In this document: piece by piece, positions 1-64,000 of the stretch
Layout: every line of letters starts with the position of its first letter
How positions within the stretch are numbered: the first letter of the stretch is position 1
Origin: Candidatus Dadabacteria bacterium
GTDB lineage: Bacteria > Desulfobacterota_D > UBA1144 > Nemesobacterales > Nemesobacteraceae
Assembly: GCA_026705445.1 (NCBI GenBank)
Contig: JAPPAR010000001.1
Span: 8,030 to 72,029, forward strand
Direction: 5' to 3'
Length of the DNA: 64,000 nucleotides
The notes under the pieces: model-generated
The model's database searches: none
What the model was told of the DNA's origin: nothing
What the model saw: the letters and a program-made list of their open reading frames with translations, nothing else
Program-made: the position numbers and the translations under genes

Positions 1-447
1 GTGTCAGTTGCCAGAAGCGTCAGCAGGGGAGATGTTCTCGAGGTATCGCTTACAAGAGACGGCACGGTGGAAACCGTCGCGGGCGAGGTTGACGGCGTGA
101 GTCCGGGTTCTGATGATTTCTCGGGCACCTACGATATCGAGATTGCCATATCCGATCCCTCGGTAAAATGGTGGCCCGGGGAAATGGTTTCCGTAAAAAT
201 ACCGGTGCAGACGCTTGATAATGTCGTCAGAATTCCCAAGACGGCTGTCTTGTCCGACGACAAAGAAAATTCCTCTTTCGTGCTGGTTGAAAAAAACGGA
301 GAAGTTCTCAAGGCTAAGGTGGCGCCCACGTGGATAGACGACAACTCGGCCTACATATCCTTTGATTCCCTTCCCCCGGATTCCAGAATCATAACCGAGG
401 GGAACTTCGGCCTTCTTCCCGGTCAGCCGGTAAGGATTGTCGACTAA
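1..447 (+). CDS. Efflux RND transporter periplasmic adaptor (membrane-fusion) subunit, C-terminal fragment; the 5' end lies outside the window
   Basis: The open frame runs from the window edge. The C-terminal beta-barrel/MP domain pattern (VSVKIPVQTLDNVVRIPKTAV...FVLVEKNGEVLKAKVAPTWIDDN...GLLPGQPVRIVD) is typical of HlyD/AcrA-family adaptors. Confidence 0.55.
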   Translation: MSVARSVSRGDVLEVSLTRDGTVETVAGEVDGVSPGSDDFSGTYDIEIAISDPSVKWWPGEMVSVKIPVQTLDNVVRIPKTAVLSDDKENSSFVLVEKNGEVLKAKVAPTWIDDNSAYISFDSLPPDSRIITEGNFGLLPGQPVRIVD

Positions 448-474
448 TTTTCCGTTTCCCCGGGGTGCCCGGGT

Positions 475-1638
475 TCAGCAGGGCTGACTGCTGAGAAATT
501 CGCACTTTTCCCGGATTATCTCTGCCGCTCTTTCTATCTCCTCAAAGGTGTTTTCCGGGCAGAAGCTGAATCTTATGCTTGAATACGCATGCTGTTCATC
601 CAGCCCCATGGCAGCCAGAACGTAGGATGGCGTAATGTCGAAATTCGTGCACGCGGAACTCTGCGAACACCTTATTCCCGCCTCGTCAAGAAGGGAAACC
701 AACCTTCTTCCGTCAGTTCCGCCGAAATGGATATTGGTGGTGTTGCATATTCTTTCCCCGCCGCCCCCGTTAACCGAGGTGTCCGGGATGGACTCGATTA
801 TTATTTTCTCGAACCGGTCGCGAAGATCTTTCATCTTTCCTATGGCCTGCTCAAGCCTTTTGTGCCTTATCTCGCAGGCGGCCCCAAAGCCTGTTATGCC
901 CGGAAGGTTCTCAGTCCCGGGACGAAACCCTTCCTCTTGGAATCCTCCGAAAAGAAAAGGATTCACAAGCAGCCTGTCTTTTGCGTAGAGAACCGCGGCG
1001 CCCTGGGGACCGCTGATTTTATGAGCGGTGAAAGAGAGAAAATCCACGTGAAGCTTTGCAAGGTCAACCTCGAACTTGCCTACAGCCTGGGCCGCGTCGG
1101 TGTGGAGAAGCACTCCGTTTTTCCTGCAGACCTCGGAAATGCTCGCGATATCCTGTATAACTCCGGTCTCGTTGTTAACCCACTGCACGGAAACTAGATC
1201 GGTTTTCTCGGAGATCGCGTTTTCGAGTTTTCGGATGTCAAGAATCCCATGTCTGTCCACCTCGAGCATTTCGATGTGGACGTCGTTTAGTTCGAGGAAA
1301 TTGCACATCTTCATTATCGAGGAGTGCTCTACTTGGGTTGTGACAATGTGCGGCTTCTCTTTTTTCCTGGTGCAGGAATAAAAAACCATGTTGTTTGATT
1401 CCGTGCCGGAACTTGTGAATATGAGGTCTTCGGGGGAGCATCCCACAAGATCGGAAGTCCGTTTTCGGGCAAGGTCCATGCGGTGCCTCGCCCGCTCTCC
1501 AGCCGAATGGGCGCTTGAGGGATTGCCGAACCCCTCGCCCATGGCTTCGTGCATGGCCTCCGTTACTTCGGGAAGTGGTCTTGTAGTTGCGTTGTTGTCA
1601 AGGTAGATTTCGCCGGAAATTTCCTCTGTACACCCCAT
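475..1638 (-). CDS. Cysteine desulfurase (NifS/IscS family, PLP-dependent)
   Basis: 387 aa. Class-V aminotransferase motifs are present: N-terminal YLDNNATT, TSGGTESNN, and the PLP-lysine context SFTAHKISGPQG. Confidence 0.85.
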   Translation of the reverse strand: MGCTEEISGEIYLDNNATTRPLPEVTEAMHEAMGEGFGNPSSAHSAGERARHRMDLARKRTSDLVGCSPEDLIFTSSGTESNNMVFYSCTRKKEKPHIVTTQVEHSSIMKMCNFLELNDVHIEMLEVDRHGILDIRKLENAISEKTDLVSVQWVNNETGVIQDIASISEVCRKNGVLLHTDAAQAVGKFEVDLAKLHVDFLSFTAHKISGPQGAAVLYAKDRLLVNPFLFGGFQEEGFRPGTENLPGITGFGAACEIRHKRLEQAIGKMKDLRDRFEKIIIESIPDTSVNGGGGERICNTTNIHFGGTDGRRLVSLLDEAGIRCSQSSACTNFDITPSYVLAAMGLDEQHAYSSIRFSFCPENTFEEIERAAEIIREKCEFLSSQPC

Positions 1639-1667
1639 TATAAAGCTAATAATACACGATTTTGTGG

Positions 1668-2060
1668 CTAAGGTGTTTCTTCCGGCAGGTCTTCGGGAAG
1701 GAGAAGGGTTATGCAGGGTTCCTCGGAGTCTTTCGTTACCGGACCCAGGTAGGAAATAACCTGAAATTCCCGGGCTTTTCCGTCTTTGGTAACCGAAGCG
1801 ATGAAATTGATCACGTTGGTTTTCTTCGTTTTTCTGGTCGCCCTTATGGACGACACGAGAGGGGAAAGTATTTCCTTTAGCCTGGTGTTTTCATCCTCGC
1901 CGCGGGCCGAGGCCTCGGAATCGGGCTCCATCATTTCCTTTTTAAGCGAGGAGGTTACGAATATGCGGATCATGAGACCTGATTCCCTCGCCACGTCGGA
2001 TACCTCGAACTGCTTTTCAAGTTCGAGGTCAGCCTCTCTTTCCAAATAGAATCTTTCCAT
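1668..2060 (-). CDS. Hypothetical protein
   Basis: 130-aa ORF with no recognisable motif. It fills the gap between flanking genes. Confidence 0.3.
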   Translation of the reverse strand: MERFYLEREADLELEKQFEVSDVARESGLMIRIFVTSSLKKEMMEPDSEASARGEDENTRLKEILSPLVSSIRATRKTKKTNVINFIASVTKDGKAREFQVISYLGPVTKDSEEPCITLLLPEDLPEETP

Positions 2061-2152
2061 TTCTCTCCCCCTTGATATCGGTAATATATACTAGATGGTT
2101 TAGTGGGTATATACAAAACGCCGCGCCGGTGCGGCATCGGGAGAATTTCCGC

Positions 2153-2929
2153 ATGGACAAGACTGGAGAAATAAGATTTGTTCCCTTGAAGGGAATTCCG
2201 GAAGTGGGGGAGGGGGACAGCCTCGGGGAGATGATTCTGCACGCCGCCGCCCGTGAGGGATTTTCGTTTCTCGACGGGGATATAATTGTAGTTGCGCAGA
2301 AAGTGGTTTCAAAGGCCGAAGGCAGGGTCGTTAGTCTTTCCCAGGTGGAACCTTCGGGTTTCGCGGTTACGGTCTCCGAGGAAGTTTCAAAGGATCCGAG
2401 GTTGGTGGAGGTGATTCTCGGGGAAACCAGGAGAATCGTAAAAATGGACGAGAGAGAAAGCGGCAAGGGAAGACTTATAGTTGAAACGATCGGAGGGCTT
2501 GTGCTGGCAAACGCCGGCGTTGATGCGTCGAATGTTTCCGGGGGCGAGGATGTCACGCTTCTTCCGCTTGATTCCGATCGCTCCGCCGGGGTTATAAGAA
2601 AACATATAGAACAGGAAACCGGAAAGTACGTGGCCGTCATAATAAGCGATACCGTGGGACGTCCCTGGCGGGAAGGGCTCACCGACATCGCCATTGGCTG
2701 TAGCGGCATGAAGCCACTTTCTGACCGCAGGGGAGAGGCCGATACCAAAGGTCTTCTGCTTACGGCAACCGAGATGGCGACCGCGGACCAGGTGGCGTGT
2801 GCCGCGGGCTTGCTGATGGAGAAAACCGCGGCTCTGCCCGTTGTGGTAGCGCGCGGGGTCGAGTACATCCGGGGAGAGGGAAGTTCGGATGAACTGATCA
2901 GAGATCCGGCCCATGACCTGTTCAGGTAA
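2153..2929 (+). CDS. cofE: Coenzyme F420-0:L-glutamate ligase (CofE family)
   Basis: Collinear similarity to archaeal CofE (GDIIVVAQKVVSKAEGR, ANAGVDASNV, VIISDTVGRPWREG, PVVVARG). The ATG at 2153 is preferred to the upstream frame start at 2072. Confidence 0.8.
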   Translation: MDKTGEIRFVPLKGIPEVGEGDSLGEMILHAAAREGFSFLDGDIIVVAQKVVSKAEGRVVSLSQVEPSGFAVTVSEEVSKDPRLVEVILGETRRIVKMDERESGKGRLIVETIGGLVLANAGVDASNVSGGEDVTLLPLDSDRSAGVIRKHIEQETGKYVAVIISDTVGRPWREGLTDIAIGCSGMKPLSDRRGEADTKGLLLTATEMATADQVACAAGLLMEKTAALPVVVARGVEYIRGEGSSDELIRDPAHDLFR

Positions 2930-2943
2930 TCTCCCCAAATTCC

Positions 2944-3627
2944 ATGAAAGGTTTTTTCGAAAAAGATTTCCTCCTTATCTCTCACCGCGGCGCGAGTCAT
3001 TACGAACCGGAAAATACTCTCCGCTCTTTCCGCAGGGCCCTGGACATGGGGTCTGCGGTGATAGAGTTTGACGTGAGGAGAAGTCTTGACGGCCGCTTGG
3101 TCGTCATTCACGACCGGACGGTGGACAGGACCACGGATGGTAAGGGAGCCGTTTCGGGGAAGATGTTTTCTGAACTCAGATCTCTTGACGCCGGTTTCGG
3201 GGAGCGGGTACCGACTCTTGAGGAAGTCTTTGAGAATTTCGCGGGGCGCTGCGGACTCGTGGTCGAACTTAAGGAAAAAGGTACGGAAGAAGAAACGGTC
3301 TCGCTTATAAAAGCTCATGGTCTTATAAAAGATGCGGCGGTGGTTTCTTTCCGCGAGGACTGTCTTCGTGCCGTGAGGGAACTTGATCCTTCCATTACTA
3401 CGGGGCTTATTACGGTTTTCGGCTTCGGGTGCGTGAAGAAGGCTCTTTCTCTGGGCTGCCAGGTAGTTGCTACAAATCACCGTTTTATGACGCGACGCCT
3501 CGCTTCGGAAGCCCGAAGAAGAGGCCTTTTTGTGTGCTGCTGGACGGTTAACGATCCGAAACGGGGCGAAAAGCTGGCCGGGATCGGGATTAACGGGATT
3601 ATCACCGACAAGCCTGACCTGATCTGA
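2944..3627 (+). CDS. Glycerophosphodiester phosphodiesterase (GDPD family)
   Basis: GDPD signature ISHRGASHYEPENTLRSF...IEFDVRRSLDGRLVVIHD in a 227-aa protein. Confidence 0.8.
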   Translation: MKGFFEKDFLLISHRGASHYEPENTLRSFRRALDMGSAVIEFDVRRSLDGRLVVIHDRTVDRTTDGKGAVSGKMFSELRSLDAGFGERVPTLEEVFENFAGRCGLVVELKEKGTEEETVSLIKAHGLIKDAAVVSFREDCLRAVRELDPSITTGLITVFGFGCVKKALSLGCQVVATNHRFMTRRLASEARRRGLFVCCWTVNDPKRGEKLAGIGINGIITDKPDLI

Positions 3628-3784
3628 AGTTGGCTTGCCGGTGCGCCTGATCTTGTCCCCAAGAGGTTAACCCGCTGAAATAACTTGAATCCGGAGTGCT
3701 TCCGCTCTCCTGTGTCGCAGTGATTTACGCGGTCGATCGGTTATTATTCGCTGTTATGCAAGCTGTTTAAGCGATGGTGAGAAA

Positions 3785-4951
3785 ATGTCGCCTGATAACG
3801 GACATTCCATATATCTTGACTATAACGCGACTACGCCTCTTGACCCGCGCGTTTTGGAAGAGATGATCCCATATCTTGCCGGAAATTATGGGAATCCTTC
3901 CAGTATTCATTCTCCCGGAAGCGTCGCGCGCGCGGCGGTTGATTGCGCCCGCGAGAGGGTATCAGGTTATCTCGGGGCGAGGCCGGGAGAAATAGTTTTT
4001 ACCTCCGGGGGCAGTGAAAGCAACAATTTCGCCATAAAAGGCTTGGCCTACGCTCTTTCTGACAGGGGAAACCATCTGGTTACGACCGCGGTCGAGCACG
4101 CCTCGTGTCTTGAAGCGTTCAGGTTTCTTGAACGCAGGGGTTTCGAGGTCACCTATCTTCCCGTGGATTCCTTCGGACGGGTCTTCCCCGAGCAGTTCCG
4201 GGAAGCGATTACCGAGCGCACGATTCTTGTTTCCTGCATGTACGTGAATAACGAGACCGGAGTTGTAAGTCCGATTCGTGACATAGGGGAAGTTGCCCGC
4301 GAGAGAGGGGTGGTTTTCCACACAGATGCGGTTCAGGCCCTAGGAAAGATGGAGATCGATCTTTCCGGTCTGCCGGTGGACATGGCGTCTTTTTCCGCCC
4401 ACAAGATATGCGGCCCCAAGGGGGCGGGAGCCCTTTACTTGAAAAAAGGGGTTGCCCTCGAGCCTTTCATGCACGGCGGGGGGCAGGAGAGGGGAAAAAG
4501 GTCGGGAACGGAGAACGTAGCGGCCGTCTGCGGATTCGGTTATGCGTGCGAGCTTCTGCGTGGGGAGCTTGAGACGGAAAACGAAAGACTGGGGAAGCTG
4601 CGCGACCGTCTTTTCGGGGAGCTTTCCCGGAAAGTAGCGGATGTTTACCTGAACGGACATCCCGACACCAGGGTCTCCAACACCCTTAACGTCGGTTTTC
4701 CAGGAACTCTGGGTGATTCGGTGGTAATGAATCTCGATACCGCCGGAGTGGCGGTTTCAACTGGTTCTGCATGCTCCGAGGGAAACGTCGACCCTTCCCA
4801 CGTGTTGATCGCCATGGGGCTCGAAGAACAGGAAGCGCTCTGCTCGGTCAGGTTCAGCTTCGGCCGTTTTACCCGTTCGGAGGAAGTCGACAGGGTGATC
4901 GAGCTTCTTCCCGCGATAGTGGAGAGAATAAGGACGCTTCAGGATTTCTGA
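3785..4951 (+). CDS. Cysteine desulfurase (NifS-like), second copy
   Basis: 388 aa with IYLDYNATTP, TSGGSESNN and SFSAHKICGPKG. It is a paralogue of the 475..1638 gene. Confidence 0.85.
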   Translation: MSPDNGHSIYLDYNATTPLDPRVLEEMIPYLAGNYGNPSSIHSPGSVARAAVDCARERVSGYLGARPGEIVFTSGGSESNNFAIKGLAYALSDRGNHLVTTAVEHASCLEAFRFLERRGFEVTYLPVDSFGRVFPEQFREAITERTILVSCMYVNNETGVVSPIRDIGEVARERGVVFHTDAVQALGKMEIDLSGLPVDMASFSAHKICGPKGAGALYLKKGVALEPFMHGGGQERGKRSGTENVAAVCGFGYACELLRGELETENERLGKLRDRLFGELSRKVADVYLNGHPDTRVSNTLNVGFPGTLGDSVVMNLDTAGVAVSTGSACSEGNVDPSHVLIAMGLEEQEALCSVRFSFGRFTRSEEVDRVIELLPAIVERIRTLQDF

Positions 4952-4993
4952 CGGGATATCATGTCGGCGGGCAGCATGTATTTACCGCGCAAA

Positions 4994-6055
4994 TTAGGGA
5001 TAAAGCGGGACGGACTCAAGTCCCAGGCTCTCGGGAAGGTCGAGCATGATGTTCATGCTCTGTATCGCTTGGCCGGAGGCTCCCTTTACCAGGTTATCTA
5101 TGGCGCAGACAATTACCGCGGTTTTTTTCTCTGGGTTTGTCCTTACTCCTATGTCGCAGAAGTTTGAACCCCTGACGCAGGAGGTGTTCGGAAAAGTCCC
5201 CTCGGGAAGAATCCTCACGAAGGGCGAGTTCTCGTAGAATTGCCCCAGGGCGTCCAGCAGTTCCCGGGTCTTATGGATTCCAGAGAGGTTTACGTATATT
5301 GTCGAGAGTATCCCCCTGTTTATCGGTACGAGATGCGGGGTGAAGGCGACTTCCACCTTGCTGCCTAGAAAATCCGAGAGTCCCTGTTCTATTTCGGGAG
5401 TATGGCGGTGCTCGCCTACCTTGTAGGCTTTCATTGCTTCGGAGACCTCGCAGAAATGAAGATCAAGCGAAGGGTTCCTTCCCGCTCCCGAAGCTGCGGA
5501 TTTGGAATCAATTATGATTCCCTCAGTTTCCACCATGCCGTTTTCAAGAAGCGGCGCGAGTGGAAGGATCGAAGAGGTGGGATAGCATCCGGGGTTTGCC
5601 ACCAGTTTTGTCTCCGATATCCGTTCCGCATGCAGTTCGGGGATTCCGTAGACGGCGTTTTCGAGAAGATGGGCGCACGGATGATCCCCGTACCAGTCCC
5701 TGTAGGTCCCTTCCCTGAGGCGGAAATCCGCCCCGAGATCAATTATCCTTACGTCCCTTCCGTAAATTTCTTCTACGAGCTCGGCCGATGCTCCGTGCGG
5801 AAGCGCGGCGAATACCACGTCGGTATCGTCCGGAATGAGCGAGGGGTCCGAACTGCTGAGCTCGAGATTGGCTATTTCTCCAAGGTGCGGAAAGACCTCG
5901 GCCAGGGCACGACCTGCGTGCCTTGACGCTGTTAAATGCGAAATGCTGGCCCGGGGATGTCCCCCAAGGAGCCTTATGAGCTCCGCTCCCGTGTAGCCGC
6001 TTGCTCCCAGAATACATACGTTAAGATTTTGGGAATTATATACTTGACTAACCAT
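4994..6055 (-). CDS. argC: N-acetyl-gamma-glutamyl-phosphate reductase
   Basis: GASGYTG NAD-binding motif and a catalytic-Cys region (NPGCYPTS). The start is chosen at ATG 6055..6053, which sits inside the inverted-repeat end of the adjacent tnpB element. The ORF table extends further upstream, to 6079. Confidence 0.8.
   Translation of the reverse strand: MVSQVYNSQNLNVCILGASGYTGAELIRLLGGHPRASISHLTASRHAGRALAEVFPHLGEIANLELSSSDPSLIPDDTDVVFAALPHGASAELVEEIYGRDVRIIDLGADFRLREGTYRDWYGDHPCAHLLENAVYGIPELHAERISETKLVANPGCYPTSSILPLAPLLENGMVETEGIIIDSKSAASGAGRNPSLDLHFCEVSEAMKAYKVGEHRHTPEIEQGLSDFLGSKVEVAFTPHLVPINRGILSTIYVNLSGIHKTRELLDALGQFYENSPFVRILPEGTFPNTSCVRGSNFCDIGVRTNPEKKTAVIVCAIDNLVKGASGQAIQSMNIMLDLPESLGLESVPLYP
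6029..6053. repeat. Left terminal inverted repeat of the tnpB element; it overlaps the tnpB stop codon and encodes the first 8 codons of argC
   Basis: 24 of 25 positions match the reverse complement of 7293-7317. Confidence 0.6.
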
Positions 6056-7283
6056 CTGGCTGCCTCGCATCAATTTCACGGGTCGTCGGAGTCCTTTTAA
6101 AGACGGAACGCTCCTCGCCGTGCAGTCGCGCCATTCCCAGACGCCTTATGTTAATCGCAGCGTTCGTGTCCGCGTTGGACGCAAAACCGCAACTCACACA
6201 CTGGAACCGTGCTTGAGATTTACGGTTCTCTTTTTCCGCGTGTCCGCAACGCGAACACGTCTGAGATGTATACGCGGGATTCACTTCTATCAGTCTCCCG
6301 CACTTGTAATCAAGATTTCTTCTTGTCTCCCCCATGGCGGTATCAAGCATTGCCCTGTTAAGCCCTGCCTTCTGCTTCACGTTCTTCCCCGGATTCTCTA
6401 CAGTGCCCCTTGCGGAAGCAGTCATGTTTTTTACCCTGAGGCCTTCTGTGACTGCTGTACCGCTCTTGTCCGCAATCTTCTTTGTGGTCTGATGAACCCA
6501 GTCCTTGCGGATATTGGCTATTTTCCTGCTTGTTTTCGCAAGTTTCTTCTTTGTGTCCTTCCGTCTGTTAGACCCCTTTATCTGCCTTGCCATCCTCCGC
6601 TGATACCGCTTCCGCCTTGCTTCTTTCTTCCTTAAATCGGGCAGGAAGTAGAAATGTCCGTCAGAAGTGGCGACCTGGCGTGCGTTCATGTCAACTCCCA
6701 GAACCTCACCGTCATCCGGCCTTTTCTCCACTTCAACCTCGTAGGAAACAAAGGCACGCCACCTGTGCCCGTCATGGCGAAGCACCACCTGCCTGGGTAC
6801 GCCATCCTTCCATGGATTTCCTCCCCTGCGGGTCATCTTTACCCAACCGACCCTGGGGATAAGAAGCAGAGAGTATTTTTTATCGATATTCTTTATTCTG
6901 AAGTTCTCTTTGCTTGGAAGCGTGAAGCTGGGTGCGTGCCTGTTTCTGCTTCTCGGCTTCGGAAAACCCTTCTTGCCGGCCATCGCCTCTTTCAGTGCAT
7001 CCGCAAAATACTTGAGAGTATGTTTTATGGGATTTGCAGGAAGCTCCAGAAGCCAGTCCGTCTCGTGTCTTAGCCTAGTGAACTCAACGCCGAGACTGAA
7101 ATACGATGTAGATGGTCTTTCCCCTTTGCCATTCTTGAATGCCTGGTAGTCAGCAAGGTTCTTCTCCCTGAAATGGTTCCAGACGTACCGACAGGCTCCG
7201 GCCATCTGGAACATCTTCCTTGCCTTCGCCCTCGTGGCAGGCAGAACGACAAACTCTACTGTACGTATTTCTTTAGCAGTCAT
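6048..7283 (-). CDS. tnpB: TnpB (IS200/IS605-family OrfB, RuvC-like RNA-guided nuclease)
   Basis: 411 aa. The C-terminal zinc finger (CSRCGH...CVSCGF) and the RuvC-III NADTNAAINI motif are typical of TnpB. No tnpA gene is adjacent. Confidence 0.85.
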   Translation of the reverse strand: MTAKEIRTVEFVVLPATRAKARKMFQMAGACRYVWNHFREKNLADYQAFKNGKGERPSTSYFSLGVEFTRLRHETDWLLELPANPIKHTLKYFADALKEAMAGKKGFPKPRSRNRHAPSFTLPSKENFRIKNIDKKYSLLLIPRVGWVKMTRRGGNPWKDGVPRQVVLRHDGHRWRAFVSYEVEVEKRPDDGEVLGVDMNARQVATSDGHFYFLPDLRKKEARRKRYQRRMARQIKGSNRRKDTKKKLAKTSRKIANIRKDWVHQTTKKIADKSGTAVTEGLRVKNMTASARGTVENPGKNVKQKAGLNRAMLDTAMGETRRNLDYKCGRLIEVNPAYTSQTCSRCGHAEKENRKSQARFQCVSCGFASNADTNAAINIRRLGMARLHGEERSVFKRTPTTREIDARQPDG

Positions 7284-7292
7284 GATAATGCG

Positions 7293-7317
7293 GGTTAGTC
7301 AAGTATATAGTTCCCAA
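7293..7317. repeat. Right terminal inverted repeat of the tnpB element, 10 bp upstream of the tnpB start
   Basis: 24 of 25 positions match the reverse complement of 6029-6053. Confidence 0.6.
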
Positions 7318-7636
7318 GTTTTTCATCACCCTCAAACGATACTACGGGAATCAGGAAAATCAATCCGTACTCCTCAACGAAGACATGCTCCCGGGAAGCG
7401 GCAGGGGAGACTTTTCGTTTTCGGAAATTCCCTGGGTTCTGGTACAATTACAAGAGGTGTTTTGAGGTTGCGGTTTACCGCAGACCGGTTGGAAACTCCG
7501 TTTAGCAAGGCAAGATAAGATTTCAAATCCGCAGGAGAAAAGCCTGCCGATACCGAAAAGATATGCCGCTTGATCAAATTCCCGTACACTCGGGATCATA
7601 GTTGGGCACACATCAGGAATTGTCGACCGATTCTCT

Positions 7637-10600
7637 ATGCACATCGCCGATTTTTCAGTAAGAAACTCCTTTTTCGTGAACCTGCTGATGGGAGCCATAT
7701 TACTTATAGGGCTTCTGTTTTCATTTTCCCTTCCCCTTGAACTGTTCCCGTCGGTAAAACTCGAAATGGTTACGGTAACCACGTCTTTTCCGGGTTCTTC
7801 CGCCGAAGACGTTGAGAATCTTGTAAGCGTTCCCATTGAGCAGCAGATAAAGAACGTCTCCGGTGTCAAGATCGTAAAATCCGTTTCTTCCGAAGGGTTC
7901 TCGCGGGTTACGGCTGAGGTTTACCCGGGTGAAGACACCAGAAGGATCGCCTGGGAGATTGATTCCAAGATCAACCTGATAGCAGACGATCTTCCCGAGG
8001 ACACAGAAGAACCCGTAACAGAAGAGCAAAAGGCGAGTTTTCCGCTGGTGAGCGTTTCGGTCTCAGGGGACATGCCAAGAGATATTCTCTATAGCAGCGC
8101 CAGAAGACTGCGGGATGAGCTTGGGCTTTTAGACGGTATTGACAACATGACTTCCGTCGGACTGCCTGACCCGGCAATATGGGTGTATCTGGATTATCCG
8201 AAGATGGTGCAGTTTGGACTGGGGATTAAGGAGATTTCAGATGCCATCAACGCGAGGAATCTGGATATCCCCGGGGCGAATTTTACTGGGAACAGTACTG
8301 ATTTTCTGCTTAGAACCGAGGGAAAGATAAGATCTGTGGAAGATCTTCTCAATATTCCGGTTGCCCGCAGCGTTGAGGGTAAACATATTCTGCTCCGCGA
8401 TGTGGCGACGGTCGCTCTCGGAGAACAGCGAGAGGACCTGAGATCGAGGATAAATGGCCGTCCTGCGATTACTTTCTGGGTGGAGAAGCAGAAAGACGTT
8501 GATATCCTCGATACCGTCGACCGCATAAGGGAGCTTACCGAAAAGTATGAAAACCAGTTTCCCGAAGATGTGGAGATAAACCTGGCGTTTGACAGGTCAC
8601 ACTGGGTGAAAAGTCGTCTTCGGACCATGCTTAAAAGCGGGGGTCTGGGGTTTGTTCTGGTAGTAATCCTTCTCACTCTTTTTCTCGATCGCAAGGCGGC
8701 CTTTATAGCCGCTCTGGGGATTCCCGTTTCTTTTCTGGGGGCCGCGATATTAATGAAGATGACCGGCACAACGCTCAATGTCCTTTCCATGTTCGGTCTT
8801 ATAATGATGCTGGGTATGGTGGTGGATGACGCCATAATCGTTGTTGAGAATGTCCAGAGATATGTATCAAGGGGAATGGAGCCGCTGAGGGCGGCGGTGG
8901 TGGGGACAAAAGAGGTTGCCTGGCCAGTGGTCGCGACTGTGCTTACCAATATTGCAGCGTTTACCCCCCTTCTTCTTGCCACGGGGTTAATCGGACAGTT
9001 CCTTTCCGTAATTCCCAAAGTTGCTATCTTCGCTCTTTGTTTCTCCCTTTTCGAAGCCTTGCTGATCATGCCATCCCACTGTGCCGACTGGCTTCCGGCA
9101 AACGGCACAACGAGATCTCCTCGCGGAAACGCGCCGCTTCTGCGCGTAAGAGGTCTGTATCTGCGGGGACTTCTGTTTGCGCTTAGAAACCGCTATGCGG
9201 TAATAGGATGTTTCACGGTTATCTTCGCCGTTTCGGTCTTTATGTTTGTCCGGATTCCCAACGTGATGTTCTACCTTCATGATACTGAGGAAATAATGGT
9301 AAGAGTTGAGAATCCTCCCTCGTCCAGTCTGGAGCATACAGCCGCTTCCGTAGCCCAGGTGGAGGAAGCCGTGCGCCACAGCGTTCCCACTCATGTTCTG
9401 AGAAACACTTTATCCATGGTTGGACTCGATATGTCGGACCCTGACAATATGTTTTCTACGGGGGACCACGTGGCCACGGTTCTGGTTGAATACGAGGATT
9501 ACTCCGCCAGAAAAGAAAACGCGCTCGAACTCTCTGAGATTGCGGAGAGCAGGGTAGGGGAAACGGTGACGGGAGCCAAACAGGTTGATTTCGTAACGAC
9601 GACGGGTCCCCCTACCGGGAAACCGGTGGACGTTAAAATAAGCGGGGATGACATACCGGTGCTGATGGAAATAGCTTCCCGGGTCCGGGAGTATCTGAGC
9701 AATCAGCCGGGGGTGAGTGCCGCGACCAGCAATCTTATTTACGGAAAGCCCGAGGCGAGAGTTGAGATAGACGAGAGAAAAGCCGGGGTGTTCGGTATTG
9801 ACAAGTGGAACGTGTCGCGGGAAATCAAGGCTCTCGGAGACGGCCTCACAGTTGCGAAGACCAGAGTGGGTGAGGAAGAGGTTGAGATAAATCTGCGATA
9901 CGGAAGAGGAGAGTCCAGTGTTTTCTCGGTGAAATCGCACCAGGTCCCGACTCCTCTCGGAAGGCGGGTTCCTATCGGCACCGTGGCGGAGATAACGGAG
10001 TCCAAAACGCCGCTTGAGATAAGAAGGGAGAAGCTTCGAAGAACGGTTACCGTAACAGCCGAAGTGGACAACCAGACGACTACTTCAAGGGAGGTAACCG
10101 CAAATCTTTCGCGTCACCTCGACGGTCTTCTGGAGAACTACCCGGGCTACTCGTTTCGGTTCGCAGGGGAGGAGGAGCAGTATACTCAGGCTATAAGCGA
10201 CATAAAAAAGGCGTCGCTTTTGGCTTTACTTCTCATTTATCTCATTCTCGCAAGCATACTGCGTTCCACCTTTCAGCCCCTTATAATAATGAGTGTGCTG
10301 CCTTTTTGCATTACGGGAGTGATAATAGCGATTCTGCTGCGCGGCGAACCCATGACGCTCCCCGCCATAATAGGAATGGTTGCACTTCTGGGAATAGTGG
10401 TGAACGACAGCTTGCTGCTGATGAATTTTATCAACCGAAGGGCGAAAAAGATGCCGAGCAAGGCGGTGGCGATAGTATTTTCCGCTAGGTATCGTTTCCG
10501 CCCTATAGTTCTCACCACGCTTACGACCTTCTCGGGACTTTTCTCCCTGATGTTCGCTTACAAGGGCCAGGCGGGCATTCTCGCTCCGATGGCGGCTTCC

Positions 10601-10753
10601 CTGGGATTCGGACTTGTTTTTTCGACTTTCGTCATACTTTACCTTGTGCCCTGTCTTTATCTGGTTCTTGACGATATTGGCAAGCGGTTGCGGTATTTCA
10701 CCCGTCTGAGGACATTGGGGACGGGTGGAAGAGATTTCCTGCAAATTAGTTAA
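7637..10753 (+). CDS. Efflux RND transporter permease subunit (AcrB/CzcA superfamily)
   Basis: 1038 aa with 12-TM RND topology and two large periplasmic loops. The N-terminus (FVNLLMGAILLIGLLF...LPLELFPS) is characteristic. No adjacent adaptor or OMF gene is present. Confidence 0.9.
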   Translation: MHIADFSVRNSFFVNLLMGAILLIGLLFSFSLPLELFPSVKLEMVTVTTSFPGSSAEDVENLVSVPIEQQIKNVSGVKIVKSVSSEGFSRVTAEVYPGEDTRRIAWEIDSKINLIADDLPEDTEEPVTEEQKASFPLVSVSVSGDMPRDILYSSARRLRDELGLLDGIDNMTSVGLPDPAIWVYLDYPKMVQFGLGIKEISDAINARNLDIPGANFTGNSTDFLLRTEGKIRSVEDLLNIPVARSVEGKHILLRDVATVALGEQREDLRSRINGRPAITFWVEKQKDVDILDTVDRIRELTEKYENQFPEDVEINLAFDRSHWVKSRLRTMLKSGGLGFVLVVILLTLFLDRKAAFIAALGIPVSFLGAAILMKMTGTTLNVLSMFGLIMMLGMVVDDAIIVVENVQRYVSRGMEPLRAAVVGTKEVAWPVVATVLTNIAAFTPLLLATGLIGQFLSVIPKVAIFALCFSLFEALLIMPSHCADWLPANGTTRSPRGNAPLLRVRGLYLRGLLFALRNRYAVIGCFTVIFAVSVFMFVRIPNVMFYLHDTEEIMVRVENPPSSSLEHTAASVAQVEEAVRHSVPTHVLRNTLSMVGLDMSDPDNMFSTGDHVATVLVEYEDYSARKENALELSEIAESRVGETVTGAKQVDFVTTTGPPTGKPVDVKISGDDIPVLMEIASRVREYLSNQPGVSAATSNLIYGKPEARVEIDERKAGVFGIDKWNVSREIKALGDGLTVAKTRVGEEEVEINLRYGRGESSVFSVKSHQVPTPLGRRVPIGTVAEITESKTPLEIRREKLRRTVTVTAEVDNQTTTSREVTANLSRHLDGLLENYPGYSFRFAGEEEQYTQAISDIKKASLLALLLIYLILASILRSTFQPLIIMSVLPFCITGVIIAILLRGEPMTLPAIIGMVALLGIVVNDSLLLMNFINRRAKKMPSKAVAIVFSARYRFRPIVLTTLTTFSGLFSLMFAYKGQAGILAPMAASLGFGLVFSTFVILYLVPCLYLVLDDIGKRLRYFTRLRTLGTGGRDFLQIS

Positions 10754-10921
10754 TGACTAGGTACCCTGTACAATTACAAAAGTGCTTTTTGAGGGCTCAG
10801 CGACTGAAGATCGGGCGGAAAATATCGATTAAGAACCGTTATGCTCGGTGTTCTTGTATCCGTTAGGGTGATTCGGCCACGCGGCGAAATGCGGTATTTC
10901 TTTTCAAATTGATTTCTCTAT

Positions 10922-10948
10922 TTGACTAACAGCAGGCAAGTGTATAGT
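10922..10948 (+). promoter_or_regulatory. Putative sigma70-type promoter upstream of gap (TTGACT-N15-TATAGT)
   Basis: Hexamers identified by eye about 40 bp upstream of the gap ATG. The spacer is short, at 15 nt. Confidence 0.3.
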
Positions 10949-10986
10949 TTTTGCGAAGTTCAAAGTCAAGTTTCGGAGGTTTTGTG

Positions 10987-11994
10987 ATGTCCATCAGGGT
11001 TGGAATAAACGGGTTTGGAAGAATAGGAAGGCATGTGCTCAGAATCGGTCTAGGCAGAGAAGACCTTGAGTTCGTGGGCATAAACGATATTACGGACACC
11101 GAAACCCTGGCCCATCTTTTCAAGTACGATTCGGTGTTCGGCCGCTACCCGGGAGAGGTCGAGTGCAACGGCGAGGGAATAACCGTAGATGGAAAGTTCA
11201 TAAAGGTGTTTTCGGAGAGAAACCCTGCGAATATTCCCTGGGCCGAAACGGGAGCACAGGTCATAGCGGAGGCAAGCGGCATTTTCAGAACCCGTGAGGC
11301 CGCTGCGGCGCACATGGGCGAGACCGTGAAAAAGGTGATAATTACCGCCCCGGCAAGCGGCAAGGTGGATTTCACCACGGTAATGGGCATAAACGATGAC
11401 GACTACGAGCCCGAAGGTCACGATGTGATTTCAAATGCATCCTGCACGACCAACTGCTTCGGCCTGCTGGTCAAGGTTCTCCACGAAAATTTCTCGATCA
11501 GGCGTGGGGAGATGACCACGATACATTCCTATACGAACGATCAGAGGATACTCGACACTCCGCATAAGGATAAAAGAAGGGCAAGAGCGGCTGCGCTCTC
11601 CATTATTCCTACCAGCACGGGGGCCGCAAACGCCATACAGCTTGTCTTTCCGGAGCTTAAGGGGAAACTCTCTGCGGTAGCCGTAAGGGTGCCCACGCCC
11701 AATGTGTCGCTTGTGGATTTTACCTGCGAAGTGGAAAAAGGAACTTCCGCAGAAGAGGTGAACGCAAAGTTCAAGGAATCAGCCGAAGGAACGCTTAGCG
11801 GCTACCTTGCTTACGTCGAGGACGAAATCGTTTCTTCCGATCTTGTGGGAGATACCCATTCCTGCTCTTTTGACTCAATGCTGACTTCAGTGGTGGAGGA
11901 CAATCTGGTCAAGGTTGTCGCCTGGTACGACAACGAGTACGGATACACTTCCAGAGTAGTTGATCTTATAGAACTCGTGGGGGAAACCCTTTGA
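10987..11994 (+). CDS. gap: Type I glyceraldehyde-3-phosphate dehydrogenase
   Basis: MSIRVGINGFGRIGR N-terminus and an SCTTNC active-site cysteine region. Confidence 0.9.
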   Translation: MSIRVGINGFGRIGRHVLRIGLGREDLEFVGINDITDTETLAHLFKYDSVFGRYPGEVECNGEGITVDGKFIKVFSERNPANIPWAETGAQVIAEASGIFRTREAAAAHMGETVKKVIITAPASGKVDFTTVMGINDDDYEPEGHDVISNASCTTNCFGLLVKVLHENFSIRRGEMTTIHSYTNDQRILDTPHKDKRRARAAALSIIPTSTGAANAIQLVFPELKGKLSAVAVRVPTPNVSLVDFTCEVEKGTSAEEVNAKFKESAEGTLSGYLAYVEDEIVSSDLVGDTHSCSFDSMLTSVVEDNLVKVVAWYDNEYGYTSRVVDLIELVGETL

Positions 11995-13190
11995 AGAAAA
12001 AGCTTCTTGTGACCGACCTTCCCTGCTCTGAGTACGAGGGGAAAAGAGTTTTTGTAAGGGTTGATTTCAACGTTCCCGTAAACGGCGGAAAGATAACTGA
12101 AGATTACAGGATAAGACGCACTATCCCCACGATCGATTACCTTACAAGATGCGGGGCCAGGGTAATACTTGCTTCCCACATGGGAAGACCGAAAGGACGC
12201 AGGATAGAAAATCTTTCAATGGCTCCGGTGGCGGAAAGGCTTAACGAGTTTCTGGGTATCAAGGTCCGTTTTCCGGGCGCGGTTGTCGGCAGGAAGGTTG
12301 AGAACGCCTCAAAGAAACTCAAAAACGGCGAGGTGATGCTCCTTGAGAATCTCAGGTATCACAATGAAGAAGCGGAAAACGATGAGGATTTCTCGCGGAA
12401 ACTTGCCTCTTTGGCTGATATTTACGTGAACGAAGCTTTCGGCACCTCGCACAGGGCCCACGCCTCCACCTACGGAATGACCGCTCATTTTGAGAAAAAG
12501 CTCGCGGGTCTTATGGTGGGAAACGAAATAAAGTTTCTGAGCCGTCTGATAAAGAGACCAAAAAACCCCTACTTAGTCATTGTCGGGGGCATGAAGATAA
12601 AGGACAAGATAGGGGCACTCAAGAACATAATAAAGAAAGCGGACAGGGTTCTTGTGGGCGGCGGGGTGGCTTATACCTTTCTTGCGGCGCGCGGGGTTAG
12701 CGTCGGGAAATGTTCCGTGGAGAAAGAGATGATTTGCTGGGCCCGGGAAGCCCTTGAAACCTACAAGGAAAAAATCATTCTGCCCGTTGATCACGTGATG
12801 GCCGAGGCCGACGGCGGCAGAAAGATGCGTGTGGTGGTTACAGGCGCGGAGATTCCCGACGACATGACGGCTTTTGACATAGGGCCGAAGACGGTGGAGA
12901 AATTCACCTCATATATAAAGGGGAAAGGCACGGTTTTCTGGAACGGTCCCATGGGATTTTTCGAGTTGGATGATTTTTCAAACGGCACGAGCGCCATCGC
13001 TAGGTCGTTTGCGCTTGCCACATGGAGGGGGGCCACCACGGTTCTCGGAGGAGGGGACAGCGTGGCGTCACTTAAGAAGTCCGGGGTCAAGTTCTCCGAA
13101 GCGACCCACGTGTCGACCGGGGGCGGGGCCTGTTTTGAATTCCTAGGCGGGGTAGACCTTCCGGGAATATCGATTCTCAGTGACAGCTAG
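11991..13190 (+). CDS. pgk: Phosphoglycerate kinase
   Basis: KRVFVRVDFNVP motif. The gene overlaps the gap stop and ends with TAG. The apparent start is TTG. Confidence 0.9.
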   Translation: MKKKLLVTDLPCSEYEGKRVFVRVDFNVPVNGGKITEDYRIRRTIPTIDYLTRCGARVILASHMGRPKGRRIENLSMAPVAERLNEFLGIKVRFPGAVVGRKVENASKKLKNGEVMLLENLRYHNEEAENDEDFSRKLASLADIYVNEAFGTSHRAHASTYGMTAHFEKKLAGLMVGNEIKFLSRLIKRPKNPYLVIVGGMKIKDKIGALKNIIKKADRVLVGGGVAYTFLAARGVSVGKCSVEKEMICWAREALETYKEKIILPVDHVMAEADGGRKMRVVVTGAEIPDDMTAFDIGPKTVEKFTSYIKGKGTVFWNGPMGFFELDDFSNGTSAIARSFALATWRGATTVLGGGDSVASLKKSGVKFSEATHVSTGGGACFEFLGGVDLPGISILSDS

Positions 13191-13246
13191 GGCTCGATCA
13201 GGTATTTATTTCAGTAGGATCTTAAGATTTTTTCAAGGGAGAACCC

Positions 13247-14320
13247 ATGGCCATAAAGGAACTCAAGAAAATCAATGATATAGAGGCGGCGCTGGGAGCG
13301 GACTCGGAATACCTGCTCGGTCACAAGTGCACTACGATAAGCAAAAAAGACCTTTATCTCCCCGGTCCGGGCTACGTGGATGAGGTGTTTGTGCAGAACG
13401 ACCGGTCGCCCGCCGTGATAAGGAACCTGCAGAACATTCTTGACCACGGTCGCCTAGGGGGAACGGGATACGTATCAATCCTGCCGGTGGACCAGGGAGT
13501 TGAGCACTCCGCGGGAGCATCTTTTGCGGTGAATCCCATCTATTTCGATCCGGAGAACATAGTGAAGCTTGCCATGGAGGGGGGATGTAACGGCGTTGCC
13601 TCGACCGTGGGAGCACTGGCTTCGGTCTCAAGAAAATACGCGCACAAGATTCCTTTTATAGCCAAGATCAACCACAATGAGCTTCTGAGCTATCCTAATA
13701 CTTTTGACCAGATTCTTTTCGGAAACGTGGATCAGGCCTTTCAGATGGGGGCAGTGGCAGTTGGTGCGACTGTATATTTCGGTTCCGAGGAAAGTTCCCG
13801 TCAGATCCAGGAAATATCGGAAGTTTTCAGCCACGCCCATTCCCTGGGACTTGCGACCATACTCTGGGCCTACCTGAGAAACCCGGCTTTCAAGCAGGAC
13901 GAGGCCGATTACCATGTTTCAGCTGATCTTACGGGGCAGGCGAATCACCTCTCGGTGACCATAGGGGCAGATATAGTCAAGCAGAAGCTCCCGGAGAACA
14001 ACGGAGGCTTTACGGCTCTTTCCTTCGGAAAAACCCACGATAGGGTTTATTCGGATCTTACCTCTGACCACCCCATAGACCTTACCCGCTACCAGGTCGC
14101 AAACTGCTACATGGGGAGGCTGGGCCTGATAAATTCGGGAGGCGCCTCAGGTTCGGACGATCTTGCGGACGCGGTGAGAACCGCCATTGTAAATAAAAGG
14201 GCCGGAGGTATGGGGCTGATAAGCGGAAGAAAGTCTTTCCAGAAACCCTTTAAGGAAGGGGTAGCGCTTCTAAGGAGTGTTCAGAATGTCTACCTGGAGC
14301 GGGAAATCACGATCGCCTGA
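13247..14320 (+). CDS. Class I fructose-bisphosphate aldolase (FbaB/DhnA type)
   Basis: 357 aa, collinear with class I (Schiff-base) FBA. It sits in a glycolytic cluster after gap and pgk. Confidence 0.7.
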
Positions 14321-14334
14321 GCAGCCTCGGGTTC

Positions 14335-15378
14335 CTACCTGAAGTGACCTATTACTTCTCCCGCAAGCGCATTGAAGGAGTATTCCAGGTCAGGGCTGAA
14401 ATCCCTGATTATGAAGTGGGTGACTCCGGCTTCTATATATTCTTCGAACCTTTTTATCGCGTCGCCGGCCGTTCCGTATATAACGAAGTCGGACAGTATA
14501 TCCCTCGTATAGTATTTTTCTCCCATCTGCCTGAATCTTGCTAGCATGTCCTGATCGTTGGGCATTATGCTCGTATAGGAAAGTCCCTTGTACTGCGGTT
14601 CTATTTTGAGGTCGTACCCGGCTTCCTCTATCACGTCGGGCCAGATTATAGCGTGCTTTATTCTGTCAAGGGTTTCGTAGGCGGTGTCCTTATCCTTGGC
14701 GATGGACACGAAAATATATATGCACTTCTCAAAGTTCTCTGCGGCGGCGTTCTCTCCCATGGCTTTTTCCACTTCGGCGAGTTTGCTCGAAAAAACCCAT
14801 GTGGGCATCGCGTTTGTTACCCATCCGTTTCCGAGTGCGCCTGCGACCCCGAGAGCCTTCGAACCGGTCGCGGCTATGTATACGGGAATGTCCTTTCCGT
14901 TAACGGGGCTTACCCTTACTTCGGCTTCGCTAAGAGAGAAGAATTCCCCCTCGAAGGTCACCGTCTCCCCGGCCCAAAGCCGCCTCATAAGCGGCACGGA
15001 TTCCCTGAGACGCGCAAGAGGCCTGTTCCAGCTTATGCCGTAGTAGTCAAGATTCATTTTTTCCCCGTACCCAAGGCAGCTGAACGCTCTTCCCCCGGAG
15101 AGGTTGTCTATGGTCGCAAGTCTGTGGGCGAACATCGCGGGATGGGACCTGTGAGGATCCCCTATGGCTCCAAGGCGGATTCTGTCGGTCTTTACCGCCG
15201 CGGCCGTGATTACCGACCATACTTCGGGAGTCAGTTTTTTCGCCATAAACAGTATGTGGTCTGGATACCACACGGCGTCGAAACCGGCCTCCTCGCAGCG
15301 GACGGCGAAGTCCACAAGTTCCGTAACCGGTTTTCCCGGAAGGGGGGCGGTAAGCCCGAAGCTTATTTTTTCACCCAT
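14335..15378 (-). CDS. Luciferase-like (LLM) flavin/F420-dependent oxidoreductase
   Basis: 347 aa with a TIM-barrel LLM pattern (DAVWYPDH, IRLG..IG). F420 dependence is inferred only from cofE being in the same window. Confidence 0.6.
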   Translation of the reverse strand: MGEKISFGLTAPLPGKPVTELVDFAVRCEEAGFDAVWYPDHILFMAKKLTPEVWSVITAAAVKTDRIRLGAIGDPHRSHPAMFAHRLATIDNLSGGRAFSCLGYGEKMNLDYYGISWNRPLARLRESVPLMRRLWAGETVTFEGEFFSLSEAEVRVSPVNGKDIPVYIAATGSKALGVAGALGNGWVTNAMPTWVFSSKLAEVEKAMGENAAAENFEKCIYIFVSIAKDKDTAYETLDRIKHAIIWPDVIEEAGYDLKIEPQYKGLSYTSIMPNDQDMLARFRQMGEKYYTRDILSDFVIYGTAGDAIKRFEEYIEAGVTHFIIRDFSPDLEYSFNALAGEVIGHFR

Positions 15379-15380
15379 TC

Positions 15381-16400
15381 TTACTCCTCCTCAGATTCTT
15401 TGGTGTCCTTCAAGAAGTTGAGGAACTTACTTACCATGTTGTAGGAACCTATATATATGGGGGTTCTCTGGTGAAGTTCCGTCGGCTGAATGTCAAGAGT
15501 CCTTTCCGTTCCGCTTGACGACGCTCCTCCAGCCTGTTCCACGATGAAGGCCATCGGGTTGCACTCGTAGAGAAGCCTGAGTTTTCCGTTGGGAGAATCC
15601 GAGGTTTTCGGATAAAGAAATATTCCTCCCTTGAGCAGGTTCCTGTGTATATCTGCTACCATGGACCCGACGTACCGAAGCGATAGCCTGGAATTGCCGT
15701 CTCCGTCTCTGCAGTGATCGAGATACTTCTTTACCCTGTCGGGGAATTTCGAATAGTTATAGTAGTTGACTGAGAAGATGTTGCCGTGGCTCGGGATCTT
15801 TATGTTCGGATGGGAGAGGCAGAACTCTCCTATCGAGGGGTCAAGGGTAAACCCGTTTACTCCGTGGCCGGTAGTGTACACCAGCATGGTCGAAGAACCG
15901 TATATTATGTATCCGGCAGCCGTCTGGGTCTTGCCCGGCTGCAGAAAATCTTCCTTGAGACACGGGGAAAACATCTTTGACGTTCTTCTATATACGGAGA
16001 ATATGGTTCCAACCGATACGTTCACGTCTATGTTGGAGGATCCGTCGAGAGGGTCGATGGCTATTACGTATTTTGAGTTTCTCGAGTTCTCGTCGGAAAA
16101 TGCTATGAAATCCTCGTTCTCCTCAGACGCTACCCCCGCGCATTCTCCGCCATGTTCAAGTGCGGTCAGAAACTTTTCGTTCGCGTAGGAATCAAGCTTT
16201 CTTACCTCTTCTCCCTGAATGTTTACCTGGCCCGTTTTGCCCAGAATATCCGCGACCAGACCGGCTTTGTTTACTTCCCTGTGGACTATTTTCGCTGCGA
16301 ATCCTATATCCCGAAGCAGCCTGGAGAGCTCCCCGGTGGAATAGGGAAATTCATACTGATTTCTTATGATGAATTCGTCAAGAGTAGTTATCGAAACCAT
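15381..16400 (-). CDS. fbp: Fructose-1,6-bisphosphatase class 1
   Basis: 339 aa. The N-terminal [25 protein letters not shown] pattern and metal-binding DPLDGSSN are typical of class I FBPase. Confidence 0.85.
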
Positions 16401-16623
16401 GTCGCGAGTTGTTCTAGAGAAAGGCCATGGAGAAAAGGCTCTTCAAATAAGAGTTTAACTGAATCAGCACGGTTAATTAAGAGCGGGATAACAACTTGGG
16501 CAGTTTATTACGAATTGGAATTAATAATTCTCGCTTTACAACTATTTTGGTAGCATATAACATTTGCTCCGTGAGGATTCAAAAGCCTTTCGAGGTTCCT
16601 AGTCTGAGAAAAGGCAGAATGTC

Positions 16624-17973
16624 ATGAGGAGTATTACGCTTAAAAATTTCCGATGTTTCCGCGCAGAGCAGACAGCTAAGTTGGCTCCACTGACTCTGCT
16701 AGTAGGTGAGAATAGTACCGGTAAGACATCTTTTATGGCAATGATTCGGGCTCTTTGGGATGTTGCCTATCGGTATCAGATACCGGATTTCAAGGAACCT
16801 CCATATGATCTTGGCAGTTTTGACGAGATTGCGTATAACAGAGGTGCTAGGGGCGGTCAGGTAGATACGTTTGAGGCGGGGTTTGATCCTAACAATCTTA
16901 TTGTGTTTAAAAATGATGCGACTGATAAGGTTCGTCCCTATCATTTAAATATTACTTTTGCAAAAGATGGAACAGTTCCAGTTCCAGTGCGGAGACGGAT
17001 GACTTGTGAGGATTTGTGGATCGAAGAATTCTTGGAACCGAAAAACCGCGATTTCCGATTTCGCGTCGGTACCGAAAAGGGGTCGTGGGAGTTTAAGGCC
17101 AGTTTGGACTTGGGTAGTCCTTCGGATTTTGCCCATTACGCAATAGCCCCTTTCTTTTATACACTTCCAGAGGAAGTAGAAGGGCTTAGTCCACTGGAAG
17201 GTTCCGAAAAGATTACTAAGAAAGATCTGGAAAGACTCCGTGAATTTTGGGGTTTTTGCTTCACGGGCTTGTTCAGAAAGGCTGATCGTCCATACGCAAG
17301 TGCACCGGTTCGTTCCGAACCAAAGCGCACTTACGATCCGGCTCGTCTCTCGTCAGACCCCGAGGGCGATTATGTTCCAATGTATTTGGCCAACGCATAT
17401 GCCCGCCAGAGGAGGGTGTGGAACTATCTTAAAAACGAGCTTGAGAGATTTGGACAAGCTTCGGGACTTTTTGACGAAATCACTGTTAAGCATCTTGGAA
17501 AAACTTTAGGTTCACCTTTTCAGTTACAGGTGAGAAAATTTGCGGGCAGGAGGAAAGGGCCGTGGAAAAACTTGGTTGATGTGGGTTATGGTATAAGTCA
17601 GGTTTTACCTGTGGTGACAGAATTGTTTCGCCAAGATGCAGCGCCGTTGGTACTGTTACAGCAGCCGGAAGTGCACCTTCACCCCAGTGCTCAGGCTGCT
17701 CTGGGAACCTTATTCTGCCAAATTGCCGTACGAAGTTCTCAGCTAGTTGTTGAGACGCACAGTGACTACATAGTTGACCGCGTACGCATGGAGGTTCGCG
17801 ACAACAATATTCCGTTGAAGCCGGAGGATGTTTCAATTCTGTTTTTTGAGCGTAAGGAGTTAGATGTTCATATTCACTCTCTTCGGCTAGATGAAGAGGG
17901 AAATATCTTAGACGTTCCACCGAACTACAGAAATTTTTTCATGGAAGAGAGCCGGAGACTTTGGGGTCTATAA
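16624..17973 (+). CDS. OLD/ABC-type AAA family ATPase (AAA_21/DUF3696-like architecture)
   Basis: Walker A GENSTGKTS is at residues 28-36. The C-terminal Walker-B/D-loop region reads LLQQPEVHLHP, followed by an ETHSDYIVD H-loop. The local GC is low, about 45%. Confidence 0.7.
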   Translation: MRSITLKNFRCFRAEQTAKLAPLTLLVGENSTGKTSFMAMIRALWDVAYRYQIPDFKEPPYDLGSFDEIAYNRGARGGQVDTFEAGFDPNNLIVFKNDATDKVRPYHLNITFAKDGTVPVPVRRRMTCEDLWIEEFLEPKNRDFRFRVGTEKGSWEFKASLDLGSPSDFAHYAIAPFFYTLPEEVEGLSPLEGSEKITKKDLERLREFWGFCFTGLFRKADRPYASAPVRSEPKRTYDPARLSSDPEGDYVPMYLANAYARQRRVWNYLKNELERFGQASGLFDEITVKHLGKTLGSPFQLQVRKFAGRRKGPWKNLVDVGYGISQVLPVVTELFRQDAAPLVLLQQPEVHLHPSAQAALGTLFCQIAVRSSQLVVETHSDYIVDRVRMEVRDNNIPLKPEDVSILFFERKELDVHIHSLRLDEEGNILDVPPNYRNFFMEESRRLWGL

Positions 17974-17976
17974 GAA

Positions 17977-18459
17977 ATGGGTGCGATTTTGGATGCAAAC
18001 GTTGCCCATGAGGTGTTCGGTGGTTGCAATCGTCCCGAGGCAGGCAGACGATTCTTTAATCAGATCAACAGGGGGGAAGGTATTCTGGTGGCTGGAGGCA
18101 AGTTGCTTAAGGAACTCTTAAGTACATCAGTCAGGAGAAATATAGATGAAGCATTTCGTTCGGGGAAAATTAAGAAGATAAATGATCGGAAAATTGATGC
18201 ATTGACGAAGAAGCTTCAAGATCAAGGAGGATTCAAATCGAATGACCCCCATGTTCTTGTTTTGGCTCAAGTCAGCGGAGCCCGACTTCTCTATTCAAAC
18301 GATAGTGATCTGCAGAAAGATTTCGGGAATAAGGAGTTGGTTGATCGACCTCGGGGTAAAGTATATTCCACAAAGCACGGTGGCGGGAAATTCCAAAGAA
18401 GTCATAAGATACTTCTCCTAGAACTTAAGAACGGGGATCTGTGCGGATCTCCTCAGTAA
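17977..18459 (+). CDS. Small PIN-like (possibly Toprim-like) nuclease-domain protein, partner of the upstream ATPase
   Basis: 160 aa. It has the pattern N-terminal hydrophobic-Asp (AILDANV), ...NDPHVLVLAQVSGARLLYSNDSDL, resembling PIN motifs (D ... D.hhhA.A ... T.D.D). The start is 3 nt after the ATPase stop. Confidence 0.45.
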   Translation: MGAILDANVAHEVFGGCNRPEAGRRFFNQINRGEGILVAGGKLLKELLSTSVRRNIDEAFRSGKIKKINDRKIDALTKKLQDQGGFKSNDPHVLVLAQVSGARLLYSNDSDLQKDFGNKELVDRPRGKVYSTKHGGGKFQRSHKILLLELKNGDLCGSPQ

Positions 18460-18583
18460 TTGTACCTTTCGTGCTGTCTGGCTACTTGATCGGATAGTCT
18501 GAATTTCTTAAGAATATATTCAGAGTTGCCGTGAAGGTTTCTCAATCTCTAATTGGTGGAATAAAGTCGCTATTCATCCTCGC

Positions 18584-19120
18584 TCACTCGAAGTCTGACC
18601 CCTGTTTTCCTTCCCGCAGTTCCCGGAGTTTTTCCAGGCTCTCGTCAAGATCATCCGGCGCCTGCTCCCTGATAATTTGATATCCGCTGATGACTTTGGG
18701 AGCCAGAACGGAATTCTTGATGAAAGGAGCATCCTCATCCACAAACTGCTTTACCCCGGTTACCAGAAGGTAGCAGAGCAGTAGACCGACTATAAAGCCC
18801 ATCGCCCCGCCGAGGAGATGGTTAATCCATCCCATCTTGACTTTTTCCAGCAGGTCCGTCAGGAAATGGGAAAGATAATGTATGAGCATGTACGCAAGGG
18901 AGGCTACGATCAGAAATCCCAGAATGTCGGCGATTCTCGGTTCGGCGATAATGTTTTTTTCAAGCAGAATAGCCCCCAGCGGTCCATAGAAGAAGAAGCC
19001 CAGCGCCACTCCCCCTATTATGGCGGTCAGTGAGAAAAACTGCTTTATAAGGCCTGACCTGAGCCCACCCCCGAAACAGGCCAAGATCATGAATAAGAGT
19101 AAGATATCAAACAGGTTCAA
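18584..19120 (-). CDS. cvpA: CvpA family membrane protein
   Basis: 178 aa with four TM segments. The N-terminus MNLFDILLLFMILACFGGGLRSG matches the CvpA family. Confidence 0.75.
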   Translation of the reverse strand: MNLFDILLLFMILACFGGGLRSGLIKQFFSLTAIIGGVALGFFFYGPLGAILLEKNIIAEPRIADILGFLIVASLAYMLIHYLSHFLTDLLEKVKMGWINHLLGGAMGFIVGLLLCYLLVTGVKQFVDEDAPFIKNSVLAPKVISGYQIIREQAPDDLDESLEKLRELREGKQGSDFE

Positions 19121-19213
19121 ATCGGTTTACCGTTACGCTCTTGCGGATTGTTTTACGAAAAATTCCCTTTAAAAAAGGAAACTTACATCAGGTTAACGGT
19201 GGTGTCCAGTCTT

Positions 19214-19240
19214 TGACTTGTCGGGTTCGTTCGTATAGTC
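19214..19240 (+). promoter_or_regulatory. Putative promoter (TTGACT-N15-TATAGT) immediately upstream of the polyprenyl synthase ATG
   Basis: The hexamers are identical to those of the putative gap promoter. The -10 element ends about 10 nt before the ATG, which may give a leaderless or short-leader transcript. Confidence 0.3.
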
Positions 19241-19250
19241 TAAGCGTCCG

Positions 19251-20234
19251 ATGGAGTTCTCAGACATAATTGAGATAATTCACCCGAGCCTCGCGGAAAC
19301 AGAGAGGAAAATCGATGAATTCATAAAATCCGACGTTCCTCTGGTCTACGAAATAGCCAAGTATCTGCTTGGCGGAGGAGGAAAGAGAATCAGGCCTTCC
19401 CTCGTTCTTCTCTCAAGCGCCGCCTGCGGGCTTACCGATGGGGAAAATCGGATTGCGGCAGCTGCCGGGATTGAACTTTTCCACGCCGGCACCCTTTTTC
19501 ACGACGATGTAGTCGATCAGGCGGAATTCAGAAGGGGGAACGCTTCTTCAAATATAGTTTGGGGGAACAAGCCCACCGTGCTGGTGGGGGATTTTATGCT
19601 GGCCCGGGGCCTTGAGCTTATATACAGCTGCGGCAGTCTTGAACTCCTGAGAGTGGTCTCCAGAGCCTCGTCTCGTCTTGCCGAGGGCCATGTGCTCGAG
19701 ATTATGAGCGAAAGAAAGATGGTTGAAATCTCGGAGGACTTCTGTTTTTCCGTGATTGACCACAAAACGGCCGCGCTCATTGAATGCTCGACCGAGACCG
19801 GAGCGCTTCTGGCGAATACTTCAAACGGAGCGGTCAGGGCTCTTTCACACTACGGGCACAACATAGGAATAGCGTTTCAGCTTATAGACGATGCGCTTGA
19901 CTACTGTTCTGAAGAGAACAAGTTCGGGAAAAAAACCGGACAGGACCTGGCTGAACGGAAAATGACCCTCCCGCTTTACTACTCAATTGAAAACGCCCCG
20001 GAAGACGTGAGACGCAAAGTGATCGAAACGCTTGACAAGGAAGATGATCTCGATAGTTCCGAGATAGCGGAGATATCGCAACTAGTAGCCCACTACCGCG
20101 GGGTCGATTTGACCAGACAGCGGGCAAAGGAGTTTGTGGTTGAAGCGAAAAAATCTCTGGACGAGATACCGCAGAACGATTATAAGGAATCCCTCGGTCG
20201 CCTTGCCGATTACGTGGCTGAGAGAAACTTCTGA
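19251..20234 (+). CDS. Polyprenyl diphosphate synthase (IspB/HepT-like trans-prenyltransferase)
   Basis: The two aspartate-rich motifs are LFHDDVVDQ (FARM) and FQLIDDALDY (SARM). Confidence 0.85.
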   Translation: MEFSDIIEIIHPSLAETERKIDEFIKSDVPLVYEIAKYLLGGGGKRIRPSLVLLSSAACGLTDGENRIAAAAGIELFHAGTLFHDDVVDQAEFRRGNASSNIVWGNKPTVLVGDFMLARGLELIYSCGSLELLRVVSRASSRLAEGHVLEIMSERKMVEISEDFCFSVIDHKTAALIECSTETGALLANTSNGAVRALSHYGHNIGIAFQLIDDALDYCSEENKFGKKTGQDLAERKMTLPLYYSIENAPEDVRRKVIETLDKEDDLDSSEIAEISQLVAHYRGVDLTRQRAKEFVVEAKKSLDEIPQNDYKESLGRLADYVAERNF

Positions 20235-20683
20235 TAGTAGCTGTCAAGCGCAAGACCCATCACGTAGGCGTCCCCTCTCCCCCTGCCATAGTAGTTCTTG
20301 CGTGTTCTAAGAATCTCAAACCCGAGCTTTTCATAAAGCATGATTGCCGGCGTGTTTGTCGTTCTTACCTCGAGAATAACCGAGAGAGCCCCCATTTTTT
20401 CATAAAAATTGAAGGTGTCTGAGAGCAGTTCAATCGCTACTCCCTTTCTCCTGTGGCAGGATGCCACGGCAATCTTGAATACGTGAATTTCGTCGTAGAC
20501 AAGGGTGGATATTGAGTAGCCCGCAACGTCTTCGTCGCTTCCGTTTATGGCTATATTGCAGAAGAATCCGGATTTTTTGATGTAATCCGAGAGCACTTGT
20601 TTCGGCCACGGGGAGATGAAGGATTCGTTTTCGATCTTCACGATCTCGTTTATATATTTCGGTGAGAGGGCCTTTATGATCAT
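20210..20683 (-). CDS. GNAT N-acetyltransferase (RimI-like)
   Basis: 157 aa with an acetyl-CoA-binding motif (HRRKGVAIELL). It is the last gene of the mutA-mutB-meaB operon, joined by 4-nt overlaps. Confidence 0.65.
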   Translation of the reverse strand: MIIKALSPKYINEIVKIENESFISPWPKQVLSDYIKKSGFFCNIAINGSDEDVAGYSISTLVYDEIHVFKIAVASCHRRKGVAIELLSDTFNFYEKMGALSVILEVRTTNTPAIMLYEKLGFEILRTRKNYYGRGRGDAYVMGLALDSYYQKFLSAT

Positions 20684-21705
20684 TTTTCTTGTGCCGACCG
20701 AGGTGGACGAAGCTCTTCAAAATAAAGATCGAGCAGATTCGCGGCTCCCGTGTAGGGATCTGTTTTTCCTTCCATCACTTCTTTTTCCACTTCGCCGAGC
20801 GTTTCTTTGACGAGGGAGCTTTCATAAAAGCTGTCCTCAAGATTCTGGATGAGCGCTTCATGCAGGCGGTATATACCCTGTTTTCTTCTTTTTTCCGTAA
20901 AGTATCCGTTTTCTCTGCAGAGATCTTCATAGTCCATGACGCACTGCCAGATTTTCCTTATTCCGTAACCCGTAACGGAGGAGCAGGCGTAAGCCCTGGG
21001 GACCCACCCGGATTCAGGCGGTCTGTGGAATCCCAGCGACTCTTCCATTTCCTGTTTCATAAGCTCCGCTTTTTTCTTGTTTCTCCCGTCCGCCTTGGTT
21101 ATCAATACGGCGTCGGCGCGCTCGATTATTCCCTTTTTTATTCCCTGAATATCGTCTCCCGCCCCGGTAATCATGAGCAGCATGAAAAAATCGACCATGG
21201 AGTGACAGGTAATTTCAGACTGCCCGACTCCCACCGTTTCTATAAAGATCGTGTCGAATCCTGCCGCCTCGCAGAGAATCACAGCGTCGCTTGTCTTTTT
21301 TGCGACTCCCCCCAGAGAACCGGCCGACGGAGAGGGCCTTATGTAGACGTTTTCATGCCGGGAAAGCTCCTCCATCCTGAGTTTGTCGCCCAAAACGCTT
21401 CCCCCGGTTTCGCTGCTCGTGGGATCGATTGCGAGCACCGCTATCTTTTTTCCGCACTCGCGGGCCAGATAGAGACCCAGAGATTCTATGAAGCTGCTCT
21501 TTCCGACTCCGGGTATACCCGTGATTCCCACCCTTATGGATTTTCCGGACCGCGGCAGACACCATGTGATTATTTCCCGCGCAAGCTTTTTATGCTCGGG
21601 CAGGGTGCTCTCCGCAAGGGTTATCGCCCTGCTAAGAGCGGGTATTTCTCCCTTGGCTATGCCTTGGCGGTAAGTTTCCGCTTCCGTTTTTTTGTGCGGG
21701 GTCAT
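20680..21705 (-). CDS. meaB: Methylmalonyl-CoA mutase-associated GTPase MeaB (ArgK)
   Basis: P-loop GIPGVGKSS and overall MeaB layout. The gene overlaps mutB by 4 nt. Confidence 0.85.
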
Positions 21706-23840
21706 GTTCGGGTTTCTGTCAGGGGCACGAGTATGGCTTCGGCCGCTTCGGACAGCACGGTTCCCGGACCAAATATCTGCGAGACTCCGGCGTTCCTGAG
21801 GTAGTCGTAATCGCGTTTGGGTATAACCCCTCCTGCGACCACCATTATGTCGTCGCCTCCCATCTCGTCGAGCTTTTTTATAAGTTCGGGGATGAGTGTC
21901 TTGTGGCCGGCGGCCAGGCTCGATATTCCGATTATGTGGACATCGTTTTCAACTGCCTGCCTTGCCGCTTCTTCGGGGGTCTGAAAGAGCGGGCCTATGT
22001 CCACATCGAAACCGAGGTCAGCAAAACCCGTCGCTATTATCTTCGCCCCGCGGTCATGGCCGTCCTGGCCCATCTTTGCGACCAGTATTCTGGGTCTTCT
22101 CCCTTCCAGAGTGGCGAAACGGTCAGCAAGCTCCCTTGCCTTGGCAAATCCGGCGTCCTTCGAAATTTCCGATGAATATACTCCCGAGATCGTGCGCCAT
22201 CCAGGCCTGTATCTCCCCCATGCCTCCTCGCACGCGTCCGATATTTCTCCGAGGGTGGCGTTTTCCCTTGCGGCCTCAACCGCCAGGGAGAGAAGGTTGC
22301 CTTGCTCCGTTTCTGCGCATTCAGTGATTTTCCGAAGCGCGCGCTCAACCGCCTCGGAATCCCTTTTTTCTTTCAGTTTCCCTAGTCTTTTAATCTGGTT
22401 CTCCCTCACCTTGCGGTTATCCACTTCCAGTATATCGAATTCTTCCTGCGCGTCCGAATTATAACTGTTGACTCCTACTATCACGTCTTTTCCCGAGTCT
22501 ATCCTCGCCTGTTTTCGTGCCGCCGCTTCCTCTATCCTCATTTTCGGCAAACCGGTCTCTATGGCTTTGGACATTCCTCCCAGCTCTTCTATTTCCATTA
22601 TGAGTTCCCAGGCCCTTCTCGCCAGATTATGGGTAAGGTACTCGACATAGTAGGACCCCGCCCAGGGATCGATCAACCTGCATACATCCGTTTCTTTCTG
22701 AAGATAAAGCTGGGTGTTTCTCGCTATCCTGGCGGAAAAGTCGGTGGGAAGGGCGATTGCTTCATCCAGGGCGTTTGTGTGGAGTGACTGGGTGCCGCCG
22801 AGCACCGCGCTTAGGGCTTCAACGCATGTCCTCGTCACGTTGTTAAACGGATCCTGCTCCGTGAGGCTCCATCCCGAAGTCTGGCAGTGGGTTCTGAGCA
22901 TGAGCGAAGCCGGTTTTTTGGGCTCAAAGGTCTTGACGATCTTGGCCCAGAGCATCCTCGCCGCCCTCATTTTTGCGATTTCCATGAAATGGTCCATGCC
23001 TATTCCCCAGAAGAAGGAAATTCTGGGAGCGAAATCGTCAATGTTGAGTCCCGCCTCGACTCCCGCCCTTAAATACTCAAGGCCGTCGGCGAGCGTGTAG
23101 GCAAGCTCTATGTCCGACGTGGCACCTGCTTCTTCCATGTGGTAGCCGCTTACGCTTATCGAATTGAACTTCGGCATGTTTTTCGATGTATATTCGAAAA
23201 TGTCCGAGACTATCTTCATCGAGAATTCAGGCGGGTAAATGTAGGTGTTCCTTACCATGAACTCCTTTAGTATGTCGTTTTGGATCGTTCCGCTGAGTTT
23301 TTCCGGTCCCACTCCCTGCCGCTCCGCAACGACTATGTAGAAAGCCATGATCGGCAGAACCGCGCCGTTCATGGTCATGGAAACCGAGATCTGATCAAGG
23401 GGTATTCGATCGAGAAGAATCTCCATGTCGAGTACCGAATCTATTGCTACGCCTGCCTTTCCAACGTCTCCCGAAACTCTGGGATGGTCTGAGTCGTATC
23501 CCCTGTGAGTGGGAAGATCAAAGGCTATTGAAAGCCCTTTCTGCCCCGCGGCCAGATTTCTTCTGTAGAAAGCGTTTGATTCCTCCGCGGTGGAGAATCC
23601 CGCGTACTGTCTGATGGTCCAGGGTCTCGTGATGTACATGGTCGGGTAGGGTCCGCGGAGGTAGGGCGGAATTCCGGAGACAAATCCCAGGTGTTCGGAA
23701 TCACTGAGGTCGTTTGGGACATAAAACTCCTTTATGTCTATTTTCTCCGGTGATTCCCTTACGATATTTCCGCTTGCACGTGCGTTGCTGCCGCCGTTTG
23801 AACCGAAGCCGAGGTTTATTTTCGAAAAATCAGGTCTCAT
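21702..23840 (-). CDS. mutB: Methylmalonyl-CoA mutase large (catalytic) subunit with a C-terminal B12-binding domain
   Basis: 712 aa. The N-terminal substrate barrel is followed by a C-terminal B12-binding module ([26 protein letters not shown]). Confidence 0.9.
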
Positions 23841-25744
23841 GGTCCTGCCTCGTCTGAGAAAAGCAGCTCCTGGTATCTTTCAAGCGTGTCGCGGACATCC
23901 GAATCCGCATTGATAAAATCATCCACACCTGCCTCGGCGAGCCTTTCCCATTCGCCTTGTCCGCCGCCCGGAACGACAATTTTTATTTCCGCTCCCTTGT
24001 CCCTGAGTTTCATTGCGGTCTCCTCTGCAAACTGCTCGTAATCTTTGTCGGAACCGCAAATCGCTACCGCAAGCGGATTCTCGCGCAAGGCTGCCGCAAT
24101 TCCCTCGTCAATGCCCGGATTGTCCGCTCCGTCTACTATTGAGAAACCCCCGCACCCGAAGAAATTCATCGAAAAAACCGATCTTGCGACTGTCTGCGGC
24201 GAATCGCTCAGGTGAAGCAGGAAAACTTTTGGCGCCTCGCCTGTTCTCTCCGCGTATTCTTCGCTTAGAAGCCTTATTTTCTCAAAAACTTGAGCTGCCC
24301 TTGATTCCGTAAGAAGCGCTACCGTCGGAGCCGAACCGTTTTTCTCTTTTTCCGCGGGCAGGGTTTTCCGGATATCTCCCGCCATTTTTTCCAGCAGGTT
24401 GGGAAACTCGTTTGTTCCGACAAGCGTTTTTTTCCTCCGGGAGATGTCGCTCAGGGCTTTTTTTCTGCTGTCCTCGACCGCGTTCTGTATGAAGCCGCTT
24501 TTAAGGCACTCAAAGTAGCCGCCTTTTTTTTCTATTTCTTGGAACAGCTCGAGGGATTTCTGCGAAATGGACTGTGTCAGTTTCTCTATGTGGTAGGAGC
24601 CGCCTCCGGGGTCAGTCACCGCGTCGAGGTGGGATTCGTTTCTTGCCAGAAGCTGAATGTTCCTCGCCACTCTCCTTGATAACCCGTCGGGTTCTCTGTA
24701 GTGGGCATCAAACGGCTGAACGGTCAGGGAATCCGTCCCCCCGATTACAGACGCCATGGCTTCAAGCGCTGTCCGCAATATGTTTGTGTGCGGGTCGTAA
24801 ATGGTTTTGTTGAAGCCCGTGGTGTGGCAATGGATCCTCATTTTCGTGGATTTGGCGGAGGCGGGGCAAAACTGCTGGGCGACGTTTGCCCAGAGCGCCC
24901 TTGCGGCGCGAAGCTTGGCGATTTCCGCAAAGTAGCTCGAGCCCGTGGAGAAGGAAAAAACAAGGTGGCGGCAGGCGCTGTCTGAATCAACGCCTTTTTG
25001 GCGGAGCATGACCAGATACTCGACGGCCGCGGCGATGGTGAAGGCGAGTTCCTGGCTTATAGTTGCGCCTGAGTCTTTAAATGTCGAGCTTTTCACCGAA
25101 AACGCCGCGTAGCCGGGCGCGGCGTCTGAGAGATATCCGATAGCTTTTGCGATTTTATCCACAGCCTCATCAAGCGGCGTTGCAGAGGATTCGTATCCAA
25201 GCAGATGCGATAGAGGGTCGAAGAACATGGCTCCGCTGAGTTCCTGCGTGTCGATTTCTTTCCTGGCGCAGGAGGAAATGAAAAGGGTGCAGATCTTTTC
25301 CGGATCCTCTCTCAAGGCGAAGTTTATGCCGATGCGCAGGGGGTCTATGTCTTTTAGGAGAGTCTCGATGGTTTTGCGTTTCATTTCCGCCTGCGGGATG
25401 AAGGTGAGAGAATCCGCTCCGCCCTCTATTGCCGCAAGCGCCGCGGCTCCAGTCTCTTTCGGCGTGGTGAGCCTTATCTCTTCTGTAAGGAGCCAGCTGT
25501 TATCTTTTTCGCTGGTTCCCCGGACAAACGGAAATTCTCCCGGAAGCGGGGTTTCCCCCAAGAAAAGGTCCCTGGCTTCTTCTTCGGTGTAGAAGGGTTC
25601 AACCTCTATGCCGTCTTCGGTATGCCATATGAGATCTTTATAGGAAACTCTTTTTTCGGTTTCTTTTTTCCAGCTTTCTTTAGAGATGCTTGGAAAATCA
25701 TCGAAAAGAAGGACCTGCTCATGTTCTTTTTCTGTTTTGCTCAT
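23837..25744 (-). CDS. mutA: Methylmalonyl-CoA mutase small (beta) subunit
   Basis: 635-aa MCM-family protein lacking the catalytic B12 His motif. It lies upstream of mutB and is coupled to it by a 4-nt overlap. Confidence 0.75.
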
Positions 25745-25911
25745 GAAAGCGCCTTTGCTCTCCTAGTTCTCGGGTGAATAAGTATATAATTTCGATTTAT
25801 TTCTGCCAACATGCTGAAACCATTTAATTTACCGTTTTCTCTACCCGTTGTTCGGAACGGGTCCGGTCGGAGAAATTGTTATTTGTTTTTTTCGACTTTA
25901 ATATTAAGGGA

Positions 25912-26586
25912 ATGTCTGGAAAAGCGGTTGTCATGGTCTCTGGAGGCGTGGACAGTTCTACTCTCTGCTATAAGGCGGTTCGGGAAGGGTACGAAGTCTT
26001 TCCTCTTACCTTTATCTACGGACAGAAACACGAAAGAGAGGTCCGTTCCTCAGAAAATGTATGCCGGCATCTGGGGCTTTCTCCCAACATAATTGACCTT
26101 TCTTCCGTAAGGACTCTTTTCGGCGCCTCTGCGCTTACCGACCGGGACGTCGAGATTCCCAGGGTTTCCGCGACGGCGCGCAATTACGAGACCCTATCGG
26201 CAACAGTCGTTCCGAACCGAAACGCCATCTTTCTCTCCCTTTCGGTTGCCTATTCACAGGGTATCGGCTGCGACACTGTGTTCTACGGCGCGCATCATTC
26301 CGACAGGGGTGTGTATCCCGACTGCCGAGCGGAGTTCGTTTCGGCTTTCGAGAAAGCGGAGAGACTCGCGACTGACAACGAACGCCTCACCATAATTGCC
26401 CCGTTTATAGATATGGACAAGTCGGGGATAGTCAGACTCGGTGCGCGTCTCGGGGTTCCTTTCGAAGATACGTGGTCGTGCTACGTGGGTTCCCGTATGC
26501 ACTGCGGCACCTGCAGTTCGTGCAGGGAGAGAAAAAGGGCCTTTATCGAAGCGGATGTGGATGATCCGACGGAATATGAGGCGTAA
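25912..26586 (+). CDS. queC: 7-cyano-7-deazaguanine synthase
   Basis: PP-loop SGGVDSST and a C-terminal zinc-binding CxxC...CxxC region (CGTCSSC). The ATG at 25912 is preferred to the frame start at 25876. Confidence 0.9.
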   Translation: MSGKAVVMVSGGVDSSTLCYKAVREGYEVFPLTFIYGQKHEREVRSSENVCRHLGLSPNIIDLSSVRTLFGASALTDRDVEIPRVSATARNYETLSATVVPNRNAIFLSLSVAYSQGIGCDTVFYGAHHSDRGVYPDCRAEFVSAFEKAERLATDNERLTIIAPFIDMDKSGIVRLGARLGVPFEDTWSCYVGSRMHCGTCSSCRERKRAFIEADVDDPTEYEA

Positions 26587-26591
26587 CTGCG

Positions 26592-27233
26592 ATGAAGGTA
26601 AGTGAAATTTTCTTTTCAATACAGGGTGAAGGAATCCATATTGGGCTGCCGACGGTCTTTCTCAGGCTTTTTGCCTGTGATCTCAGATGCAGTTGGTGCG
26701 ACACCATGTACGCCGTGGAGGGGAATGACTTCCGGGAGATGGAAACAAGCGAGGTCCTGAGCAAGGTTCTTGAATACGGATGCTCCCGCGTCTGCATAAC
26801 TGGCGGGGAGCCGCTTATTCAGCGGGATGCCGTGGAGGAGGTAACGGAATTTCTGCTCGAGAGGGATTTTGTGGTAGTGCTTGAAACAAGCGGACACAAG
26901 AAACCTCCTGGGATTTTCTCCCATCCCAATTCGGTCGTGAGCATGGACTGCAAGTGTCCCGGTTCGGGCATGGACTCCAGGATGGATTTCTCCCTCTACG
27001 ACGCCTTGGGGGAGAAGGACCAGCTTAAGTTCGTAATAGCCGATAATGCTGACTACGAGTACGCGAGGAGTATTGTAGCCGAGCATCATATCAGCGCTTC
27101 AATCATATTCCAGCCCGTTTACGGTACAAAAGCGGACTGGATAGCCGAGAGAGTCCTGCGCGACGGCATGGAGAACGTAAGAGTGCTTCCGCAGCTTCAC
27201 AAAATATTCTGGGGAGAAAAAAGGGGAGTCTGA
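26592..27233 (+). CDS. queE: 7-carboxy-7-deazaguanine synthase (radical SAM)
   Basis: Characteristic N-terminus EIFFSIQGEGIHIGLPTVFLRLFACDLRCSWCDT. Confidence 0.9.
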   Translation: MKVSEIFFSIQGEGIHIGLPTVFLRLFACDLRCSWCDTMYAVEGNDFREMETSEVLSKVLEYGCSRVCITGGEPLIQRDAVEEVTEFLLERDFVVVLETSGHKKPPGIFSHPNSVVSMDCKCPGSGMDSRMDFSLYDALGEKDQLKFVIADNADYEYARSIVAEHHISASIIFQPVYGTKADWIAERVLRDGMENVRVLPQLHKIFWGEKRGV

Positions 27234-27330
27234 CCTCTTCCGTCGTTTTAAAACTTTCCCGGTCGGGTTTTTATTTTTTTTAATTTTCTTGTTGTTATTA
27301 TGTTAGAATTCAGGGTATAAAGAGTAAGTC

Positions 27331-28230
27331 GTGCGGACGGGTCAAGAGCCGAGGAGAGAGATGATGGAAGAGCATATAGAAGATTACAATTACGAGCCTT
27401 TTGCCGATACCAAGGAGTACAGGAAGGTAAACGGCGATATGACCAGAAGCTGGATTCAGATAATGGTTGAAAGAGGGGTGGAGAGTCTCGACAGGTTCCT
27501 TGACATCGCTACAGGCGCGGGCACCATGGCACAGCTTTTTTTCGAAATGCTTCCCGCAAATCTGAAAGAGTCGGCGGTGTTCTGCCTTGATCAGTCGGCA
27601 GGTGCTCTTAAACTTACCAAGCGCAGGCTTGAGAAAGAGATTGACAAGCTGACTCTTATCAATTCCTCAATACAGGAACTTGATCTGCCTCCGAAAAGTC
27701 TTGATGTGGCCATATGGGGCAACGGCATACATTATCTCGACGAAGAGGAACAACTTAAGAGCCTCAAAGCGATCAAGAAAGCGCTTAAGCCCGGGGGCTG
27801 GTTTTTTTTCAATACCTCTTTTTACGAAGGGGCAAGACCCGAGGAAACCATACCTTTCTACAGAACCCAGGTGAGAAACGCCGTCCAGTTCCTGAGAAAA
27901 CAAGGAGTGAAAAGAGTAGAGATCGAGGGGAAAGCCGAAGCCGCGAAGTTTCACCCCCGCTCCTACTATGAAGAACTCGTGGGCAAGGTGGGATTTGACC
28001 TTGTTGACGCTCAGGAATTCGCCGCCGATCTTACGAAAGAAGCATGGGAGTACATAAGTTCTTTCCAGCAATATGCCGCCGGCGCCCTTCACGGCTATCC
28101 GGATGAGGCCGTTTCCGATGCTATGAAAAACGCCGTTGAGCCGGCAATTCTTCTCCACGGGGAAGTGAATGAGGACGGGGACCACTTTGTTACCAGGAAG
28201 TGGCTTTCCATAAGCGCACGACGGGCGTGA
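27331..28230 (+). CDS. Class I SAM-dependent methyltransferase
   Basis: Motif I LDIATGAGTMA and post-I acidic residues. 299 aa. Confidence 0.65.
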   Translation: MRTGQEPRREMMEEHIEDYNYEPFADTKEYRKVNGDMTRSWIQIMVERGVESLDRFLDIATGAGTMAQLFFEMLPANLKESAVFCLDQSAGALKLTKRRLEKEIDKLTLINSSIQELDLPPKSLDVAIWGNGIHYLDEEEQLKSLKAIKKALKPGGWFFFNTSFYEGARPEETIPFYRTQVRNAVQFLRKQGVKRVEIEGKAEAAKFHPRSYYEELVGKVGFDLVDAQEFAADLTKEAWEYISSFQQYAAGALHGYPDEAVSDAMKNAVEPAILLHGEVNEDGDHFVTRKWLSISARRA

Positions 28231-28248
28231 TTTTCCGCCGGGGGAACC

Positions 28249-28566
28249 TTATTCGCCCGAAACGCTGTTTTTCCTTAAAAAATCGAAGGTATAGAATCCG
28301 GTTTCACACCAGTTCTCGCCTATGAACCTTATGGCGTAATTCCCTACGTACTCTATCCTCTCCGGCATCATGCTGCTTTTTCCGAGGGGTATCCGTTTTT
28401 TAAACGGAAGTTTTCCGGTTCTGCTCTTTTTCCTGAGCCTCCTGCAGGTGGCGCAGGGACAGATCTCTCTGAGCTCGTCGTAAAAGAATATGCTTTCTTC
28501 ACCGTTGTCCCAGACGATCTGAAGAGCTTTTTCGGTAAATTCGTTTATTTCCTTAGGTTTTGTACC
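28249..28566 (-). CDS. DUF971-family small protein (gamma-butyrobetaine hydroxylase-like N-terminal domain)
   Basis: C-terminal VWDNGEESIFFYDELREICPCATC matches the DUF971 W-D-G-H...CPCA(E/T)C signature. The ORF table's long 5' extension carries no similarity, so a probable GTG start near 28566 is chosen. Confidence 0.45.
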   Translation of the reverse strand, partial: GTKPKEINEFTEKALQIVWDNGEESIFFYDELREICPCATCRRLRKKSRTGKLPFKKRIPLGKSSMMPERIEYVGNYAIRFIGENWCETGFYTFDFLRKNSVSGE

Positions 28567-28748
28567 CACGACACGATATTTTACCCGCCCGCAGAACTGC
28601 AATCGATTTAATTGTGTTGTGGAGAGGTTTTTCCGCCGGGTTTTGACGGGATGAGAAGAGCTTTTAGCATCCTGAATTCGCCCGGTATCGAGCGGGTTGC
28701 GATCAATTTGCGGACAGTTAACGCAAGCGGTTATAATCAAAACTTGAA

Positions 28749-29513
28749 ATGAGCGAGCAGGAACAGGATGCGCTCTCGGCAACGGTCAAGTGGATCCGGG
28801 AAGCCTCTCAGGTAGTTTTTCTAACGGGAGTTGAACTTTCTCTTGAAGTCGGACTGCCTGACGTTTCGGATCTGAGCTTCAATCCTGACATAGGGAAATT
28901 CAAGAATCGCCCGGAGGTAAGGAGAGAGTACTGGGAAAAGATAAAGGATTTTTATCCCAGAATCTCGGAAGCCAGGCCCTCTCCCGCCCACGAAGCCATT
29001 TACGAGATGGAGTTTCTCTGCAACGTTGACTGCGTTCTTACCCAAGCGGCCGACGGCCTGCACAACAAAACCGGCAGCGAAAAAATAATAGAGATATACT
29101 CGACGATAAACTGGATCCACTGCCATGAATGCGGAAACGATTACCGCACTGATGGAATACTGCTTGGCCTTGAGGACAGCAAGACCGGCATTCCGAAATG
29201 CAAGGAATGCCGGAGCGATCAGATGAAACCTCCGCTGTCCTTCCCGGGACAGCCGCTTCCTCACTGGGAGATAAGGGAGTCCTGGATGAGGCTTCAGCAC
29301 TGCGATCTTTTCATAGTCGTCGGGGCGAATCTGGAGATCGAGCCCGTGGCTTCTTTTCCCTTCCAGGTCATGAACAAGGGGAACAAGGTGGTTATTATCG
29401 GCGAGAGGGAAACCCCGGCCGACGACTACGTAAGTGCCGTCATATACGGAAGCCCGAGCCGAGTCATGCCTTACATAGTTGATAAACTCAAGGAAACCCA
29501 TACGGTCTCCTGA
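28749..29513 (+). CDS. SIR2-family (sirtuin-like) protein with non-canonical NAD-binding and catalytic residues
   Basis: The zinc ribbon CHEC...CKEC and the overall sirtuin layout are retained. GAGIS is replaced by GVELS, QNID by QAAD, the catalytic HG by YS, and GTS by GAN. Confidence 0.55.
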   Translation: MSEQEQDALSATVKWIREASQVVFLTGVELSLEVGLPDVSDLSFNPDIGKFKNRPEVRREYWEKIKDFYPRISEARPSPAHEAIYEMEFLCNVDCVLTQAADGLHNKTGSEKIIEIYSTINWIHCHECGNDYRTDGILLGLEDSKTGIPKCKECRSDQMKPPLSFPGQPLPHWEIRESWMRLQHCDLFIVVGANLEIEPVASFPFQVMNKGNKVVIIGERETPADDYVSAVIYGSPSRVMPYIVDKLKETHTVS

Positions 29514-29550
29514 ACCCCGGGAGCCATAGGAGGGGAGCGGGAGAGCAGTC

Positions 29551-31044
29551 TTGTCCACCGAGATAAAAATAGATGATGAAGACATCGCCCGGGAGATGGA
29601 ACGTTACGTTTCGAATCTCGACAGGGATATCTACACCATAAGCAACATTCCCGAGGAAGTCGTTGCCGTCATCTTCGCCTACGTAAGCAGAAGCCCCAAA
29701 AGTTTCAGGGAAAACATAGACACCGTGATAAGGGAGCAGGAGATGGGGAGGGACAGGGCGGAGAAGTTCCACGAGAAGTGGGTTCTTAACTACGGTCACG
29801 CTTCTGTTGCCGAGCACGCGACCGTGCACATAGGCGTTGAGAGGGTTTCAAGACTTTTCTCTTCCCTGCTTGAATGCGCAAACGAATTCCTCTCGTTTAC
29901 CGAATACTCGCAGAGATACCAGAGACCCCGCAAAGGCGATAACTATATCCCCCAAGAGCTTGACTCGCGCCCAGCCCTTAAAAAAGAGTTCGAGGAGCTT
30001 TGCGATTTTCAGTACGAGGTTTACTCGAGACTCAACACCGAGCTCTTTGATTTTCTGAAAAAAAAGTTTCCCGTTCCCGAAGACAAGGAGGAAAGAGCCC
30101 ATTTCAGGGCGCTTGAGAAAATAGCGTTTGAGGACGCAAGGTACGCCCTTAATCTCTCAACGCTTACGAATCTCGGCATGACGGCAAACGCAAGAGCCAT
30201 GGAGCAGACCATCTCCGCTCTTCTTTCAAGCCGCTACCTTGAGGCAAGAAATAGGGCCGAAGAGATAAAAAGCGAGGTCAGGTTCTCGGTTCCGACGCTT
30301 GTTAAGTACGCCAATGAGAACCCCTACATGGTCAGAACGCGAGAGGCACTCGAGGAGTTCTCGCGTAGTCTCGGCGACGCTGGAAAAAGCGCACCCGGTA
30401 ACGGATCCTCGGTTACTCTTTTTGACTACACGGGGCGGGGAAAGGAAAATCCCCAGGCCGAGGCTTTAAGGGAGATCGCAAGAGGGCTTCTTTTCGAATT
30501 CTCGGGGCTTTCAGTCGGAGATATAGAAAGGCACCTTTCCGAAAGCACCCCGGAGCTCAGGAAGATTTTTCTGATGGCCGTCCAGGAACTCGGAAAGCAC
30601 GACAACCCAGTGGGCATATTCAAATCTATTAACTACAACGCTGAGTTCGTCCTGAGCGAGGCAGCGTGGCATCAGCTGCTCAGGCACAGGAAAGTCAGCT
30701 GGACCATAAAGGAGCCTTCCGTGGGGGAAGGCGTGACGGTTCCACCGCATGTTACGGAATCGGGGACGGAGGAGCTTCTGCTCGAAGCCGTCGGGCGAAG
30801 CGAGCGGTTCTACGGGGAACTCGTTGACGCCGGTTTTCGCGACGTGGCAAGCTACGTTGTCACAAACGCCCACAACAGGAGAGTCTGCGGCAGCTTCGAC
30901 CTCTGGGAGCTGTACCACCTGACGAACCTGCGGATGTCGGAGGGGGCGCAATGGGACATAAAGAACGTCATTGAGCAGCTTGCCCAGGAAACTGACAAAG
31001 TGCACCCGGTCTTTGTTCGTTCCGCTTTGAAAAGGGTTAGCTAA
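29551..31044 (+). CDS. thyX: FAD-dependent thymidylate synthase, tandem two-domain form
   Basis: The first half has GHASVAEHA and SQRY but no RHR. The second half carries LLRHRKVS. The size of about 497 aa is comparable to long pseudo-dimeric ThyX proteins. Confidence 0.65.
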   Translation: MSTEIKIDDEDIAREMERYVSNLDRDIYTISNIPEEVVAVIFAYVSRSPKSFRENIDTVIREQEMGRDRAEKFHEKWVLNYGHASVAEHATVHIGVERVSRLFSSLLECANEFLSFTEYSQRYQRPRKGDNYIPQELDSRPALKKEFEELCDFQYEVYSRLNTELFDFLKKKFPVPEDKEERAHFRALEKIAFEDARYALNLSTLTNLGMTANARAMEQTISALLSSRYLEARNRAEEIKSEVRFSVPTLVKYANENPYMVRTREALEEFSRSLGDAGKSAPGNGSSVTLFDYTGRGKENPQAEALREIARGLLFEFSGLSVGDIERHLSESTPELRKIFLMAVQELGKHDNPVGIFKSINYNAEFVLSEAAWHQLLRHRKVSWTIKEPSVGEGVTVPPHVTESGTEELLLEAVGRSERFYGELVDAGFRDVASYVVTNAHNRRVCGSFDLWELYHLTNLRMSEGAQWDIKNVIEQLAQETDKVHPVFVRSALKRVS

Positions 31045-31065
31045 GAAAGAAAAAGGGGTAGTCTG

Positions 31066-31284
31066 ATGTCGCTTCAGCCTGTAAGAAGATGTGAAGAGTG
31101 CGGTTACGAGACCACGGCGAAAACGGATATATGCCTTTCCTGCGGAGAGAGGATGCGACGCAGGGTGAAAGGTGGGATCAGGGGACTTATTCGAAGCCTG
31201 GTACTTATAGCGGTTGCGATTTACATACTTTTGTCCGCGTTTAAGGTTTTCGGATTATCACTGGCGGTGAGATGCTGTGGCTGA
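31066..31284 (+). CDS. Small zinc-ribbon membrane protein
   Basis: CEECG...CLSCG zinc ribbon followed by one TM helix. 72 aa. Confidence 0.35.
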   Translation: MSLQPVRRCEECGYETTAKTDICLSCGERMRRRVKGGIRGLIRSLVLIAVAIYILLSAFKVFGLSLAVRCCG

Positions 31285-31774
31285 TTCTGAGCACGTCTCG
31301 AAGGTACAAGAGGGTACGGCCGCGTGGAACCGGTGGCGGGTGGAGGAGCCCGATGTTATCCCGGATCTTGGCTGGGCGAATCTTAACGGGATTAACCTTG
31401 ACGGTGCCGTGTTTGCGAAGTCAGCTCTCAAGCTTGCTTTCTGCAAGGGGTGCAGCTTGGTAGGCGTGGATTTTTCCGAGGCGAACATGCGCGGAGTGAA
31501 CCTTGAGGGTTGCGATCTTCGGGGCGCGGTATTCAGGGGCGCCAACCTTGAAGGGGCCCACATGCTGGGCGCTGACCTTACGGGTGCCGATTTCGCCGGA
31601 GCTAACCTCAAGCTTGCGAATTTCGACGGGGCGATTCTCAGGGATGCCAATCTTACCGGCGTGAGGAAATTGCGTGCATCCCAGTTGTTTCATCTCAAGG
31701 ACCTTGGGAATCTCAAGGTTTCAGACGAAATCCTTGAAAAGGTGAAAACTCAGTCTCCGCATCTGTTTGAGTGA
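31277..31774 (+). CDS. Pentapeptide-repeat protein
   Basis: Consecutive A(D/N)LxG pentapeptide repeats (ANLNGINLDGAVF...GANLEGAHMLGADLTGADFAGANL). Confidence 0.7.
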   Translation: MADSEHVSKVQEGTAAWNRWRVEEPDVIPDLGWANLNGINLDGAVFAKSALKLAFCKGCSLVGVDFSEANMRGVNLEGCDLRGAVFRGANLEGAHMLGADLTGADFAGANLKLANFDGAILRDANLTGVRKLRASQLFHLKDLGNLKVSDEILEKVKTQSPHLFE

Positions 31775-31848
31775 CTTTTCCCTCATCTTTTAACTGTTTT
31801 CCGTTTCGTGTCTTGCCAACGTCTGCCCGACCGATTAATTTACGTTTA

Positions 31849-33003
31849 AGAATGGACAGGAAAATCTACAGCGTATCGGAACTCAATTCCTCGATAAAGG
31901 ATGCGATTGAACTTGAGTTCGGCGGGGAGACGGTATGGGTCGCAGGGGAGATTTCCGGTTTCAAGGGGCATTACGCAAGTGGCCACTGGTATTTCTCCCT
32001 GAAGGACAAGCAGAGCCAGATCTCCGCAGTCTGCTTCAGAGGTAGTAACCAGCAGATAAAGTTTGTACCGGAGAACGGGATGGACGTCATCTGCGCCGCG
32101 CGCGTTGGAGTTTATGAGAAAGACGGCAAGTACCAGTTGTACGTAAGCGCGATGGAGCCGAAGGGAGTGGGTGCCGACGCGCTCGCGCTTGAAAAACTCA
32201 AGCAGAAGCTTTTCGAAGAAGGACTTTTTGACGACTCGAAAAAACGCCCCCTTCCTTTTCTCTCCCGCAGAATAGGGGTAGTTACCTCTCCTTCGGGAGC
32301 TGCCGTGAGGGACTTTCTCAAAGTCGTATACAGGAGGTTTCCTAATGTTGAGGTTGTTATTTCCCCCGCAAGCGTTCAGGGAGATAGCGCCCCGGCCGAG
32401 ATAACAAGAGCTCTTGATAGGCTCTACGGCATGGATGACCTCGATCTTATAGTTGTAACTAGGGGAGGGGGATCGAAAGAGGATCTCAGGGCCTTTAACG
32501 ACGAGGGGATTGCGAGAAAAATTGCTTCTTCCCCCTTTCCAGTGATCTCTGCCGTGGGTCACGAGGTGGACATGACTATAGCTGACCTGGTATCCGATGT
32601 GAGAGCAGCTACCCCTTCAGTAGCCGCGGAATTTGCCGTAAGGGAAAAAGGAGAAATCCTCGAAAACCTGGCACAACTTCGCCTTAGGTTAAGCCGTTCC
32701 CTCACGAACCGTGTCGATATGTTCTCCATGCAGCTTGACAGGCTCGCAGCTGGTTTCAGGCATCATATGACCTCGCGGATCGAGAACCTTGAACGACGCA
32801 TCGAAAATTACTCCGGGAAACTTACCTCCCTGAACCCTTTCAGCGTTCTTGAGAGGGGGTACGCCATAGTCTCAAAAGAAGAAAGCGGAGAGATAGTGCA
32901 GGATTCCCGGACGCTTGAACTCAAGGAAAAACTGGTTTTAAGGCTGAGCAAGGGCAGGGCGTTTTGCAGCGTTGAGGGAACGGAGAACGAACCGCAGGTC
33001 TGA
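31849..33003 (+). CDS. xseA: Exodeoxyribonuclease VII large subunit
   Basis: N-terminal OB-fold pattern (YSVSELNSSIKDAIE...VWVAGEISGFKGHYASGHWYFSLKD) and a C-terminal coiled coil. The ATG at 31849 is chosen. Confidence 0.85.
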   Translation, partial: RMDRKIYSVSELNSSIKDAIELEFGGETVWVAGEISGFKGHYASGHWYFSLKDKQSQISAVCFRGSNQQIKFVPENGMDVICAARVGVYEKDGKYQLYVSAMEPKGVGADALALEKLKQKLFEEGLFDDSKKRPLPFLSRRIGVVTSPSGAAVRDFLKVVYRRFPNVEVVISPASVQGDSAPAEITRALDRLYGMDDLDLIVVTRGGGSKEDLRAFNDEGIARKIASSPFPVISAVGHEVDMTIADLVSDVRAATPSVAAEFAVREKGEILENLAQLRLRLSRSLTNRVDMFSMQLDRLAAGFRHHMTSRIENLERRIENYSGKLTSLNPFSVLERGYAIVSKEESGEIVQDSRTLELKEKLVLRLSKGRAFCSVEGTENEPQV

Positions 33004-33006
33004 TCT

Positions 33007-34002
33007 TCAGGGAACGACCGAAAGACTGTTAAGCTTGACGACGGATATGTTCTGCGCAAGCAGCAGGTCCCTTGTTCTCTCTGGCGGCAGGGCATCTGTA
33101 AGCAGAAGCCTTATTCTTCCTCCGAGATCGCTTCTGAGATTTCCTCCCGAACCGTTTTCGCCCTGGAGACTGTTAACGACATTTTCGATCTCGGCACCCG
33201 GAAGAAGAAGCATAACCGGCATTATCTCGGGAACATCGAGGAAAAAGTCTTCGGTGCCTTCCGCAATGGCTCCCCTGGCTGAGGTCTGCAGGTTAAGCAA
33301 GTTGGCGAATTTGGAAAAAGAACCGTAGCCGGGAAGGTAGGAGAATGTCTGATCTTCGACTGAGATTTCTCCCAATTCCTGTTCTGAGAGGCGCAGGAGA
33401 TCGAGTATGTCTCCATGGGAAAAGGTTTTACTCTCGGCCGCCGCTGCCCCCGCGTCAAATATTACGGCTGGGGAGTCTTCTTTTACCGAGCTTCCAATCG
33501 CGCTTATTTCGTCCTTGAGCTTTTTCCTGCCGAGAAAGCCGAATTTTACAACGTTCGAGTAGCTGACTGTCTTTCCCTCCACGGGAATCTTTTCGTTTGC
33601 GCTTAGAAAAACCTTTTCTATTTTTTCTCCGAGCGCCGAGGTCTCGACGAGTTCTCGCGCCTCAGCCGCGCTTGCGCAAAGAAAAAAGCAGTTTCCGGAT
33701 GAGTTCACAAGGATTTCCCTTGCTTCCTTCATGTTCCTCGCGGGAAGACAGATTCCTCCCAGCGCGAATACCGCCAGTTCGAAAAAAAGACACGCCAGTG
33801 TATTGGGCGAGAGAACAACGATTCTGCTCCCCGTTGAGAAGCCCGAATTCAGAAGAAAGCAGGCTATGCTTTCAACCTCGGTGACAAGATCGGGCCAGGT
33901 GATCTGTTTCCAGCTCCATCCGTCTTTTTTCTGAAACAGCAATCTTGAGCCGTTTTCCTTTGTCCTTCGTACGAGAAAATTGCGGAAGTTCCTTTCGTTC
34001 AT
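33007..34002 (-). CDS. Acyl-CoA synthetase (AMP-binding) N-terminal-like protein, truncated and with a degenerate P-loop
   Basis: The N-terminal region resembles ANL-superfamily enzymes (WKQITWPDL...GSRIVVLSPNTLAC). The TSGTTGxPKG P-loop position reads DAGAAAAESKT. Only 331 aa, compared with the usual 500 or more. Confidence 0.35.
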   Translation of the reverse strand: MNERNFRNFLVRRTKENGSRLLFQKKDGWSWKQITWPDLVTEVESIACFLLNSGFSTGSRIVVLSPNTLACLFFELAVFALGGICLPARNMKEAREILVNSSGNCFFLCASAAEARELVETSALGEKIEKVFLSANEKIPVEGKTVSYSNVVKFGFLGRKKLKDEISAIGSSVKEDSPAVIFDAGAAAAESKTFSHGDILDLLRLSEQELGEISVEDQTFSYLPGYGSFSKFANLLNLQTSARGAIAEGTEDFFLDVPEIMPVMLLLPGAEIENVVNSLQGENGSGGNLRSDLGGRIRLLLTDALPPERTRDLLLAQNISVVKLNSLSVVP

Positions 34003-34089
34003 TCTTGTCCGGACCGCCTTTGCGGATTGTGATTCGGGTAGAATTAAAAACTATAATTTAACCGTTTTGCAGGCCATGGTGGCGAATTT

Positions 34090-35436
34090 ATGAAAAGGGA
34101 ACTTGATTTCGAGAAGAAAAATTTCGCGGGGGCGCTTGAAATCGTAAAGACTCTCGGGGAGAGAGGATACGAGGCTTTCTTCGTGGGCGGCTGCGTGCGC
34201 GACGCCCTGCTCGGCGTTGAGTGCGACGAGATTGATATAGCGACAAGCGCGACTCCGGAGCAGGTGCAGCAGGCGTTTTCAAAGACCGTGGCGGTGGGGA
34301 AGAGCTTCGGCGTGGTGCTGGTGATAAAAGGAGACATGAAGTTCGAGGTTGCCACCTTCAGGAAGGAATCGAGTTACGGTGACGGAAGGCACCCGGAACA
34401 CGTCGATTACACGAAAAGTGCGCAAGAAGACGTCCGCAGAAGGGATTTTACGATAAACGGGATGCTCTACGATCCAGTTTCTGGGGAGCTCTACGATTAC
34501 GTGGGTGGTATCGGGGACCTTGAGCGGAGGCTTGTCAGGACCATAGGAGATCCCGAGGAAAGGTTCGGTGAGGACAGGCTTAGAATGATTAGAGCGGTGC
34601 GGTTCGCTTCATGTCTTGATTTTGAGCTTGACGGAGAAGCCCTTTCCGCTATACGCGACAAGGCCGCCGCGATATCCGTTGTGAGCGGGGAGAGAATACG
34701 TGAAGAACTCGTCAAGATACTCACCCGCCGGAATCCGGGGAACGGACTCAGGCTTCTTAGCTCCAGCGGTCTTCTTGAACATTTTCTCCCGGAAGTCGAA
34801 TGTATGCACGGAGTTCGCCAGCCCCCTCAGTTCCATCCCGAGGGAGACGTGTTTGAGCATACCTGCCTTATAATGGACATGCTCTACGGCAACACCGACG
34901 GTCTCTACTCGGAGGAGCTTGCCGTCGCCGCGCTTCTCCATGACGTTGGCAAGCCGCCTACTTACAGCGAGTCTGACAGGATAAGGTTCAACGGACACGA
35001 CAGGGTAGGGGCCAGGATGTCTGAAGGCATCTGCAGGAGGCTAAGATTCTCCAAAAAGCAGATAAAGAGAATTTCCGAGCTTATCCTTGAGCATCTTAAG
35101 TTCAAGGATGTTTTCAACATGAGAGAAAGCACTCTTAAAAGGTTTCTTTCCCTTCCGTATTTTGAGGAGCACATGCAGATGCATCTTGCTGACTGCATGG
35201 CAAGTCACGGACAAACCGACGCTTACGATTTCATCAGGGAAAAGATGGAAGAGTATGGAAGGGAGGAAATAAAACCCCCGCCGCTTCTCAGCGGACAGGA
35301 TCTTATAGGTCTCGGATATTCTCCCGGTCCCGTTTTTTCGGAAATACTGGGAAAGGTGGAAGAACTCCAGCTTGAAAACAGGCTTGTCTCGAAAGAGGAA
35401 GCTCTAGATTTTGTACTGAAGAATTACCCAAAATAG
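34090..35436 (+). CDS. cca: CCA tRNA nucleotidyltransferase with HD domain
   Basis: PolyA-polymerase head domain (FFVGGCVRDALLG...DIDIAT) plus a C-terminal HD region (LLHDVGKP). Confidence 0.85.
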   Translation: MKRELDFEKKNFAGALEIVKTLGERGYEAFFVGGCVRDALLGVECDEIDIATSATPEQVQQAFSKTVAVGKSFGVVLVIKGDMKFEVATFRKESSYGDGRHPEHVDYTKSAQEDVRRRDFTINGMLYDPVSGELYDYVGGIGDLERRLVRTIGDPEERFGEDRLRMIRAVRFASCLDFELDGEALSAIRDKAAAISVVSGERIREELVKILTRRNPGNGLRLLSSSGLLEHFLPEVECMHGVRQPPQFHPEGDVFEHTCLIMDMLYGNTDGLYSEELAVAALLHDVGKPPTYSESDRIRFNGHDRVGARMSEGICRRLRFSKKQIKRISELILEHLKFKDVFNMRESTLKRFLSLPYFEEHMQMHLADCMASHGQTDAYDFIREKMEEYGREEIKPPPLLSGQDLIGLGYSPGPVFSEILGKVEELQLENRLVSKEEALDFVLKNYPK

Positions 35437-35531
35437 CCGCGGCTGGCGGTTACGGTTCAAGTTTCGCTTACAATCCGGATAATTTTTCCTGTCTATCCTG
35501 CATGAAGCCGCATGATTCGCTTGTTAATGTT

Positions 35532-36752
35532 TTAACTGCTTCGGATTGCCGTGGCGTAGATATCCATATCCCTGGAGTTCATACCTAACCGACGTGCTGT
35601 GCTTTGCCAGCTTTTCAGAGCAGCCGATATTTCATCAATTATTGCCTCGGCCTGTTTTTTTTTCAGACCGAAAAACGGTGCTGCCTCTCGTGCCAGATCG
35701 AGATCGGCTTCAGGCCCTTGTTCCGAGATCCAGGTTGTAAGTTCCCGGGCTTTTTCCGCAAGTGGTACGGGATTCAGGTCGTAGGCGGGCGAGAGACGCC
35801 ATCTGCTGTTGCGGTCGTAAAGGAATCCGTGGTTGCGCAGGTGATCATCGAGGTTGCCAATAAGAACATTGAAAACAACCCTTTTCCAGAGTTCGTTCAG
35901 GTCTTGCGTCGGCGAACTCGAATACATGCGTATGATCTCCGCGATGTCGGTGTAAGTTCCTTCGTCTCCGTCGTTCAGCCCTAGAAGGCTCATGGCCGAG
36001 AGAAACGGGATACGTTGGTTTCTCACTCGGTCAAAGCGTCGAATCAGTGCCACTGGCCGGCCGACAACATCCAGCAGCCTGGCGTCTGCCACGGTTAGCC
36101 CCACTTGGCGTGCCAAAGTCATCGCCAGCACCTCTCCATGCGGTATGCTCCTGTCGTCATCGGGTTTTGGAAACTTGGCGATTGCCAGAGAACCGTCTTT
36201 GTCCTCTACCGCGGATTTGGGGCGGGCGCCGCCGAGCGGGGAGCCTTCATTCAAAAGCAATTTAAGATCTTCTGCCGTTTCAGTATTGGTATGCACCGCA
36301 TCAGCCGCGTTGATAAGTGCCGGCAACTGGATCAGGGGAGGTACACGAAAATTGGCGATATGATGATCAAAAGAGTCTTCTCCCTCGCGTCTGAAGCGCA
36401 GCGCGCCGATACGCGTATGATCCGTGACCCCTAGCAGGTAATCGATTTCTGAAAGGGTTCGCCTTTCCCCAGCTTTACCGAGGGCGCGTCTGATAAGTTG
36501 CCTGCCCCACCGATCGGGTGCCGCGTCACGGAGCGCTCCCGGCAGCGCAGATTTATCTGAAGAAGTGTAAAACGCTCCTTCCCGGAGCGGCAGGTTCTCA
36601 GGATCAATCGCAAAAGCGTTTGTTCCACGGAGCCATTCGTCTGCGTATTCGAACGCCGAACTTTGGCTGTGACGCCTGTTGATATAGCGAAGGCGTCCTA
36701 CAATGCTGGTGCCGTCGGGCGTATCAATATGGACTTCGATCGTCTCACTCAT
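35532..36752 (-). CDS. hipA: Type II toxin HipA (Ser/Thr kinase family)
   Basis: 406 aa with HipA N- and C-domain patterns. It is preceded by an HTH gene with an ATGA overlap. Confidence 0.8.
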   Translation of the reverse strand: MSETIEVHIDTPDGTSIVGRLRYINRRHSQSSAFEYADEWLRGTNAFAIDPENLPLREGAFYTSSDKSALPGALRDAAPDRWGRQLIRRALGKAGERRTLSEIDYLLGVTDHTRIGALRFRREGEDSFDHHIANFRVPPLIQLPALINAADAVHTNTETAEDLKLLLNEGSPLGGARPKSAVEDKDGSLAIAKFPKPDDDRSIPHGEVLAMTLARQVGLTVADARLLDVVGRPVALIRRFDRVRNQRIPFLSAMSLLGLNDGDEGTYTDIAEIIRMYSSSPTQDLNELWKRVVFNVLIGNLDDHLRNHGFLYDRNSRWRLSPAYDLNPVPLAEKARELTTWISEQGPEADLDLAREAAPFFGLKKKQAEAIIDEISAALKSWQSTARRLGMNSRDMDIYATAIRSS

Positions 36753-37090
36753 CAGCGAATCCTTCTGCTTACTCTGCGAACAGGCATGATTTTCTTGGGC
36801 AGGTGGTCCTCGTCAAGATCGAGACCCAGAGGGTCATTGATGCGGTCGGCGACTTCAGCCAGACCTCCGGCAAGACCAAGGATAGCCAAAACCGTCGCAT
36901 AGATGCCCATTGAGACCGTGGGATCACCTTTTTCAACCTTGTAAAGCGTGGAGCGGCTGATGAAGGCACGTTCCGCCATTGAGACCGTCGAAATGCGGCG
37001 TTTCTTGCGCGCAACGACTATATCTGCGCCGAGTTTCACTAAAGCTTGTCGCGCTGCCCGGGGAAGTGTTTCTGGTGCTTGCGATTTCAT
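36752..37090 (-). CDS. hipB: XRE-family HTH antitoxin HipB
   Basis: 112 aa with an HTH motif (ISTVSMAERAFISRSTLYKVEKG). The stop overlaps the hipA start. Confidence 0.7.
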   Translation of the reverse strand: MKSQAPETLPRAARQALVKLGADIVVARKKRRISTVSMAERAFISRSTLYKVEKGDPTVSMGIYATVLAILGLAGGLAEVADRINDPLGLDLDEDHLPKKIMPVRRVSRRIR

Positions 37091-37139
37091 TGTCTTATAT
37101 TATTACCAATTAATGCTTATTTGTCTATAATATAAGACA
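37091..37139. promoter_or_regulatory. Putative HipB operator/promoter: a perfect 13-bp inverted repeat, TGTCTTATATTAT-N23-ATAATATAAGACA
   Basis: The repeat begins immediately upstream of the hipB start codon. It contains TATAAT-like sequences. Confidence 0.5.
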
Positions 37140-37254
37140 ATAAATTAAAAAGAGAAGTTATAGTTGTATTGATAGACTTATGATTGGAGTTGGAAAGCTT
37201 TTTCGCAAGCTATACTATATCTTGCGGGTGGTCTGCACAGGAGGCACCGCTGGT

Positions 37255-37293
37255 ACAAAAAAGGCAAGACCCGCAAATAACGGGTCCTTTTTG
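37255..37293. terminator. Bidirectional rho-independent terminator (GACCCG-caaataa-CGGGTC flanked by A/T runs)
   Basis: A 6-bp GC-rich stem with TTTTT on the + strand and TTTTTT on the - strand. It lies downstream of atpE, which is on the - strand. Confidence 0.55.
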
Positions 37294-37320
37294 CGTAGCG
37301 GGCCGTGAAAAAACAGCAGG

Positions 37321-37366
37321 TAATAATAAGACGGGGAATAACCTTTTTGCTGTGGTATTCCCCGTC
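37321..37366 (-). terminator. Second hairpin (GACGGGGAATA...TATTCCCCGTC) directly after the atpE stop
   Basis: 11-bp inverted repeat with a 15-nt loop, followed on the - strand by a T-rich tract. Confidence 0.35.
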
Positions 37367-37381
37367 TTTATCTTATGTGCG

Positions 37382-37708
37382 TCAGATTTTTCCCTGAAGC
37401 AGAAACGCTATCAGCAGGGCGTAGATTACCAGAGACTCGATCAGGGCGAGACCGATAATCATGGGCGTCTGGATCTTCGCGGAAGCTCCGGGATTTCTGG
37501 CTATGCCGTCAACAGCAGAAGCCGTGGCGAGTCCCTGACCTACTCCCGCAACGCCTGCGGCTATACCTATGCCTACTCCGGCGCCGATTCCAAGCCCCAT
37601 CTTCGCCAGTTCTCCTAAGCCCCCCTCAGTCGCGGCGAACGCGTCGGGAACGAAAGCACCGAACGAAGCCAGTGCCGCAAGACCTATAAAAGAAAACAAC
37701 CTTTTCAT
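37382..37708 (-). CDS. atpE: F0F1 ATP synthase subunit c
   Basis: Glycine-rich TM1 ([22 protein letters not shown]) and a TM2 carboxylate region. The true start may be internal. Confidence 0.85.
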
Positions 37709-37729
37709 TTCTTACCTCCTGAATTTATG

Positions 37730-38419
37730 TCAGTGTTCATGCGCTTCGGCAAGCGCGATATATATGGTCGAAAGTATAGTGAATATAAAAGCCTGCAAAA
37801 AAGATACGAAAATACCTAGTCCCACGAAAGCCATGGGAATCAGTATATGCGTGAGGTTGGTAAACACTCCGAGCACCATGTGGTCGCCTGTTATGTTCAT
37901 GAAAAGCCTGAGGGATAGTGACAGAGGCCTTACCAGATGGCTTATAACCTCGATGATCAGCATAAGTGGCGCGAGGAAAATTACCGGGCCCAGAAAATGC
38001 TTGATGTAACCGAGCCCGTGCTCCCTTATTCCGTAGTAGTTGTACATGACGAATATGAGAAGCGAGCACGCTACGGTGGTGTTCAGATTTCCGGTCGGCG
38101 GAAGAAAACCCGGGATCATTCCCAGCAGGTTCGCAAACAGTATGAAGAAAAACGACCCGGCTAGAAGCGGGAAGTACTTCTTCGCCTTTTCACGGGATCC
38201 GAAAACGTTTTCGATCGTGTTGAAAAGAAACTCAAGCCCCACGAGTTCGAAGAAAATGTTCATCGACGGCTTCTCTTCGGGGATTACGGACTCTTCCCTA
38301 GAATAATGCTTTGTTACCCTCAGGCCGACAAACAGTATGAACAGGAGTACCAGCACTCCGCCCAGAATATGGTCGTATTCTATGAGACCGGCGAGGGAAA
38401 ACCAGCTGAAATGTTCCAT
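37730..38419 (-). CDS. atpB: F0F1 ATP synthase subunit a
   Basis: Conserved R-containing helix (SLSLRLFMNITGDH) and multi-TM topology. Confidence 0.85.
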   Translation of the reverse strand: MEHFSWFSLAGLIEYDHILGGVLVLLFILFVGLRVTKHYSREESVIPEEKPSMNIFFELVGLEFLFNTIENVFGSREKAKKYFPLLAGSFFFILFANLLGMIPGFLPPTGNLNTTVACSLLIFVMYNYYGIREHGLGYIKHFLGPVIFLAPLMLIIEVISHLVRPLSLSLRLFMNITGDHMVLGVFTNLTHILIPMAFVGLGIFVSFLQAFIFTILSTIYIALAEAHEH

Positions 38420-38421
38420 GT

Positions 38422-38763
38422 CTAACCCTTCAAACCTTTACCTATTATTACTATCACCACGGAAGTTAAGCCTATCATTAAACCATAAATATTCAGTTTT
38501 GCAAATACGAGTAAAACCGTTATTATCGCAAGCAGCGCGAGCATTTTCATGACTAGTATGAACATGGAAAACGCAAGTGAATATCTTTTTTCCGCAAGCG
38601 CCTTTACGACGAATCTTATGGCTACGTAATCGAGCAGAAAAAGGACCCCCGCAACCGCTATGGCCACCGCCATTTCCCTTTCTCCGATGGCGATATTCAC
38701 GACGAAAAGAAGCGCCGTTACGGCCAGGGACAGTTTCTCAACGCCGAAATCAAGGTTTTTCAT
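38422..38763 (-). CDS. ATP synthase protein I-like small membrane protein
   Basis: 113 aa with three to four hydrophobic helices. It lies immediately upstream of atpB in the same orientation. Confidence 0.45.
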   Translation of the reverse strand: MKNLDFGVEKLSLAVTALLFVVNIAIGEREMAVAIAVAGVLFLLDYVAIRFVVKALAEKRYSLAFSMFILVMKMLALLAIITVLLVFAKLNIYGLMIGLTSVVIVIIGKGLKG

Positions 38764-38960
38764 CGTTTCCGTCTTTTCTTTCCTGCCTCAGTTTGAGTGT
38801 CCGTAAAAGCAGGGTCAGTCCCGCTATCACTCCGCACACAAGACCTAGCAGGGTAAAGAAAGGGAAAGCGGTGTCAAGTTTTCCGTCGATGTAGTCGCCG
38901 AGGAAGAGCCCCGCTATGACGGAAAAAGCGAACTCAATTCCGATTACAACGAAAAAAAGC
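38749..38960 (-). CDS. AtpZ/AtpR-like small membrane protein; no ATG, GTG or TTG start is present, so the start codon is uncertain
   Basis: Manual translation of the - strand gives ...FAFSVIAGLFLGDYIDGKLDTAFPFFTLLGLVCGVIAGLTLLLR..., which matches the AtpZ GxxLD pattern. The stop overlaps the downstream ATG. It is absent from the ORF table. Confidence 0.3.
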
Positions 38961-38978
38961 CAGTTAGGATTTCTGATT

Positions 38979-40271
38979 TCACTCTCCCTGGGGAATCTCC
39001 CGAAGTGACGAGTAGACTGCCTGAAGGGTCTGGTCTACCTGCTTTTTCGTGTGCGCGGTCGAAAGGAATACGCTTTCGAACTGAGAGGGCGGGAACATGA
39101 CTCCGTTTTCAAGAAGATTTCTGAAGAATCTCGCGTATTTCGCGGTATCGCATCCGAGTGCTCCGGCGTAGTCCGTTACTCTCTGGTCGGTGAAAAACAC
39201 GGTGAACATGGAGCCGACAGAGTTTACGGTGGCGTCAATGCCAAGCTCTGCTATTATTTCCCTTATTCCAGATACCAGGGAGGCGGTCAGGCTCTCAAGG
39301 CGCCTGTAGGTTCTTGGGTTAAGTTCTTTTACTGTCGCAATTCCCGCCGCCATGGCGAGCGGATTTCCCGAGAGGGTGCCCGCATGGTACATGGGACCTT
39401 CAGGGGAAACCATTTGCATTATTTCTGCGCTGGCCCCGTACGCTCCTACCGGAAGCCCTCCTCCTATTATTTTCCCGAGACAGGTTATGTCCGGGACTAC
39501 GCCGAACAGTTCCTGTGCGCCTCCTCTTGCGAGACGAAACCCCGTTATGACCTCGTCGAAGATGAGAACCGCTCCGTGTTTTTTGCATGTAGAGCGCAAT
39601 TTCCTGAGGAAGCTTTTCTCGGGAGTTACCACTCCCATGTTTCCCGCCACGGGTTCGATTATCACTCCGGCAATCTTTTTGGGGTACTTCTCGAAAAGCC
39701 TTTTGACGGAATCTATGTTGTTATACCGAGCAAGCAGCGTTCTGTTCACAAACGATTTCGGGACCCCGGCACTGCTCGGATTCCCGAAAGTCGTGGCTCC
39801 CGAACCGGATTTCACGAGCAGAAAATCCGAGTGTCCGTGGTAGCATCCCTCGAACTTGATTATGTATTCCCTTCCGGTGACCGCTCTTGCAAGCCTTATG
39901 GCGCTCATGGTGGCCTCGGTTCCGGAATTGGTAAGGCGAACTTTCTCAATCGAGGGGAAGTGTCTTGTTATCAGCGTGGCAAGATCTGTTTCCAGTTCGC
40001 AAGGGGCACCGAAGCTCGTTCCTAGGGGAAGCCTTTCCCCGACGGCCTTTACCACCGAGGGATGCGAGTGTCCCAGGATCAGCGGACCCCATGAGGCCAC
40101 GTAGTCGATGAACCTGTTCCCGTCGGCGTCATATACGTAGGAACCTTCGGCCCTTGATACAAAGAGCGGCGAACCTCCCACGGCCGCAAAAGATCTCACG
40201 GGACTGTTTACCCCGCCCACAAGCACGTTTCTTGCCCTGCGAAAAAGCTTCTCTGAGTTGATGGTTTTCAT
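38979..40271 (-). CDS. hemL: Glutamate-1-semialdehyde 2,1-aminomutase
   Basis: 430 aa with class-III aminotransferase motifs (VGGVNSPVRSF, YVASWGPLILGH). Confidence 0.9.
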   Translation of the reverse strand: MKTINSEKLFRRARNVLVGGVNSPVRSFAAVGGSPLFVSRAEGSYVYDADGNRFIDYVASWGPLILGHSHPSVVKAVGERLPLGTSFGAPCELETDLATLITRHFPSIEKVRLTNSGTEATMSAIRLARAVTGREYIIKFEGCYHGHSDFLLVKSGSGATTFGNPSSAGVPKSFVNRTLLARYNNIDSVKRLFEKYPKKIAGVIIEPVAGNMGVVTPEKSFLRKLRSTCKKHGAVLIFDEVITGFRLARGGAQELFGVVPDITCLGKIIGGGLPVGAYGASAEIMQMVSPEGPMYHAGTLSGNPLAMAAGIATVKELNPRTYRRLESLTASLVSGIREIIAELGIDATVNSVGSMFTVFFTDQRVTDYAGALGCDTAKYARFFRNLLENGVMFPPSQFESVFLSTAHTKKQVDQTLQAVYSSLREIPQGE

Positions 40272-40305
40272 AAAAACGGTTCGGTGTCGACCACGGCCGG
40301 AGCTT

Positions 40306-41121
40306 TTATTCTCCCGGCGTAGACAAGGTCTTAAGGTGTTCTTTCGCCGTTGCGGCTTCGGGTGAGTCCGGGTATGCCTCGATCAGGGATTCGAAAAAGA
40401 GACTCGCCTCGTTCGGTTTCCCTATTTTCAAGAGTGCGATTCCCTGATTGAGTTGGCAAAGCGGGATTTTGGGGCTGGCGGGCCAGGTTTCGATTATGTT
40501 CTGGTATTCGAGGATGGCCTCCTCGTAGAATTTTTCCTTGAAGTAGGAATCCGCGATGAGGAACATCGCATCTGCAGCCTCATCGCTTCTGGGGGCGGCG
40601 GCAAGGTACTCTCGAAGCAACGCCCTTGCGGCCTCATAGTTACCGTCGGCAAACTTTTTTAGGCCCAGTTCGTAGTTCTCCTTGGGGTCTTTTTCCGCGG
40701 GGGATAGCTCAGTTGCGGGTTCCACGCCCGGACTTTCAGAAGCTTGCTCAGAAGGCGCGGCGGAAGGTGACTGCGGTTGCGGAACCGGGGCCTGAGATTT
40801 GGCCTCTGCCTCTGCCGACAGCCCGGTTTCTATTTTTTTGAACCGTTCTTCGCTCTGAGCATGCATTTTGCCTATTATCTGCTCGAGTTCCAGAAGCTTG
40901 TTTTCGAATTCGAAAATCTTTTCGTTAAGATTAAGGATATTGTCTTCTTTTTTAACTTCTGCCTTCAGCCAGTCGATATCCTTCTGCATCTTCTTGATGT
41001 TCGTTTCAGCTTCCCTTTGCCTCGAGTAAAGAAAATCCAGGTCTCCTTCCGATGCTACGCAACCGTACATGAACACGGAAGAAAACAATACTGCGGCGAC
41101 GGCCAGATATTTTTTTCTCAT
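40306..41121 (-). CDS. Tol-Pal-associated coiled-coil/TPR protein (CpoB/YbgF-like)
   Basis: Signal peptide, N-terminal coiled coil and C-terminal TPR repeats. It is directly downstream of pal. Confidence 0.55.
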   Translation of the reverse strand: MRKKYLAVAAVLFSSVFMYGCVASEGDLDFLYSRQREAETNIKKMQKDIDWLKAEVKKEDNILNLNEKIFEFENKLLELEQIIGKMHAQSEERFKKIETGLSAEAEAKSQAPVPQPQSPSAAPSEQASESPGVEPATELSPAEKDPKENYELGLKKFADGNYEAARALLREYLAAAPRSDEAADAMFLIADSYFKEKFYEEAILEYQNIIETWPASPKIPLCQLNQGIALLKIGKPNEASLFFESLIEAYPDSPEAATAKEHLKTLSTPGE

Positions 41122-41888
41122 TAGTTTTCTGGGGAATTATTGTCAGAGAGGGCCATGAAGTGTCCTCGCCTGTTACGGCTGTACGCCTCATCCGATGTTC
41201 CCTCTTGCCATATTTCCGTTTCTCCCTTGCTGATGGAGTGCAGCATGTCGGGAGACACACCCTTTCCGATCATGTATTTTTTGATCTCATCTGCTCTTTT
41301 CTTTCCAAGGGAGAGGTTGTATTCCTCGGTCCCGCGGATGTCGCAGAAACCGAAGAGGAGAATGAATTTGATTTTGTCTTTGTTTCTTTCGAAGATGCTT
41401 ATGTTGCCGTCAATTGCCTCCATTGCCTCTTTCGATATCTCCGCGCTGTCGAATTCGAAGAACACGTCCGAGGTGGGAAGGTTTATCAGGTTTTCCTTGG
41501 AGAAGGCGTCGCTGAGCAGGGATTTCCGTATTTCTTGGGCCTCTTCGTCAAAGCCCTCCATGAAGGCGCCTTCCCTGGCGGCGCCGATTGCCTGCGTGGC
41601 CTTCAGTTCCGCTTGAGAGAGGATCTTCTCGGCTTCCTCAAGCTCCCCTTCGCTTATAAGCTCTTGGGCCATCTCGAAAAGCTTTTGTGCCTCTTCATAC
41701 TCCCAGGTGTCTTCGGCACCCTCCGCTCGGGCTTCCTCAAGCATCTCCGATACCGCCATGACCCTGTCCTGAGTACCCGTCTCTTCAGCCGAGGGAGGAG
41801 TGGTGGGAACTCTCTTCGAGCACCCCGAGATGTGCAGGACACCAACGACCAGAAAAAGAAAAGCGACCGCCGGAATTATTTTTCTCAT
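41121..41888 (-). CDS. pal: Peptidoglycan-associated lipoprotein (OmpA-family domain)
   Basis: Lipobox LHISGC after the signal peptide starting at MRKIIPAVAF. C-terminal OmpA-like domain (NLSLGKKRADEIKKYM). Confidence 0.75.
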   Translation of the reverse strand: MRKIIPAVAFLFLVVGVLHISGCSKRVPTTPPSAEETGTQDRVMAVSEMLEEARAEGAEDTWEYEEAQKLFEMAQELISEGELEEAEKILSQAELKATQAIGAAREGAFMEGFDEEAQEIRKSLLSDAFSKENLINLPTSDVFFEFDSAEISKEAMEAIDGNISIFERNKDKIKFILLFGFCDIRGTEEYNLSLGKKRADEIKKYMIGKGVSPDMLHSISKGETEIWQEGTSDEAYSRNRRGHFMALSDNNSPEN

Positions 41889-42030
41889 AGTTAGGATTTC
41901 AGTCCGTTTAAAAGGCGTTGCCGCGTTGTAGCGGGTAAACTTAGAAGACAGGGTTACTATAGCACACGGGGGATGTTTTTTCAATTTTCCCGCGGCATTT
42001 TCTGCCGGGGATAAAAAAAGGAGTTTTTCA

Positions 42031-42606
42031 GTGAATGACGGGCCTTCAGTTTGCGGGGTTTTCTGGCATAACTGCCCTGTGGTGATCATAACCAGCAGGC
42101 GGGAGGATGAGATAAACGGCCAGGTAGCGACGACGCTTGTCACCTCCTCCATAGTTCACACCGTGCCCAGGCTTCTTATGGGGATATGGAAGAGAAATCA
42201 CACCCACGGGTTCATAATGGAAAGTAAAAATCTCGTGGTTCATCTTCTCAAAAGGGATCAGATCGCTCTTGTCCGGAACTTCGGCTTTTATTCGGGCAGG
42301 GACAAAAAAAAGTTTATCGGCCTAGACCATTTCGAGGGCAGAAACGGCTGTCCCGTCTTAAAGGGAATACATTCCTATGTGGAGTGCTCGGTGCTCAACG
42401 CCATGGACGGCGGAGACATGACCGCTTTTCTGGTAAGCGTGGACTACGGGGAGATAATGAGGGGAGGGGAGTGGATGACGCTTGCGGACTTCTACTCTCT
42501 GGCTCCCGAGCAGTGGGTGATTGAGTACGGCCAGAAGCTCATGGAGTCGGTGAGTTTCTCCATGCCGATAATACACAAGATAAGCCATGAGCCGTTTCAG
42601 CCGTGA
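42031..42606 (+). CDS. Flavin reductase-like (FMN-binding split barrel) protein
   Basis: 191 aa. The VVIITSRREDEINGQVATTLVTS pattern is typical of the flavin_reduct domain. The apparent start is GTG. Confidence 0.6.
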   Translation: MNDGPSVCGVFWHNCPVVIITSRREDEINGQVATTLVTSSIVHTVPRLLMGIWKRNHTHGFIMESKNLVVHLLKRDQIALVRNFGFYSGRDKKKFIGLDHFEGRNGCPVLKGIHSYVECSVLNAMDGGDMTAFLVSVDYGEIMRGGEWMTLADFYSLAPEQWVIEYGQKLMESVSFSMPIIHKISHEPFQP

Positions 42607-42626
42607 GCCGGCGCCGTTTCGGACCT

Positions 42627-43025
42627 TCAGCGTATTATTATGGTTGCGGAAGCCGAGTTTCTATCCGCGTATTTCTTAAGCCTGCTTCGAAGTTTTTTCT
42701 TGAACCAGTCCCTGGTAAAGGGAATAAGAAGGGAGAAGCCAAGAAGATCGGTAAGCAGCCCGGGTGTGAGAAGCACAACCCCTCCCACGAGCACGAGAAG
42801 ACCGTTTATGAGGCTTTCGGTGGGCGGCCTGCCCTCGGTGACCTCCGCTCTTATCGCGCTTATAACCTGTGTTCCCTGGCTTCTGGCAAGCGCCGCTCCC
42901 AGCACCCCCGTCGCTATGACTGTGAATATGGTCGGCCAGAGTCCTATTATGTTCCCGAGCTTTATGAGCAGGGCGAGCTCAATGAGCGGAACCATGGTGA
43001 ACAGAATTAGGAGTCTTGCGAACAT
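42627..43025 (-). CDS. fxsA: FxsA family membrane protein
   Basis: MFARLLILFTMVPLIELALLIKLGNIIGLWPT matches the FxsA N-terminus. The internal ATG at 43025 is chosen. Confidence 0.6.
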   Translation of the reverse strand: MFARLLILFTMVPLIELALLIKLGNIIGLWPTIFTVIATGVLGAALARSQGTQVISAIRAEVTEGRPPTESLINGLLVLVGGVVLLTPGLLTDLLGFSLLIPFTRDWFKKKLRSRLKKYADRNSASATIIIR

Positions 43026-43095
43026 CTGAAGTTGTTTAGAGATAAATCCCGGTTGTCTGTACGGTATAATAATATATCTGGAGGAAAATGCCGAA

Positions 43096-43842
43096 TTGCC
43101 GATGGGAAAGCCGCCTTCGCAAAGAAAAGTTTTCATATCTTTTCTGGTTGTTTTGTGTCTGGGAGTGGGGGGATGCCGGCTCTTCAGGTTCCTCGATGTA
43201 AAAGGCCAGCTCGGGGATTTCAGCGAGAATTTCAACGTGAGTGACCACGACGGTCTAAGCCTTACCTTCAAAAACCCCGTACTGCTCGCAGGAGACATCG
43301 AGTGGCTCATGGTCTACTCGCCGCCCGTAGAAACCCGCATTGCCGCAGACACCGAGCTTTGGACCTATCACTTGGTGAAGAAGTACCCGGGCAGGAAGAG
43401 CGAAAGCGGGAATTTCGATCTGGCCATGGGAATGAAGCTTTGTCAGGGAAAGCTCTGCGAGATTATCTTTCCCGAGCGCTTCACCAAGTATATAACCAAG
43501 GAAGTTCTCGGGAAGGTGATGGGCTCGGTGGGCGCCGCCGAGGTGAAAAAGCTTGATAAGACAAGCACCGCGGCCGTGAGGTCCCTTGAATCCAAGGAAA
43601 TCCCTAATTCCTCAGAAGTGATAGAGATTCTCGGCCGCCCGTACGCGAATCTAAACGAGGAAGGCGGCAGGGTTATCGTCTACAAGTACAGGCTTCGGGA
43701 GAGGACCCCTGAGGGGAAATACATCGTGTTCAGGCTTATTCTCAGCTTCGATGAAAAAACTGACAAGCTAAAAAAACTGGTGCTTCCGCTCAGAAGCGTG
43801 AGGCTTACGATGAATTTCGAGCCGGACGTGGCGCGAAAATGA
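43096..43842 (+). CDS. Putative lipoprotein, function unknown
   Basis: Signal peptide with an LGVGGC lipobox. 248 aa, followed by ispE with a 4-nt overlap. Confidence 0.4.
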   Translation: MPMGKPPSQRKVFISFLVVLCLGVGGCRLFRFLDVKGQLGDFSENFNVSDHDGLSLTFKNPVLLAGDIEWLMVYSPPVETRIAADTELWTYHLVKKYPGRKSESGNFDLAMGMKLCQGKLCEIIFPERFTKYITKEVLGKVMGSVGAAEVKKLDKTSTAAVRSLESKEIPNSSEVIEILGRPYANLNEEGGRVIVYKYRLRERTPEGKYIVFRLILSFDEKTDKLKKLVLPLRSVRLTMNFEPDVARK

Positions 43843-44705
43843 GTTCTGTCAAGCTTCTTTCCCCCGCCAAGGTGAACCTGTTTCTCAGAGTTCTTGGAAA
43901 ACGCCCCGACGGCTACCATGAACTTCAGTCCATAGCGCAGCCCGTAAGTCTCTTTGACGAGATAAGCCTTTCGGTGGAGCCGGGCGAGGGGTCAAGTCTT
44001 TCGTGCTCGGGAAGAGAAATGCCATCCGGAAACGACAATCTTGCCGTGGCCGCCTGTCATCTTTATCTCGGGGAAGCCGGAGTTCGGAAAAAGGTTTCCA
44101 TAGGAATAAAAAAGAATATCCCCATCGGCGCCGGCCTCGGCGGAGGAAGCTCAAACGCCGCTGCGGTCCTTGTGGGTCTCAACAGGGTTCTCGGGAAATT
44201 CACCGACCGGGACCTGCTCCGGATGGCCGCGTCCCTCGGGGCCGATGTACCGTTCTTTGTAAGATCCACCTCTTCGTTTATCGAGGGAGTGGGGGAGAGG
44301 GTGGAAATGCTTTCTGATTTCCCCCTTTTTCACTATGTTATCCTTTTTCCCGGAAAAAGCCTCTCGACCCGGGAAGTCTACGAAAACTGGGAGCGCCCGG
44401 AGCCCCCGCCCGAGAAAGTCGACCCCGTTTCTCTTGCAGAGCGGTTCCGCGGAGTGGATTTTCCCCTAGAGAACGGCCTTGAGGCCGCGGTGTTTGCGGT
44501 ATTCCCCGAGATTCTCTCCCTAAAGGAGATTTTTCGATCGCTTGGGGCGCGCTTCGTGCTTGTCTCGGGAAGCGGGTCATCGGTTTTTTCCGTTTTCCCC
44601 CGCCGGCAGGAAGCGGAGGAAATCCACGAGTACCTGGGAACATCTTCTGAGTTTGACGTTTTTCTGGCGAGCGGGATAAGCGGCTGGCATTTTCTTGCGG
44701 ACTGA
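43839..44705 (+). CDS. ispE: 4-diphosphocytidyl-2-C-methyl-D-erythritol kinase
   Basis: GHMP-kinase motifs (PAKVNLFLRV, PIGAGLGGGSSNAAAVL). Confidence 0.9.
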   Translation: MSSVKLLSPAKVNLFLRVLGKRPDGYHELQSIAQPVSLFDEISLSVEPGEGSSLSCSGREMPSGNDNLAVAACHLYLGEAGVRKKVSIGIKKNIPIGAGLGGGSSNAAAVLVGLNRVLGKFTDRDLLRMAASLGADVPFFVRSTSSFIEGVGERVEMLSDFPLFHYVILFPGKSLSTREVYENWERPEPPPEKVDPVSLAERFRGVDFPLENGLEAAVFAVFPEILSLKEIFRSLGARFVLVSGSGSSVFSVFPRRQEAEEIHEYLGTSSEFDVFLASGISGWHFLAD

Positions 44706-44814
44706 ACCGGACAAGCCCGCCCGCGGGGATGAGCGGACTGGCCTCTGTTTCCAGTTCTCCGCGAGGCGTTCTGTTTCGCTTGACAGAGACATCGGATTGA
44801 CGCAAACGCGTTTT

Positions 44815-45353
44815 CCTATCAGTGGATAAGGACTGATTTTTTCTGGTTTTACGATACGGAGATTCCGGGCGCGACCGCGCCAACCTATACCTTGCAGGAA
44901 GCTGATGATGAAAAATGGATCAAGGTCAGAATCAGCTTCACCGATAACGCCGGCAACTCAGAAGTGGTTGAGAGCTTTGAAGTGGGGCCGGTCTATACAA
45001 ACAAGTCTGACGGAGGCCTTCGGCTAGTTTCTCTCACCGACACCAGCGCCGGCGATGAGGGTTTGCTCCAGATATTTGATGATACGTCCAAGCGATGGAG
45101 GGGCGTATGCGATGACAGTTGGGACAGAAAAGACGCCGATGTCGCGTGTCGCCAACTGGGTTACGCAGGAAGCGCGGAGGCGCTTACCGGGATAATATGG
45201 TTCGGGTATCCCCCGCTTCTTTTTATGCTTGACGAGGTGAATTGCGGCGGCACTGAAAACACGCTGCTTGAGTGTGAACACGCGGGACGGGGAGTGCACG
45301 ACTGTACCTCATGGGAGTACGCGGGCGTCAAATGCGCCACCAGCGGCAACTGA
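44815..45353 (+). pseudogene. Truncated, diverged duplicate of the 3' half of the downstream SRCR-protein gene, encoding a single SRCR domain with no signal peptide
   Basis: Nucleotides 44818-45353 parallel 46245-46810. The 153-aa protein is roughly 80% identical to the C-terminal part of the 45521..46819 product. Upstream, the frame is broken. Confidence 0.45.
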
Positions 45354-45437
45354 ATCCCCGCCGTTGGGAAACCGGACAATTCCGTTTGCCAAAAAGCGGT
45401 CAGCTTATTTGCTGTCTGCGCGGGCATTGTTTTGCTT

Positions 45438-45478
45438 GACAGAGACGCCGGGTCGAAACTATTATATAATAACGATAT
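45438..45478 (+). promoter_or_regulatory. Putative promoter of the SRCR-protein gene (gcTTGACAgagac ... ctattaTATAAT)
   Basis: Consensus TTGACA and TATAAT hexamers 45-80 bp upstream of the ORF. A gcTTGACAgagac copy also precedes the truncated duplicate, at about 44780. Confidence 0.4.
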
Positions 45479-45520
45479 CTCAGAAACAGGTGTATATACG
45501 GAGATTCAACGGAGGTTCAA

Positions 45521-46819
45521 GTGAAACGGTTCGGAACACTGAAAAGCAGCTTTTGGAAAAAACCGGAGGCGGTTGGCGGAAAAAGAGATGCCGGAACCAT
45601 GAATCTGCAACGCGTATCGATTATGGTTGCCGGGTTCGCGCTGGGGCTTTTGCTCATGGGCGGTCCCACGGATGTAAGAACGCAGGAAACATATGCCGAC
45701 GGGGATCTGAGGCTCGTGGATACGGATACGGGATCCGTGGTGGATCTCAGTACGGCTACCGCTCCTACGGGCAGGCTTGAAATATTCGATGCCGGGGCCA
45801 GGGACGGTGAAGAATGGAAGGGCATATGCGATGACGGACTCGGGACTCTGGGGTCTGGAGACAGTTACCGTGTGATCGGCAGACAGGAGGCCGAAGTCGC
45901 CTGTCGCCAGCTGGGTTTCTCCGGAGGTGAGCCTAGAGTAGGTCTTGCGTTGCCGAAAAAAGAAGGAGGAGACTTGGACCCGCAGGAGTACTATCTGCTT
46001 GACGAGCTTGAATGCTCGGGTTCTGAGGACAGGATTCTCGGTGAAGACAGGTGCAAGCATTGGCCGCGCGGGCATAACAACTGTTCCTACGGGGAGGCTT
46101 TCGGCGTTACCTGCGAGGCAGCAACCGCGAACAATGATGCCGTAGGCCAGATAGCGGTCAGGGGCACCGAGCCCAAGACCGGAGTGCTTCTGACTGCGGA
46201 CCATTCAAAAATCACTGACGCGGACGGGAAGCCTACGGACGCAAGCGCGTTTTCCTATCAGTGGATAAGGTCTGACATTGTCTGGAATGAAACGGAAATT
46301 TCGGGCGCGACAGCCTCCACCTATACCTTGCAGGAAGCTGATGAGGAAAACTGGATCAAGGTCAGAATCAGCTTCACCGATAATGCAGGCAACTCAGAAG
46401 TGGTGGAAAGCTTCGAAGTGGGACCGATCTATACGAACAAGCCTGACGGAAGTCTTCGGTTGATACCTTTTTCTACCCTAAATGACGATGGTACGCTATC
46501 TCCATCCGGTGAGGGGGAGGGTCTGCTGCAGATATTTAGCGGGGTGGACAAGCGATGGAAGGGTGTATGCGATGATTCCTGGGACAAAACAGACGCCGAT
46601 GTCGCGTGCCGCCAGCTGGGTTACGCAGGGAGCGATGAGGCGATTGACCAAATGATATGGCTTGGGTATCCCCCGCTTCTTTTCCTGCTTGACGAGGTGG
46701 ATTGCGCGGGCACTGAAAGCACGCTGCTTGAGTGTGGTCACGCGGGGCGGGGACGGCACGACTGCTCATCCTGGGAGTACGCGGGCGTCAAGTGCACCGT
46801 AAGCGGCGGCACCAACTGA
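45521..46819 (+). CDS. Secreted protein with two SRCR (scavenger receptor cysteine-rich) domains flanking an Ig-like domain
   Basis: Both domains match the SRCR consensus (W.G.CDD.W...A.V.CRQLG...LDE..C.G.E..L..C.H.G.G.H.C...E.AGV.C). A signal peptide begins at MNLQRVSIMVAGFALGLLLMG. Confidence 0.65.
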   Translation: MKRFGTLKSSFWKKPEAVGGKRDAGTMNLQRVSIMVAGFALGLLLMGGPTDVRTQETYADGDLRLVDTDTGSVVDLSTATAPTGRLEIFDAGARDGEEWKGICDDGLGTLGSGDSYRVIGRQEAEVACRQLGFSGGEPRVGLALPKKEGGDLDPQEYYLLDELECSGSEDRILGEDRCKHWPRGHNNCSYGEAFGVTCEAATANNDAVGQIAVRGTEPKTGVLLTADHSKITDADGKPTDASAFSYQWIRSDIVWNETEISGATASTYTLQEADEENWIKVRISFTDNAGNSEVVESFEVGPIYTNKPDGSLRLIPFSTLNDDGTLSPSGEGEGLLQIFSGVDKRWKGVCDDSWDKTDADVACRQLGYAGSDEAIDQMIWLGYPPLLFLLDEVDCAGTESTLLECGHAGRGRHDCSSWEYAGVKCTVSGGTN

Positions 46820-46878
46820 TCCCCAAAAGTTTCTTTTTTGCCGCGTCTGAAACTTCGCGGCCTTTTAGAGGAGTTGCG

Positions 46879-48219
46879 ATGAAGAACATAGGATTTCTGA
46901 TTTTTTTGTGCTGCGTTCTGGGGTTTCTGGGCGCCCTCCGCACGCTTCCGGCCGCCGCCCATGAAGGCGTACCGCACGTATTGAACGGTAAACAAACCGA
47001 ACTGACTAATACGGTTTCCGATGTGGATAGAGAGAGGAAGGTGACCCTTGAGGAGTTCGTGATGCACGCGGTCGCTCACCTGCAGGAGGCCGAAACCTTT
47101 TCCGAGACTCTTGAGATACTGAATGAATTCAGGAATAAGGAGGGAGACTGGAATGACGGCAGCATGTACCTGATCCTTCTTACGGGCAAGGGAGTTGACG
47201 GCAGCGGAGTTACAAGCGGAAGAGATGGGGGAAGCGGAACAGCCGCAAGCGGAGGAGGCGTCTACGTTCACGCTAAAAACAGAGAACTTGAGGATCAGGA
47301 CTGGTCACAGCTCAAAGATCGTAAGGGGATTAATGTAGGACAGATATTTCTCAGCGTCGGGAAAGATGGGGCAAGTATAGATTATGTTGGAGATAATGCA
47401 GATGATCCCCCCCCCCAAGCCTTTGCCTTTCCTTTTACCGCTCCCGCTATTCCGTTCAGCAATTCCCTCTCACCCGAGCAACAGGGTTTTGTTCTTGTCG
47501 GAGGTTTCGCTTACGAACCTGATGTCGTCGATCAGAAAAAATCCTACGAGGAGCTGGCCGGCTCCCTTCCCAACAGCGTTCACCCCACTAAAGAGGCTAG
47601 GGAGATAGGGGGCGAAGAGAGTGATGAGGAGAACGAGCGGGAGCTCAGGGAGTTTGTTGAAGAGGCCATCGTCTTTTTTACCGCGGCTCTTGCCAGCCCT
47701 GAAATTGACGCCGTGAGGCTTCGCACGCTTTTCAGGCTTGACGGCGGACCCTGGAGGCACGTTTCCACCTACATCTACATAATGGATGAAAACGGCAACG
47801 TGATCTTCAACGGGGCGAACAGAAACATTGAGCAGACAAACCTCTGGGATGATCCAGATGTCGGAGAGAATATCCGCGAACTCATTGCCGCGGCCAAGAC
47901 GCCTGAAGTTGACTTCGTCCGGTACAACTGGGAGAATCCCGCCGTTGTGGGCGACGGAGAGCAAAGCGGCGGCCCTGGAGGCAGTTCCCCTAAGCTCGGC
48001 TACACAAAAGTTGTTTCGCCCGACAAGGATGACCCTTCCGCCCCGGTCTATATTTTCGGTTCGGGACTTTATCTTGGGGAATCCGAAGAAGACGACGGCG
48101 GCTGCGCTCTTTCCGATACCGCGAATACGGTTCAAGGCGCTCTGTTGGGGCTGCTTCTGGCAAGCACCGCCGTTTTTTTCCTTGTCTTTCTCCGGCACGG
48201 ATGCCGGGCAGCCGAGTGA
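46879..48219 (+). CDS. Secreted Cache-like domain protein with a C-terminal hydrophobic tail
   Basis: Signal peptide at MKNIGFLIFLCCVLGFLGA. A Cache-like segment (TYIYIMDENGNVIFNG). The C-terminus reads GGCALSD...LLGLLLASTAVFFLVFLRH. The frame start at 46732 is upstream of the signal peptide, so the ATG at 46879 is preferred. Confidence 0.45.
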   Translation: MKNIGFLIFLCCVLGFLGALRTLPAAAHEGVPHVLNGKQTELTNTVSDVDRERKVTLEEFVMHAVAHLQEAETFSETLEILNEFRNKEGDWNDGSMYLILLTGKGVDGSGVTSGRDGGSGTAASGGGVYVHAKNRELEDQDWSQLKDRKGINVGQIFLSVGKDGASIDYVGDNADDPPPQAFAFPFTAPAIPFSNSLSPEQQGFVLVGGFAYEPDVVDQKKSYEELAGSLPNSVHPTKEAREIGGEESDEENERELREFVEEAIVFFTAALASPEIDAVRLRTLFRLDGGPWRHVSTYIYIMDENGNVIFNGANRNIEQTNLWDDPDVGENIRELIAAAKTPEVDFVRYNWENPAVVGDGEQSGGPGGSSPKLGYTKVVSPDKDDPSAPVYIFGSGLYLGESEEDDGGCALSDTANTVQGALLGLLLASTAVFFLVFLRHGCRAAE

Positions 48220-48378
48220 ACTGACCGGTCCGCGGTCCGATTGCGCCCGCCCCGTAAACTGCGCCCCCGCGCCTGACCCGCGTTGCGTTTGTCTGGCCGA
48301 TATTGTGCGTTTCCCGTTTCTCCAGTGGTTATTCTTTAACAGTCCTTCGGATATGGTAATATAAAAGTCTTTTTCAAC

Positions 48379-48452
48379 TGGGGCGTCGTCTAACGGCAGG
48401 ACACCGGGTTTTGGTCCCGGTAGTGGGGGTTCAAGTCCTCCCGCCCCAGCCA
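48379..48452 (+). tRNA. tRNA-Gln (anticodon UUG), with CCA encoded
   Basis: Manual fold: 7-bp acceptor stem U1-A72 (UGGGGCG/CGCCCCA), anticodon stem CCGGG/CCCGG with loop UUUUGGU, T-arm GGGGG-TTCAAGT-CCTCC, discriminator G and CCA. The ends resemble E. coli tRNA-Gln. Confidence 0.9.
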
Positions 48453-48473
48453 GAAATTTCGATTCACGTTACC

Positions 48474-50591
48474 ATGTCAGGCAATTCCCTCAAAGGACTT
48501 AACCCTTCCCAGCTTGAGGCCGTAACCCACGGAGAGGGTCCGCTGCTTGTGCTTGCGGGCCCGGGATCGGGAAAAACCAGGGTAATAGCCCACCGGATCG
48601 CCTACCTGATAAACGACCTTTCCGTTCCTCCGGGAAACATTCTGGCCGTGACCTTCACCAACAAGGCGGCGGCGGAGATGAAAAAAAGAGCGAGGGATTT
48701 GGCGGGCGAGCTGGCAAGCGGCATATGGATCGGTACCTTCCACTCGATCTGCCTTCGGATTCTTAAAATAGAGGCGGATTTTCTTGAGGGCCACACGAAG
48801 GATTTCGTTGTCTACGACCAGGACGATCAGCTTGGCCTCTTAAAGAGCTGCCTGAAAGAGCTTGACTACGGGGAGAGCCTTTTTTCGCCTAAGGGAGTGC
48901 TCTCCGAATTTGACGCCGCTGAGAACAGGGAGGGGGCGTCCTTCAGGGACGATTTTTATGGTCGCAGACTTAGTGAGCTTTATGATTTCTACAAAAAAGA
49001 GCTCGTGAAGCGAAATGCTATGACGTTTAACGACCTGCTTCTTCTTGCAAACAGGCTTCTTTCTGAAAACCAGGGGGTTTGCGTCCGTTACCAGGACAGA
49101 TTCTCTCAAGTGCTAGTAGACGAGTATCAGGACACAAACGTTTCCCAGTACCGCTTCGCAAAGACCCTCTCGCAGCGCCATCGCAACCTCTTCGTCGTGG
49201 GCGATGACAGTCAGTCGATTTATGGGTGGAGGGGGGCCGACATAAATAACATTCTGAACTTCGAGAAGGACTTTCCGGGAGCAAGGGTCGTTAAGCTTGA
49301 GCGCAACTATCGTTCGACACTTAACATACTCGGCATTGCGAACTCGGTTATAAGGAAAAACCCGGGCAGAAAGGAAAAAACCCTCTGGACCGAGAATCCC
49401 GAGGGAGAAAGAGCGCTGGTGTTCAAGGCCTTAGACAATGCCGACGAGGCCCGTTTTGTTGCGGAGCGGATTTCGGATCTGGCCGAATCCGGAGATTTCA
49501 AGTGGAGCGACGTGGCGATTTTCTACAGGGCCAACTTCCAGTCAAGGGTAATCGAGGAGGGACTTAGGGTCGCCAAAGTCCCCTACAGGATAGTGTCGGG
49601 AGTAGGGTTTTACCAGAGGGCGGAGATAAAGGATGTGATTGCCTACCTGCGGCTGGTTCAGAATCCGAGGGACGACGTCAGCTTCCTTAGAATAGTGAAT
49701 GTCCCGCCGAGAAAGATAGGGGGAGTCACGCTTCGGAAGCTTCGTGAAGCATCCCAAGCCGGCGGATTCGCTCTTTTTGAAGCGTCCGAATACTGCCAAG
49801 AACATGATCTCCTGCCTGCGCAGGCTCTAGGTGCCCTATCACGTTTTCTTGAAATCATAAAGGGACTTGGTTCGGCGGCGGAGAGTCGGCCGGTAGCACA
49901 GGTGATCAAGAATCTTCTTCAAAGTACGGCCTATCTGGATTACCTGGGGGATGATCATCAGAGGGCGGAGAACGTAAGGGAGCTTTTAAACGCGGCCGAG
50001 GAATGGGACGACATCACTCTTTCTGATTTCCTTGACCTCGTCCTGCTCGCGACCGATGAGGACAGGGGAGATTCCGGAGAGGAAAAGGTCTCCCTCATGA
50101 CGATTCACGCGGCCAAGGGGCTTGAGTTTCCGGCGGTGTTCGTGGTCGGGGTAAACGAGGACCTTCTTCCGCACAGAAGATCTGCGGAGACCCTTGGGGG
50201 TCTGGAGGAGGAGAGAAGGCTTTTCTATGTCGCGGTTACCCGCGCCAAGCGGCTGCTCTACCTGAGTTACGCTTCCTTGAGAACTGCTTCGGGCGGGACA
50301 TACCACACCCGAAGGTCTGCTTTCCTGGATGATCTCTCGCCCGAGCATGTCGTCTGCGAATCCCGCAAGAAAAAACTCTCTGGCCGAGATTCCGATTTGC
50401 CTTCGGAAGAAAAGACATACGAACTAGAAGATGTCGGCCTGAACTTAAGACCCGGACAGAGGGTCACCCATCACGTTTTCGGTCCCGGGGTCGTTAAACG
50501 GATTGACGGAAAAGGAGATAGGGCGGTGGCTACGGTCGATTTTTTCGGTTCCGGCGTGAAAAAAATTCTCGCAAGCTTTTTTGCCGACTAG
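48474..50591 (+). CDS. UvrD/PcrA-family ATP-dependent DNA helicase
   Basis: SF1 helicase motifs: LNPSQLEAV, Walker A AGPGSGKT, VDEYQDTN, and C-terminal VTRAK. Confidence 0.9.
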   Translation: MSGNSLKGLNPSQLEAVTHGEGPLLVLAGPGSGKTRVIAHRIAYLINDLSVPPGNILAVTFTNKAAAEMKKRARDLAGELASGIWIGTFHSICLRILKIEADFLEGHTKDFVVYDQDDQLGLLKSCLKELDYGESLFSPKGVLSEFDAAENREGASFRDDFYGRRLSELYDFYKKELVKRNAMTFNDLLLLANRLLSENQGVCVRYQDRFSQVLVDEYQDTNVSQYRFAKTLSQRHRNLFVVGDDSQSIYGWRGADINNILNFEKDFPGARVVKLERNYRSTLNILGIANSVIRKNPGRKEKTLWTENPEGERALVFKALDNADEARFVAERISDLAESGDFKWSDVAIFYRANFQSRVIEEGLRVAKVPYRIVSGVGFYQRAEIKDVIAYLRLVQNPRDDVSFLRIVNVPPRKIGGVTLRKLREASQAGGFALFEASEYCQEHDLLPAQALGALSRFLEIIKGLGSAAESRPVAQVIKNLLQSTAYLDYLGDDHQRAENVRELLNAAEEWDDITLSDFLDLVLLATDEDRGDSGEEKVSLMTIHAAKGLEFPAVFVVGVNEDLLPHRRSAETLGGLEEERRLFYVAVTRAKRLLYLSYASLRTASGGTYHTRRSAFLDDLSPEHVVCESRKKKLSGRDSDLPSEEKTYELEDVGLNLRPGQRVTHHVFGPGVVKRIDGKGDRAVATVDFFGSGVKKILASFFAD

Positions 50592-52063
50592 GAAAAACAG
50601 CTCACGACGAGGCTCTTGGCCCACTCGGGAGAGGCGCCCGCGTAGCTTTCATGCTCCGGCTGCTCCGAGAAGGGATTCTCGAATATTTTTCTTACTTTTT
50701 CTATCTCCGAGTAGTCCTCCCGCTCAAGAGCCTCCTTTATTGCGGTCTCCATTATGTGGTTTCTCAAAACGTACCTGGGGTTGACGGAATCCATGAGCTT
50801 CTTTCTTTCGCGGTCGGGAAGCGAATTCTCCCTAAGCTCCCCGGCGTACTCTGAGATCCACTGCCGCCATTGTCCCGAAGCCGCGCAGAGTTCCGCAAGC
50901 CAGGGATTTCCTTCAAAAGAGCCGTCGCGGCTTACGTCGGAGAGGCTTCTGAGAAAGATATGATAGTCCGTCCCGGATTCGGCCAGCATCCCGAGGGTTT
51001 TTTCAACAAACCGAAGGGATTCTCTTTTTTCCTTTTCAAAGCCGAACTTGCGCAGCATGAGTTGTCTGTAAGTCTCAGAAAAGGTCTTGTTGTAAACCTC
51101 AATTGCGCGGACGGCCTGTTTTTTGTCCACTAGGCTTTCCAGGCATCTTGCGAATTTCCCGAGGTTCCAACGCGCGATTGCGGACTGGTTTCCGTAGCTG
51201 TACCTGCCGAAGTGATCCGAGTGATTAGAGACGTAATCCCTGTCGAACGTCTCCAGAAATCCGTACGGTCCGTAATCGAGAGTGAGACCCGTTACGGACA
51301 TGTTGTCGGTATTCATTACTCCGTGGGTAAATCCGAAAGCCTGCCACTTGGCGACGGTGAATGCCGTTTTTTCTGCCGTCGCGAGCAGAAAAAGCCCGTA
51401 GCCCTCCTTTGCCCCGCTCGGAATCTCGGGGTAGTGGCAGGCGATTACGTAATCGGCAAGCGTCTGGATACTTTCCTCTTCACCTCGGTAGTAAAAACCT
51501 TCGAACGAACCGAAGCGCACGTGGGTCTCCGCGACCCGGAGCATCATGGCGGCGGGTTCCCGGGTTTCCCTCTCGATTTTCTCCATGCCTCCCACTATGC
51601 AGAGAGCCCTCGTGGATGGAATTCCCAGATGGTGGAGAGCCTCGCTTCCGAGATACTCCCTTATGGAGGACTTGAGCGTAGCCCTTCCGTCAAAGCCTCT
51701 TGAGAATCTGGTGGTCCCGCATCCCTTGAGGTGAAGATCCCATCTGCGGTTCCGCTCGTCGATTATCTGCCCGAGCAGAAGTGCTCTCCCGTCTCCAAGG
51801 TGCGGATTGTAGACCCCGAACTGCCAGCCGGCGTAGTACATAGCCAAGGGGTCTGCGCCCGCAAGAGGCCTTTTCCCGCAGAGGTACTCGGCAAGAAGGG
51901 GGTTTTGTTTCTCGCCCGGGTCTATGCCGAGTTCCGCCGCCAGGGTTTCGTTAAACGCCACCATATGGGGGCTCTTGAACGGAACAGGATCTTTTTTCTG
52001 GTAGAACTCGTGTGGCAGCTCCGCGTAGGAATTCTCAAAACGAAGGTCTGTTATTTTTCCCAT
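50588..52063 (-). CDS. selO: Protein adenylyltransferase SelO (YdiU/UPF0061)
   Basis: 491 aa with a SelO kinase-like fold (the N-terminal region has MVAFNE and AGWQFG). Confidence 0.8.
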   Translation of the reverse strand: MGKITDLRFENSYAELPHEFYQKKDPVPFKSPHMVAFNETLAAELGIDPGEKQNPLLAEYLCGKRPLAGADPLAMYYAGWQFGVYNPHLGDGRALLLGQIIDERNRRWDLHLKGCGTTRFSRGFDGRATLKSSIREYLGSEALHHLGIPSTRALCIVGGMEKIERETREPAAMMLRVAETHVRFGSFEGFYYRGEEESIQTLADYVIACHYPEIPSGAKEGYGLFLLATAEKTAFTVAKWQAFGFTHGVMNTDNMSVTGLTLDYGPYGFLETFDRDYVSNHSDHFGRYSYGNQSAIARWNLGKFARCLESLVDKKQAVRAIEVYNKTFSETYRQLMLRKFGFEKEKRESLRFVEKTLGMLAESGTDYHIFLRSLSDVSRDGSFEGNPWLAELCAASGQWRQWISEYAGELRENSLPDRERKKLMDSVNPRYVLRNHIMETAIKEALEREDYSEIEKVRKIFENPFSEQPEHESYAGASPEWAKSLVVSCFS

Positions 52064-52192
52064 CTCACGACGCCCCCTGCGCTTCGTTGCGGATTATGCC
52101 GACGGAGGACCGGGCAGCCCGAGAAATCCCCGCGCCCGGATACGTACTAACCCTTGGTCCTATAAAGAAGTATAATATTCCCCCGGGAAATC

Positions 52193-52477
52193 ATGAAATA
52201 TAGAAAAAACAAGATAAAAACCGAACATTCGATAATAAAGGGACTACGGCGTTTTCTCGAGAACAACATCTCGGACCTTGACCACGTAACGGGAATCATT
52301 CCCGGGGAGATAAAGGTCGGCCGCGCCACCGGGGAGAATCTGGCTGTGAGCTACAAATACAGCACCCGAAGCGGGGCCAAGCTCATAGCGAGAAGCGGCA
52401 CTTCGGTGCAGGAGGTGTTTGTCATCACGAAGGACCCCGAGGAGCTAAAAGCGCTTATAGAGCGTCTAGGCAAATGA
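52193..52477 (+). CDS. Hypothetical small protein
   Basis: 94-aa ORF with a proper intergenic context. No motif recognised. Confidence 0.3.
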   Translation: MKYRKNKIKTEHSIIKGLRRFLENNISDLDHVTGIIPGEIKVGRATGENLAVSYKYSTRSGAKLIARSGTSVQEVFVITKDPEELKALIERLGK

Positions 52478-55400
52478 GCTTTCCCTGAGGGTCACCGCGC
52501 CTTCCCCGAGCAGTCCCTCGATGTTTTCTATGAGCTCGTCCCCGAAGTCGACCTTGCAGTTTCCGACCCTTAGGACGGCCTCTGAGTGGTTGGTCTTCAT
52601 GTCGATTATAACGGTCGAGTCTCCCGGGAACTTCTCGAGGATATCCCTCAGGCTGAGTATGTTCTGCTCGCTTGCCGATTTGCGGGCGATGCTTATGCAG
52701 ACAGCGGAATTCGTCCTGGTCTCCCTGAGCGAGGAGATGTCGCTTGCAAGAAGACGTATCTTGTCATCCGAGACCTCGATTTTCCCCTTCACTATCACCG
52801 GTTCCACCTTCTGTTCCAGAAGGGAACTGGACGTGCGCAGAGTGTCGTTGAACACTATTGCTTCTGTGAAACCGTTCAGATCCTCCAGGGTGAAGTAGCC
52901 GATGAGGCCGGTTCCCCTGCGGGTGTTTTTGGTTTCGAACGATCTCACCACTCCCGCGATTCTCACTTCGGAGCCGTCTCTTGCCCGTTTTATGGATTCG
53001 GTGTCGTGAAGGCGGCTGTATTTTTCAAGCTCGGAGGAGTGCTTTCGAAGCGGATGGGAAGATATGAAAAACCCGAGCACGTCAAGCTCGTTCTCGAGCC
53101 TGATGCGGTCATCCCAGGGTTCGGTTTCGGCAAGAGTCGGGGCGGCCACGGAATCTGGAAGGTCAAACAGCATTCCCTGCCCGTTCGCCGGCGTGTGCTG
53201 TTTCATGGAGTTGTACCCGAGCAGGGACTCGCAGGAAGCGAACAGCCGCGCCCTGCTTGGTTCCAGGGAATCGAAAACGCCTCCCTTTATCAGGCTTTCA
53301 AGTGCCTTTTTGTTTAGTTTTCTCGAATCCACCCTGGCGCAGAAGTCGAAGACGGATTCGAATACCCCGTCTTTTTCCCTGCTTCTGACTATTTCCTCGG
53401 TCAGGCCATCCCCGACGTATTTGATTGCGGTGAATCCGAACAGCACCTTTCCTTCCGACACCGTGAACCCGGAGCAGCTTCGGTTTATGTCGGGCTGCAG
53501 AACGTCGATTCCGAGTTTTCTGCACTCGGTTATGCCGGAGATCACCTTGTCCACGTTGTGGGCTTCCACGGACATGAAGGCTGCCATGAATTCAGCCGGG
53601 TAATGCGACTTGAGGTAGGCCGTCTGGTAGGTGATCATGGCATAGGCGGCGCTGTGGCTCTTGTTAAAGGAATACTCAGCGAATTTTTCGAGGGTGTCGA
53701 AAAGCTCCGCGGCCAGCTTGCTCTCGAGGCCCTTTTTTTCCGCTCCCGTAAGGAACCTTTTGCGTTGCGCCCTCATTTCGCTTGATTTTTTCTTGCCCAT
53801 TGCCCTTCGCAGGAGGTCCGCCTCCCCCATGGTGAAGCCCGCAAGCTCGCTCGCGGTCTGCATTATCTGCTCCTGGTAAACGAAGAGGCCGTAGGTTCCT
53901 CCCAGTATCTCCCGAAGCGCGGGATGCGGAAAATCAACCGTGCCACCGTTTTTCCTCCGGGTGAACTCCTCCGCCATGCCGCTGTCAAGAGGGCCTGGGC
54001 GGTAAAGCGCTAGGGCGGCCGTTATGTCCTCGAACTCCGCGGGCCGCAGCTTCGCCAGAAGATCCTTCATTCCCTGGGATTCAACCTGGAATATCCCCAT
54101 GGTTGCGCCTTCGCAAAGCAGGGCGTAGACCTTCGGGTCGTTAAGGGGGATTCTGTCAAGGTCGAATTCCTTTTCGTCTTTTCCCTGATTTTCCCTGACG
54201 TACTTAACAGCCTTGTCCAGTATTGTAAGGGTCTTTAGGCCAAGGAAATCGAATTTCACGTAGCCGAGCTTCTCTATGGAGTTCATGTCGAACTGGGTTA
54301 CGATCTCGTTTTTGCTTCCCCTGTAAAGCGGTATGTAGTCGGCAAGCGGCTCATTCGATATCACCACCCCTGCCGCGTGGGTGGAGGAATGGCGCACCAT
54401 GTTCTCAAGCGACCTCGCAAGTTCCACCGCTTCGGCAAGCTCCTTGTTCTCAGAAAGCCGCTCCTTTATTTCCTTTACCTTGCCTACGGCTTCCTTTATG
54501 CTGAACACCTTTCCCCGGAAAGAGGGGATCATCTTCGAGAGCCGGTCGACTTCCGCGTAGGGAAGCCCGAGCACCCTTCCCACGTCCTTTATCACGGCTT
54601 TCGAGGACATGGTTCCGAAGGTGCCGATCTGGGCAACCTTGTCCGCCCCGTACTTCTCCGTGACGTATCTTATTACCTCGTCGCGGTGCTCACCGCAGAA
54701 ATCGACGTCTATGTCGGGCATGCTCACCCTCTCGGGGTTAAGAAACCTCTCGAAAATAAGGTTGTGCCTTATGGGGTCGATGGCCGTTATGCCGAGGGCG
54801 TAGGCGACCAGGCTCCCGGCGGCGCTTCCCCGCCCCGGCCCAACCGGGATATCGTTTTTTCTGGCGTGGAATATGAAGTCGGAGACCACGAGGAAGTACG
54901 CGGAAAATCCCATCTTGCAGATGGTGTCAAGCTCCGAGCGAAGCCGCTCGCGGTAGGTTTCGTGGGACTCTTCGGGTATTTCGTTTTCCCGGAGCATTCT
55001 CTCGAGATTCCTGCCCGAGATCTCGCGCATGAATTCGTCAAGCGACTTTCCCTCTGGAGGGACGTATTCGGGGAACCTGTATCCCTCGTTTCTGAATTCG
55101 AAGTCGCAGCGCTCAGAGATTTTCACAGACTCCTCAATGGCGTCCTCGAAACCCTCAAGTTCCTGCGTCATTTCCTCCCTTGTCTTGACGTAGAAATCAT
55201 CGCTCTGGAATCTCATTCTCTTGCGGTCGGCCACCATGCTCCCAGTCTGGATGCACAAAAGTGCGTCGTGCGACTTGTAGTCCTCCCTGGTGAGAAAATG
55301 GCAGTCGTTGGTCGCCGCGAGCTTTATGCCCATGCTACTGGCGATTTTGCGAAGCTGACTGTTGATCCTGCGTTGCTCGGGAAGGCCGATTGCCTGCACT

Positions 55401-55915
55401 TCAAGATAGTAGCGGTCCCCGAATATCTCCTTGTATACAGAAGCGATTCTTATCTGCTCCTTCTGATCTTTTTTGAAAATGGCCTGGGAAAGCTCGCTGC
55501 TCATGCACCCGGAGAGGACTATGAGCCCCTCGTTGTGCTCAGACAGCATCTCGTGATCAACGCGCGGACGGCGGTAGAACCCCTCGAAGTATCCTTTTGT
55601 AACAAGTCTCGAGAGGTTCCTGTATCCCTGCTCGTTCATGCAGAGCACGGTGAGATGATAGTTCTTTCCGTCCGAAGGTTTTTCAAGCTTGAGGGTCGGG
55701 GTGACGTAGAGTTCGCAGCCTATTATGGGCTTTACGCCGCGGGCCTTTGCCTTTTCGAAAAACTCGTACGCGCCGAAGAGGTTTCCGTGATCGGTCACGG
55801 CAACGGCGGGCATGGCCTGGCTCTCGGCTCTCTCGATCAGCTCGTCGAACTTTATCGAGCCGTCAAGAAGCGAGTACTGCGAGTGTAGATGTAGGTGAAC
55901 GAAGGAATCTGCCAT
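52466..55915 (-). CDS. dnaE: DNA polymerase III alpha subunit
   Basis: 1149 aa. PHP domain N-terminus (HLHLHSQYSLLDGS), polymerase core and an OB domain. Confidence 0.95.
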   Translation of the reverse strand: MADSFVHLHLHSQYSLLDGSIKFDELIERAESQAMPAVAVTDHGNLFGAYEFFEKAKARGVKPIIGCELYVTPTLKLEKPSDGKNYHLTVLCMNEQGYRNLSRLVTKGYFEGFYRRPRVDHEMLSEHNEGLIVLSGCMSSELSQAIFKKDQKEQIRIASVYKEIFGDRYYLEVQAIGLPEQRRINSQLRKIASSMGIKLAATNDCHFLTREDYKSHDALLCIQTGSMVADRKRMRFQSDDFYVKTREEMTQELEGFEDAIEESVKISERCDFEFRNEGYRFPEYVPPEGKSLDEFMREISGRNLERMLRENEIPEESHETYRERLRSELDTICKMGFSAYFLVVSDFIFHARKNDIPVGPGRGSAAGSLVAYALGITAIDPIRHNLIFERFLNPERVSMPDIDVDFCGEHRDEVIRYVTEKYGADKVAQIGTFGTMSSKAVIKDVGRVLGLPYAEVDRLSKMIPSFRGKVFSIKEAVGKVKEIKERLSENKELAEAVELARSLENMVRHSSTHAAGVVISNEPLADYIPLYRGSKNEIVTQFDMNSIEKLGYVKFDFLGLKTLTILDKAVKYVRENQGKDEKEFDLDRIPLNDPKVYALLCEGATMGIFQVESQGMKDLLAKLRPAEFEDITAALALYRPGPLDSGMAEEFTRRKNGGTVDFPHPALREILGGTYGLFVYQEQIMQTASELAGFTMGEADLLRRAMGKKKSSEMRAQRKRFLTGAEKKGLESKLAAELFDTLEKFAEYSFNKSHSAAYAMITYQTAYLKSHYPAEFMAAFMSVEAHNVDKVISGITECRKLGIDVLQPDINRSCSGFTVSEGKVLFGFTAIKYVGDGLTEEIVRSREKDGVFESVFDFCARVDSRKLNKKALESLIKGGVFDSLEPSRARLFASCESLLGYNSMKQHTPANGQGMLFDLPDSVAAPTLAETEPWDDRIRLENELDVLGFFISSHPLRKHSSELEKYSRLHDTESIKRARDGSEVRIAGVVRSFETKNTRRGTGLIGYFTLEDLNGFTEAIVFNDTLRTSSSLLEQKVEPVIVKGKIEVSDDKIRLLASDISSLRETRTNSAVCISIARKSASEQNILSLRDILEKFPGDSTVIIDMKTNHSEAVLRVGNCKVDFGDELIENIEGLLGEGAVTLRESSFA

Positions 55916-56047
55916 TGCGGGTTATGAAGTTAAATTATACACCTTCCCTCGGTTTCATCCAGTAGCAGAAGGAAATGACAACCGGGCCTTAATCGAGTAA
56001 ATTAATAGTCTAGTTTCCGACAAACCGGGTGGTTGAATCTTTACGTC

Positions 56048-57583
56048 ATGTACGAGGAAACGGAATTCAAGCTGTCCCTTTCGCCCGCCGTGGCGAACCG
56101 GATTCTGCGTTACAAGGGGCTTAAGCCCCTTCGCAGGGGCCGTCGCACAAAGCGCCATCTCGTAAGCACCTACTTCGATACCCCGCGCCATGCGCTTAGA
56201 AAATCCGACATAGTCCTTCGGGTGCGCGATAACGGCAACGGCAAGCAGCAGACTATAAAGGTGCCGTTCCAAGGCCCCGCAGGACTTCAGAATTTCCGGG
56301 AATGGACCGTTCCGGTAAATGGCGATTCCCCGAATCTTCGCGCCGTGGACGACCCGGCGCTCGCTCGCGCTCTCTCCCGTCGGCGCTACGAAAAGCGCCT
56401 AGGCACCGTGTTCATCACGGACTTCGAGCGCGAGGCGGTTCGTATCAGGACCAAGGGTGCCGAATTCGAACTGGCAGTGGATCAGGGAGTGATTCACGCC
56501 GAAACATCCTGGGGACGCATTGAGGAGCCTATCTGCGAAGCGGAATTCGAACTGCTCTCGGGGGATCCGGCGCGGATGTTAGACGTGGCCCTTGAACTTT
56601 GCGAGGCTTACGACGTACGCCTTGCCCACCTTACTAAGGCGCAGAGGGGCTACGCGCTCGTAAGGCCGGCCCTTCGGCCAAGACCGCTTAAGGCCCCGAA
56701 GGTCACGCTCACAGAGGATATGAGCGTGGGAGAGGCGTTTAATTTCATCATTGCTGGCGCGCTTGAGCACATGTTCGCAAACGAGATTCCGACCCTAGAG
56801 GGAAGGGCGGAGGGAGTTCATCAGACAAGGGTGGCTATGAGGCGCGTGCGCGCGGCGCTTCGGGCCTTCAAAAGAATACTTCCATATGACAAGCGAAAGG
56901 CCTTTAACGGAGAGTTCCGCTGGTTCCAGCAGCGCCTGGCCCCGGCCCGCGACTGGCAGGTGTTTTTAAGCGAGACCCTTCCCAGGATAGCCTCCGCGGC
57001 GCCAGGGCAGGAGGAAGCGATAGAGCGCCTTCGGCGCATTGCCCGTGCAGAGCGGCGCCGCGCCGTCGGGGATGCGGCCGGCTATCTTGAGAGCCGCCGC
57101 TACGCCCGTCTTCTACTCCAGTTCGAGCGATGGGTCGCGTCTGTGGAGAAAGAGGTCGGCTCAAAGACTTTCAGCCAGCCCGTGAAGCCGTTTGCAAAAA
57201 GCGTGCTCAGGAGAACATGGCGCTATTTTCTCGAGGATACGAGGCCCCTTTCGCGTCTTCCTGACGAGGATCTTCACGAAATAAGAAAGCGTGGGAAAAA
57301 GGCCCGCTACGCAACGCAGTTTTTCAACTCGCTCTGGAGCGGTCCCGAGGTTCCGCCCTTCATGAAGCTCATGGGACGCTTCCAGGACAGCCTCGGAAAA
57401 ACAAACGACGCGATAGTCGCGCGGCACATCCTTGCGGCGGTCAAGCCCGGAAGACTTGATCCCTCGATGGTCCGTCTTGCGCAGGAATGGTCGCAGGCTA
57501 GGGTTAGAAAGTGCCTTCGCACGGCGCAGCCGCAGTGGAGGCGCCTCGTGAGGATCACCCCGTTCTGGGAGACGGGGCAGTGA
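56048..57583 (+). CDS. CYTH (triphosphate tunnel) plus CHAD domain protein
   Basis: N-terminal EIEFKL-type CYTH start (ETEFKLSL) and a C-terminal helical CHAD region rich in R/H. The start coordinate is taken from the ORF track; the displayed sequence near 56040 looks 1 nt out of register with it. Confidence 0.7.
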   Translation: MYEETEFKLSLSPAVANRILRYKGLKPLRRGRRTKRHLVSTYFDTPRHALRKSDIVLRVRDNGNGKQQTIKVPFQGPAGLQNFREWTVPVNGDSPNLRAVDDPALARALSRRRYEKRLGTVFITDFEREAVRIRTKGAEFELAVDQGVIHAETSWGRIEEPICEAEFELLSGDPARMLDVALELCEAYDVRLAHLTKAQRGYALVRPALRPRPLKAPKVTLTEDMSVGEAFNFIIAGALEHMFANEIPTLEGRAEGVHQTRVAMRRVRAALRAFKRILPYDKRKAFNGEFRWFQQRLAPARDWQVFLSETLPRIASAAPGQEEAIERLRRIARAERRRAVGDAAGYLESRRYARLLLQFERWVASVEKEVGSKTFSQPVKPFAKSVLRRTWRYFLEDTRPLSRLPDEDLHEIRKRGKKARYATQFFNSLWSGPEVPPFMKLMGRFQDSLGKTNDAIVARHILAAVKPGRLDPSMVRLAQEWSQARVRKCLRTAQPQWRRLVRITPFWETGQ

Positions 57584-57671
57584 GTATGGCTTTTCACGCA
57601 GCAGGTGATTATGTAAACTCACGGGTTGTGGGTGTTAGGACGCAGAATCTTATCGTCCAAGGAGACTGCAG

Positions 57672-59825
57672 GTGGCTTCTTCGGTAACGGACATTTCGAG
57701 CAAGAGGTTCCCGCTTCGCCCTTCTGAGCGGTATATCAACAGGGAGCTTTCCTGGCTTGATTTCAATCTGCGGGTTTTGGAGACGGCGGCCAGCAAGAAT
57801 GTTCCGCTTCTTGAGAGGGTGCGCTTTCTCTCCATCTCCGCAAGCAATCTCGATGAGTTCTACATGGTAAGGGTAGCGGGTCTTGCGGGACAGGTTATGG
57901 AAGGTGTGACCGACCGCAGCAAAGACGGCCTTACACCCTCCCAGTAGCTCGAAGCCATAAGGGGGAAGGTCCGTTCCCTGCTTGACAGCCAGTACGAGTG
58001 CGAAAAGGAACTGTTTTCCCTCTGCAAGAAGGCGGGGATCAAGATCGTAACTCCCGAGAAACTTGACCGCTCGGGCGCGAAGTGGCTCTCCGAGTGGTTC
58101 TCGAATAAGCTTTTCCCGGTTCTTACCCCGCTTGCCATAGACCCGGCGCATCCGTTCCCCTTCATACAGAGTGAGCGCCTTGTATGCGCCGTGCAGCTAA
58201 GCCGCGCCGAGGACGGAAAGCGCATGAAGGGTCTTATACTGCTGCCTTCCCAGGTGGAGCGCTTCATAGAGGTTCCGGGAGGAAAAAAAGTACAGTTTGT
58301 TCCGATCGAGAAGGTTATCGAGCACAACATGAAATTCCTTTTCCCGGGTTTTGAGGTTGAGGACAACGGAATCTTCCAGATCACCCGCGACAGCCTTCTT
58401 GAGATAGACGAGGACGCGGAAGACCTGGTAGAGACGTTTGAGACGGCGCTTAAGCAGCAGCGCAGGGGAGGCTCCGTGATCAGGGTTGACGTCAACGCGG
58501 ATATGCCGGATGCGATAGTTGACTTCATAATGGAGAAGATTGAGGCCCACGACGCGCATTTTTTCAGGATCAAGGGGATGCTCGGGCTTGAAAGCGTGAA
58601 ACAGATAATAATCGATGAGCGAAGCGACCTTCTTTACAAGCGCATGAATATCCGCTACCCCGAGAGGGTAAGGGAATTCGGGGGCGACGTAATAGCCGCC
58701 ATACAGCAGAAGGATTTCGTCGTTCACCACCCTTACGAGAGTTTCGACGTCGTCGTTGAGTTCCTGAAGCAGGCCGCGGCGGACCCGGCGGTCGTCGCGA
58801 TCAAGCAGACGCTTTACCGCACCTCGGAAGACTCCCCGATAGTGAAAAGGCTCATAGAGGCCGCCGAGACCGGAAAATCCGTAACTGCCATGGTGGAGCT
58901 AAAGGCCCGTTTCGATGAGGAGGCCAACATTCGCTGGGCGCACGATCTCGAGGACGCGGGGGTTCAGGTCGTGTACGGATTCATCGATCTTAAGACCCAC
59001 GCCAAGGTGTCTCTTGTGGTGAGAAGGGAGGGTTCTGACATCCGCACCTACACCCACTATGGCACCGGCAACTATCACCCCGTAAACGCCAAGATATATA
59101 CTGACCTCAGCTACTTCACGGCCGACGAGGCGCTGGGTCGCGACGCCGCCAAGCTTTTTAACTACATGACCGGCTACGCCACTCCTAAGAAGATGGAGAG
59201 GATATTCTTCTCTCCCGTAACGATGCGCCCGAAGGTGCTTGAATTGATAAGGGACGAGGTAGACCACGCGAAGGCCGGCCGTCCCGCGGTTATATGGGCC
59301 AAGATGAACTCCCTTGTGGACAGCAAGATAATAGACGCGCTTTACGCGGCGAGCCGCGCGGGGGTGCGCGTCGAGCTTTTCGTTCGGGGAATATGCTGCC
59401 TGCGGCCCGGGATGCCTGGGCTCTCCGAGAACATAAGGGTGAAGAGCATCGTGGGACGTTTCCTCGAGCACAGCAGGGTCATCTGCTTCGGCGCGGGGGA
59501 AGGGCTTCCCTCTAATGCCTGCAAGGTCTTCATCTCGTCCGCAGACTGGATGCCCCGCAATCTTGACCGCAGGGTGGAGTCGCTTGTTCCGATCGAAAAC
59601 GCCACCGTGAAAAAGCAGCTCGTTGAGCAGGTGATGGTCGCTAACTTAAACGATGTAGCTAACAGCTGGGAAATGCTTCCCGACGGTTCTTTCCGCAAGC
59701 TTAAAAGCGATGCGGACAGCTTCTCGGCTCACAAGTACTTTATGACTAACCCCAGTCTTTCGGGACGAGGCAAGGCGCTTGCCGAATCCAGGCCGGTAAT
59801 GCCGGCTGAGTTTGTGCAGGAATAA
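57672..59825 (+). pseudogene. ppk: Polyphosphate kinase 1 interrupted by an in-frame TAG at 57945-57947 (codon 92); the frame reopens and continues to 59825
   Basis: The N-terminal segment [18 protein letters not shown]...[20 protein letters not shown] and the downstream ORF are collinear with PPK1 in the same frame. The TAG is read directly in the sequence (TPSQ*LEAIRGKV). Confidence 0.6.
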
Positions 59826-60024
59826 TTCATGGCAGAGATTCTTTTCCCCGCCTCACCCTTCGGCAAAAACGGAAGTATGCGTGTATTATCTTAAGTTCAG
59901 GAGATAAAGCTGGCAGTGTGTAGTGATTAAAAATCAAGCAATCTTTTACAAAATTTGAAACCACGATTAAAAAAAGGATAATTGTTATCAAGTTATTTGA
60001 GTGATTCAGGAGGAGATTTAAAAC

Positions 60025-60243
60025 ATGGACCCCGAGAAACAACTTAAGTCCGAGGATAAGAAGAAAGATATAGATGATCAGTCGTTTGAACATCTGCATC
60101 GTAATTTGTTTGACCATCCGAACGACGAAGAATGGAGTGCGACTCGCTCACTGGCCCAACCTTCATTTCTCAAGCAGATTAACAGCCACGGTAGTGCCCA
60201 CAGCCAACCAATGAAGGTTTCCCCAACCACTTCCGAACAATAA
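60025..60243 (+). CDS. Small acidic, His-containing hypothetical protein, translationally coupled (TAATG) to the downstream peptidase
   Basis: 72-aa ORF in a low-GC insertion. Its stop overlaps the next start by 1 nt. Confidence 0.35.
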   Translation: MDPEKQLKSEDKKKDIDDQSFEHLHRNLFDHPNDEEWSATRSLAQPSFLKQINSHGSAHSQPMKVSPTTSEQ

Positions 60244-61151
60244 TGCCTAACTGGTCAGAAGTACTGAACGAGATCAGGAATCTTGACGCTAAACTAATAT
60301 CCCAGTCAGCGCCTGATCAGGTTCGTCGCAAATATCTTAAAAACCTGTTTGAAAAAACCGGTCGCAATACTGTTGCCTACTATTCGGGCTGGCTGTCAAA
60401 GCCCAATATAGAAGGCATTCATATTAACGACGAAGATAAGAACGGCTTTATGATGGCTGTTCATGAGCTTGACCGTTCAGTTGGACTTGACTTAATTCTG
60501 CATACCCCGGGTGGAGAGCTTCACGCAACGGAATCAATTATTCATTATCTTCACCAGATGTTTAATGACGACATTCGCGTTATCGTACCACAGATAGCCA
60601 TGTCGGGTGGTACCCTTATTGCGTGTTCCAGCAAGCAGATACTGATGGGCGCTCATTCAAACCTGGGTCCGATTGATCCACAGTTACGGGGAGTGCCCGC
60701 ATATGGTGTAATTGAGGAATTTCGAACTGCTGCGGCACAGATTAAGGAAGACCCCAGCAAAGTCCATGTTTGGAATCCAATTCTCTCCAAGTATCATCCG
60801 ACATTTCTCAGCCAATGCAAAAACGCAATTGAACATAGCAGCGAAGTTGCCCAAAACTACCTAGAAAGAGTTATGTTTAAGGGTGTTGCTGACAGGAGGA
60901 AGATTGCCGAGAAAATTGTCAAAGGTCTGACTGATTACTCAGGCAACAAATCCCATGCCAGGCACATTCATATCGATGAATGCAAAGCTCTTGGATTAAA
61001 AGTTTCGGAGTTTGAATCCGATCAAGAGCTGCAGGAACTTGTTTTAACCGTGCATCATGCGTTTATCCATACCCTTATGAATACACCATCGGTTAAAATC
61101 ATCGAAAATCACCTTGGTCGAGCTTTGATCAAGACTTTCGTATCAGGGTAG
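60243..61151 (+). CDS. ClpP/SppA-class serine peptidase (SDH 'serine dehydrogenase proteinase'-like, S49-like)
   Basis: LHTPGGELHA (compare ClpP/SppA xSPGG) and a catalytic-Ser context IAMSGGTLIA (compare SppA AASGGY). 302 aa with no TM segment. GC about 45%. Confidence 0.55.
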   Translation: MPNWSEVLNEIRNLDAKLISQSAPDQVRRKYLKNLFEKTGRNTVAYYSGWLSKPNIEGIHINDEDKNGFMMAVHELDRSVGLDLILHTPGGELHATESIIHYLHQMFNDDIRVIVPQIAMSGGTLIACSSKQILMGAHSNLGPIDPQLRGVPAYGVIEEFRTAAAQIKEDPSKVHVWNPILSKYHPTFLSQCKNAIEHSSEVAQNYLERVMFKGVADRRKIAEKIVKGLTDYSGNKSHARHIHIDECKALGLKVSEFESDQELQELVLTVHHAFIHTLMNTPSVKIIENHLGRALIKTFVSG

Positions 61152-61327
61152 CAATAGCCGTTATGGCTAGACTGCTTCAAATAGAGAGTTTTTCCGACAT
61201 TACGACAGGTCTAGGACGGATGAAGCTGCTTAATGCTATGGACAATCTGAATACCTGGAAACGAGGTGACAACCGAAAAATCCTTGCTTTTTCTATCTGC
61301 GCTTGTTGAGCAAGCCGGGAACAATCC

Positions 61328-62860
61328 ATGACAGAAATCTCTCCTCCCGCCACGCCGTTCGGCAAGGCCGGAACCGTGGCGGTAATTGACGTGGGATCGA
61401 ATTCCATACGTCTTGTGATCTACAAGGGCCCTAGGCGCGCCCCGCTTCCGATACTTGATGAGAAGGTTCCCTGCGGCTTGGGGCGCGGGATGGATTCTCA
61501 GGGCAGGATGTCTCCGCAGAGCATGGATCTCGCCCTGCGAACTGTAAGCCGCTTTGTCGATATCGCGCGGTCCATGAGGGTTTCCGGCGGAATAAAGGCG
61601 GTTGCCACCGCTGCGGTGAGAAACGCCGCAAATGGCCCCGATTTCAAAAAGGCCGTTGAGCAGCAATGCGGGATTTCTCTTCGGGTGCTCTCCGGCATGG
61701 ACGAGGCTAGGCTTTCTGCTCTTGGCACTCTCTGCGCTATCCCTGACGCTGACGGCGTAATGGGGGACATAGGCGGCGGAAGCCTTGAATTGGTGGAGAT
61801 CTGCGAGGGGGAAATAGGAAACCACGCTACATTGCCGCTTGGCACGATACCGCTTCTTGAAAGCGGTCTGAGTCCCGTGAAAGCCCGCAAGAAACTGATT
61901 GCCCCCCTCCTTGACGAGCTTCCCTGGCTTGAGAACGCGAAAAAGAAGACCTTCTACGCCGTCGGGGGTTCGTGGAGAGCCTTGGCTAAAAAACACATGG
62001 AGTCTGATGATTACCCGCTTCGAATAGTTCACGGCTACAGTCTTTCCAGATCAAGGGCAGTTGATATGGTCCGGGAGATAGCCGAGATGTCTTCAGGTTC
62101 GCTTCAGGACCTCTGGATTCTGGGGCGAAACAGGGTGGAGTCTGCTCCTTACGCCGCCACGCTTATGAAGAGTCTTTTAAAAAAAACGGACGTTAACAAC
62201 CTTACGTTCTGCACGTACGGGCTTCGGGAGGGATGCATATACGACGATCTTTCCCCGGAGCAGCGTTCTCTGGATCCTCTGGTTGTCATGTGTGAGGAGA
62301 TTGCCCTTAAGATGGGAAGATCCATTGAGGAGGGCAAGGCTTTCTGCAGGTGGATAGATCTGGCGATTCCTGATAAATACTCTAGGGACCCGAGGTTGAG
62401 ACTCGCTGCATGCCATCTCTCGGACATAGGAATTTCCGAGCATCCGGAGTACCGCGCGGAGCAGGTGTTTTTGAGGATACTGCGGATGCCGTTTGTGGGA
62501 ATTGCTCATCCGGAGAGGGTGATGGTAGCTCTGTCGGTGGCCTCAAGGCACGCAGCGATCGGAAACTTGGTCCGTCGCTGGGAAGTCTCGGATTTTCTTT
62601 CCGGAGACGATATTGAAGAAGCTAGGGTTACGGGGCTTGCGCTTCGCCTGGCCTACACGGTTTCAGGAGGAGTGGCGCGGATTCTTGAGAGCACTAGGCT
62701 TGAGAGGACCGGAGAAAAACTTGTTTTACATATGCCTGACCAGATTCCACATCCGGAAACTGTAGGTAGGCGTCTGGGCGCCCTTGCCAAGGCCGTCGGA
62801 TGCGATTACGAGACGATTGCAGGGGAGGTGTCTTTGGTTAGAACAGCAAGATTTATGTAA
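61328..62860 (+). CDS. ppx: Exopolyphosphatase (Ppx/GppA family)
   Basis: N-terminal AVIDVGSNSIRLVIY and the ASKHA fold typical of Ppx/GppA. 510 aa. Confidence 0.85.
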   Translation: MTEISPPATPFGKAGTVAVIDVGSNSIRLVIYKGPRRAPLPILDEKVPCGLGRGMDSQGRMSPQSMDLALRTVSRFVDIARSMRVSGGIKAVATAAVRNAANGPDFKKAVEQQCGISLRVLSGMDEARLSALGTLCAIPDADGVMGDIGGGSLELVEICEGEIGNHATLPLGTIPLLESGLSPVKARKKLIAPLLDELPWLENAKKKTFYAVGGSWRALAKKHMESDDYPLRIVHGYSLSRSRAVDMVREIAEMSSGSLQDLWILGRNRVESAPYAATLMKSLLKKTDVNNLTFCTYGLREGCIYDDLSPEQRSLDPLVVMCEEIALKMGRSIEEGKAFCRWIDLAIPDKYSRDPRLRLAACHLSDIGISEHPEYRAEQVFLRILRMPFVGIAHPERVMVALSVASRHAAIGNLVRRWEVSDFLSGDDIEEARVTGLALRLAYTVSGGVARILESTRLERTGEKLVLHMPDQIPHPETVGRRLGALAKAVGCDYETIAGEVSLVRTARFM

Positions 62861-62956
62861 GATTTAGAAGATTAAAAGCCTCTGTATATTTACCTTGTAC
62901 TATCGAAAAAAGCTTATAATTCTTACAGAAAATATCAATCAGAAGGGTAAAAGGAA

Positions 62957-63484
62957 TTGAACATCGACTCGCTAATAGACTTTACCAATGAAGCTACTAA
63001 AGAAATAGCCAAGTATAAACGTGATTTTATACTGTCTCAGCCGAAAATGATAAAGAAGGATAAAAAATACATTATTTCTACTCTTGATTGGAACTCTGTT
63101 AGCTATGGTCCTGCAGAAGTGAATAAGGTTCCGAATGATAAACGTGGTATATACGCTTTTGCGATTTGTCAAAAGAGTGCTGTGTTACCGCCACACGGGT
63201 ATATTTTATATATAGGAATTGCGGGTCGTGATTCAAAACGCTCACTTAGAAAGCGCTATAAAGACTACCTGAATGAGCACGAAGTTAGAAAACGTGATGG
63301 GATCGCACGAATGATTGGGACATGGCATAAAGTCCTAAGGTTCTTCTTTGCTCCGGTAGATGACAATGTTTCTTCTGATGATCTCAAGAAATTGGAACAA
63401 CAGTTAAATACGGCACTTATGCCACCGTTCTCTATAAACGATTTGGAAGCTGATACGAAGAGAAAGATAAGGGCGTTCAAGTGA
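62957..63484 (+). CDS. GIY-YIG-like nuclease-domain protein
   Basis: RGIYAF ... YILYIGIAGRDSKRSLRKRYKDYLNEHE fits GIY...YIG...R..R...H/E spacing. Low-GC region. The stop overlaps the next start (GTGA). Confidence 0.4.
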   Translation: MNIDSLIDFTNEATKEIAKYKRDFILSQPKMIKKDKKYIISTLDWNSVSYGPAEVNKVPNDKRGIYAFAICQKSAVLPPHGYILYIGIAGRDSKRSLRKRYKDYLNEHEVRKRDGIARMIGTWHKVLRFFFAPVDDNVSSDDLKKLEQQLNTALMPPFSINDLEADTKRKIRAFK

Positions 63485-64000
63485 GGAAAATCAAGCCAAA
63501 AAAAATTATCTTACCTGCTCTCCGCGGTATTATGGGTGATTGGGTGTACTATTCCTGTCTTTTAGATTTGCGAGAATTGAGTTTAAGAGTTGATTATGCA
63601 AAGGAAATTCATAATAACGAAAAGCTTTCGGACATGATACAGAGAAGGTTAGAAGAGTACCGAGGTAAACTAATTGCCGAATATCTCCATATGCAACCGG
63701 AGCGGTTTTTCAATTCTCTTATTGTTGCTGTATATGGTGGTCAGCCCAATTGGCATGCATTGTCCGATGTTCGGAGTAAAGGGGAGAATGACGAACTCAA
63801 GAACCTTACTGAATCGACTATTGCTTCAGTAGGGTTCTTAACTCTTAGCGGAGACGAGAAACTCTTTGCACTAGATGGACAACACCGGCTTGCGGGCATC
63901 AAAAAGGCCATCGAAGATGGCCTCATTCAAGATACTTATGATGAGGTATCAGTTATCTTGGTTGCGCATAAGAATACAAAAAGAGGTTTAGAAAGGACAC
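63481..64000 (+). CDS. DGQHR-domain (DndB/DpdB-like, ParB-fold) protein, N-terminal part; the gene continues past the window end
   Basis: Manual translation from the GTG at 63481 gives ...LFALDGQHRLAGIKKAIEDG..., the defining DGQHR motif. The frame is open to the window edge and is absent from the ORF table. Confidence 0.55.
   Translation, partial: MRKIKPKKIILPALRGIMGDWVYYSCLLDLRELSLRVDYAKEIHNNEKLSDMIQRRLEEYRGKLIAEYLHMQPERFFNSLIVAVYGGQPNWHALSDVRSKGENDELKNLTESTIASVGFLTLSGDEKLFALDGQHRLAGIKKAIEDGLIQDTYDEVSVILVAHKNTKRGLERT

What the first reader, a model, noticed from the sequence alone, without database searches (positions are those of the whole stretch)
5990..7320. tnpB-only element bounded by 25-bp inverted repeats whose end encodes the start of argC
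The tnpB ORF (6048..7283, minus strand) is bracketed exactly by inverted repeats at 6029-6053 and 7293-7317, matching at 24 of 25 positions. IS200/IS605 elements, where TnpB normally lives, have subterminal hairpins rather than terminal inverted repeats. No tnpA gene is present. This looks like a TIR-type, non-autonomous carrier of an RNA-guided nuclease. The left repeat overlaps the tnpB stop codon. On the other strand it supplies the ATG and first 8 codons (MVSQVYNS) of argC, so the arginine-biosynthesis gene has an element-derived N-terminus and promoter-proximal region. If a TnpB omega-RNA is made from the tnpB 3' end as usual, its guide segment would be argC 5' coding sequence. The element also sits about 320 bp upstream of an RND pump gene that has no adjacent adaptor gene.
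Basis: partly seen in the sequence, partly recalled or inferred. Interest (0 to 1): 0.55.

Follow-up and report, generated by a model that had tools for sequence, protein, structure and literature searches.

The report
TnpB cassette replacing gene start codons
A 1.3-kb mobile cassette carrying only the RNA-guided nuclease gene tnpB, but with the ends and 8-bp footprint of an IS1595 cut-and-paste transposon, has inserted one base after the argC start codon and supplies argC with a new ribosome-binding site, ATG and eight codons, a pattern repeated at many other genes in related bacteria.

Summary
Window 6031-7315 (minus strand) is a 1285-bp tnpB-only element. It has 23-bp terminal inverted repeats and an 8-bp target-site duplication (AAAATCTT / AAAAACTT). 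One slip: argC lies on the same strand as tnpB, not the other.

The unit belongs to a multi-copy family in Candidatus Dadabacteria. In the first 25 copies, 11 have perfect 8-bp duplications. The identical 21-22-nt repeat also bounds elements that encode IS1595-family DDE transposases, some with restriction-modification cargo, and these also make 8-bp duplications. So this is a non-autonomous IS1595-type cassette, not an IS200/IS605 element.

TnpB keeps its catalytic D/E/D residues and is under purifying selection (dN/dS 0.14). It overlaps a conserved, covarying RNA structure that ends at the right repeat, consistent with an omega-RNA.

Empty-site alleles show native argC starts ATG-AAA-AAG-CTT (346 aa). 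Here it reads MVSQVYNSQ-NLNVC (353 aa) from a GAGG plus ATG inside the element.

New finding: at 18 of 32 independent sites the same ATG is fused in frame to the downstream host gene. In 11 of these the host start codon abuts the duplication.

TnpB in DDE/TIR elements is known but rare. I found no report of the IS1595 link or the start-codon-replacing behaviour.

The parts
6031..7315 (-). Whole element, 1285 bp: left TIR, tnpB, right TIR. No transposase gene.
   Evidence: Ends were defined by comparing about 30 copies whose similarity stops at GGGAA...TTCCC.
7293..7315 (.). Left (tnpB-proximal) terminal inverted repeat. Minus strand: GGGAACTATATACTTGACTAACC.
   Evidence: It differs by 1 nt from the TIR of the IS1595 transposase-bearing elements L031 and L038.
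6031..6053 (.). Right terminal inverted repeat. Minus strand: GGTTAGTCAAGTATATAATTCCC. It contains the tnpB TAG stop.
6023..6030 (-). Right copy of the 8-bp target-site duplication (AAAATCTT). It is now codons 9-11 of the fused argC.
7316..7323 (-). Left copy of the target-site duplication (AAAAACTT). It matches the right copy at 7 of 8 positions. Against the empty-site alleles it reads as ATGA + AAAA-CTT with one base lost.
7324..7333 (-). Relic of the native argC translation start (GAGGGTGATG: Shine-Dalgarno sequence plus ATG at 7326-7324), now stranded upstream of the element.
   Evidence: Alignment with the empty-site alleles L047, L048 and L049.
6048..7283 (-). tnpB, 411 aa, with RuvC D/E/D and zinc finger intact.
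   Evidence: Median dN/dS is 0.14 across copies.
6053..6066 (-). Element-borne translation start for the host gene: GAGG (6066-6063), a 7-nt spacer, then ATG (6055-6053). The ATG overlaps the tnpB codons GAT-GGT-TAG.
   Evidence: Read directly from the sequence. The ATG is kept in 21 of 23 copies although the tnpB codon varies among GAT, AAT, TAT and CAT.
4994..6055 (-). argC as now expressed: 353 aa. The first 8 codons and the first base of codon 9 come from the element.
6031..6262 (-). Putative omega-RNA scaffold: the 3' part of tnpB plus the right TIR, folding into eight conserved helices.
   Evidence: Synonymous divergence is halved in the last 82 codons.
6011..6030 (-). Putative omega-RNA guide: the target-site duplication plus the next 12 nt, which are argC codons 2-7 of the native gene. 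This is inferred.
   Evidence: Inferred from the geometry of TnpB systems (established knowledge). No RNA data are available.

Best explanation
Window 6031-7315 is a non-autonomous cargo cassette of the IS1595 transposon family. Its only gene is an active-looking tnpB with an overlapping omega-RNA.

Shown:
- It has 23-bp TIRs and an 8-bp target-site duplication.
- The same TIR bounds elements that encode IS1595 DDE transposases.
- It is multi-copy in Candidatus Dadabacteria, with near-identical copies in one genome.
- It inserted 1 nt after the native argC ATG, in the same orientation as argC.
- argC now opens with an ATG and 8 codons from the element, preceded by a GAGG inside the tnpB 3' end.

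Inferred:
- It is moved in trans by an IS1595 transposase through cut-and-paste.
- tnpB, which has no recognisable promoter, is transcribed from the host argC promoter.
- argC is co-transcribed downstream and translated by coupling at the ATGGTTAG overlap, so the insertion is nearly harmless.
- TnpB with an omega-RNA, whose guide is the duplication plus argC codons 2-7, would cut empty alleles and favour retention of the element, as in IS605 and IS607 systems.

Across the family this start-codon-replacing arrangement recurs, so it looks like an adapted lifestyle rather than an accident at argC.
For: TIR and TSD:
- The repeat matches at 24 of 25 positions, with 0 expected by chance.
- The TSD is a perfect 8 bp in 11 of 25 copies and at least 7 of 8 in 14 of 25. 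Only 0.8% of mismatched-locus controls reach 7 of 8, and only length 8 peaks.
- Further perfect TSDs occur in L053 and L057.

Partner elements:
- The exact 21-nt TIR was found in 16 metagenome loci, most without tnpB.
- L031, L038 and L033 are TIR-bounded units encoding proteins with PF12762 (E 1e-42 to 1e-47) plus PF12760, and NF033547 at 191-211 bits against a cutoff of 75. L033 and L038 have perfect 8-bp TSDs.
- An IS1595 element is present in a Dadabacteria contig (L050) and on the same contig as a tnpB copy (L041).

Mobility:
- L022, L023 and L024 are 98.6-99.1% identical at three sites in one genome.

TnpB function:
- The D/E/D residues align to solved TnpBs.
- Median dN/dS is 0.14.

RNA:
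- 97.7% of cells are paired, against 27-45% when partners are slid.
- Double-sided changes number 27, against 12 +/- 3.3 in shuffles (0 of 500 reach the observed value).
- A hairpin is kept in three sequence versions.
- The fold has z = -2.35.
- dS is halved at the 3' end.

argC:
- Homologues are 346 aa and start MKKLNVCILG.
- Syntenic empty sites are L048, L049 and L047.

Family pattern:
- At 17 of 31 sites (18 of 32 with L057) the TIR ATG is open and in frame into an ORF of at least 95 aa. The null is 18.8%, P = 8e-6.
- 29 of 31 sites have a same-orientation gene downstream.
Against: - No IS1595 transposase with the exact TIR has been shown in a genome that also holds tnpB copies. The exact-TIR partners sit in a spirochete endosymbiont, a phage-like contig and contigs of varied GC content.
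- None of the top 120 transposase homologues lies on a contig whose length matches the Dadabacteria complete genomes.
- The Dadabacteria IS1595 element in L050 and L041 shares only about 10 terminal nucleotides of the TIR.
- The window copy is at most 87% identical to any other copy held, and its left TSD copy has decayed, so it may no longer move.
- No RNA, protein or activity data exist. The omega-RNA, its guide and translation from the element's ATG are all inferred.
- The RNA structure was derived from the same sequences on which it was scored.
Confidence: 0.72

Rival explanations
1. It is an ordinary IS200/IS605 (IS1341-type) tnpB-only element mobilised by a Y1 TnpA through subterminal hairpins, and the inverted repeat is coincidental or host sequence.
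For: TnpB is typical of that family. NCBIfam IS200_TnpB gives a 154-bit partial match. Some subfamilies have a small hairpin between the left TIR and the ATG.
Against: The TIR is conserved at both ends of about 30 copies and is flanked by site-specific 8-bp direct repeats, whereas IS200/IS605 elements make no TSD and have no TIR (PMC4810608, PMC3627910). The same TIR bounds IS1595 transposase genes. No Y1 TnpA is seen next to any copy. The IS200/IS605-specific model is not passed (154 bits against a cutoff of 425).
Confidence: 0.02
2. The window copy is an immobile fossil. The family spread in the past, but this insertion is now simply inherited, and tnpB is maintained for some host-level or selfish role unrelated to current transposition.
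For: The nearest copy is 87% identical. The left TSD copy has lost a base and the TIRs differ at one position. Other insertions are shared by diverged strains (L054-56, L057/58). No exact-TIR transposase was found in Dadabacteria. The literature reports that most TnpB clusters are immobile (PMC10691335).
Against: A strain with 96% identical ArgC lacks the insertion (L047), so the insertion is not ancient. Copies 98.6-99.1% identical in one genome show the family still moves. The TIRs are nearly intact. This reading is compatible with the main explanation as to origin.
Confidence: 0.2
3. The association with start codons is produced only by host-level purifying selection plus an A/T-rich, roughly palindromic target preference of the transposase (AAnnnnTT). 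TnpB and its RNA play no part in where copies are found.
For: The TSDs are A-rich at the 5' end and T-rich at the 3' end. Regions around start codons are A-rich. Genomes of 1.5-2.4 Mb leave few neutral sites. The element carries its own GAGG plus ATG, so in-frame insertions at gene starts are the ones that survive.
Against: TSD position 1 is A in 31 of 31 copies, but position 8 is T in only 19 of 31, so the preference is not symmetric. The 4 nt before the TSD follow A-W-K-R, with no C at -1 to -3, in 18 of 18 copies. The few transposase-bearing elements do not follow either rule (L033 TCCG|A, L038 TACG|A, L041 TGCA|C), though that sample is small.
Confidence: 0.35
4. TnpB here is a domesticated, guide-RNA-directed regulator of argC, like the nuclease-dead TldR proteins.
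For: The putative guide equals argC 5' coding sequence, and tnpB is co-oriented with argC.
Against: The catalytic D/E/D residues are intact. The same element sits next to unrelated genes in many genomes. It has transposon ends and a TSD. Close strains lack it.
Confidence: 0.03

Closest known systems
DDE-transposase-associated TnpB branches (DDE-1 to DDE-6) and solo TnpBs with the same ends (Altae-Tran et al. 2023, PMC10691335; summarised in PMC13565253 as ISL2, IS630 and IS1031)
   Same: A prokaryotic TnpB sits inside an element with inverted terminal repeats. The TnpB 3' end lies close to the transposon end. Solo TnpB units carry ends identical to those of transposase-bearing elements, implying mobilisation in trans.
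   Different: The partner here is IS1595 (zinc-ribbon DDE, 8-bp TSD), which is not among the families named in the texts I could read. No copy with transposase and tnpB together was found. The element end carries a Shine-Dalgarno sequence plus ATG that replaces host start codons.
IS1595-family insertion sequences with passenger genes, and transposase-less 'mobile insertion cassettes' (ISfinder concepts; from my own knowledge, not retrievable with the tools)
   Same: 8-bp TSD, TIRs beginning GGGAATTAT, cargo genes between the ends (restriction-modification systems in L031, L038 and L037), and cargo-only derivatives.
   Different: The cargo is an RNA-guided nuclease with its guide-RNA gene. The assignment to the ISNwi1 subgroup rests on memory only.
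IS200/IS605 and IS607 TnpB/omega-RNA systems (ISDra2, IS608; Meers et al. 2023; Karvelis et al. 2021)
   Same: A TnpB with the RuvC triad and zinc finger. A structured RNA overlaps the tnpB 3' end and abuts the right end, with the guide taken from the flanking DNA.
   Different: No Y1 or serine TnpA, no subterminal-hairpin ends, and presence of TIRs and a TSD. The guide would begin with the TSD. The TAM is unknown and cannot be the transposase target motif.
Fanzor elements in eukaryotic TIR/TSD transposons (Bao & Jurka 2013, PMC3627910; Yoon et al. 2023, PMC10711439)
   Same: A TnpB-type nuclease carried as cargo by cut-and-paste DDE transposons with TIRs and TSDs, often in non-autonomous copies.
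   Different: This one is bacterial. The protein is a standard 411-aa TnpB, and there is no evidence of relatedness to the Fanzor clades.

Membership tests
TnpB (RNA-guided nuclease, OMEGA system) | RuvC-like domain with the D/E/D catalytic triad and a zinc-ribbon insertion; passes curated family models | tested here: met
   Pfam PF01385 and PF07282. NF040570 at 232 bits against a cutoff of 100. D, E and D align to those of 8h1j/8bf8-type TnpB.
TnpB (RNA-guided nuclease, OMEGA system) | Structured omega-RNA encoded at the tnpB 3' end and running to the transposon end, with the guide taken from the flank | tested here: inconclusive
   A conserved eight-helix structure with compensatory changes, plus reduced dS. 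There is no Rfam model and no RNA data.
TnpB (RNA-guided nuclease, OMEGA system) | TAM-dependent, guide-directed DNA cleavage | not testable with these tools
   Only a candidate motif is available: A-W-K-R before an invariant A.
IS200/IS605 (including the IS1341 group) | No terminal inverted repeats; subterminal hairpins at both ends | tested here: not met
   A 23-bp TIR is conserved across the family.
IS200/IS605 (including the IS1341 group) | Insertion without a target-site duplication | tested here: not met
   8-bp TSD, confirmed by empty sites (also L013 against L016).
IS200/IS605 (including the IS1341 group) | Y1 HUH TnpA in the element or in the family | tested here: not met
   No TnpA lies next to any of about 35 copies. 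The TnpB-specific model NF038281 is not passed (154 bits against a cutoff of 425).
IS607 | Serine-recombinase TnpA; no TIR and no TSD | tested here: not met
   The same evidence as for IS200/IS605. NF038280 scores 108 bits against a cutoff of 350.
IS1595 family (as a non-autonomous member) | Terminal inverted repeats shared with elements that encode an IS1595 transposase | tested here: met
   The exact 21-22-nt TIR occurs in L031, L038, L033, L036 and L042 next to genes with PF12762, PF12760 and NF033547.
IS1595 family (as a non-autonomous member) | 8-bp target-site duplication | tested here: met
   for the tnpB units. L033 AAAAACAT, L038 ATAATTAG and L041 CAAAAATG for the transposase-bearing units.
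IS1595 family (as a non-autonomous member) | Own DDE transposase with an N-terminal zinc ribbon | tested here: not met
   The unit encodes only TnpB, so it can only be a cargo-only derivative.
IS1595 family (as a non-autonomous member) | Actual mobilisation in trans by an IS1595 transposase present in the same cell | tested here: inconclusive
   IS1595 elements exist in Dadabacteria (L050, L041) but with a TIR that matches only at the tip. No exact-TIR partner was found in those genomes. Recent copies imply some source of transposase.
TldR-type domesticated TnpB | Inactivated RuvC site, single fixed locus, loss of transposon ends | tested here: not met
   The triad is intact. The element is multi-copy with TIRs and TSDs.

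The most novel reading that the evidence does not exclude
The element is specialised to live at gene start codons. Its TnpB would recognise a TAM that coincides with the translation-initiation context: A-W-K-R (typically ATGA, ATGG, ATTG or AAGG) followed by an invariant A. The omega-RNA guide would then always be the first codons of a host gene, and the nuclease would police empty alleles at gene starts. The element compensates the host by supplying a Shine-Dalgarno sequence, an ATG and an 8-codon tag, and in some subfamilies it couples tnpB translation to the stranded host ATG through a TAATG overlap. That would be a new niche for an RNA-guided transposon-encoded nuclease, and the first case in which the TAM rather than the transposase shapes where a cut-and-paste element persists.
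Probability: 0.25. Interest if true: 0.85.

Novelty: new variant of a known kind. Interest (0 to 1): 0.66.

Why it matters
TnpB is thought to help 'scarless' IS605 and IS607 transposons persist. Its value to cut-and-paste DDE elements in bacteria is an open point, and documented cases are few.

This family offers a clean natural example with many copies, reciprocal empty sites, an identified partner transposase family and the same ends carrying restriction-modification cargo. That makes the question experimentally tractable through TAM assays, trans-mobilisation and homing.

The start-codon-replacing design also shows how a mobile element can sit inside essential genes and operons (for example argC, argB, queA and oadB, with assignments at varying strength) without inactivating them. 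This matters for annotation, because N-termini such as MVSQVYNSQ are transposon-derived. It could also inspire compact gene-trap or knock-in cassettes that carry a small RNA-guided nuclease.

Tried and rejected
- **Rfam:** A permissive scan of 5800-7500 gave only noise, so no curated omega-RNA model exists to compare with.
- **Promoter and terminator scan:** No sigma-70-like promoter for tnpB and no outward promoter at the right end, despite the TATAAT in the TIR. I dropped the idea of an element-borne promoter.
- **Left-end coupling:** I tested whether a reading frame from the stranded host ATG always runs through the left TIR to a stop overlapping the tnpB ATG, which would require (L+R) divisible by 3. 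It holds for L013/L028, L022-24 and L051 but not in general: remainders were 0 in 10, 1 in 8 and 2 in 4 copies among the 22 scorable copies. I kept it only as a side note.
- **Exact-TIR transposase in Dadabacteria:** None of the top 120 homologues of the L031 transposase lies on a contig whose length matches the complete Dadabacteria genomes.
- **IS1595 subgroup end consensus in the literature:** Not found, and the relevant reviews are not held. The ISNwi1-group resemblance (ends ggnnatTAT, 8-bp repeat) is therefore from memory only.
- **Composite element with both transposase and tnpB:** None among about 50 loci.
- **IS605-type hairpin ends and a host-sequence origin of the repeat:** Rejected by the TSDs and the empty sites.
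Full report
**Observation.** The window holds a 411-aa ORF on the minus strand (6048..7283). Pfam and NCBIfam identify it as an RNA-guided TnpB. It is bracketed by an inverted repeat at 6029-6053 / 7293-7317, identical at 24 of 25 positions. The 25-mer has no other match with up to 3 mismatches in the 64 kb, and none in 100 shuffles. The TAG stop of tnpB lies inside the repeat. An ATG at 6055-6053 opens an ArgC ORF.

**It is a transposon with a target-site duplication.** The exact protein occurs on nine metagenome contigs, all with the same insertion. Relatives 75-92% identical are abundant in Candidatus Dadabacteria, also labelled Thermodesulfobacteriota. A genome scan returned 27 loci, with up to five copies per complete genome. 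All copies begin GGGAATTATATAC... and end ...GTATATAATTCCC. The 8 bp on either side are direct repeats that differ from site to site. They are perfect in 11 of 25 copies and match at 7 or more of 8 positions in 14 of 25. Only 0.8% of mismatched-locus controls reach 7 of 8, and only length 8 shows a peak. The window copy has AAAATCTT and AAAAACTT. The true element is therefore 6031-7315 (1285 bp). Three copies in genome OY763921 are 98.6-99.1% identical at different sites, so the family has moved recently. Most other pairs within a genome are 80-95% identical.

**Which transposase.** A metagenome scan for the exact 21-nt TIR found 16 loci, and most have no tnpB. In these loci the same TIR pairs bound other units:
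- L031 and L038 are 2.58-kb elements with a roughly 300-aa protein plus an N6/N4 methyltransferase and an MvaI/BcnI-type endonuclease.
- L033 is a 1.7-kb element with a 312-aa homologue.
- L037 is a methyltransferase plus BglII-like endonuclease cassette without a transposase.

The 300-aa proteins carry Zn_ribbon_IS1595 and DDE_Tnp_IS1595 domains (E 1e-42 to 1e-47) and pass the NCBIfam IS1595 model. L033 and L038 have perfect 8-bp duplications. The tnpB unit therefore has the ends and the footprint of an IS1595-family element and lacks only the transposase.

The L038 protein is annotated as an IS1595 transposase of the Olavius algarvensis spirochete endosymbiont. The L031 element lies in a phage-like contig with portal, terminase and head protease genes.

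In Dadabacteria themselves I found an IS1595 element with an intact transposase. It is in L050, whose flank is 90% identical to genome OZ246948, and in L041, on the same contig as a tnpB copy. Its TIR matches only over the terminal ~10 nt. None of the 120 best homologues of the L031 transposase lies on a contig with the length of a Dadabacteria complete genome. Trans-mobilisation by an IS1595 enzyme is thus strongly implied by the anatomy, but a resident exact-TIR partner has not been shown.

**Is TnpB functional.** The catalytic D, E and D align with those of solved TnpB structures. Nineteen intact copies give a median dN/dS of 0.14. The last ~230 nt of the element are unusually invariant at the nucleotide level. 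A consensus fold gives eight helices, with 97.7% of cells paired against 27-45% when partners are slid. Double-sided changes number 27, against 12 +/- 3.3 in shuffles, and 0 of 500 shuffles reach the observed value. A hairpin clamped by the invariant CACGG...CCGTG is maintained in three different sequence versions. The window sequence folds with z = -2.35. Synonymous divergence in the last 82 codons is 0.49, against 0.77-1.03 elsewhere. This is what an omega-RNA scaffold ending at the right TIR would look like, but there is no curated model and no expression data. If it is an omega-RNA, the guide is the duplication plus the following bases, which are native argC codons 2-7.

**argC.** ArgC homologues are almost all 346 aa and begin MKKLNVCILGASGYTG. 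The window's protein is 353 aa. Contigs L048 and L049 (90% ArgC identity) have the same gene order of RND pump, argC and Aminotran_5 gene, with no tnpB. L047 (96% identity) also lacks the element. The alignment gives these sequences:
- Native: ...GGTGATGAAAAAGCTTAACGTATGT...
- Window left flank: ...GGTGATGAAAAA-CTT|TIR
- Window right flank: TIR|AAAATCTTAACGTATGT

The element therefore entered 1 nt after the native ATG. The old Shine-Dalgarno sequence and ATG are stranded at 7333-7324. ArgC now starts at the element's ATG, which is preceded by GAGG with a 7-nt spacer (6066-6053). The protein reads MVSQVYNSQ-NLNVC... in place of MK-NLNVC..., a net gain of 7 residues.

**The pattern is general.** At 17 of 31 independent sites the TIR's ATG is open and in frame into a downstream ORF of at least 95 aa. 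With L057 the count is 18 of 32. Random junctions in the window give 18.8% (P = 8e-6). At 29 of 31 sites a same-orientation gene starts within about 260 nt. Fused partners include:
- ArgC, confirmed by Pfam.
- OadB and a MurJ-family protein, identified by precomputed Pfam hits.
- ArgB-like, QueA-like, AroQ-like and LeuRS-like proteins and a lipoprotein, named from their N-terminal sequences only and not searched.

In 11 cases the host start codon abuts the duplication. It reads ATGR|TSD in L004, L006, L007, L013, L053, L057, the window and L051. For the window and L051 this assumes that the left TSD copy lost one base. In a subfamily whose tag is 24 rather than 25 nt (L022-24) it reads [A/T]TG|TSD, so the offset changes with the tag length and the frame is kept.

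L013 and L016 are reciprocal empty sites. They show queA changed from MRTDQFDY to MGKQVYNSQTDQFDY.

The ATG is conserved in 21 of 23 copies, although the tnpB codon that supplies it varies among GAT, AAT, TAT and CAT. The conserved feature is therefore the ATG in the overlapping frame. Transposase-bearing elements with the same TIR lack this ATG. No promoter-like site is found in the element, and only 10 nt separate the left TIR from the tnpB ATG. I therefore infer that tnpB rides on host promoters.

**Target site.** Position 1 of the duplication is A in 31 of 31 copies, while position 8 is T in only 19. The four bases before the duplication follow A-W-K-R, with no C at -1 to -3, in 18 of 18 copies. 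The few transposase-bearing elements do not obey either rule. This asymmetry is unexplained. It may reflect the translation-initiation context, or it may reflect a TnpB TAM located exactly where the motif lies.

**Comparison with the known.** Classical accounts state that prokaryotic TnpB-only elements lack TIRs and TSDs (PMC3627910, PMC4810608). Altae-Tran et al. 2023 (PMC10691335) described six TnpB branches associated with DDE transposases, all with inverted terminal repeats, plus solo TnpBs with the same ends. A 2026 review lists ISL2, IS630 and IS1031 (PMC13565253). The kind is therefore known but rare. In the texts and searches available to me, IS1595 is not among the partners, and I found no description of an element end that replaces host start codons. 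I classify the finding as a new variant of a known kind.

**Limits.** All functional statements rest on sequence. These include transcription from host promoters, translation from the element's ATG, the omega-RNA and its guide, and trans-mobilisation. The RNA structure was scored on the sequences from which it was derived. The insertion sample comes from one bacterial lineage and includes some vertically inherited sites (L054-56, L057/58).

Noticed in passing
L031 11188-13766 (same contig as L059; also L060 9014-11592): An IS1595 transposase plus an N6/N4 methyltransferase plus an MvaI/BcnI-type endonuclease, bounded by the exact TIR, sits in a phage-like contig with portal, large terminase, head protease and DnaD-like loader genes. 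This is a possible vehicle for spreading this TIR family between phyla.
   Followed up: partly
L037 200-2070: A methyltransferase plus a BglII-like endonuclease lie between the same TIRs with no transposase. This is a second kind of cargo-only cassette using these ends.
   Followed up: partly
L050 7552-14449; L041 4546-7601: A Dadabacteria IS1595 element with the TIR GGGAATTATAAAGGAAAGTTGAC. In L041 the TSD is CAAAAATG. The L050 copy is interrupted by nested IS110-type and IS4-type transposase genes.
   Followed up: partly
L013 ~1190-1214 and L016 ~120-146: An orthologous solo GTATATAATTTCC(C) sequence, resembling a right TIR, lies just upstream of a conserved 167-170-aa gene in two genomes. 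It may be a relic end retained as a -10 promoter element.
   Followed up: no
L011 and L025, 4218-4274: Two right-end copies lie 33 bp apart (...GTATATAATTTCC ATTGAAAACTGTTTTCAGTT GTATATAATTCCC) at the same site in two genomes. This was not analysed.
   Followed up: no
window ~10754-10950 (compare L032 and L046): Strains about 90% identical to the window carry a tnpB element at a different nearby site, upstream of gap, where the window has none.
   Followed up: partly
L057/L058 1956-3250; L054-L056: tnpB is inserted inside the oxaloacetate decarboxylase operon between the alpha and beta subunit genes (ATGA|AAAAATTC, with OadB fused). The same insertions are shared by strains whose TnpBs have diverged, indicating long vertical inheritance.
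   Followed up: partly
Left ends of L013, L028, L022-L024 and L051: A reading frame started at the stranded host ATG runs through the left TIR and stops at a TAA or TGA overlapping the tnpB ATG (TAATG or ATGA). This suggests translational coupling of tnpB to the host initiation site. It does not hold in all subfamilies.
   Followed up: yes
L030 340-818: A tnpB fragment 90% identical to the window's lies in a contig labelled uncultured Spirochaetia. Together with the spirochete-endosymbiont transposase (L038), this hints at exchange between phyla.
   Followed up: no
window 7637-10753 and L001 12837-13236: The RND pump gene has no adjacent membrane-fusion adaptor gene. A weakly matching MFP-like gene lies about 7 kb away, on the far side of argC.
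   Followed up: no
TnpB residues ~285-315 (window 6340-6430, minus strand): The segment MTASARGTVENPGKNVKQKAGLNRAMLD, located after the RuvC-II glutamate, is absent from ISDra2 TnpB. It is shared almost verbatim with the 540-aa PDB chain 9j09_A, annotated 'Transposase'. It may mark a clade.
   Followed up: no

Follow-up and report, generated by a model that had tools for sequence, protein, structure and literature searches.

Between fbp and cvpA, the window (the entire 64-kb stretch of DNA analyzed here) contains a cassette of two genes (Table 1). Both neighbors are identified by profile matches (fbp, FBPase, 1.8e-73; cvpA, Colicin_V, 6.3e-28); fbp, the upstream neighbor of gene 1, lies on the opposite strand, and the cvpA stop is convergent with gene 2. 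The initial annotation had described two adjacent open reading frames that carry LLQQPEVHLHP and ETHSDY in gene 1 and AILDANV and SNDSDL in gene 2 and are 3 nt apart. The reading frames, motifs (in gene 1 at aa 344-354 and aa 377-382) and spacing are all found as described, with gene 2 beginning 3 nt past the gene 1 stop. The flanking spacers are AT-rich, as had been stated, with 39.5% GC over positions 16401-16623 on the fbp side and a similar value on the other side (Table 1). The cassette itself has 45.9% GC, close to the 45% first given, but the figure of about 57% for fbp and cvpA does not hold: these genes have 48.8% and 49.9% GC, respectively. The contrast in GC content amounts to about 6 points against the 64-kb window (52.0%) and to 3-4 points against the immediate neighbors, and the cassette falls in the lowest 2% among segments of the same size in the window (mean 52.2, sd 2.6). 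Another low-GC patch of the window, at ~59.5-62.3 kb, contains ordinary genes (ppk, an SDH-type protease and ppx).

Table 1. Features of the cassette and its surroundings, in window positions. A1 and A3 denote PIN alignments of 32 and 121 sequences.
Feature	Position	Strand	Remarks
fbp-side intergenic region	16401..16603	.	from fbp start to inserted block
Inserted block, approximate extent	16604..18570	+	missing from the cvpA/fbp intergenic region of six related genomes
Gene 1	16624..17973	+	449 aa, ATG start; OLD-type ABC ATPase with DUF3696 C-terminal tail
Walker A / P-loop GENSTGKTS, G28-S36	16705..16731	+	aa 28-36
Hypervariable central segment, aa 76-225	16849..17298	+	between P-loop helix and conserved R230/R235 block
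Signature-motif equivalent G321-Y-G-I-S-Q326, GxG variant	17584..17601	+	G321, Y322, G323, S325, Q326 invariant
Walker B strand L342-V-L-L-Q346-Q347-P-E349	17647..17670	+	Gln at both acidic positions of canonical hhhhDE
H-loop/switch region E377-T-H379-S-D381	17752..17766	+	E377, H379, D381 invariant in 75/75
DUF3696 C-terminal tail, aa 398-449	17815..17970	+	top-residue frequency 0.74-0.83
Gene 2	17977..18459	+	160 aa, ATG start; stand-alone VapC-like PIN nuclease, predicted effector
PIN catalytic Asp 1 (D6)	17992..17994	+	invariant in A1; at least 90% of A3
PIN catalytic Glu (E46)	18112..18114	+	invariant in A1; at least 90% of A3
PIN catalytic Asp 3 (D90), S-[DN]-D-P-H motif	18244..18246	+	invariant in A1 and A3
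PIN catalytic Asp 4 (D109), Y-S-N-D motif	18301..18303	+	invariant in A1 and A3
3' spacer	18460..18583	.	40.3% GC; ahead of convergent cvpA stop

In the inserted block, the two genes are preceded by a leader of 20 nt and followed by about 110 nt. Homology to cassette-free sites ends at position 16481 and restarts at ~18568-18573. On the fbp side, identity to cassette-free relatives is 94% over positions 16401-16481; an AT-rich stretch that has no counterpart in these relatives comes next (16482-16570). A single promoter-like site (TTTACA-17-TAACAT, 16535-16563) lies inside this stretch; promoter-like matches are not above chance, with 2 found and 2.9 expected. The motif TTCAAAAG..TTTCGrGGTTCCTAG at ~16570-16603 is common to the cassette locus and the empty sites, as are the final 11-16 nt of the 3' spacer, in which no terminator-like site was found. 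A search around the block for a target-site duplication, terminal inverted repeats, flanking direct or inverted repeats and att-like sites yielded nothing above chance.

Polymorphism of the site in Dadabacteria

The cvpA/fbp site is filled with the pair in seven related Dadabacteria-type genomes, empty in six, occupied by a Fic gene in one, and contains a decayed cassette in another. Cassette alleles are 58-69% identical at the amino acid level, whereas the flanks are 90-99% identical, and nucleotide identity to syntenic relatives drops from 90-95% to 53-80% exactly over positions 16400-18600. One locus (L002) has a recombination breakpoint at the junction of gene 1 and gene 2. In another (L172) the ATPase is intact and a remnant is left of the PIN gene, the effector having been lost first; at three further loci the ATPase is interrupted by frameshifts or an ISL3 insertion. 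The presence/absence pattern and the divergence of the alleles fit a mobile, fast-evolving conflict module. The proposal that the cassette is a defense-like module is thus supported by the way in which the locus behaves, namely by presence and absence, allele swapping and low GC content.

The ATPase

Profile searches agree with the initial assignment of gene 1 to the OLD/ABC-type ATPases with a DUF3696-like tail. The Pfam families AAA_15 (6e-22, 79.2 bits, cutoff 32.1) and AAA_21 (4.2e-18, 66.9 bits, cutoff 27) are matched, and DUF3696 is matched marginally at aa 398-432 (1.1e-4, 22.7 bits, cutoff 22). The assignment of the tail is backed by the full-length match to the NsnB model, the best among the PADLOC models (3.3e-44), and by 66 plasmid relatives, of which those that align in full are annotated as DUF3696 proteins. 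Other PADLOC matches are PDC-M55A (2e-30) and, weaker, AriA (1.6e-24), GajA (~1e-13) and PtuA (~1e-10). NCBIfam gave N-terminal P-loop matches alone, far under the cutoffs, and among relatives with a solved structure Ts OLD (6p74, 1e-10) is the closest. Judged by these matches, the gene 1 product is an OLD-type ABC ATPase in the DUF3696-tailed clade that also contains Menshen NsnB and the HEC-03 ATPase.

The variability of gene 1 is concentrated in an insert, and the motifs of the nucleotide site and the DUF3696 tail are strongly constrained. In the Walker A motif, G28, N30, S31, G33, K34, T35 and S36 are invariant in 75 of 75 family members. The hypervariable segment takes the place of Insert 1 in ABC ATPases; the mean frequency of the top residue is 0.28-0.54 in aa 76-225 versus ~0.83 in aa 1-75 and 226-449, and among the syntenic alleles this segment is the least conserved part (53-66% nucleotide identity). 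We propose that it may form the surface that recognizes the trigger. The DUF3696 tail is a candidate docking site for the PIN partner, by analogy with AlphaFold 3 models of NsnB4-NsnC2 (PMC12065111).

The acidic Walker B dyad of OLD-type ABC ATPases, hhhh[DE]E, is missing from gene 1 (LVLLQQPE), whose QQPE aligns with IIEEPE of Ts OLD and LIDEIE of PtuA. The initial annotation had taken QQPE to be unusual in comparison to an acidic EEPE or DEPE, and had suggested an alignment of the Walker B region across homologs. In this alignment Q346, Q347, P348 and E349 are invariant in all 75 close relatives, and among the distant metagenomic relatives 76 of 80 have QQPE and two have QEPE. The claim stands for the first glutamine, but not for the second: the five sampled plasmid DUF3696 relatives, true HEC-03 included, all have EQPE, and NsnB has EN at the Walker B position (PMC12065111). 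Glutamine at the position of the catalytic glutamate is therefore the norm in the DUF3696 clade, and only the first glutamine is specific to the QQPE family. The gene 1 product may have lost the ability to hydrolyze ATP, and with glutamine at the position of the Walker B aspartate even its binding of Mg-ATP is uncertain.

The PIN protein

The initial annotation had considered both a PIN and a Toprim-like fold for gene 2 and had recommended a structure prediction. The AF2 prediction made with the alignment of 32 sequences had a pLDDT of 54.6 and was repeated with 121 sequences. A fold search identifies a PIN fold that is structurally closest to VapC toxins, and it rules out the Toprim reading. 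Profile searches gave no match of gene 2 to Toprim, HNH or DUF4276, nor to any PADLOC model. Against Pfam PF01850 gene 2 scores 18.1 bits (cutoff 23.6), and 30 of 32 relatives match this family at E ≤ 0.01 (best 4e-7); a search of PDB sequences with the PIN profile returned nothing significant, the best match being a VapC at E 0.4. In addition to the four catalytic residues in Table 1, D115 is invariant, and a conserved C-terminal extension contains the invariant residues H143 and C156. Representatives of the PIN family are almost all 145-175 aa long. We therefore predict that gene 2 encodes a VapC-like PIN ribonuclease with intact catalytic D-E-D-D residues, which would be the effector of the cassette and would likely act on RNA.

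Linkage and distribution

Consistent linkage of the two genes among homologs, on which the first reading of the locus depended, is borne out in all 156 testable loci. Starting from the PIN protein, the ATPase gene is directly upstream in 80 of 80 genome loci, mostly with a gap of 3 nt; starting from the ATPase, the PIN gene is downstream in 76 of 76 metagenome loci with room for it, down to 36% identity. The family comprises 1,866 clusters at 50% identity (E ≤ 1e-3). Its distribution is patchy: representative genomes for 185,579 species gave 449 matches. The hosts belong to many phyla, pairs with 92% identity occur in MAGs that carry different phylum labels, and the family is common in uncultivated lineages typical of sponge symbionts, soil or sediment. 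Among 65 related full-length loci, which come from many phyla, 64 have a cassette with a higher AT content than the flanking DNA, by 7.6 points on average; the low GC content is not peculiar to the Dadabacteria genome studied. Relatives were not found in viral contigs of IMG/VR, and tblastn gave no plasmid matches of the gene 2 PIN.

Immediate neighbors in 74 loci are mostly metabolic genes, with a defense-like minority (raw counts: five AAA_15/21, four DUF4143/PDC-S01, and two to three methylases). Within the window the neighbors are all housekeeping genes, and the cassette is therefore not a classic resident of a defense island.

Relation to known systems

The initial annotation had considered a PIN partner to be a combination different from those of known systems. 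This view has to be given up, as HEC-03 already combines an ABC ATPase with a PIN protein and NsnC of Menshen has a PIN-like domain. HEC-03 (Hma-embedded candidate 03) is contained in PADLOC-DB v2 (Payne et al., bioRxiv 10.1101/2024.01.29.577857); according to this 2024 preprint the pair reduces plaquing, both genes are needed, and the system is toxic upon induction. As in the cassette, the operon begins with the ATPase gene and continues with a gene for a VapC-like PIN protein of small size (~160-180 aa), with little space or even overlap between the two. The HEC-03 ATPase likewise ends in a DUF3696 tail and shows glutamine at the position of the catalytic glutamate (MEQPEIHLHP in the Aeromonas example).

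The sequences, however, differ. The ATPase of the Aeromonas plasmid HEC-03 and gene 1 share 25% identity across 96% of the length. The HEC-03 ATPase model PDLC04148 matches gene 1 at 2.1e-27 in two partial stretches, whereas true HEC-03 scores 7e-134; a distant family member (L127) matches over the full length at 6.9e-37. Gene 2 does not match the PIN model PDLC04147 at E ≤ 1, and among five distant PINs of the family four give no match and one gives a faint match (0.0054). When the gene 2 PIN family is compared with the HEC-03 PIN alignment in hhalign, the probability is 9% and confined to the N-terminal motifs. The Walker B motif is EQPE in HEC-03 and QQPE in gene 1, and the cassette family is neither Hma-embedded nor located on plasmids. 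In HEC-03-type pairs on two plasmids an RNA ligase gene follows the PIN gene; it is missing from the cassette (the pair on the Azotobacter plasmid was counted as HEC-03-type for its near-identity to the tested Aeromonas pair). A match to a catalogued system, which the initial annotation had named as evidence against its proposal, is thus present in the architecture, which is that of HEC-03, but not in the sequences, the PIN protein lacking a PADLOC match and the ATPase match being partial. The cassette is a distant, uncatalogued relative of HEC-03 and not a new kind of system. Its homology to a validated system is remote, because none of the PADLOC models recognizes the PIN protein and none is specific for the ATPase. 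Since the effector is invisible to the PADLOC HMMs, current censuses of defense systems probably miss the family, a problem that is greatest for uncultivated sponge-symbiont and soil or sediment lineages.

Menshen (NsnA-NsnB-NsnC; Millman et al. 2022, analyzed in PMC12065111) is the second point of comparison. NsnB belongs to the same DUF3696-tailed OLD-ABC clade as gene 1, both have a non-canonical Walker B motif, an arginine for the Q-loop glutamine and a GxG signature, and in both systems a partner with a PIN fold is encoded directly downstream of the ATPase. In NsnB, the DUF3696 tail is the predicted binding site for the PIN-like N-domain of NsnC (PMC12065111). Unlike the cassette, Menshen encodes NsnA (ParB-DUF262 and ParBDB) directly upstream of the ATPase, its Walker B motif is EN and not QQ, and NsnC is an inactive PIN with a C-terminal nuclease or toxin domain, whereas gene 2 is PIN-only with D6, E46, D90 and D109 conserved. 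The cassette family forms a third branch of the DUF3696 ATPase group, beside Menshen and HEC-03. This suggests a simple order of evolution, in which an active PIN effector came first and an inactive PIN adaptor with a new effector followed.

In PARIS (AriA-AriB), Septu (PtuA-PtuB) and Gabija (GajA-GajB), too, a nuclease effector is under the control of an OLD-type ABC ATPase (AAA_15/21), but this effector is a Toprim or HNH protein (or a fused Toprim) and not a PIN, there is no DUF3696 tail, and the solved OLD and Septu relatives have the acidic dyad. Membership of the cassette in Gabija, PARIS, Septu or AbiL was rejected: a Toprim, HNH or RloB-type partner or fusion is absent, and the partner is a PIN protein.

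Proposed function and alternatives

Our preferred reading, to which we assign a probability of roughly 0.6, is that the two genes form a conflict module complete in itself, whose most likely role is an abortive-infection-type defense against phages or other mobile elements. In its favor are the domain identities, the obligate pairing, HEC-03 as the closest functional precedent, the accessory and fast-evolving behavior in related Dadabacteria, the horizontal spread and the concentration of variability in the ATPase insert. Weighing against it are the lack of a phage or viral link in the searches of IMG/VR contigs and plasmids, the mostly metabolic neighbors, the remote homology to a validated system, the doubt about Mg-ATP binding, and the lack of a promoter or terminator above chance. 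We infer a defense phenotype, the formation of a complex between ATPase and PIN protein, and an infection cue as the trigger. Models in which the effector is sequestered and released, as for PARIS, or is under nucleotide-dependent control serve as the template for the mechanism. The gene 1 ATPase would be the sensor and regulator, which would oligomerize and keep the PIN nuclease inactive via the DUF3696 tail. The hypervariable insert would recognize the infection cue, and nucleotide occupancy of the QQ site would act as a switch and not as a fuel-burning step. Upon triggering, the PIN protein would be released or activated, RNA would be cleaved, and growth would stop.

A bolder reading is possible but rather improbable. 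The ATPase with its invariant QQ may be a natural counterpart of engineered E-to-Q trap mutants that binds ATP and never hydrolyzes it, and thus a switch that responds to occupancy or energy charge, with the PIN RNase being freed either by a phage cue at the insert or by a fall in ATP; in addition, the stand-alone catalytic PIN on a DUF3696 tail may be ancestral, and the inactive-PIN adaptor of Menshen NsnC may be derived from it through recruitment of C-terminal effectors. The authors of the HEC-03 study explicitly pose the question of binding versus hydrolysis for OLD-type defense ATPases (bioRxiv 10.1101/2024.01.29.577857). The natural Gln-Gln Walker B motif offers a ready-made test of which of the two is decisive.

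The pair could instead be a toxin-antitoxin-like addiction module, in which the PIN protein is a VapC-type toxin and the ATPase an unconventional antitoxin; it would then persist selfishly and have no dedicated role against phages. The structural proximity of the PIN protein to VapC toxins, the tight coupling of the two genes, the patchy and horizontally spread distribution with low GC content, the loss of the effector first in L172, the toxicity of HEC-03 on induction and the reported enrichment of TA systems in sponge symbionts are all compatible with this explanation. We nevertheless regard it as unlikely. The gene order differs from VapB-VapC, a 449-aa ABC ATPase stands upstream in place of a VapB-type antitoxin, and the PIN protein has a conserved C-terminal extension (H143, C156). 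A hypervariable insert beside a nucleotide site under strong constraint is more in keeping with a sensor than with a simple neutralizer; HEC-03, the nearest tested architecture, protects against phage and needs both genes; and the pair is absent from the plasmids searched, although addiction modules would be of greatest use there. The addiction-module and defense readings are not mutually exclusive.

It is still less probable that the two genes are the central part of a larger system, with a third component, such as an NsnA-like ParB/DUF262 DNA sensor, encoded elsewhere in the genome. The ATPase matches NsnB best and over its full length, NsnB is itself predicted to contact a PIN-like domain through DUF3696, and unlinked versions would have escaped the published Menshen survey, for which NsnA served as the anchor. 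However, no third gene is conserved beside the pair in the 80 + 76 loci, the next largest neighbor cluster of the PIN-anchored loci comprising 11 loci and reflecting in part synteny, and no DUF262 (NsnA-like) family is present in at least two of the 143 immediate neighbors. In contrast to NsnC, the PIN protein retains D-E-D-D and lacks an effector domain at its C-terminus, and two genes are enough for HEC-03 to function.

A housekeeping role in RNA processing, quality control or repair would agree with the mostly core metabolic neighbors and with the shared site in seven related Dadabacteria-type genomes, but it is very improbable and largely refuted by the presence/absence polymorphism (empty, Fic-replaced or decayed in close relatives), and the interrupted ATPases, the divergence of the alleles far faster than that of the flanks and the occurrence of the pair in a small fraction of species also count against it. 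With its filled, empty, decayed and Fic-occupied states, the Dadabacteria locus shows clearly how one site in a small genome can be an accessory hotspot.

Gene organization and linkage

The two genes between fbp and cvpA encode an ABC ATPase with a DUF3696 tail (gene 1) and a PIN protein (gene 2). Set against HEC-03, a two-gene ABC ATPase and PIN defence system, and Menshen (NsnA-NsnB-NsnC), this cassette fits best as an uncatalogued sister of HEC-03 inside the DUF3696 ATPase clade. All motifs that the initial annotation named were found in the two ORFs. Its claim of low GC content holds for the cassette (45.9%, in the lowest 2% of equal-size windows) and the spacers (39.5% and 40.3%), but not its claim of flanks at about 57%, as fbp has 48.8%, cvpA 49.9% and the window 52.0%. 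Among 65 related loci of other organisms, 64 likewise have a pair that is more AT-rich than its flanks, with a mean difference of 7.6 points. A second low-GC patch in the window, of about 45%, carries ppx and the gene of an SDH-type ClpP-like serine protease beside ppk; these genes are ordinary, and nothing in the patch suggests a defence cassette.

Features of the window and of comparison loci (L numbers) from other genomes, plasmids or metagenomes
Locus	Feature	Coordinates	Strand	Description
Window	fbp	15381..16400	minus	FBPase 1.8e-73
Window	gene 1	16624..17973	same as gene 2	ORF, 449 aa
Window	gene 2	17977..18459	same as gene 1	ORF, 160 aa, begins 3 nt past gene 1 stop
Window	cvpA	18584..19120	minus	Colicin_V 6.3e-28
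Window	second low-GC patch	59500-62300		
L003	frameshifted ATPase	6643-7994		
L007	frameshifted ATPase	6595-7969		
L047	interrupted ATPase	5259-7991		DDE_Tnp_ISL3 4.7e-74
L081	RNA ligase family gene	6871-7572		
L083	RNA ligase family gene	4870-5562		
L170	OrfB/TnpB-like gene	1200-2420		OrfB_IS605, Cas12f1-like_TNB
L172	decayed cassette	4552-6015		
L172	small ORF	3276-3605		
L173	small ORF	3431-3901		
L174	Fic protein gene	4764-5948		Fic_N+Fic, 394 aa

When one genome for each of 185,579 species was scanned with the PIN as anchor, 449 matches were found to encode a relative, and in all of the best 80 of these 449 the ATPase directly precedes the PIN in the same orientation, usually with a gap of 3 nt. 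In an ATPase-anchored survey of metagenome relatives (36-62% identical, with contig names of the JGI and GenBank metagenome type), a PIN family gene adjoins the ATPase in 76 of the 76 loci that have downstream room. The consistent linkage of the two genes, whose absence the initial annotation listed as part of a refuting condition, is thus found from either anchor. Clustering of all neighbours of the pair revealed no third conserved gene, and no DUF262 family was present in at least two of the 143 immediate neighbours.

Domain architecture and conservation

The domain calls of the initial annotation were borne out. Gene 1 matches AAA_15 (6e-22) and AAA_21 (4e-18) in Pfam, with a marginal match to DUF3696 (22.7 bits versus a cutoff of 22), and among solved structures the Thermus OLD nuclease (6p74) is the nearest. 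Across 75 aligned family members, no variation is seen in the Walker A residues (G28, N30, S31, G33, K34, T35 and S36), the signature equivalent GYG.SQ, the stretches L344-L-Q-Q-P-E349 and H351-L-H-P, or three residues of the H-loop block (E377, H379 and D381); T378 of that block is found in 73 of the 75. Conservation is strong over residues 1-75 and 226-449 (top-residue frequency about 0.83), whereas the segment between them, residues 76-225, is hypervariable (0.28-0.54) and occupies the position of Insert 1 in ABC ATPases.

Gene 2 itself scores 18.1 bits against Pfam PIN, under the threshold of 23.6; PIN is matched by 30 of 32 of its relatives (best 4e-7), and all four PIN acidic residues are conserved in the family. 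D90 and D109 are invariant in alignments of 32 and of 121 sequences; D6 and E46 never vary among the 32 and occur in 90% or more of the 121. D115, H92, H143 and C156 are likewise invariant (the last three among 121 relatives), and most family members carry a Cys at position 2. H92, H143 and C156, with this Cys, may make up a structural metal site in a C-terminal extension that is absent from ordinary VapC proteins. The alternative assignment of gene 2 to the Toprim fold was rejected. The family comprises 1,866 representatives at 50% clustering (E <= 1e-3), nearly all of them stand-alone proteins of 145-175 aa.

Relationship to HEC-03 and Menshen

The suggestion that an ATPase with a PIN partner would be a new combination does not stand, because HEC-03 already pairs an ABC ATPase with a VapC-like PIN protein; in the Payne et al. 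preprint, HEC-03 is reported to reduce plaquing, to need both genes and to be toxic on induction. By PADLOC score, a pair on an Aeromonas plasmid is a true HEC-03 (ATPase 7e-134, PIN 2e-24). Its ATPase shares the DUF3696 tail with gene 1 and is 25% identical over 96% of the length, but has EQPE where gene 1 has QQPE. Gene 2 does not match the PADLOC model of the HEC-03 PIN, the profile-profile comparison is weak, and that model finds one distant member of the gene 2 family faintly (0.0054). The labels in PADLOC-DB (PDLC04147/PDLC04148) are reversed relative to the preprint: the ATPase is matched by 'HEC-03B' (458 positions) and the PIN by 'HEC-03A' (159 positions), whereas the preprint names the ATPase HEC-03A and the PIN HEC-03B.

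PADLOC ranks Menshen NsnB first for gene 1 (3.3e-44, full length) and then PDC-M55A, the HEC-03 ATPase model, AriA and GajA. NsnB carries DUF3696, and NsnB and NsnC are predicted to assemble as NsnB4:NsnC2, with this tail bound to an inactive, PIN-like N-domain of NsnC (PMC12065111). In contrast to that N-domain, the gene 2 PIN looks active and stands alone, and NsnA is absent at the window cassette. The cassette is therefore not a sequence member of HEC-03 or of Menshen NsnB-NsnC, although its mode of action may be likened to that of HEC-03 and of the NsnB-NsnC core.

In the Aeromonas and Azotobacter plasmids (L081 and L083) an RNA ligase family gene lies directly 3' of the HEC-03-type PIN (PF09414, 2.2e-33 for the Aeromonas copy, the only one scanned), which hints at a possible RNA damage-and-repair pairing. 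The available part of the Payne et al. preprint does not mention this neighbour. Unlike these plasmid pairs, the window cassette has no RNA ligase gene.

The Walker B glutamines

HMMER alignments place Q346-Q347 onto the E-E of OLD (IIEEPE) and the D-E of PtuA (LIDEIE). One PtuA chain in the PDB has LIDQIE and is taken to be an engineered trap mutant; a change from E to Q here is the classical substitution blocking hydrolysis in ABC ATPases. The conservation of QQ, flagged for checking by the initial annotation, extends to 75 of 75 close relatives and to 76 of 80 distant ones, two more of which have QEPE, so that the first Gln is retained in 75/75 and 78/80, respectively. All five distant plasmid DUF3696 ATPases sampled (Aeromonas, Azotobacter, Bacillus, Rhodococcus and Vibrio) have EQPE, and in NsnB EN replaces DE (PMC12065111). 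Because of these two observations, an amide at the catalytic-base position is the norm across the clade, including the Aeromonas pair with true HEC-03 scores in PADLOC; HEC-03 itself is reported to be protective against phage. The QQ is thus peculiar only in part: an amide in place of the catalytic base is shared clade-wide, but the first Gln, where the Mg-coordinating Asp would be, is what sets the gene 1 family apart. Given the clade-wide amide, it is plausible, as predicted, that the ATPase would bind ATP yet hydrolyse it poorly, and this would apply to the whole DUF3696 clade. Two metagenome loci (L122 and L132) have LLQEPEVHLHP, retaining the first Gln with the canonical Glu at the catalytic-base position; they are natural comparators in ATPase assays.

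Proposed function and distribution

The defence-like nature that the initial annotation ascribed to the cassette is upheld as a prediction. The ATPase oligomer would bind nucleotide, probably without turnover, and the conserved DUF3696 tail would dock the PIN and hold it inactive. A phage or mobile-element cue may be sensed by the hypervariable insert, whereupon the PIN would be freed or activated, and RNA cleavage would lead to cell arrest. PARIS and Septu provide precedent for ATPase control over a nuclease (as summarised in PMC12065111). The cassette family stands out for its size, its invisibility to current defence HMMs, its natural QQ site and its clean hotspot behaviour.

Hosts of the pair span many phyla, among them Latescibacterota, Binatia, Dehalococcoidia, Gemmatimonadota, Nitrospirota, Entotheonella and Ca. 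Spongiisociaceae, a list that resembles the sponge-symbiont phyla given in PMC8163846. Pairs that are 92% identical are shared between MAGs labelled Gemmatimonadetes and Latescibacteria. No relatives were found in viral contigs, no PIN relatives on plasmids, and no recognisable regulatory signals at the cassette; in a raw tally the immediate neighbours are mostly metabolic, with a defence-like minority. The metabolic neighbours, the viral and plasmid absence and the lack of regulatory signals temper the defence reading.

Presence, absence and allele divergence between cvpA and fbp

The pair occupies the same site in six related genomes (L001-L006), including a Candidatus Dadabacteria MAG with 99% protein identity to the window (L001). 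Most flanking proteins of L003-L006 share 89-96% identity with those of the window (range 72-96%, with cvpA and rimI lowest), against 63-69% for the ATPases and 58-69% for the PINs, and nucleotide identity drops from about 90-95% to 53-80% exactly across 16400-18600. L002 carries a mosaic allele. Because its ATPase is 98% identical versus 84% for the PIN and 85% for cvpA, the sequence points to recombination with a breakpoint near the junction of genes 1 and 2; in the comparison over 17800-19200, identity is back to about 93% after cvpA.

Looking up cvpA homologues revealed an empty site in six genomes, where cvpA lies directly beside fbp and synteny is otherwise identical. Homology to the empty sites stops at 16481 and restarts at about 18570, and a short motif shared with them suggests that the inserted block begins near 16604; no target duplications or terminal repeats were found around it. 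In the Dadabacteria-type L174 a Fic protein takes the place of the cassette, so that cvpA|fbp has the look of a minor hotspot at which toxin or conflict genes settle. The decayed cassette of L172 has an intact ATPase (453 aa, 62% identical) and a PIN remnant of only residues ~76-107 with in-frame stops; here loss of the PIN effector came ahead of any loss of the ATPase. Elsewhere, the ATPase is interrupted by an ISL3-family transposase (L047) or frameshifted (L003 and L007); assembly errors could also account for the two frameshifts.

Two further differences were seen near the site. The cassette-free relative L170 has an IS605 OrfB/TnpB-like gene between meaB and rimI, an insertion missing from the window. 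L172 and L173 have a small ORF between ispB and cvpA, with no Pfam match and a lipoprotein-like signal (…LLLSAAACG…); in the window nothing but a spacer of 130 nt separates these two genes.

What the first reader, a model, noticed from the sequence alone, without database searches (positions are those of the whole stretch)
59826..61327. Low-GC insertion between ppk1 and ppx carrying a TAATG-coupled small protein plus a ClpP/SppA-class (SDH-family) serine peptidase
About 1.4 kb at roughly 43% GC interrupts the otherwise 60%-GC ppk1-ppx pair. It encodes a 72-aa acidic, His-containing protein whose stop overlaps the start of a 302-aa soluble ClpP-fold peptidase (LHTPGG, catalytic-Ser context AMSGG). 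Free-standing SDH or S49-like peptidases with a small coupled partner are not a standard housekeeping pair. Candidates include a prophage-derived prohead protease remnant, a toxin-antitoxin-like pair with a protease effector, or a small defence or processing module.
Basis: partly seen in the sequence, partly recalled or inferred. Interest (0 to 1): 0.55.

Follow-up and report, generated by a model that had tools for sequence, protein, structure and literature searches.

The report
Mobile protease-plus-small-partner gene cassette
A 1.5-kb piece of foreign DNA sits between two phosphate-metabolism genes and carries a widespread but unstudied gene pair, a ClpP-like serine protease and a small disordered partner, that behaves like a selfish toxin-antitoxin or phage-exclusion module.

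Summary
The 1,502 bases between the ppk1 stop and the ppx start are 43.5% GC against 55-56% in the flanking genes. They hold a 72-aa ORF whose stop overlaps (TAATG) the start of a 302-aa SDH-family (PF01972) ClpP-fold serine protease. Four Ca. Dadabacteria relatives have ppk1 and ppx only 3-4 nt apart, so this is a true insertion. It is bracketed by an imperfect 56-nt duplication of the junction.

The small ORF is a real gene (dN/dS 0.1-0.2). A homologous or similarly organised small ORF sits directly upstream of the protease in nearly all 80 genomes examined, from more than 15 phyla. The same holds on plasmids and at accessory-gene sites of temperate phages. No third gene is conserved. The putative triad Ser121-Asp145-His238 is near-universal.

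It is not a prohead protease, not SppA, and matches no PADLOC model. I found no paper describing it.

The best reading, which is inferred and not shown, is a protease-effector toxin-antitoxin or abortive-infection module whose partner restrains the protease. One close relative has an IS element wedged exactly between the two genes. An Enterobacter phage-plasmid has a broken protease with an intact partner.

The parts
57672..59825 (+). ppk1 (left flank). It carries an in-frame premature TAG at 57945-57947.
   Evidence: Pfam PP_kinase_N, PP_kinase, C_1 and C domains. The relative L009 has CAG at that codon and an intact 717-aa gene.
59819..59874 (+). Left copy of the 56-nt imperfect direct repeat. 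It holds the real ppk1 stop, 3 nt, and a decayed copy of the first ~46 nt of ppx.
   Evidence: the repeat finder D1: 71% identity, spacing 1499 nt. Alignment to the empty sites of L092-L095.
59875..61317 (+). Inserted DNA proper, lying between the two repeat copies.
   Evidence: Absent from L092-L095, where ppk1 and ppx are 3-4 nt apart. GC 43.5%.
59955..59982 (+). Sigma-70-like promoter candidate, TTGAAA-16-GATAAT.
   Evidence: Consensus scan, 10 of 12 matches. This is a prediction only. This 127-nt upstream stretch is not shared with other copies of the cassette.
60008..60015 (+). Shine-Dalgarno AGGAGGAG, 9 nt before the small ORF's ATG.
   Evidence: Read directly from the sequence. Homology between cassette copies starts here, at about 60002-60011.
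60025..60243 (+). Small partner gene, 72 aa. It has a charged N-terminus, an LHRxLF helix motif, and SLAQPSFLKQ with an invariant Gln45-Pro46.
   Evidence: Conserved in L001-L012. An HMM hit lies directly upstream on the same strand in about 62 of 80 genome loci. dN/dS is 0.10-0.23. No Pfam, NCBIfam, PADLOC or PHROG family reaches its curated cut-off.
60243..61151 (+). SDH-family ClpP-fold serine protease, 302 aa, with putative triad Ser121, Asp145, His238.
   Evidence: PF01972 85.6 bits; phrog_11747 E = 1e-92. AF2 pLDDT 92.9. Foldseek finds SppA and ClpP, and giant-virus SDH proteinases. S121, D145 and H238 are conserved in 99, 95 and 94 of 100 divergent relatives. dN/dS is 0.04-0.09.
61163..61309 (+). 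48-aa ORF, or a conserved ~115-nt tail, after the protease. Its status is uncertain.
   Evidence: Shared only with L001-L004 and L009. The differences are mostly synonymous over 'GR[MV]KLL.A.DNLN.WKR'.
61318..61373 (+). Right copy of the 56-nt direct repeat. It holds a decayed ppk1 stop region followed by the real ppx start.
61328..62860 (+). ppx (right flank).
   Evidence: Pfam Ppx-GppA and Ppx_C. Relatives at 84-100% identity are named Ca. Dadabacteria.

Best explanation
This is a horizontally acquired, self-contained two-gene operon. A small, largely disordered partner protein is translated first. Through the TAATG overlap it is coupled to a cytosolic, catalytically competent SDH-family ClpP-fold serine protease.

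I propose that it works like a type II toxin-antitoxin or abortive-infection module with a protease as the effector. The partner's conserved helix and Gln-Pro motif would bind the protease and keep it inactive, as a bait or pseudo-substrate. When the partner is no longer replenished, or is displaced (loss of the element, phage infection, stress), the protease would be free to cleave a conserved cellular or phage target. That would stop growth or phage development.

Shown: the insertion, its mobility, the obligate pairing, purifying selection on both genes, and conservation of the putative triad. Inferred: the physical interaction, the direction of control (partner restrains protease), toxicity, and any role against phages.
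For: 1. Insertion and mobility. Relatives have empty sites. The insert is bracketed by a 56-nt junction duplication. The cassette is 99.4% identical to L009 while the flanks are 90-95% identical (dS 0-0.02 against 0.25). Other copies lie between mnmE and pheT, or beside SIR2, Abi_C, AAA_14, Fic and GIY-YIG genes.

2. Obligate pair and nothing else. The partner lies directly upstream in nearly all of 80 genome loci from more than 15 phyla. No third gene is conserved. Among 129 flanking genes most are housekeeping, with a few IS, PIN, AbiE, AbiJ and terminase genes.

3. Carried as cargo on mobile elements. It lies beside HicAB in Porphyromonas prophages, between gene C and the lysis genes in a Mu-like phage, and after the tail genes in Gordonia phage BeeGee, where a 58-aa ORF is coupled to it but not annotated. 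It follows the integrase in a Pseudomonas phage-plasmid, sits in the nin region of a Klebsiella prophage, lies between Q and the holin in Enterobacter, and is beside a RES-Xre toxin-antitoxin pair and an IS1 element on an Acidiphilium plasmid. In IMG/VR, 48 of 80 viral copies lie within 5 kb of a contig end.

4. An active enzyme. S121, D145 and H238 are near-universal and dN/dS is 0.04-0.09.

5. Asymmetric decay. L009 has an IS exactly between the partner stop and the protease start, with the partner 100% intact. In Enterobacter L099 the protease is broken and the partner is intact.

6. Two gene calls fuse a partner-like N-terminus to the protease, which hints at physical association.

7. Precedent for a protease as toxin: IetAS (PMC13069673, citing Yamamoto 2009).
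Against: There is no experimental datum and no match to any PADLOC model. No paper was found.

The partner has no recognisable DNA-binding domain, and the promoter region is not conserved between cassette copies. Classical type II autoregulation is therefore not supported.

Enrichment of defence genes among the neighbours of distant copies is modest (about 6% of the immediately adjacent genes) and has no baseline.

About 60% protein identity across phyla is unusually high for a toxin.

The two 'decay' cases are single observations. The Enterobacter one could be assembly error, and in L009 the protease could still be transcribed from the IS.

Co-folding could not be done. The one natural-fusion model was inconclusive.
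Confidence: 0.42

Rival explanations
1. Processing module. The small protein is the dedicated substrate or precursor. The protease cleaves it, for example at the invariant Gln-Pro motif, and releases an active peptide that acts as a signal, regulator or effector.
For: The pairing is obligate, and short motifs with an invariant Gln-Pro are strongly conserved, often close to the partner's C-terminus. The best PDB match is SppA with C-terminal peptides bound in its active sites.
Against: The partner has no signal peptide, and no export or modification genes are conserved nearby. This reading does not by itself explain the selfish, toxin-antitoxin-like distribution or the IS and frameshift cases that spare the partner.
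Confidence: 0.2
2. Reversed polarity. The small protein is the toxin, and the protease is the antitoxin that continuously degrades it, with toxin-first gene order as in hicAB.
For: Toxin-first operons exist (established knowledge). The module sits next to HicAB in Porphyromonas phages.
Against: The partner is hydrophilic, disordered and poorly conserved outside short motifs, whereas the protease is the highly constrained component. In L009 and L099 the protease is the gene that is displaced or broken while the partner stays intact. That would be lethal under this model.
Confidence: 0.08
3. A function that benefits the mobile element. The protease would degrade a host defence or regulatory protein (counter-defence or host takeover), and the partner would act as adaptor or timer.
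For: It is present in temperate phages, phage-plasmids and 137 IMG/VR contigs, often at late-expressed accessory-gene sites.
Against: Most copies are solitary chromosomal cassettes between housekeeping genes, with no other mobile-element genes. That is the case here and in L008.
Confidence: 0.12
4. Remnant of a phage prohead (head-maturation) protease.
For: Weak sub-threshold hits to ClpP-related head-maturation models (NF045542 25 bits; phrog_1684 and phrog_53, E about 1e-3).
Against: The scores are far below the cut-off of 120. There is no capsid, portal or scaffold gene nearby. In phages the gene lies outside the head module, and one neighbouring prophage has its own Mu-like I protease. Structural matches to phage ClpP-like proteases reach only TM 0.3-0.4, against 0.55-0.58 for SDH proteinases. 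The gene is under strong purifying selection as a free-standing pair in hundreds of genomes.
Confidence: 0.02
5. Ordinary housekeeping protease, that is an SppA-like or quality-control paralogue of the lineage with a small adaptor.
For: ClpP/SppA fold. Some sources name relatives 'ATP-dependent Clp protease proteolytic subunit'.
Against: It is absent from four close relatives at this locus. Its GC content is foreign and its distribution is sporadic and cross-phylum. It scores 26 of the 155 bits needed on TIGR00706 and 15.2 of 20.2 bits on CLP_protease. It has no membrane segment.
Confidence: 0.03

Closest known systems
Pfam PF01972 SDH_protease (formerly DUF114 / SDH_sah; MEROPS S49-related 'serine dehydrogenase proteinase'); PHROG 11747 (unknown function)
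   Same: It scores above the Pfam gathering cut-off. It has a ClpP-like fold and the Ser-Asp-His order of conserved residues. Its closest structural matches are giant-virus 'serine dehydrogenase proteinases'.
   Different: It is far below the NCBIfam equivalog cut-off (105 against 250 bits), so it belongs to a distinct subfamily. It has its own about 120-residue helical C-terminal region and an obligate small upstream partner. No annotation I saw and no paper I found mentions that partner.
IetAS (pTiC58 plasmid-stability toxin-antitoxin system; the Gao_Iet defence system): a serine-protease toxin with an AAA-ATPase antitoxin
   Same: It is a two-gene mobile module in which the presumed effector is a serine protease restrained by its operon partner. 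It is found on plasmids and other mobile elements (for the precedent).
   Different: IetS is subtilisin-like and not ClpP-fold (from my own knowledge). The partner there is a large ATPase, not a 60-85-aa disordered protein. There is no sequence relationship, and PADLOC IetA/IetS models do not hit this pair.
SppA (signal peptide peptidase A, S49) and its self-inhibiting C-terminal peptide (PDB 4KWB/3RST)
   Same: It is the best solved-structure match for the catalytic domain. It also offers a precedent for a peptide tail occupying the active site of a ClpP-fold S49-type protease.
   Different: TM-score is only 0.35-0.39 and identity about 15%. SppA is membrane-anchored and uses a Ser-Lys dyad (established knowledge). 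This protein is cytosolic, its conserved residues form Ser-Asp-His, and the candidate inhibitory peptide is encoded by a separate gene.
Lit protease with the Gol peptide (E. coli e14 prophage exclusion of T4)
   Same: It is a prophage-borne protease whose activity is governed by a short peptide and which blocks growth by cleaving a conserved host factor. This is the functional analogy I propose, drawn from established knowledge.
   Different: Lit is a zinc metalloprotease activated by a phage peptide. Here the peptide is encoded by the module itself and is proposed to restrain the enzyme. There is no homology.

Membership tests
Pfam PF01972 SDH_protease (ClpP-like SDH-type serine proteinase) | HMM score above the curated gathering threshold | tested here: met
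   85.6 bits against a cut-off of 31.3; residues 54-266 match profile positions 68-255 of 286.
Pfam PF01972 SDH_protease (ClpP-like SDH-type serine proteinase) | ClpP/crotonase-like fold of the catalytic domain | tested here: met
   AF2 model with pLDDT 92.9. Foldseek finds SppA and ClpP at probability 1.0 (TM 0.35-0.41) and giant-virus SDH proteinases at TM 0.55-0.58.
Pfam PF01972 SDH_protease (ClpP-like SDH-type serine proteinase) | Catalytic residues in the order Ser, Asp, His | tested here: inconclusive
   S121, D145 and H238 are conserved in 99, 95 and 94 of 100 relatives at 34-53% identity, in that order. D145 aligns by eye with ClpP His122.
NCBIfam NF047768 'SDH family Clp fold serine proteinase' (equivalog) | Score above the equivalog cut-off | tested here: not met
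   104.6 bits against a cut-off of 250. It is related to that curated subfamily but not a member.
Phage head-maturation (prohead) protease, ClpP-related | Match to head-maturation protease models above the cut-off | tested here: not met
   NF045542 gives 25.4 bits against 120. phrog_1684 and phrog_53 give only E about 3e-4 to 7e-4.
Phage head-maturation (prohead) protease, ClpP-related | Location within a head-morphogenesis module (portal, protease, scaffold, capsid) | tested here: not met
   No phage structural genes are present in the window. In phages the gene lies at accessory-gene sites next to HicAB, C/lysis genes, the integrase, the nin region, or Q/holin.
SppA signal peptide peptidase (S49.001 type) | TIGR00706 SppA domain above the cut-off, and membrane or periplasmic localisation | tested here: not met
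   26.4 bits against 155.45. No hydrophobic segment or signal peptide; maximum Kyte-Doolittle 19-residue mean is 1.34.
Type II toxin-antitoxin module | Two adjacent, co-directional, translationally coupled genes with sporadic, mobile distribution | tested here: met
   TAATG overlap. The pairing is conserved in about 80 loci. Relatives have empty sites and the genomic contexts vary. The pair lies on plasmids and prophages beside other toxin-antitoxin systems.
Type II toxin-antitoxin module | One product is toxic and the other neutralises it by direct binding | not testable with these tools
The only hints are indirect: an IS or frameshifts hit the protease while sparing the partner, and some gene calls fuse the two.
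Type II toxin-antitoxin module | Antitoxin with a DNA-binding domain that autoregulates the operon | tested here: not met
   The partner has no Pfam or NCBIfam domain. The upstream promoter region is not conserved between cassette copies.
Known anti-phage defence systems (PADLOC-DB v2) | Match of either protein to a defence-system model | tested here: not met
   No families hit either the protease or the partner.
Known anti-phage defence systems (PADLOC-DB v2) | Enrichment in defence islands | tested here: inconclusive
   Close copies sit beside SIR2, Abi_C, AAA_14/DUF4143, Fic and GIY-YIG_3 genes. Among 129 immediate neighbours of diverse copies only about 8 hit PADLOC models, and I had no baseline.

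The most novel reading that the evidence does not exclude
The pair would be the founding example of an undescribed, very widespread protease-effector toxin-antitoxin or abortive-infection family. There are at least 646 clusters at 50% identity, in more than 15 bacterial phyla, temperate phages and plasmids. In this reading a 60-85-aa intrinsically disordered partner with an invariant Gln-Pro motif acts as a pseudo-substrate bait that plugs a ClpP-fold Ser-Asp-His protease. Loss or displacement of the bait would release the protease onto a highly conserved cellular target, which would account for the protease's about 60% identity across phyla.
Probability: 0.33. Interest if true: 0.72.

Novelty: new variant of a known kind. 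Interest (0 to 1): 0.55.

Why it matters
Protease effectors are a small but growing class in bacterial immunity and addiction systems (Lit, IetAS, CalpL, Craspase). None described so far uses a ClpP-fold SDH peptidase with a tiny disordered partner.

This pair is abundant. It is carried by clinically relevant prophages and phage-plasmids of Klebsiella, Pseudomonas, Enterobacter and Porphyromonas, and it is completely unannotated. The partner gene is often not even called.

If the pair is a toxin-antitoxin or exclusion system, it would add a new effector fold and a simple two-component switch that can be tested directly. It would also give a function to part of PF01972 and to PHROG 11747.

Locally, it shows that the tightly linked ppk1-ppx pair of a reduced symbiont genome can be split by mobile cargo. 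ppx may now be transcribed from the cassette, because no terminator is predicted after the protease.

Tried and rejected
1. Co-folding of partner and protease.

2. Natural fusion. I modelled the truncated gene call P0346, which joins a partner-like N-terminus to the protease. The partner helix reached pLDDT about 80 but the linker was below 50. No contact information was returned, so the result is inconclusive.

4. Five literature searches (PF01972, SDH_sah, DUF114, S49, ClpP-like, protein accessions) found nothing on this pair.

5. Rfam found no RNA family in 59000-64000.

6. I searched for terminal inverted repeats or target duplications around other cassette copies (L002, L005, L008). None was convincing. 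Homology between copies starts only about 15-20 nt before the partner ATG, so no common transposition signature exists.

7. I searched for a conserved third gene. The only recurring neighbour is an IS1-like transposase, in 9 loci.

8. A zinc site formed by the conserved Cys and His residues is rejected. C128, C192, C247, H241 and H271 are not conserved in divergent relatives.

9. A partner-family search in the 5.8-billion-protein database returned only 23 unnamed 64-85-aa proteins and no fusions. Small ORFs are poorly represented there.

10. The antisense 96-aa ORF at 59827-60117 was dismissed as spurious. It overlaps the partner gene, which is under purifying selection in its own frame.
Full report
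**Observation**

ppk1 ends at 59825 and ppx begins at 61328. The 1,502 bases between them are 43.5% GC, against 55.8% for ppk1, 55.1% for ppx and 52.0% for the whole window. That is z = -3.1, and only 0.16% of 1.5-kb windows are as low. GC3 is 0.44-0.50 in the insert and 0.60-0.72 in the flanks.

A 72-aa ORF at 60025-60243 (pI 5.6) ends in caaTAATGcct, so its stop overlaps the start of a 302-aa ORF at 60243-61151. That ORF carries LHTPGG at residues 86-91 and AMSGG at 119-123, and has no hydrophobic segment.

**It is a true insertion**

The flanking ppx protein has relatives at 84-94% identity that sources name Candidatus Dadabacteria. In four such genomes (L092-L095) the order is dnaE, CYTH-CHAD, ppk1, ppx, exactly as here, but ppk1 and ppx are separated by only 3-4 nt.

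In the window the insert is bracketed by an imperfect 56-nt direct repeat at 59819-59874 and 61318-61373 (71% identity, spacing 1499 nt). The repeat is a duplication of the ppk1-stop/ppx-start junction. The left copy keeps the real ppk1 stop followed by a decayed ppx 5' end. The right copy has a decayed stop region followed by the real ppx start. This looks like a Campbell-type or att-like integration of DNA that carried a diverged copy of the junction. That is inference.

One close relative, L009 (a Thermodesulfobacteriota MAG, 94-95% nucleotide identity), has the same insert at the same place. There the tract 59806-61800, which covers the cassette plus the first ~470 nt of ppx, is 99.4% identical to the window. 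The flanks are 90-95% identical. dS is 0 for the small ORF, 0.02 for the protease and 0.25 for ppx. The cassette was therefore exchanged between these lineages recently, probably by homologous recombination. It is not ancestral synteny.

**The protease**

It scores 85.6 bits on Pfam PF01972 SDH_protease (cut-off 31.3) and matches PHROG 11747, a family of unknown function, at E = 1e-92. It falls far below the cut-offs for the following models:

| Model | Score (bits) | Cut-off (bits) |
|---|---|---|
| NCBIfam SDH equivalog (NF047768) | 105 | 250 |
| SppA (TIGR00706) | 26 | 155 |
| ClpP (PF00574) | 15 | 20 |
| ClpP-related head-maturation protease (NF045542) | 25 | 120 |

PADLOC has no model for it.

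An AF2 model is confident (pLDDT 92.9). It shows an N-terminal helical pair, a ClpP-like alpha/beta core and a helical C-terminal region. The best solved structures are SppA (4KWB, 3RST) and ClpP, at TM only 0.35-0.41. The best viral matches are giant-virus 'serine dehydrogenase proteinases' at TM 0.55-0.58, while phage ClpP-like proteases are more distant.

The family is large. A profile search found 6,367 representatives at 50% identity with E <= 1e-3 and 646 with E <= 1e-30. Nearly all are about 300 aa with a single domain.

Among 100 relatives at 34-53% identity, Ser121, Asp145 and His238 are conserved in 99, 95 and 94. His87, Gly90, Gly91, Ser139 and Lys285 are conserved in 95-97. The conserved Cys residues and His241, His271 and His272 of the close subfamily are not general. 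This fits the Ser-Asp-His order that defines the SDH family and argues for an active enzyme. Pairwise dN/dS is 0.04-0.09.

**The small partner is a real, co-inherited gene**

The same 72-83-aa protein precedes the protease in all close copies. Its motif is LHRxLFxHP...W.A..SLAQPSFLKQ, and dN/dS is 0.10-0.23.

In 80 loci from one genome per species, spanning more than 15 phyla, an HMM of the partner hits directly upstream on the same strand in about 62 loci and nowhere else. Most of the remaining loci carry a small ORF of a divergent type, with F..QFKxCS[IV]L followed by a Ser/Thr-rich tail.

The consensus is a basic or charged N-terminus, a short helix (LExxYxxLF), then SLEQPSxLKxVxSxTTYGAYEEPI, which often ends the protein. 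Only Gln45-Pro46 is invariant or nearly so.

The partner is also present, and often not annotated, in the phage and plasmid copies. In 57 of 65 IMG/VR loci that could be analysed, an ORF of 50 aa or more ends near the protease start. Two gene calls (P0346 and P0350) fuse a partner-like N-terminus in frame to the protease. No database name or domain exists for the partner.

**Context**

No third gene is conserved. The only recurring neighbour is an IS1-like transposase, in 9 loci. The 129 immediate neighbours are mostly unrelated housekeeping genes, with a few PIN, AbiEi, AbiJ, IetA-like, PDC-S01, terminase and Mu-protease genes.

Close copies lie in two kinds of place. One sits between mnmE and pheT (L008). 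Others sit beside SIR2, Abi_C, AAA_14/DUF4143, Fic, DUF433 and GIY-YIG_3 genes (L001-L007).

On mobile elements the pair sits at classical cargo positions:
- next to HicAB in Porphyromonas prophages;
- between the late regulator C and the lysis genes in a Mu-like Shewanella phage;
- after the tail genes in Gordonia phage BeeGee;
- after the integrase in a Pseudomonas phage-plasmid;
- in the nin region of a Klebsiella prophage;
- between Q and the holin in an Enterobacter phage-plasmid;
- beside a RES-Xre toxin-antitoxin pair and IS1 on an Acidiphilium plasmid.

137 IMG/VR contigs carry the gene. Of the 80 loci returned, 48 have it within 5 kb of a contig end.

**Two informative accidents**

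In L009 an IS4/Tn5-like element (754-aa transposase, 24-nt terminal inverted repeats, 9-bp duplication ATGCCTAAC) sits exactly between the partner's stop and the protease's start. It uncouples the two genes while leaving the partner 100% identical to the window's copy.

In the Enterobacter phage-plasmid the protease is split over three frames while the partner ORF is intact. Both cases are what one expects if the protease is the harmful component. They are single cases, however, and the second could be assembly error.

**Mechanism**

I commit to a toxin-antitoxin-like or abortive-infection module with a protease effector restrained by its small partner, at confidence about 0.4. Five points are shown:
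- the insertion and its mobility;
- the obligate pairing;
- purifying selection on both genes;
- conservation of the catalytic residues;
- cargo positions on phages and plasmids.

Inferred are the binding, the direction of control, toxicity and any anti-phage role. Against the classical type II scheme, the partner has no DNA-binding domain and promoters are not conserved between copies.

The main rival, at about 0.2, is that the partner is a dedicated substrate or precursor. Reversed polarity, a phage-benefit function, a prohead-protease remnant and a housekeeping SppA paralogue are less likely or are refuted, as set out in the rival explanations.

**Local expression**

A sigma-70-like promoter (TTGAAA-16-GATAAT, 59955-59982) and a strong Shine-Dalgarno sequence (60008-60015) precede the partner. 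No terminator-like site follows the protease, so ppx may now be read from the cassette. These are predictions only.

**Comparison and novelty**

The protein family is known by name only (PF01972, PHROG 11747). The two-gene system is not in PADLOC and was not found in the paper library.

The nearest functional precedents are IetAS, which pairs a serine-protease toxin with an ATPase antitoxin, and Lit/Gol. The nearest structural precedent for a peptide plugging a ClpP-fold S49-type protease is SppA with its own C-terminus.

I class the pair as a new variant of a known kind, namely a protease-effector addiction or exclusion module. The function is unproven.

Noticed in passing
window 57945-57947: ppk1 carries an in-frame premature TAG at codon 92, where the relative L009 has CAG. 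There is no frameshift, and the rest of the gene stays in frame and conserved. This could be a recent pseudogene, a sequencing error or read-through. ppk1 also starts with GTG here, against ATG in L009.
   Followed up: partly
window 62861-64000: A second low-GC block (32-43% GC) lies directly after ppx. It holds a 175-aa ORF (62957-63484) with GIY-YIG-like 'GIYAF...YIGIAG' motifs but no hit in Pfam, NCBIfam, PADLOC or PHROGs. In relatives the same position holds GmrSD (L092), MazG_C with an HTH protein and an M78 peptidase (L093), or nothing (L094, L095). It is therefore a variable hot spot, probably for defence cargo.
   Followed up: partly
L009 3651-6000: An IS4/Tn5-like insertion sequence whose 754-aa transposase carries an N-terminal DruA (PF14236, Druantia) domain. 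It has 24-nt terminal inverted repeats (CTTTCAAGCCGACACACTTGACTC) and a 9-bp target duplication (ATGCCTAAC). It is inserted exactly at the partner-stop/protease-start overlap.
   Followed up: partly
window 59806-61800 vs L009: There is a sharp mosaic. The cassette plus the first ~470 nt of ppx is 99.4% identical between the two genomes, while the flanks are 90-95% identical. This indicates a recent recombination tract with one end near the ppk1 stop and the other inside ppx.
   Followed up: yes
window 61152-61309: About 115 nt after the protease stop are conserved with L001-L004. The 48-aa ORF at 61163-61309 shares 'GR[MV]KLL.A.DNLN.WKR' with mostly synonymous differences. It could be a third mini-gene or a relic of the donor's flanking gene.
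   Followed up: partly
L091 3825-4001 (Gordonia phage BeeGee); L096 3808-4008 (Pseudomonas phage-plasmid CP137442.1): Partner ORFs of 58 and 66 aa that overlap the protease start are not annotated in the public records. The small gene is systematically missed by annotation.
   Followed up: yes
L001-L012 (record titles): The closest cassette copies (76-88% protein identity) lie in MAGs of different phyla: Poribacteria, Gammaproteobacteria and other Thermodesulfobacteriota/Dadabacteria. From my own knowledge, their isolate names suggest sponge or coral holobionts, which would point to within-habitat horizontal transfer. The habitat was not verified.
   Followed up: no
L157, L166, L169-L172 (IMG/VR): In one group of viral contigs the protease is preceded by a 146-157-aa sigma-70-region-4/ArpU-like regulator, about 32 nt upstream, where other copies have a small partner ORF.
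   Followed up: no
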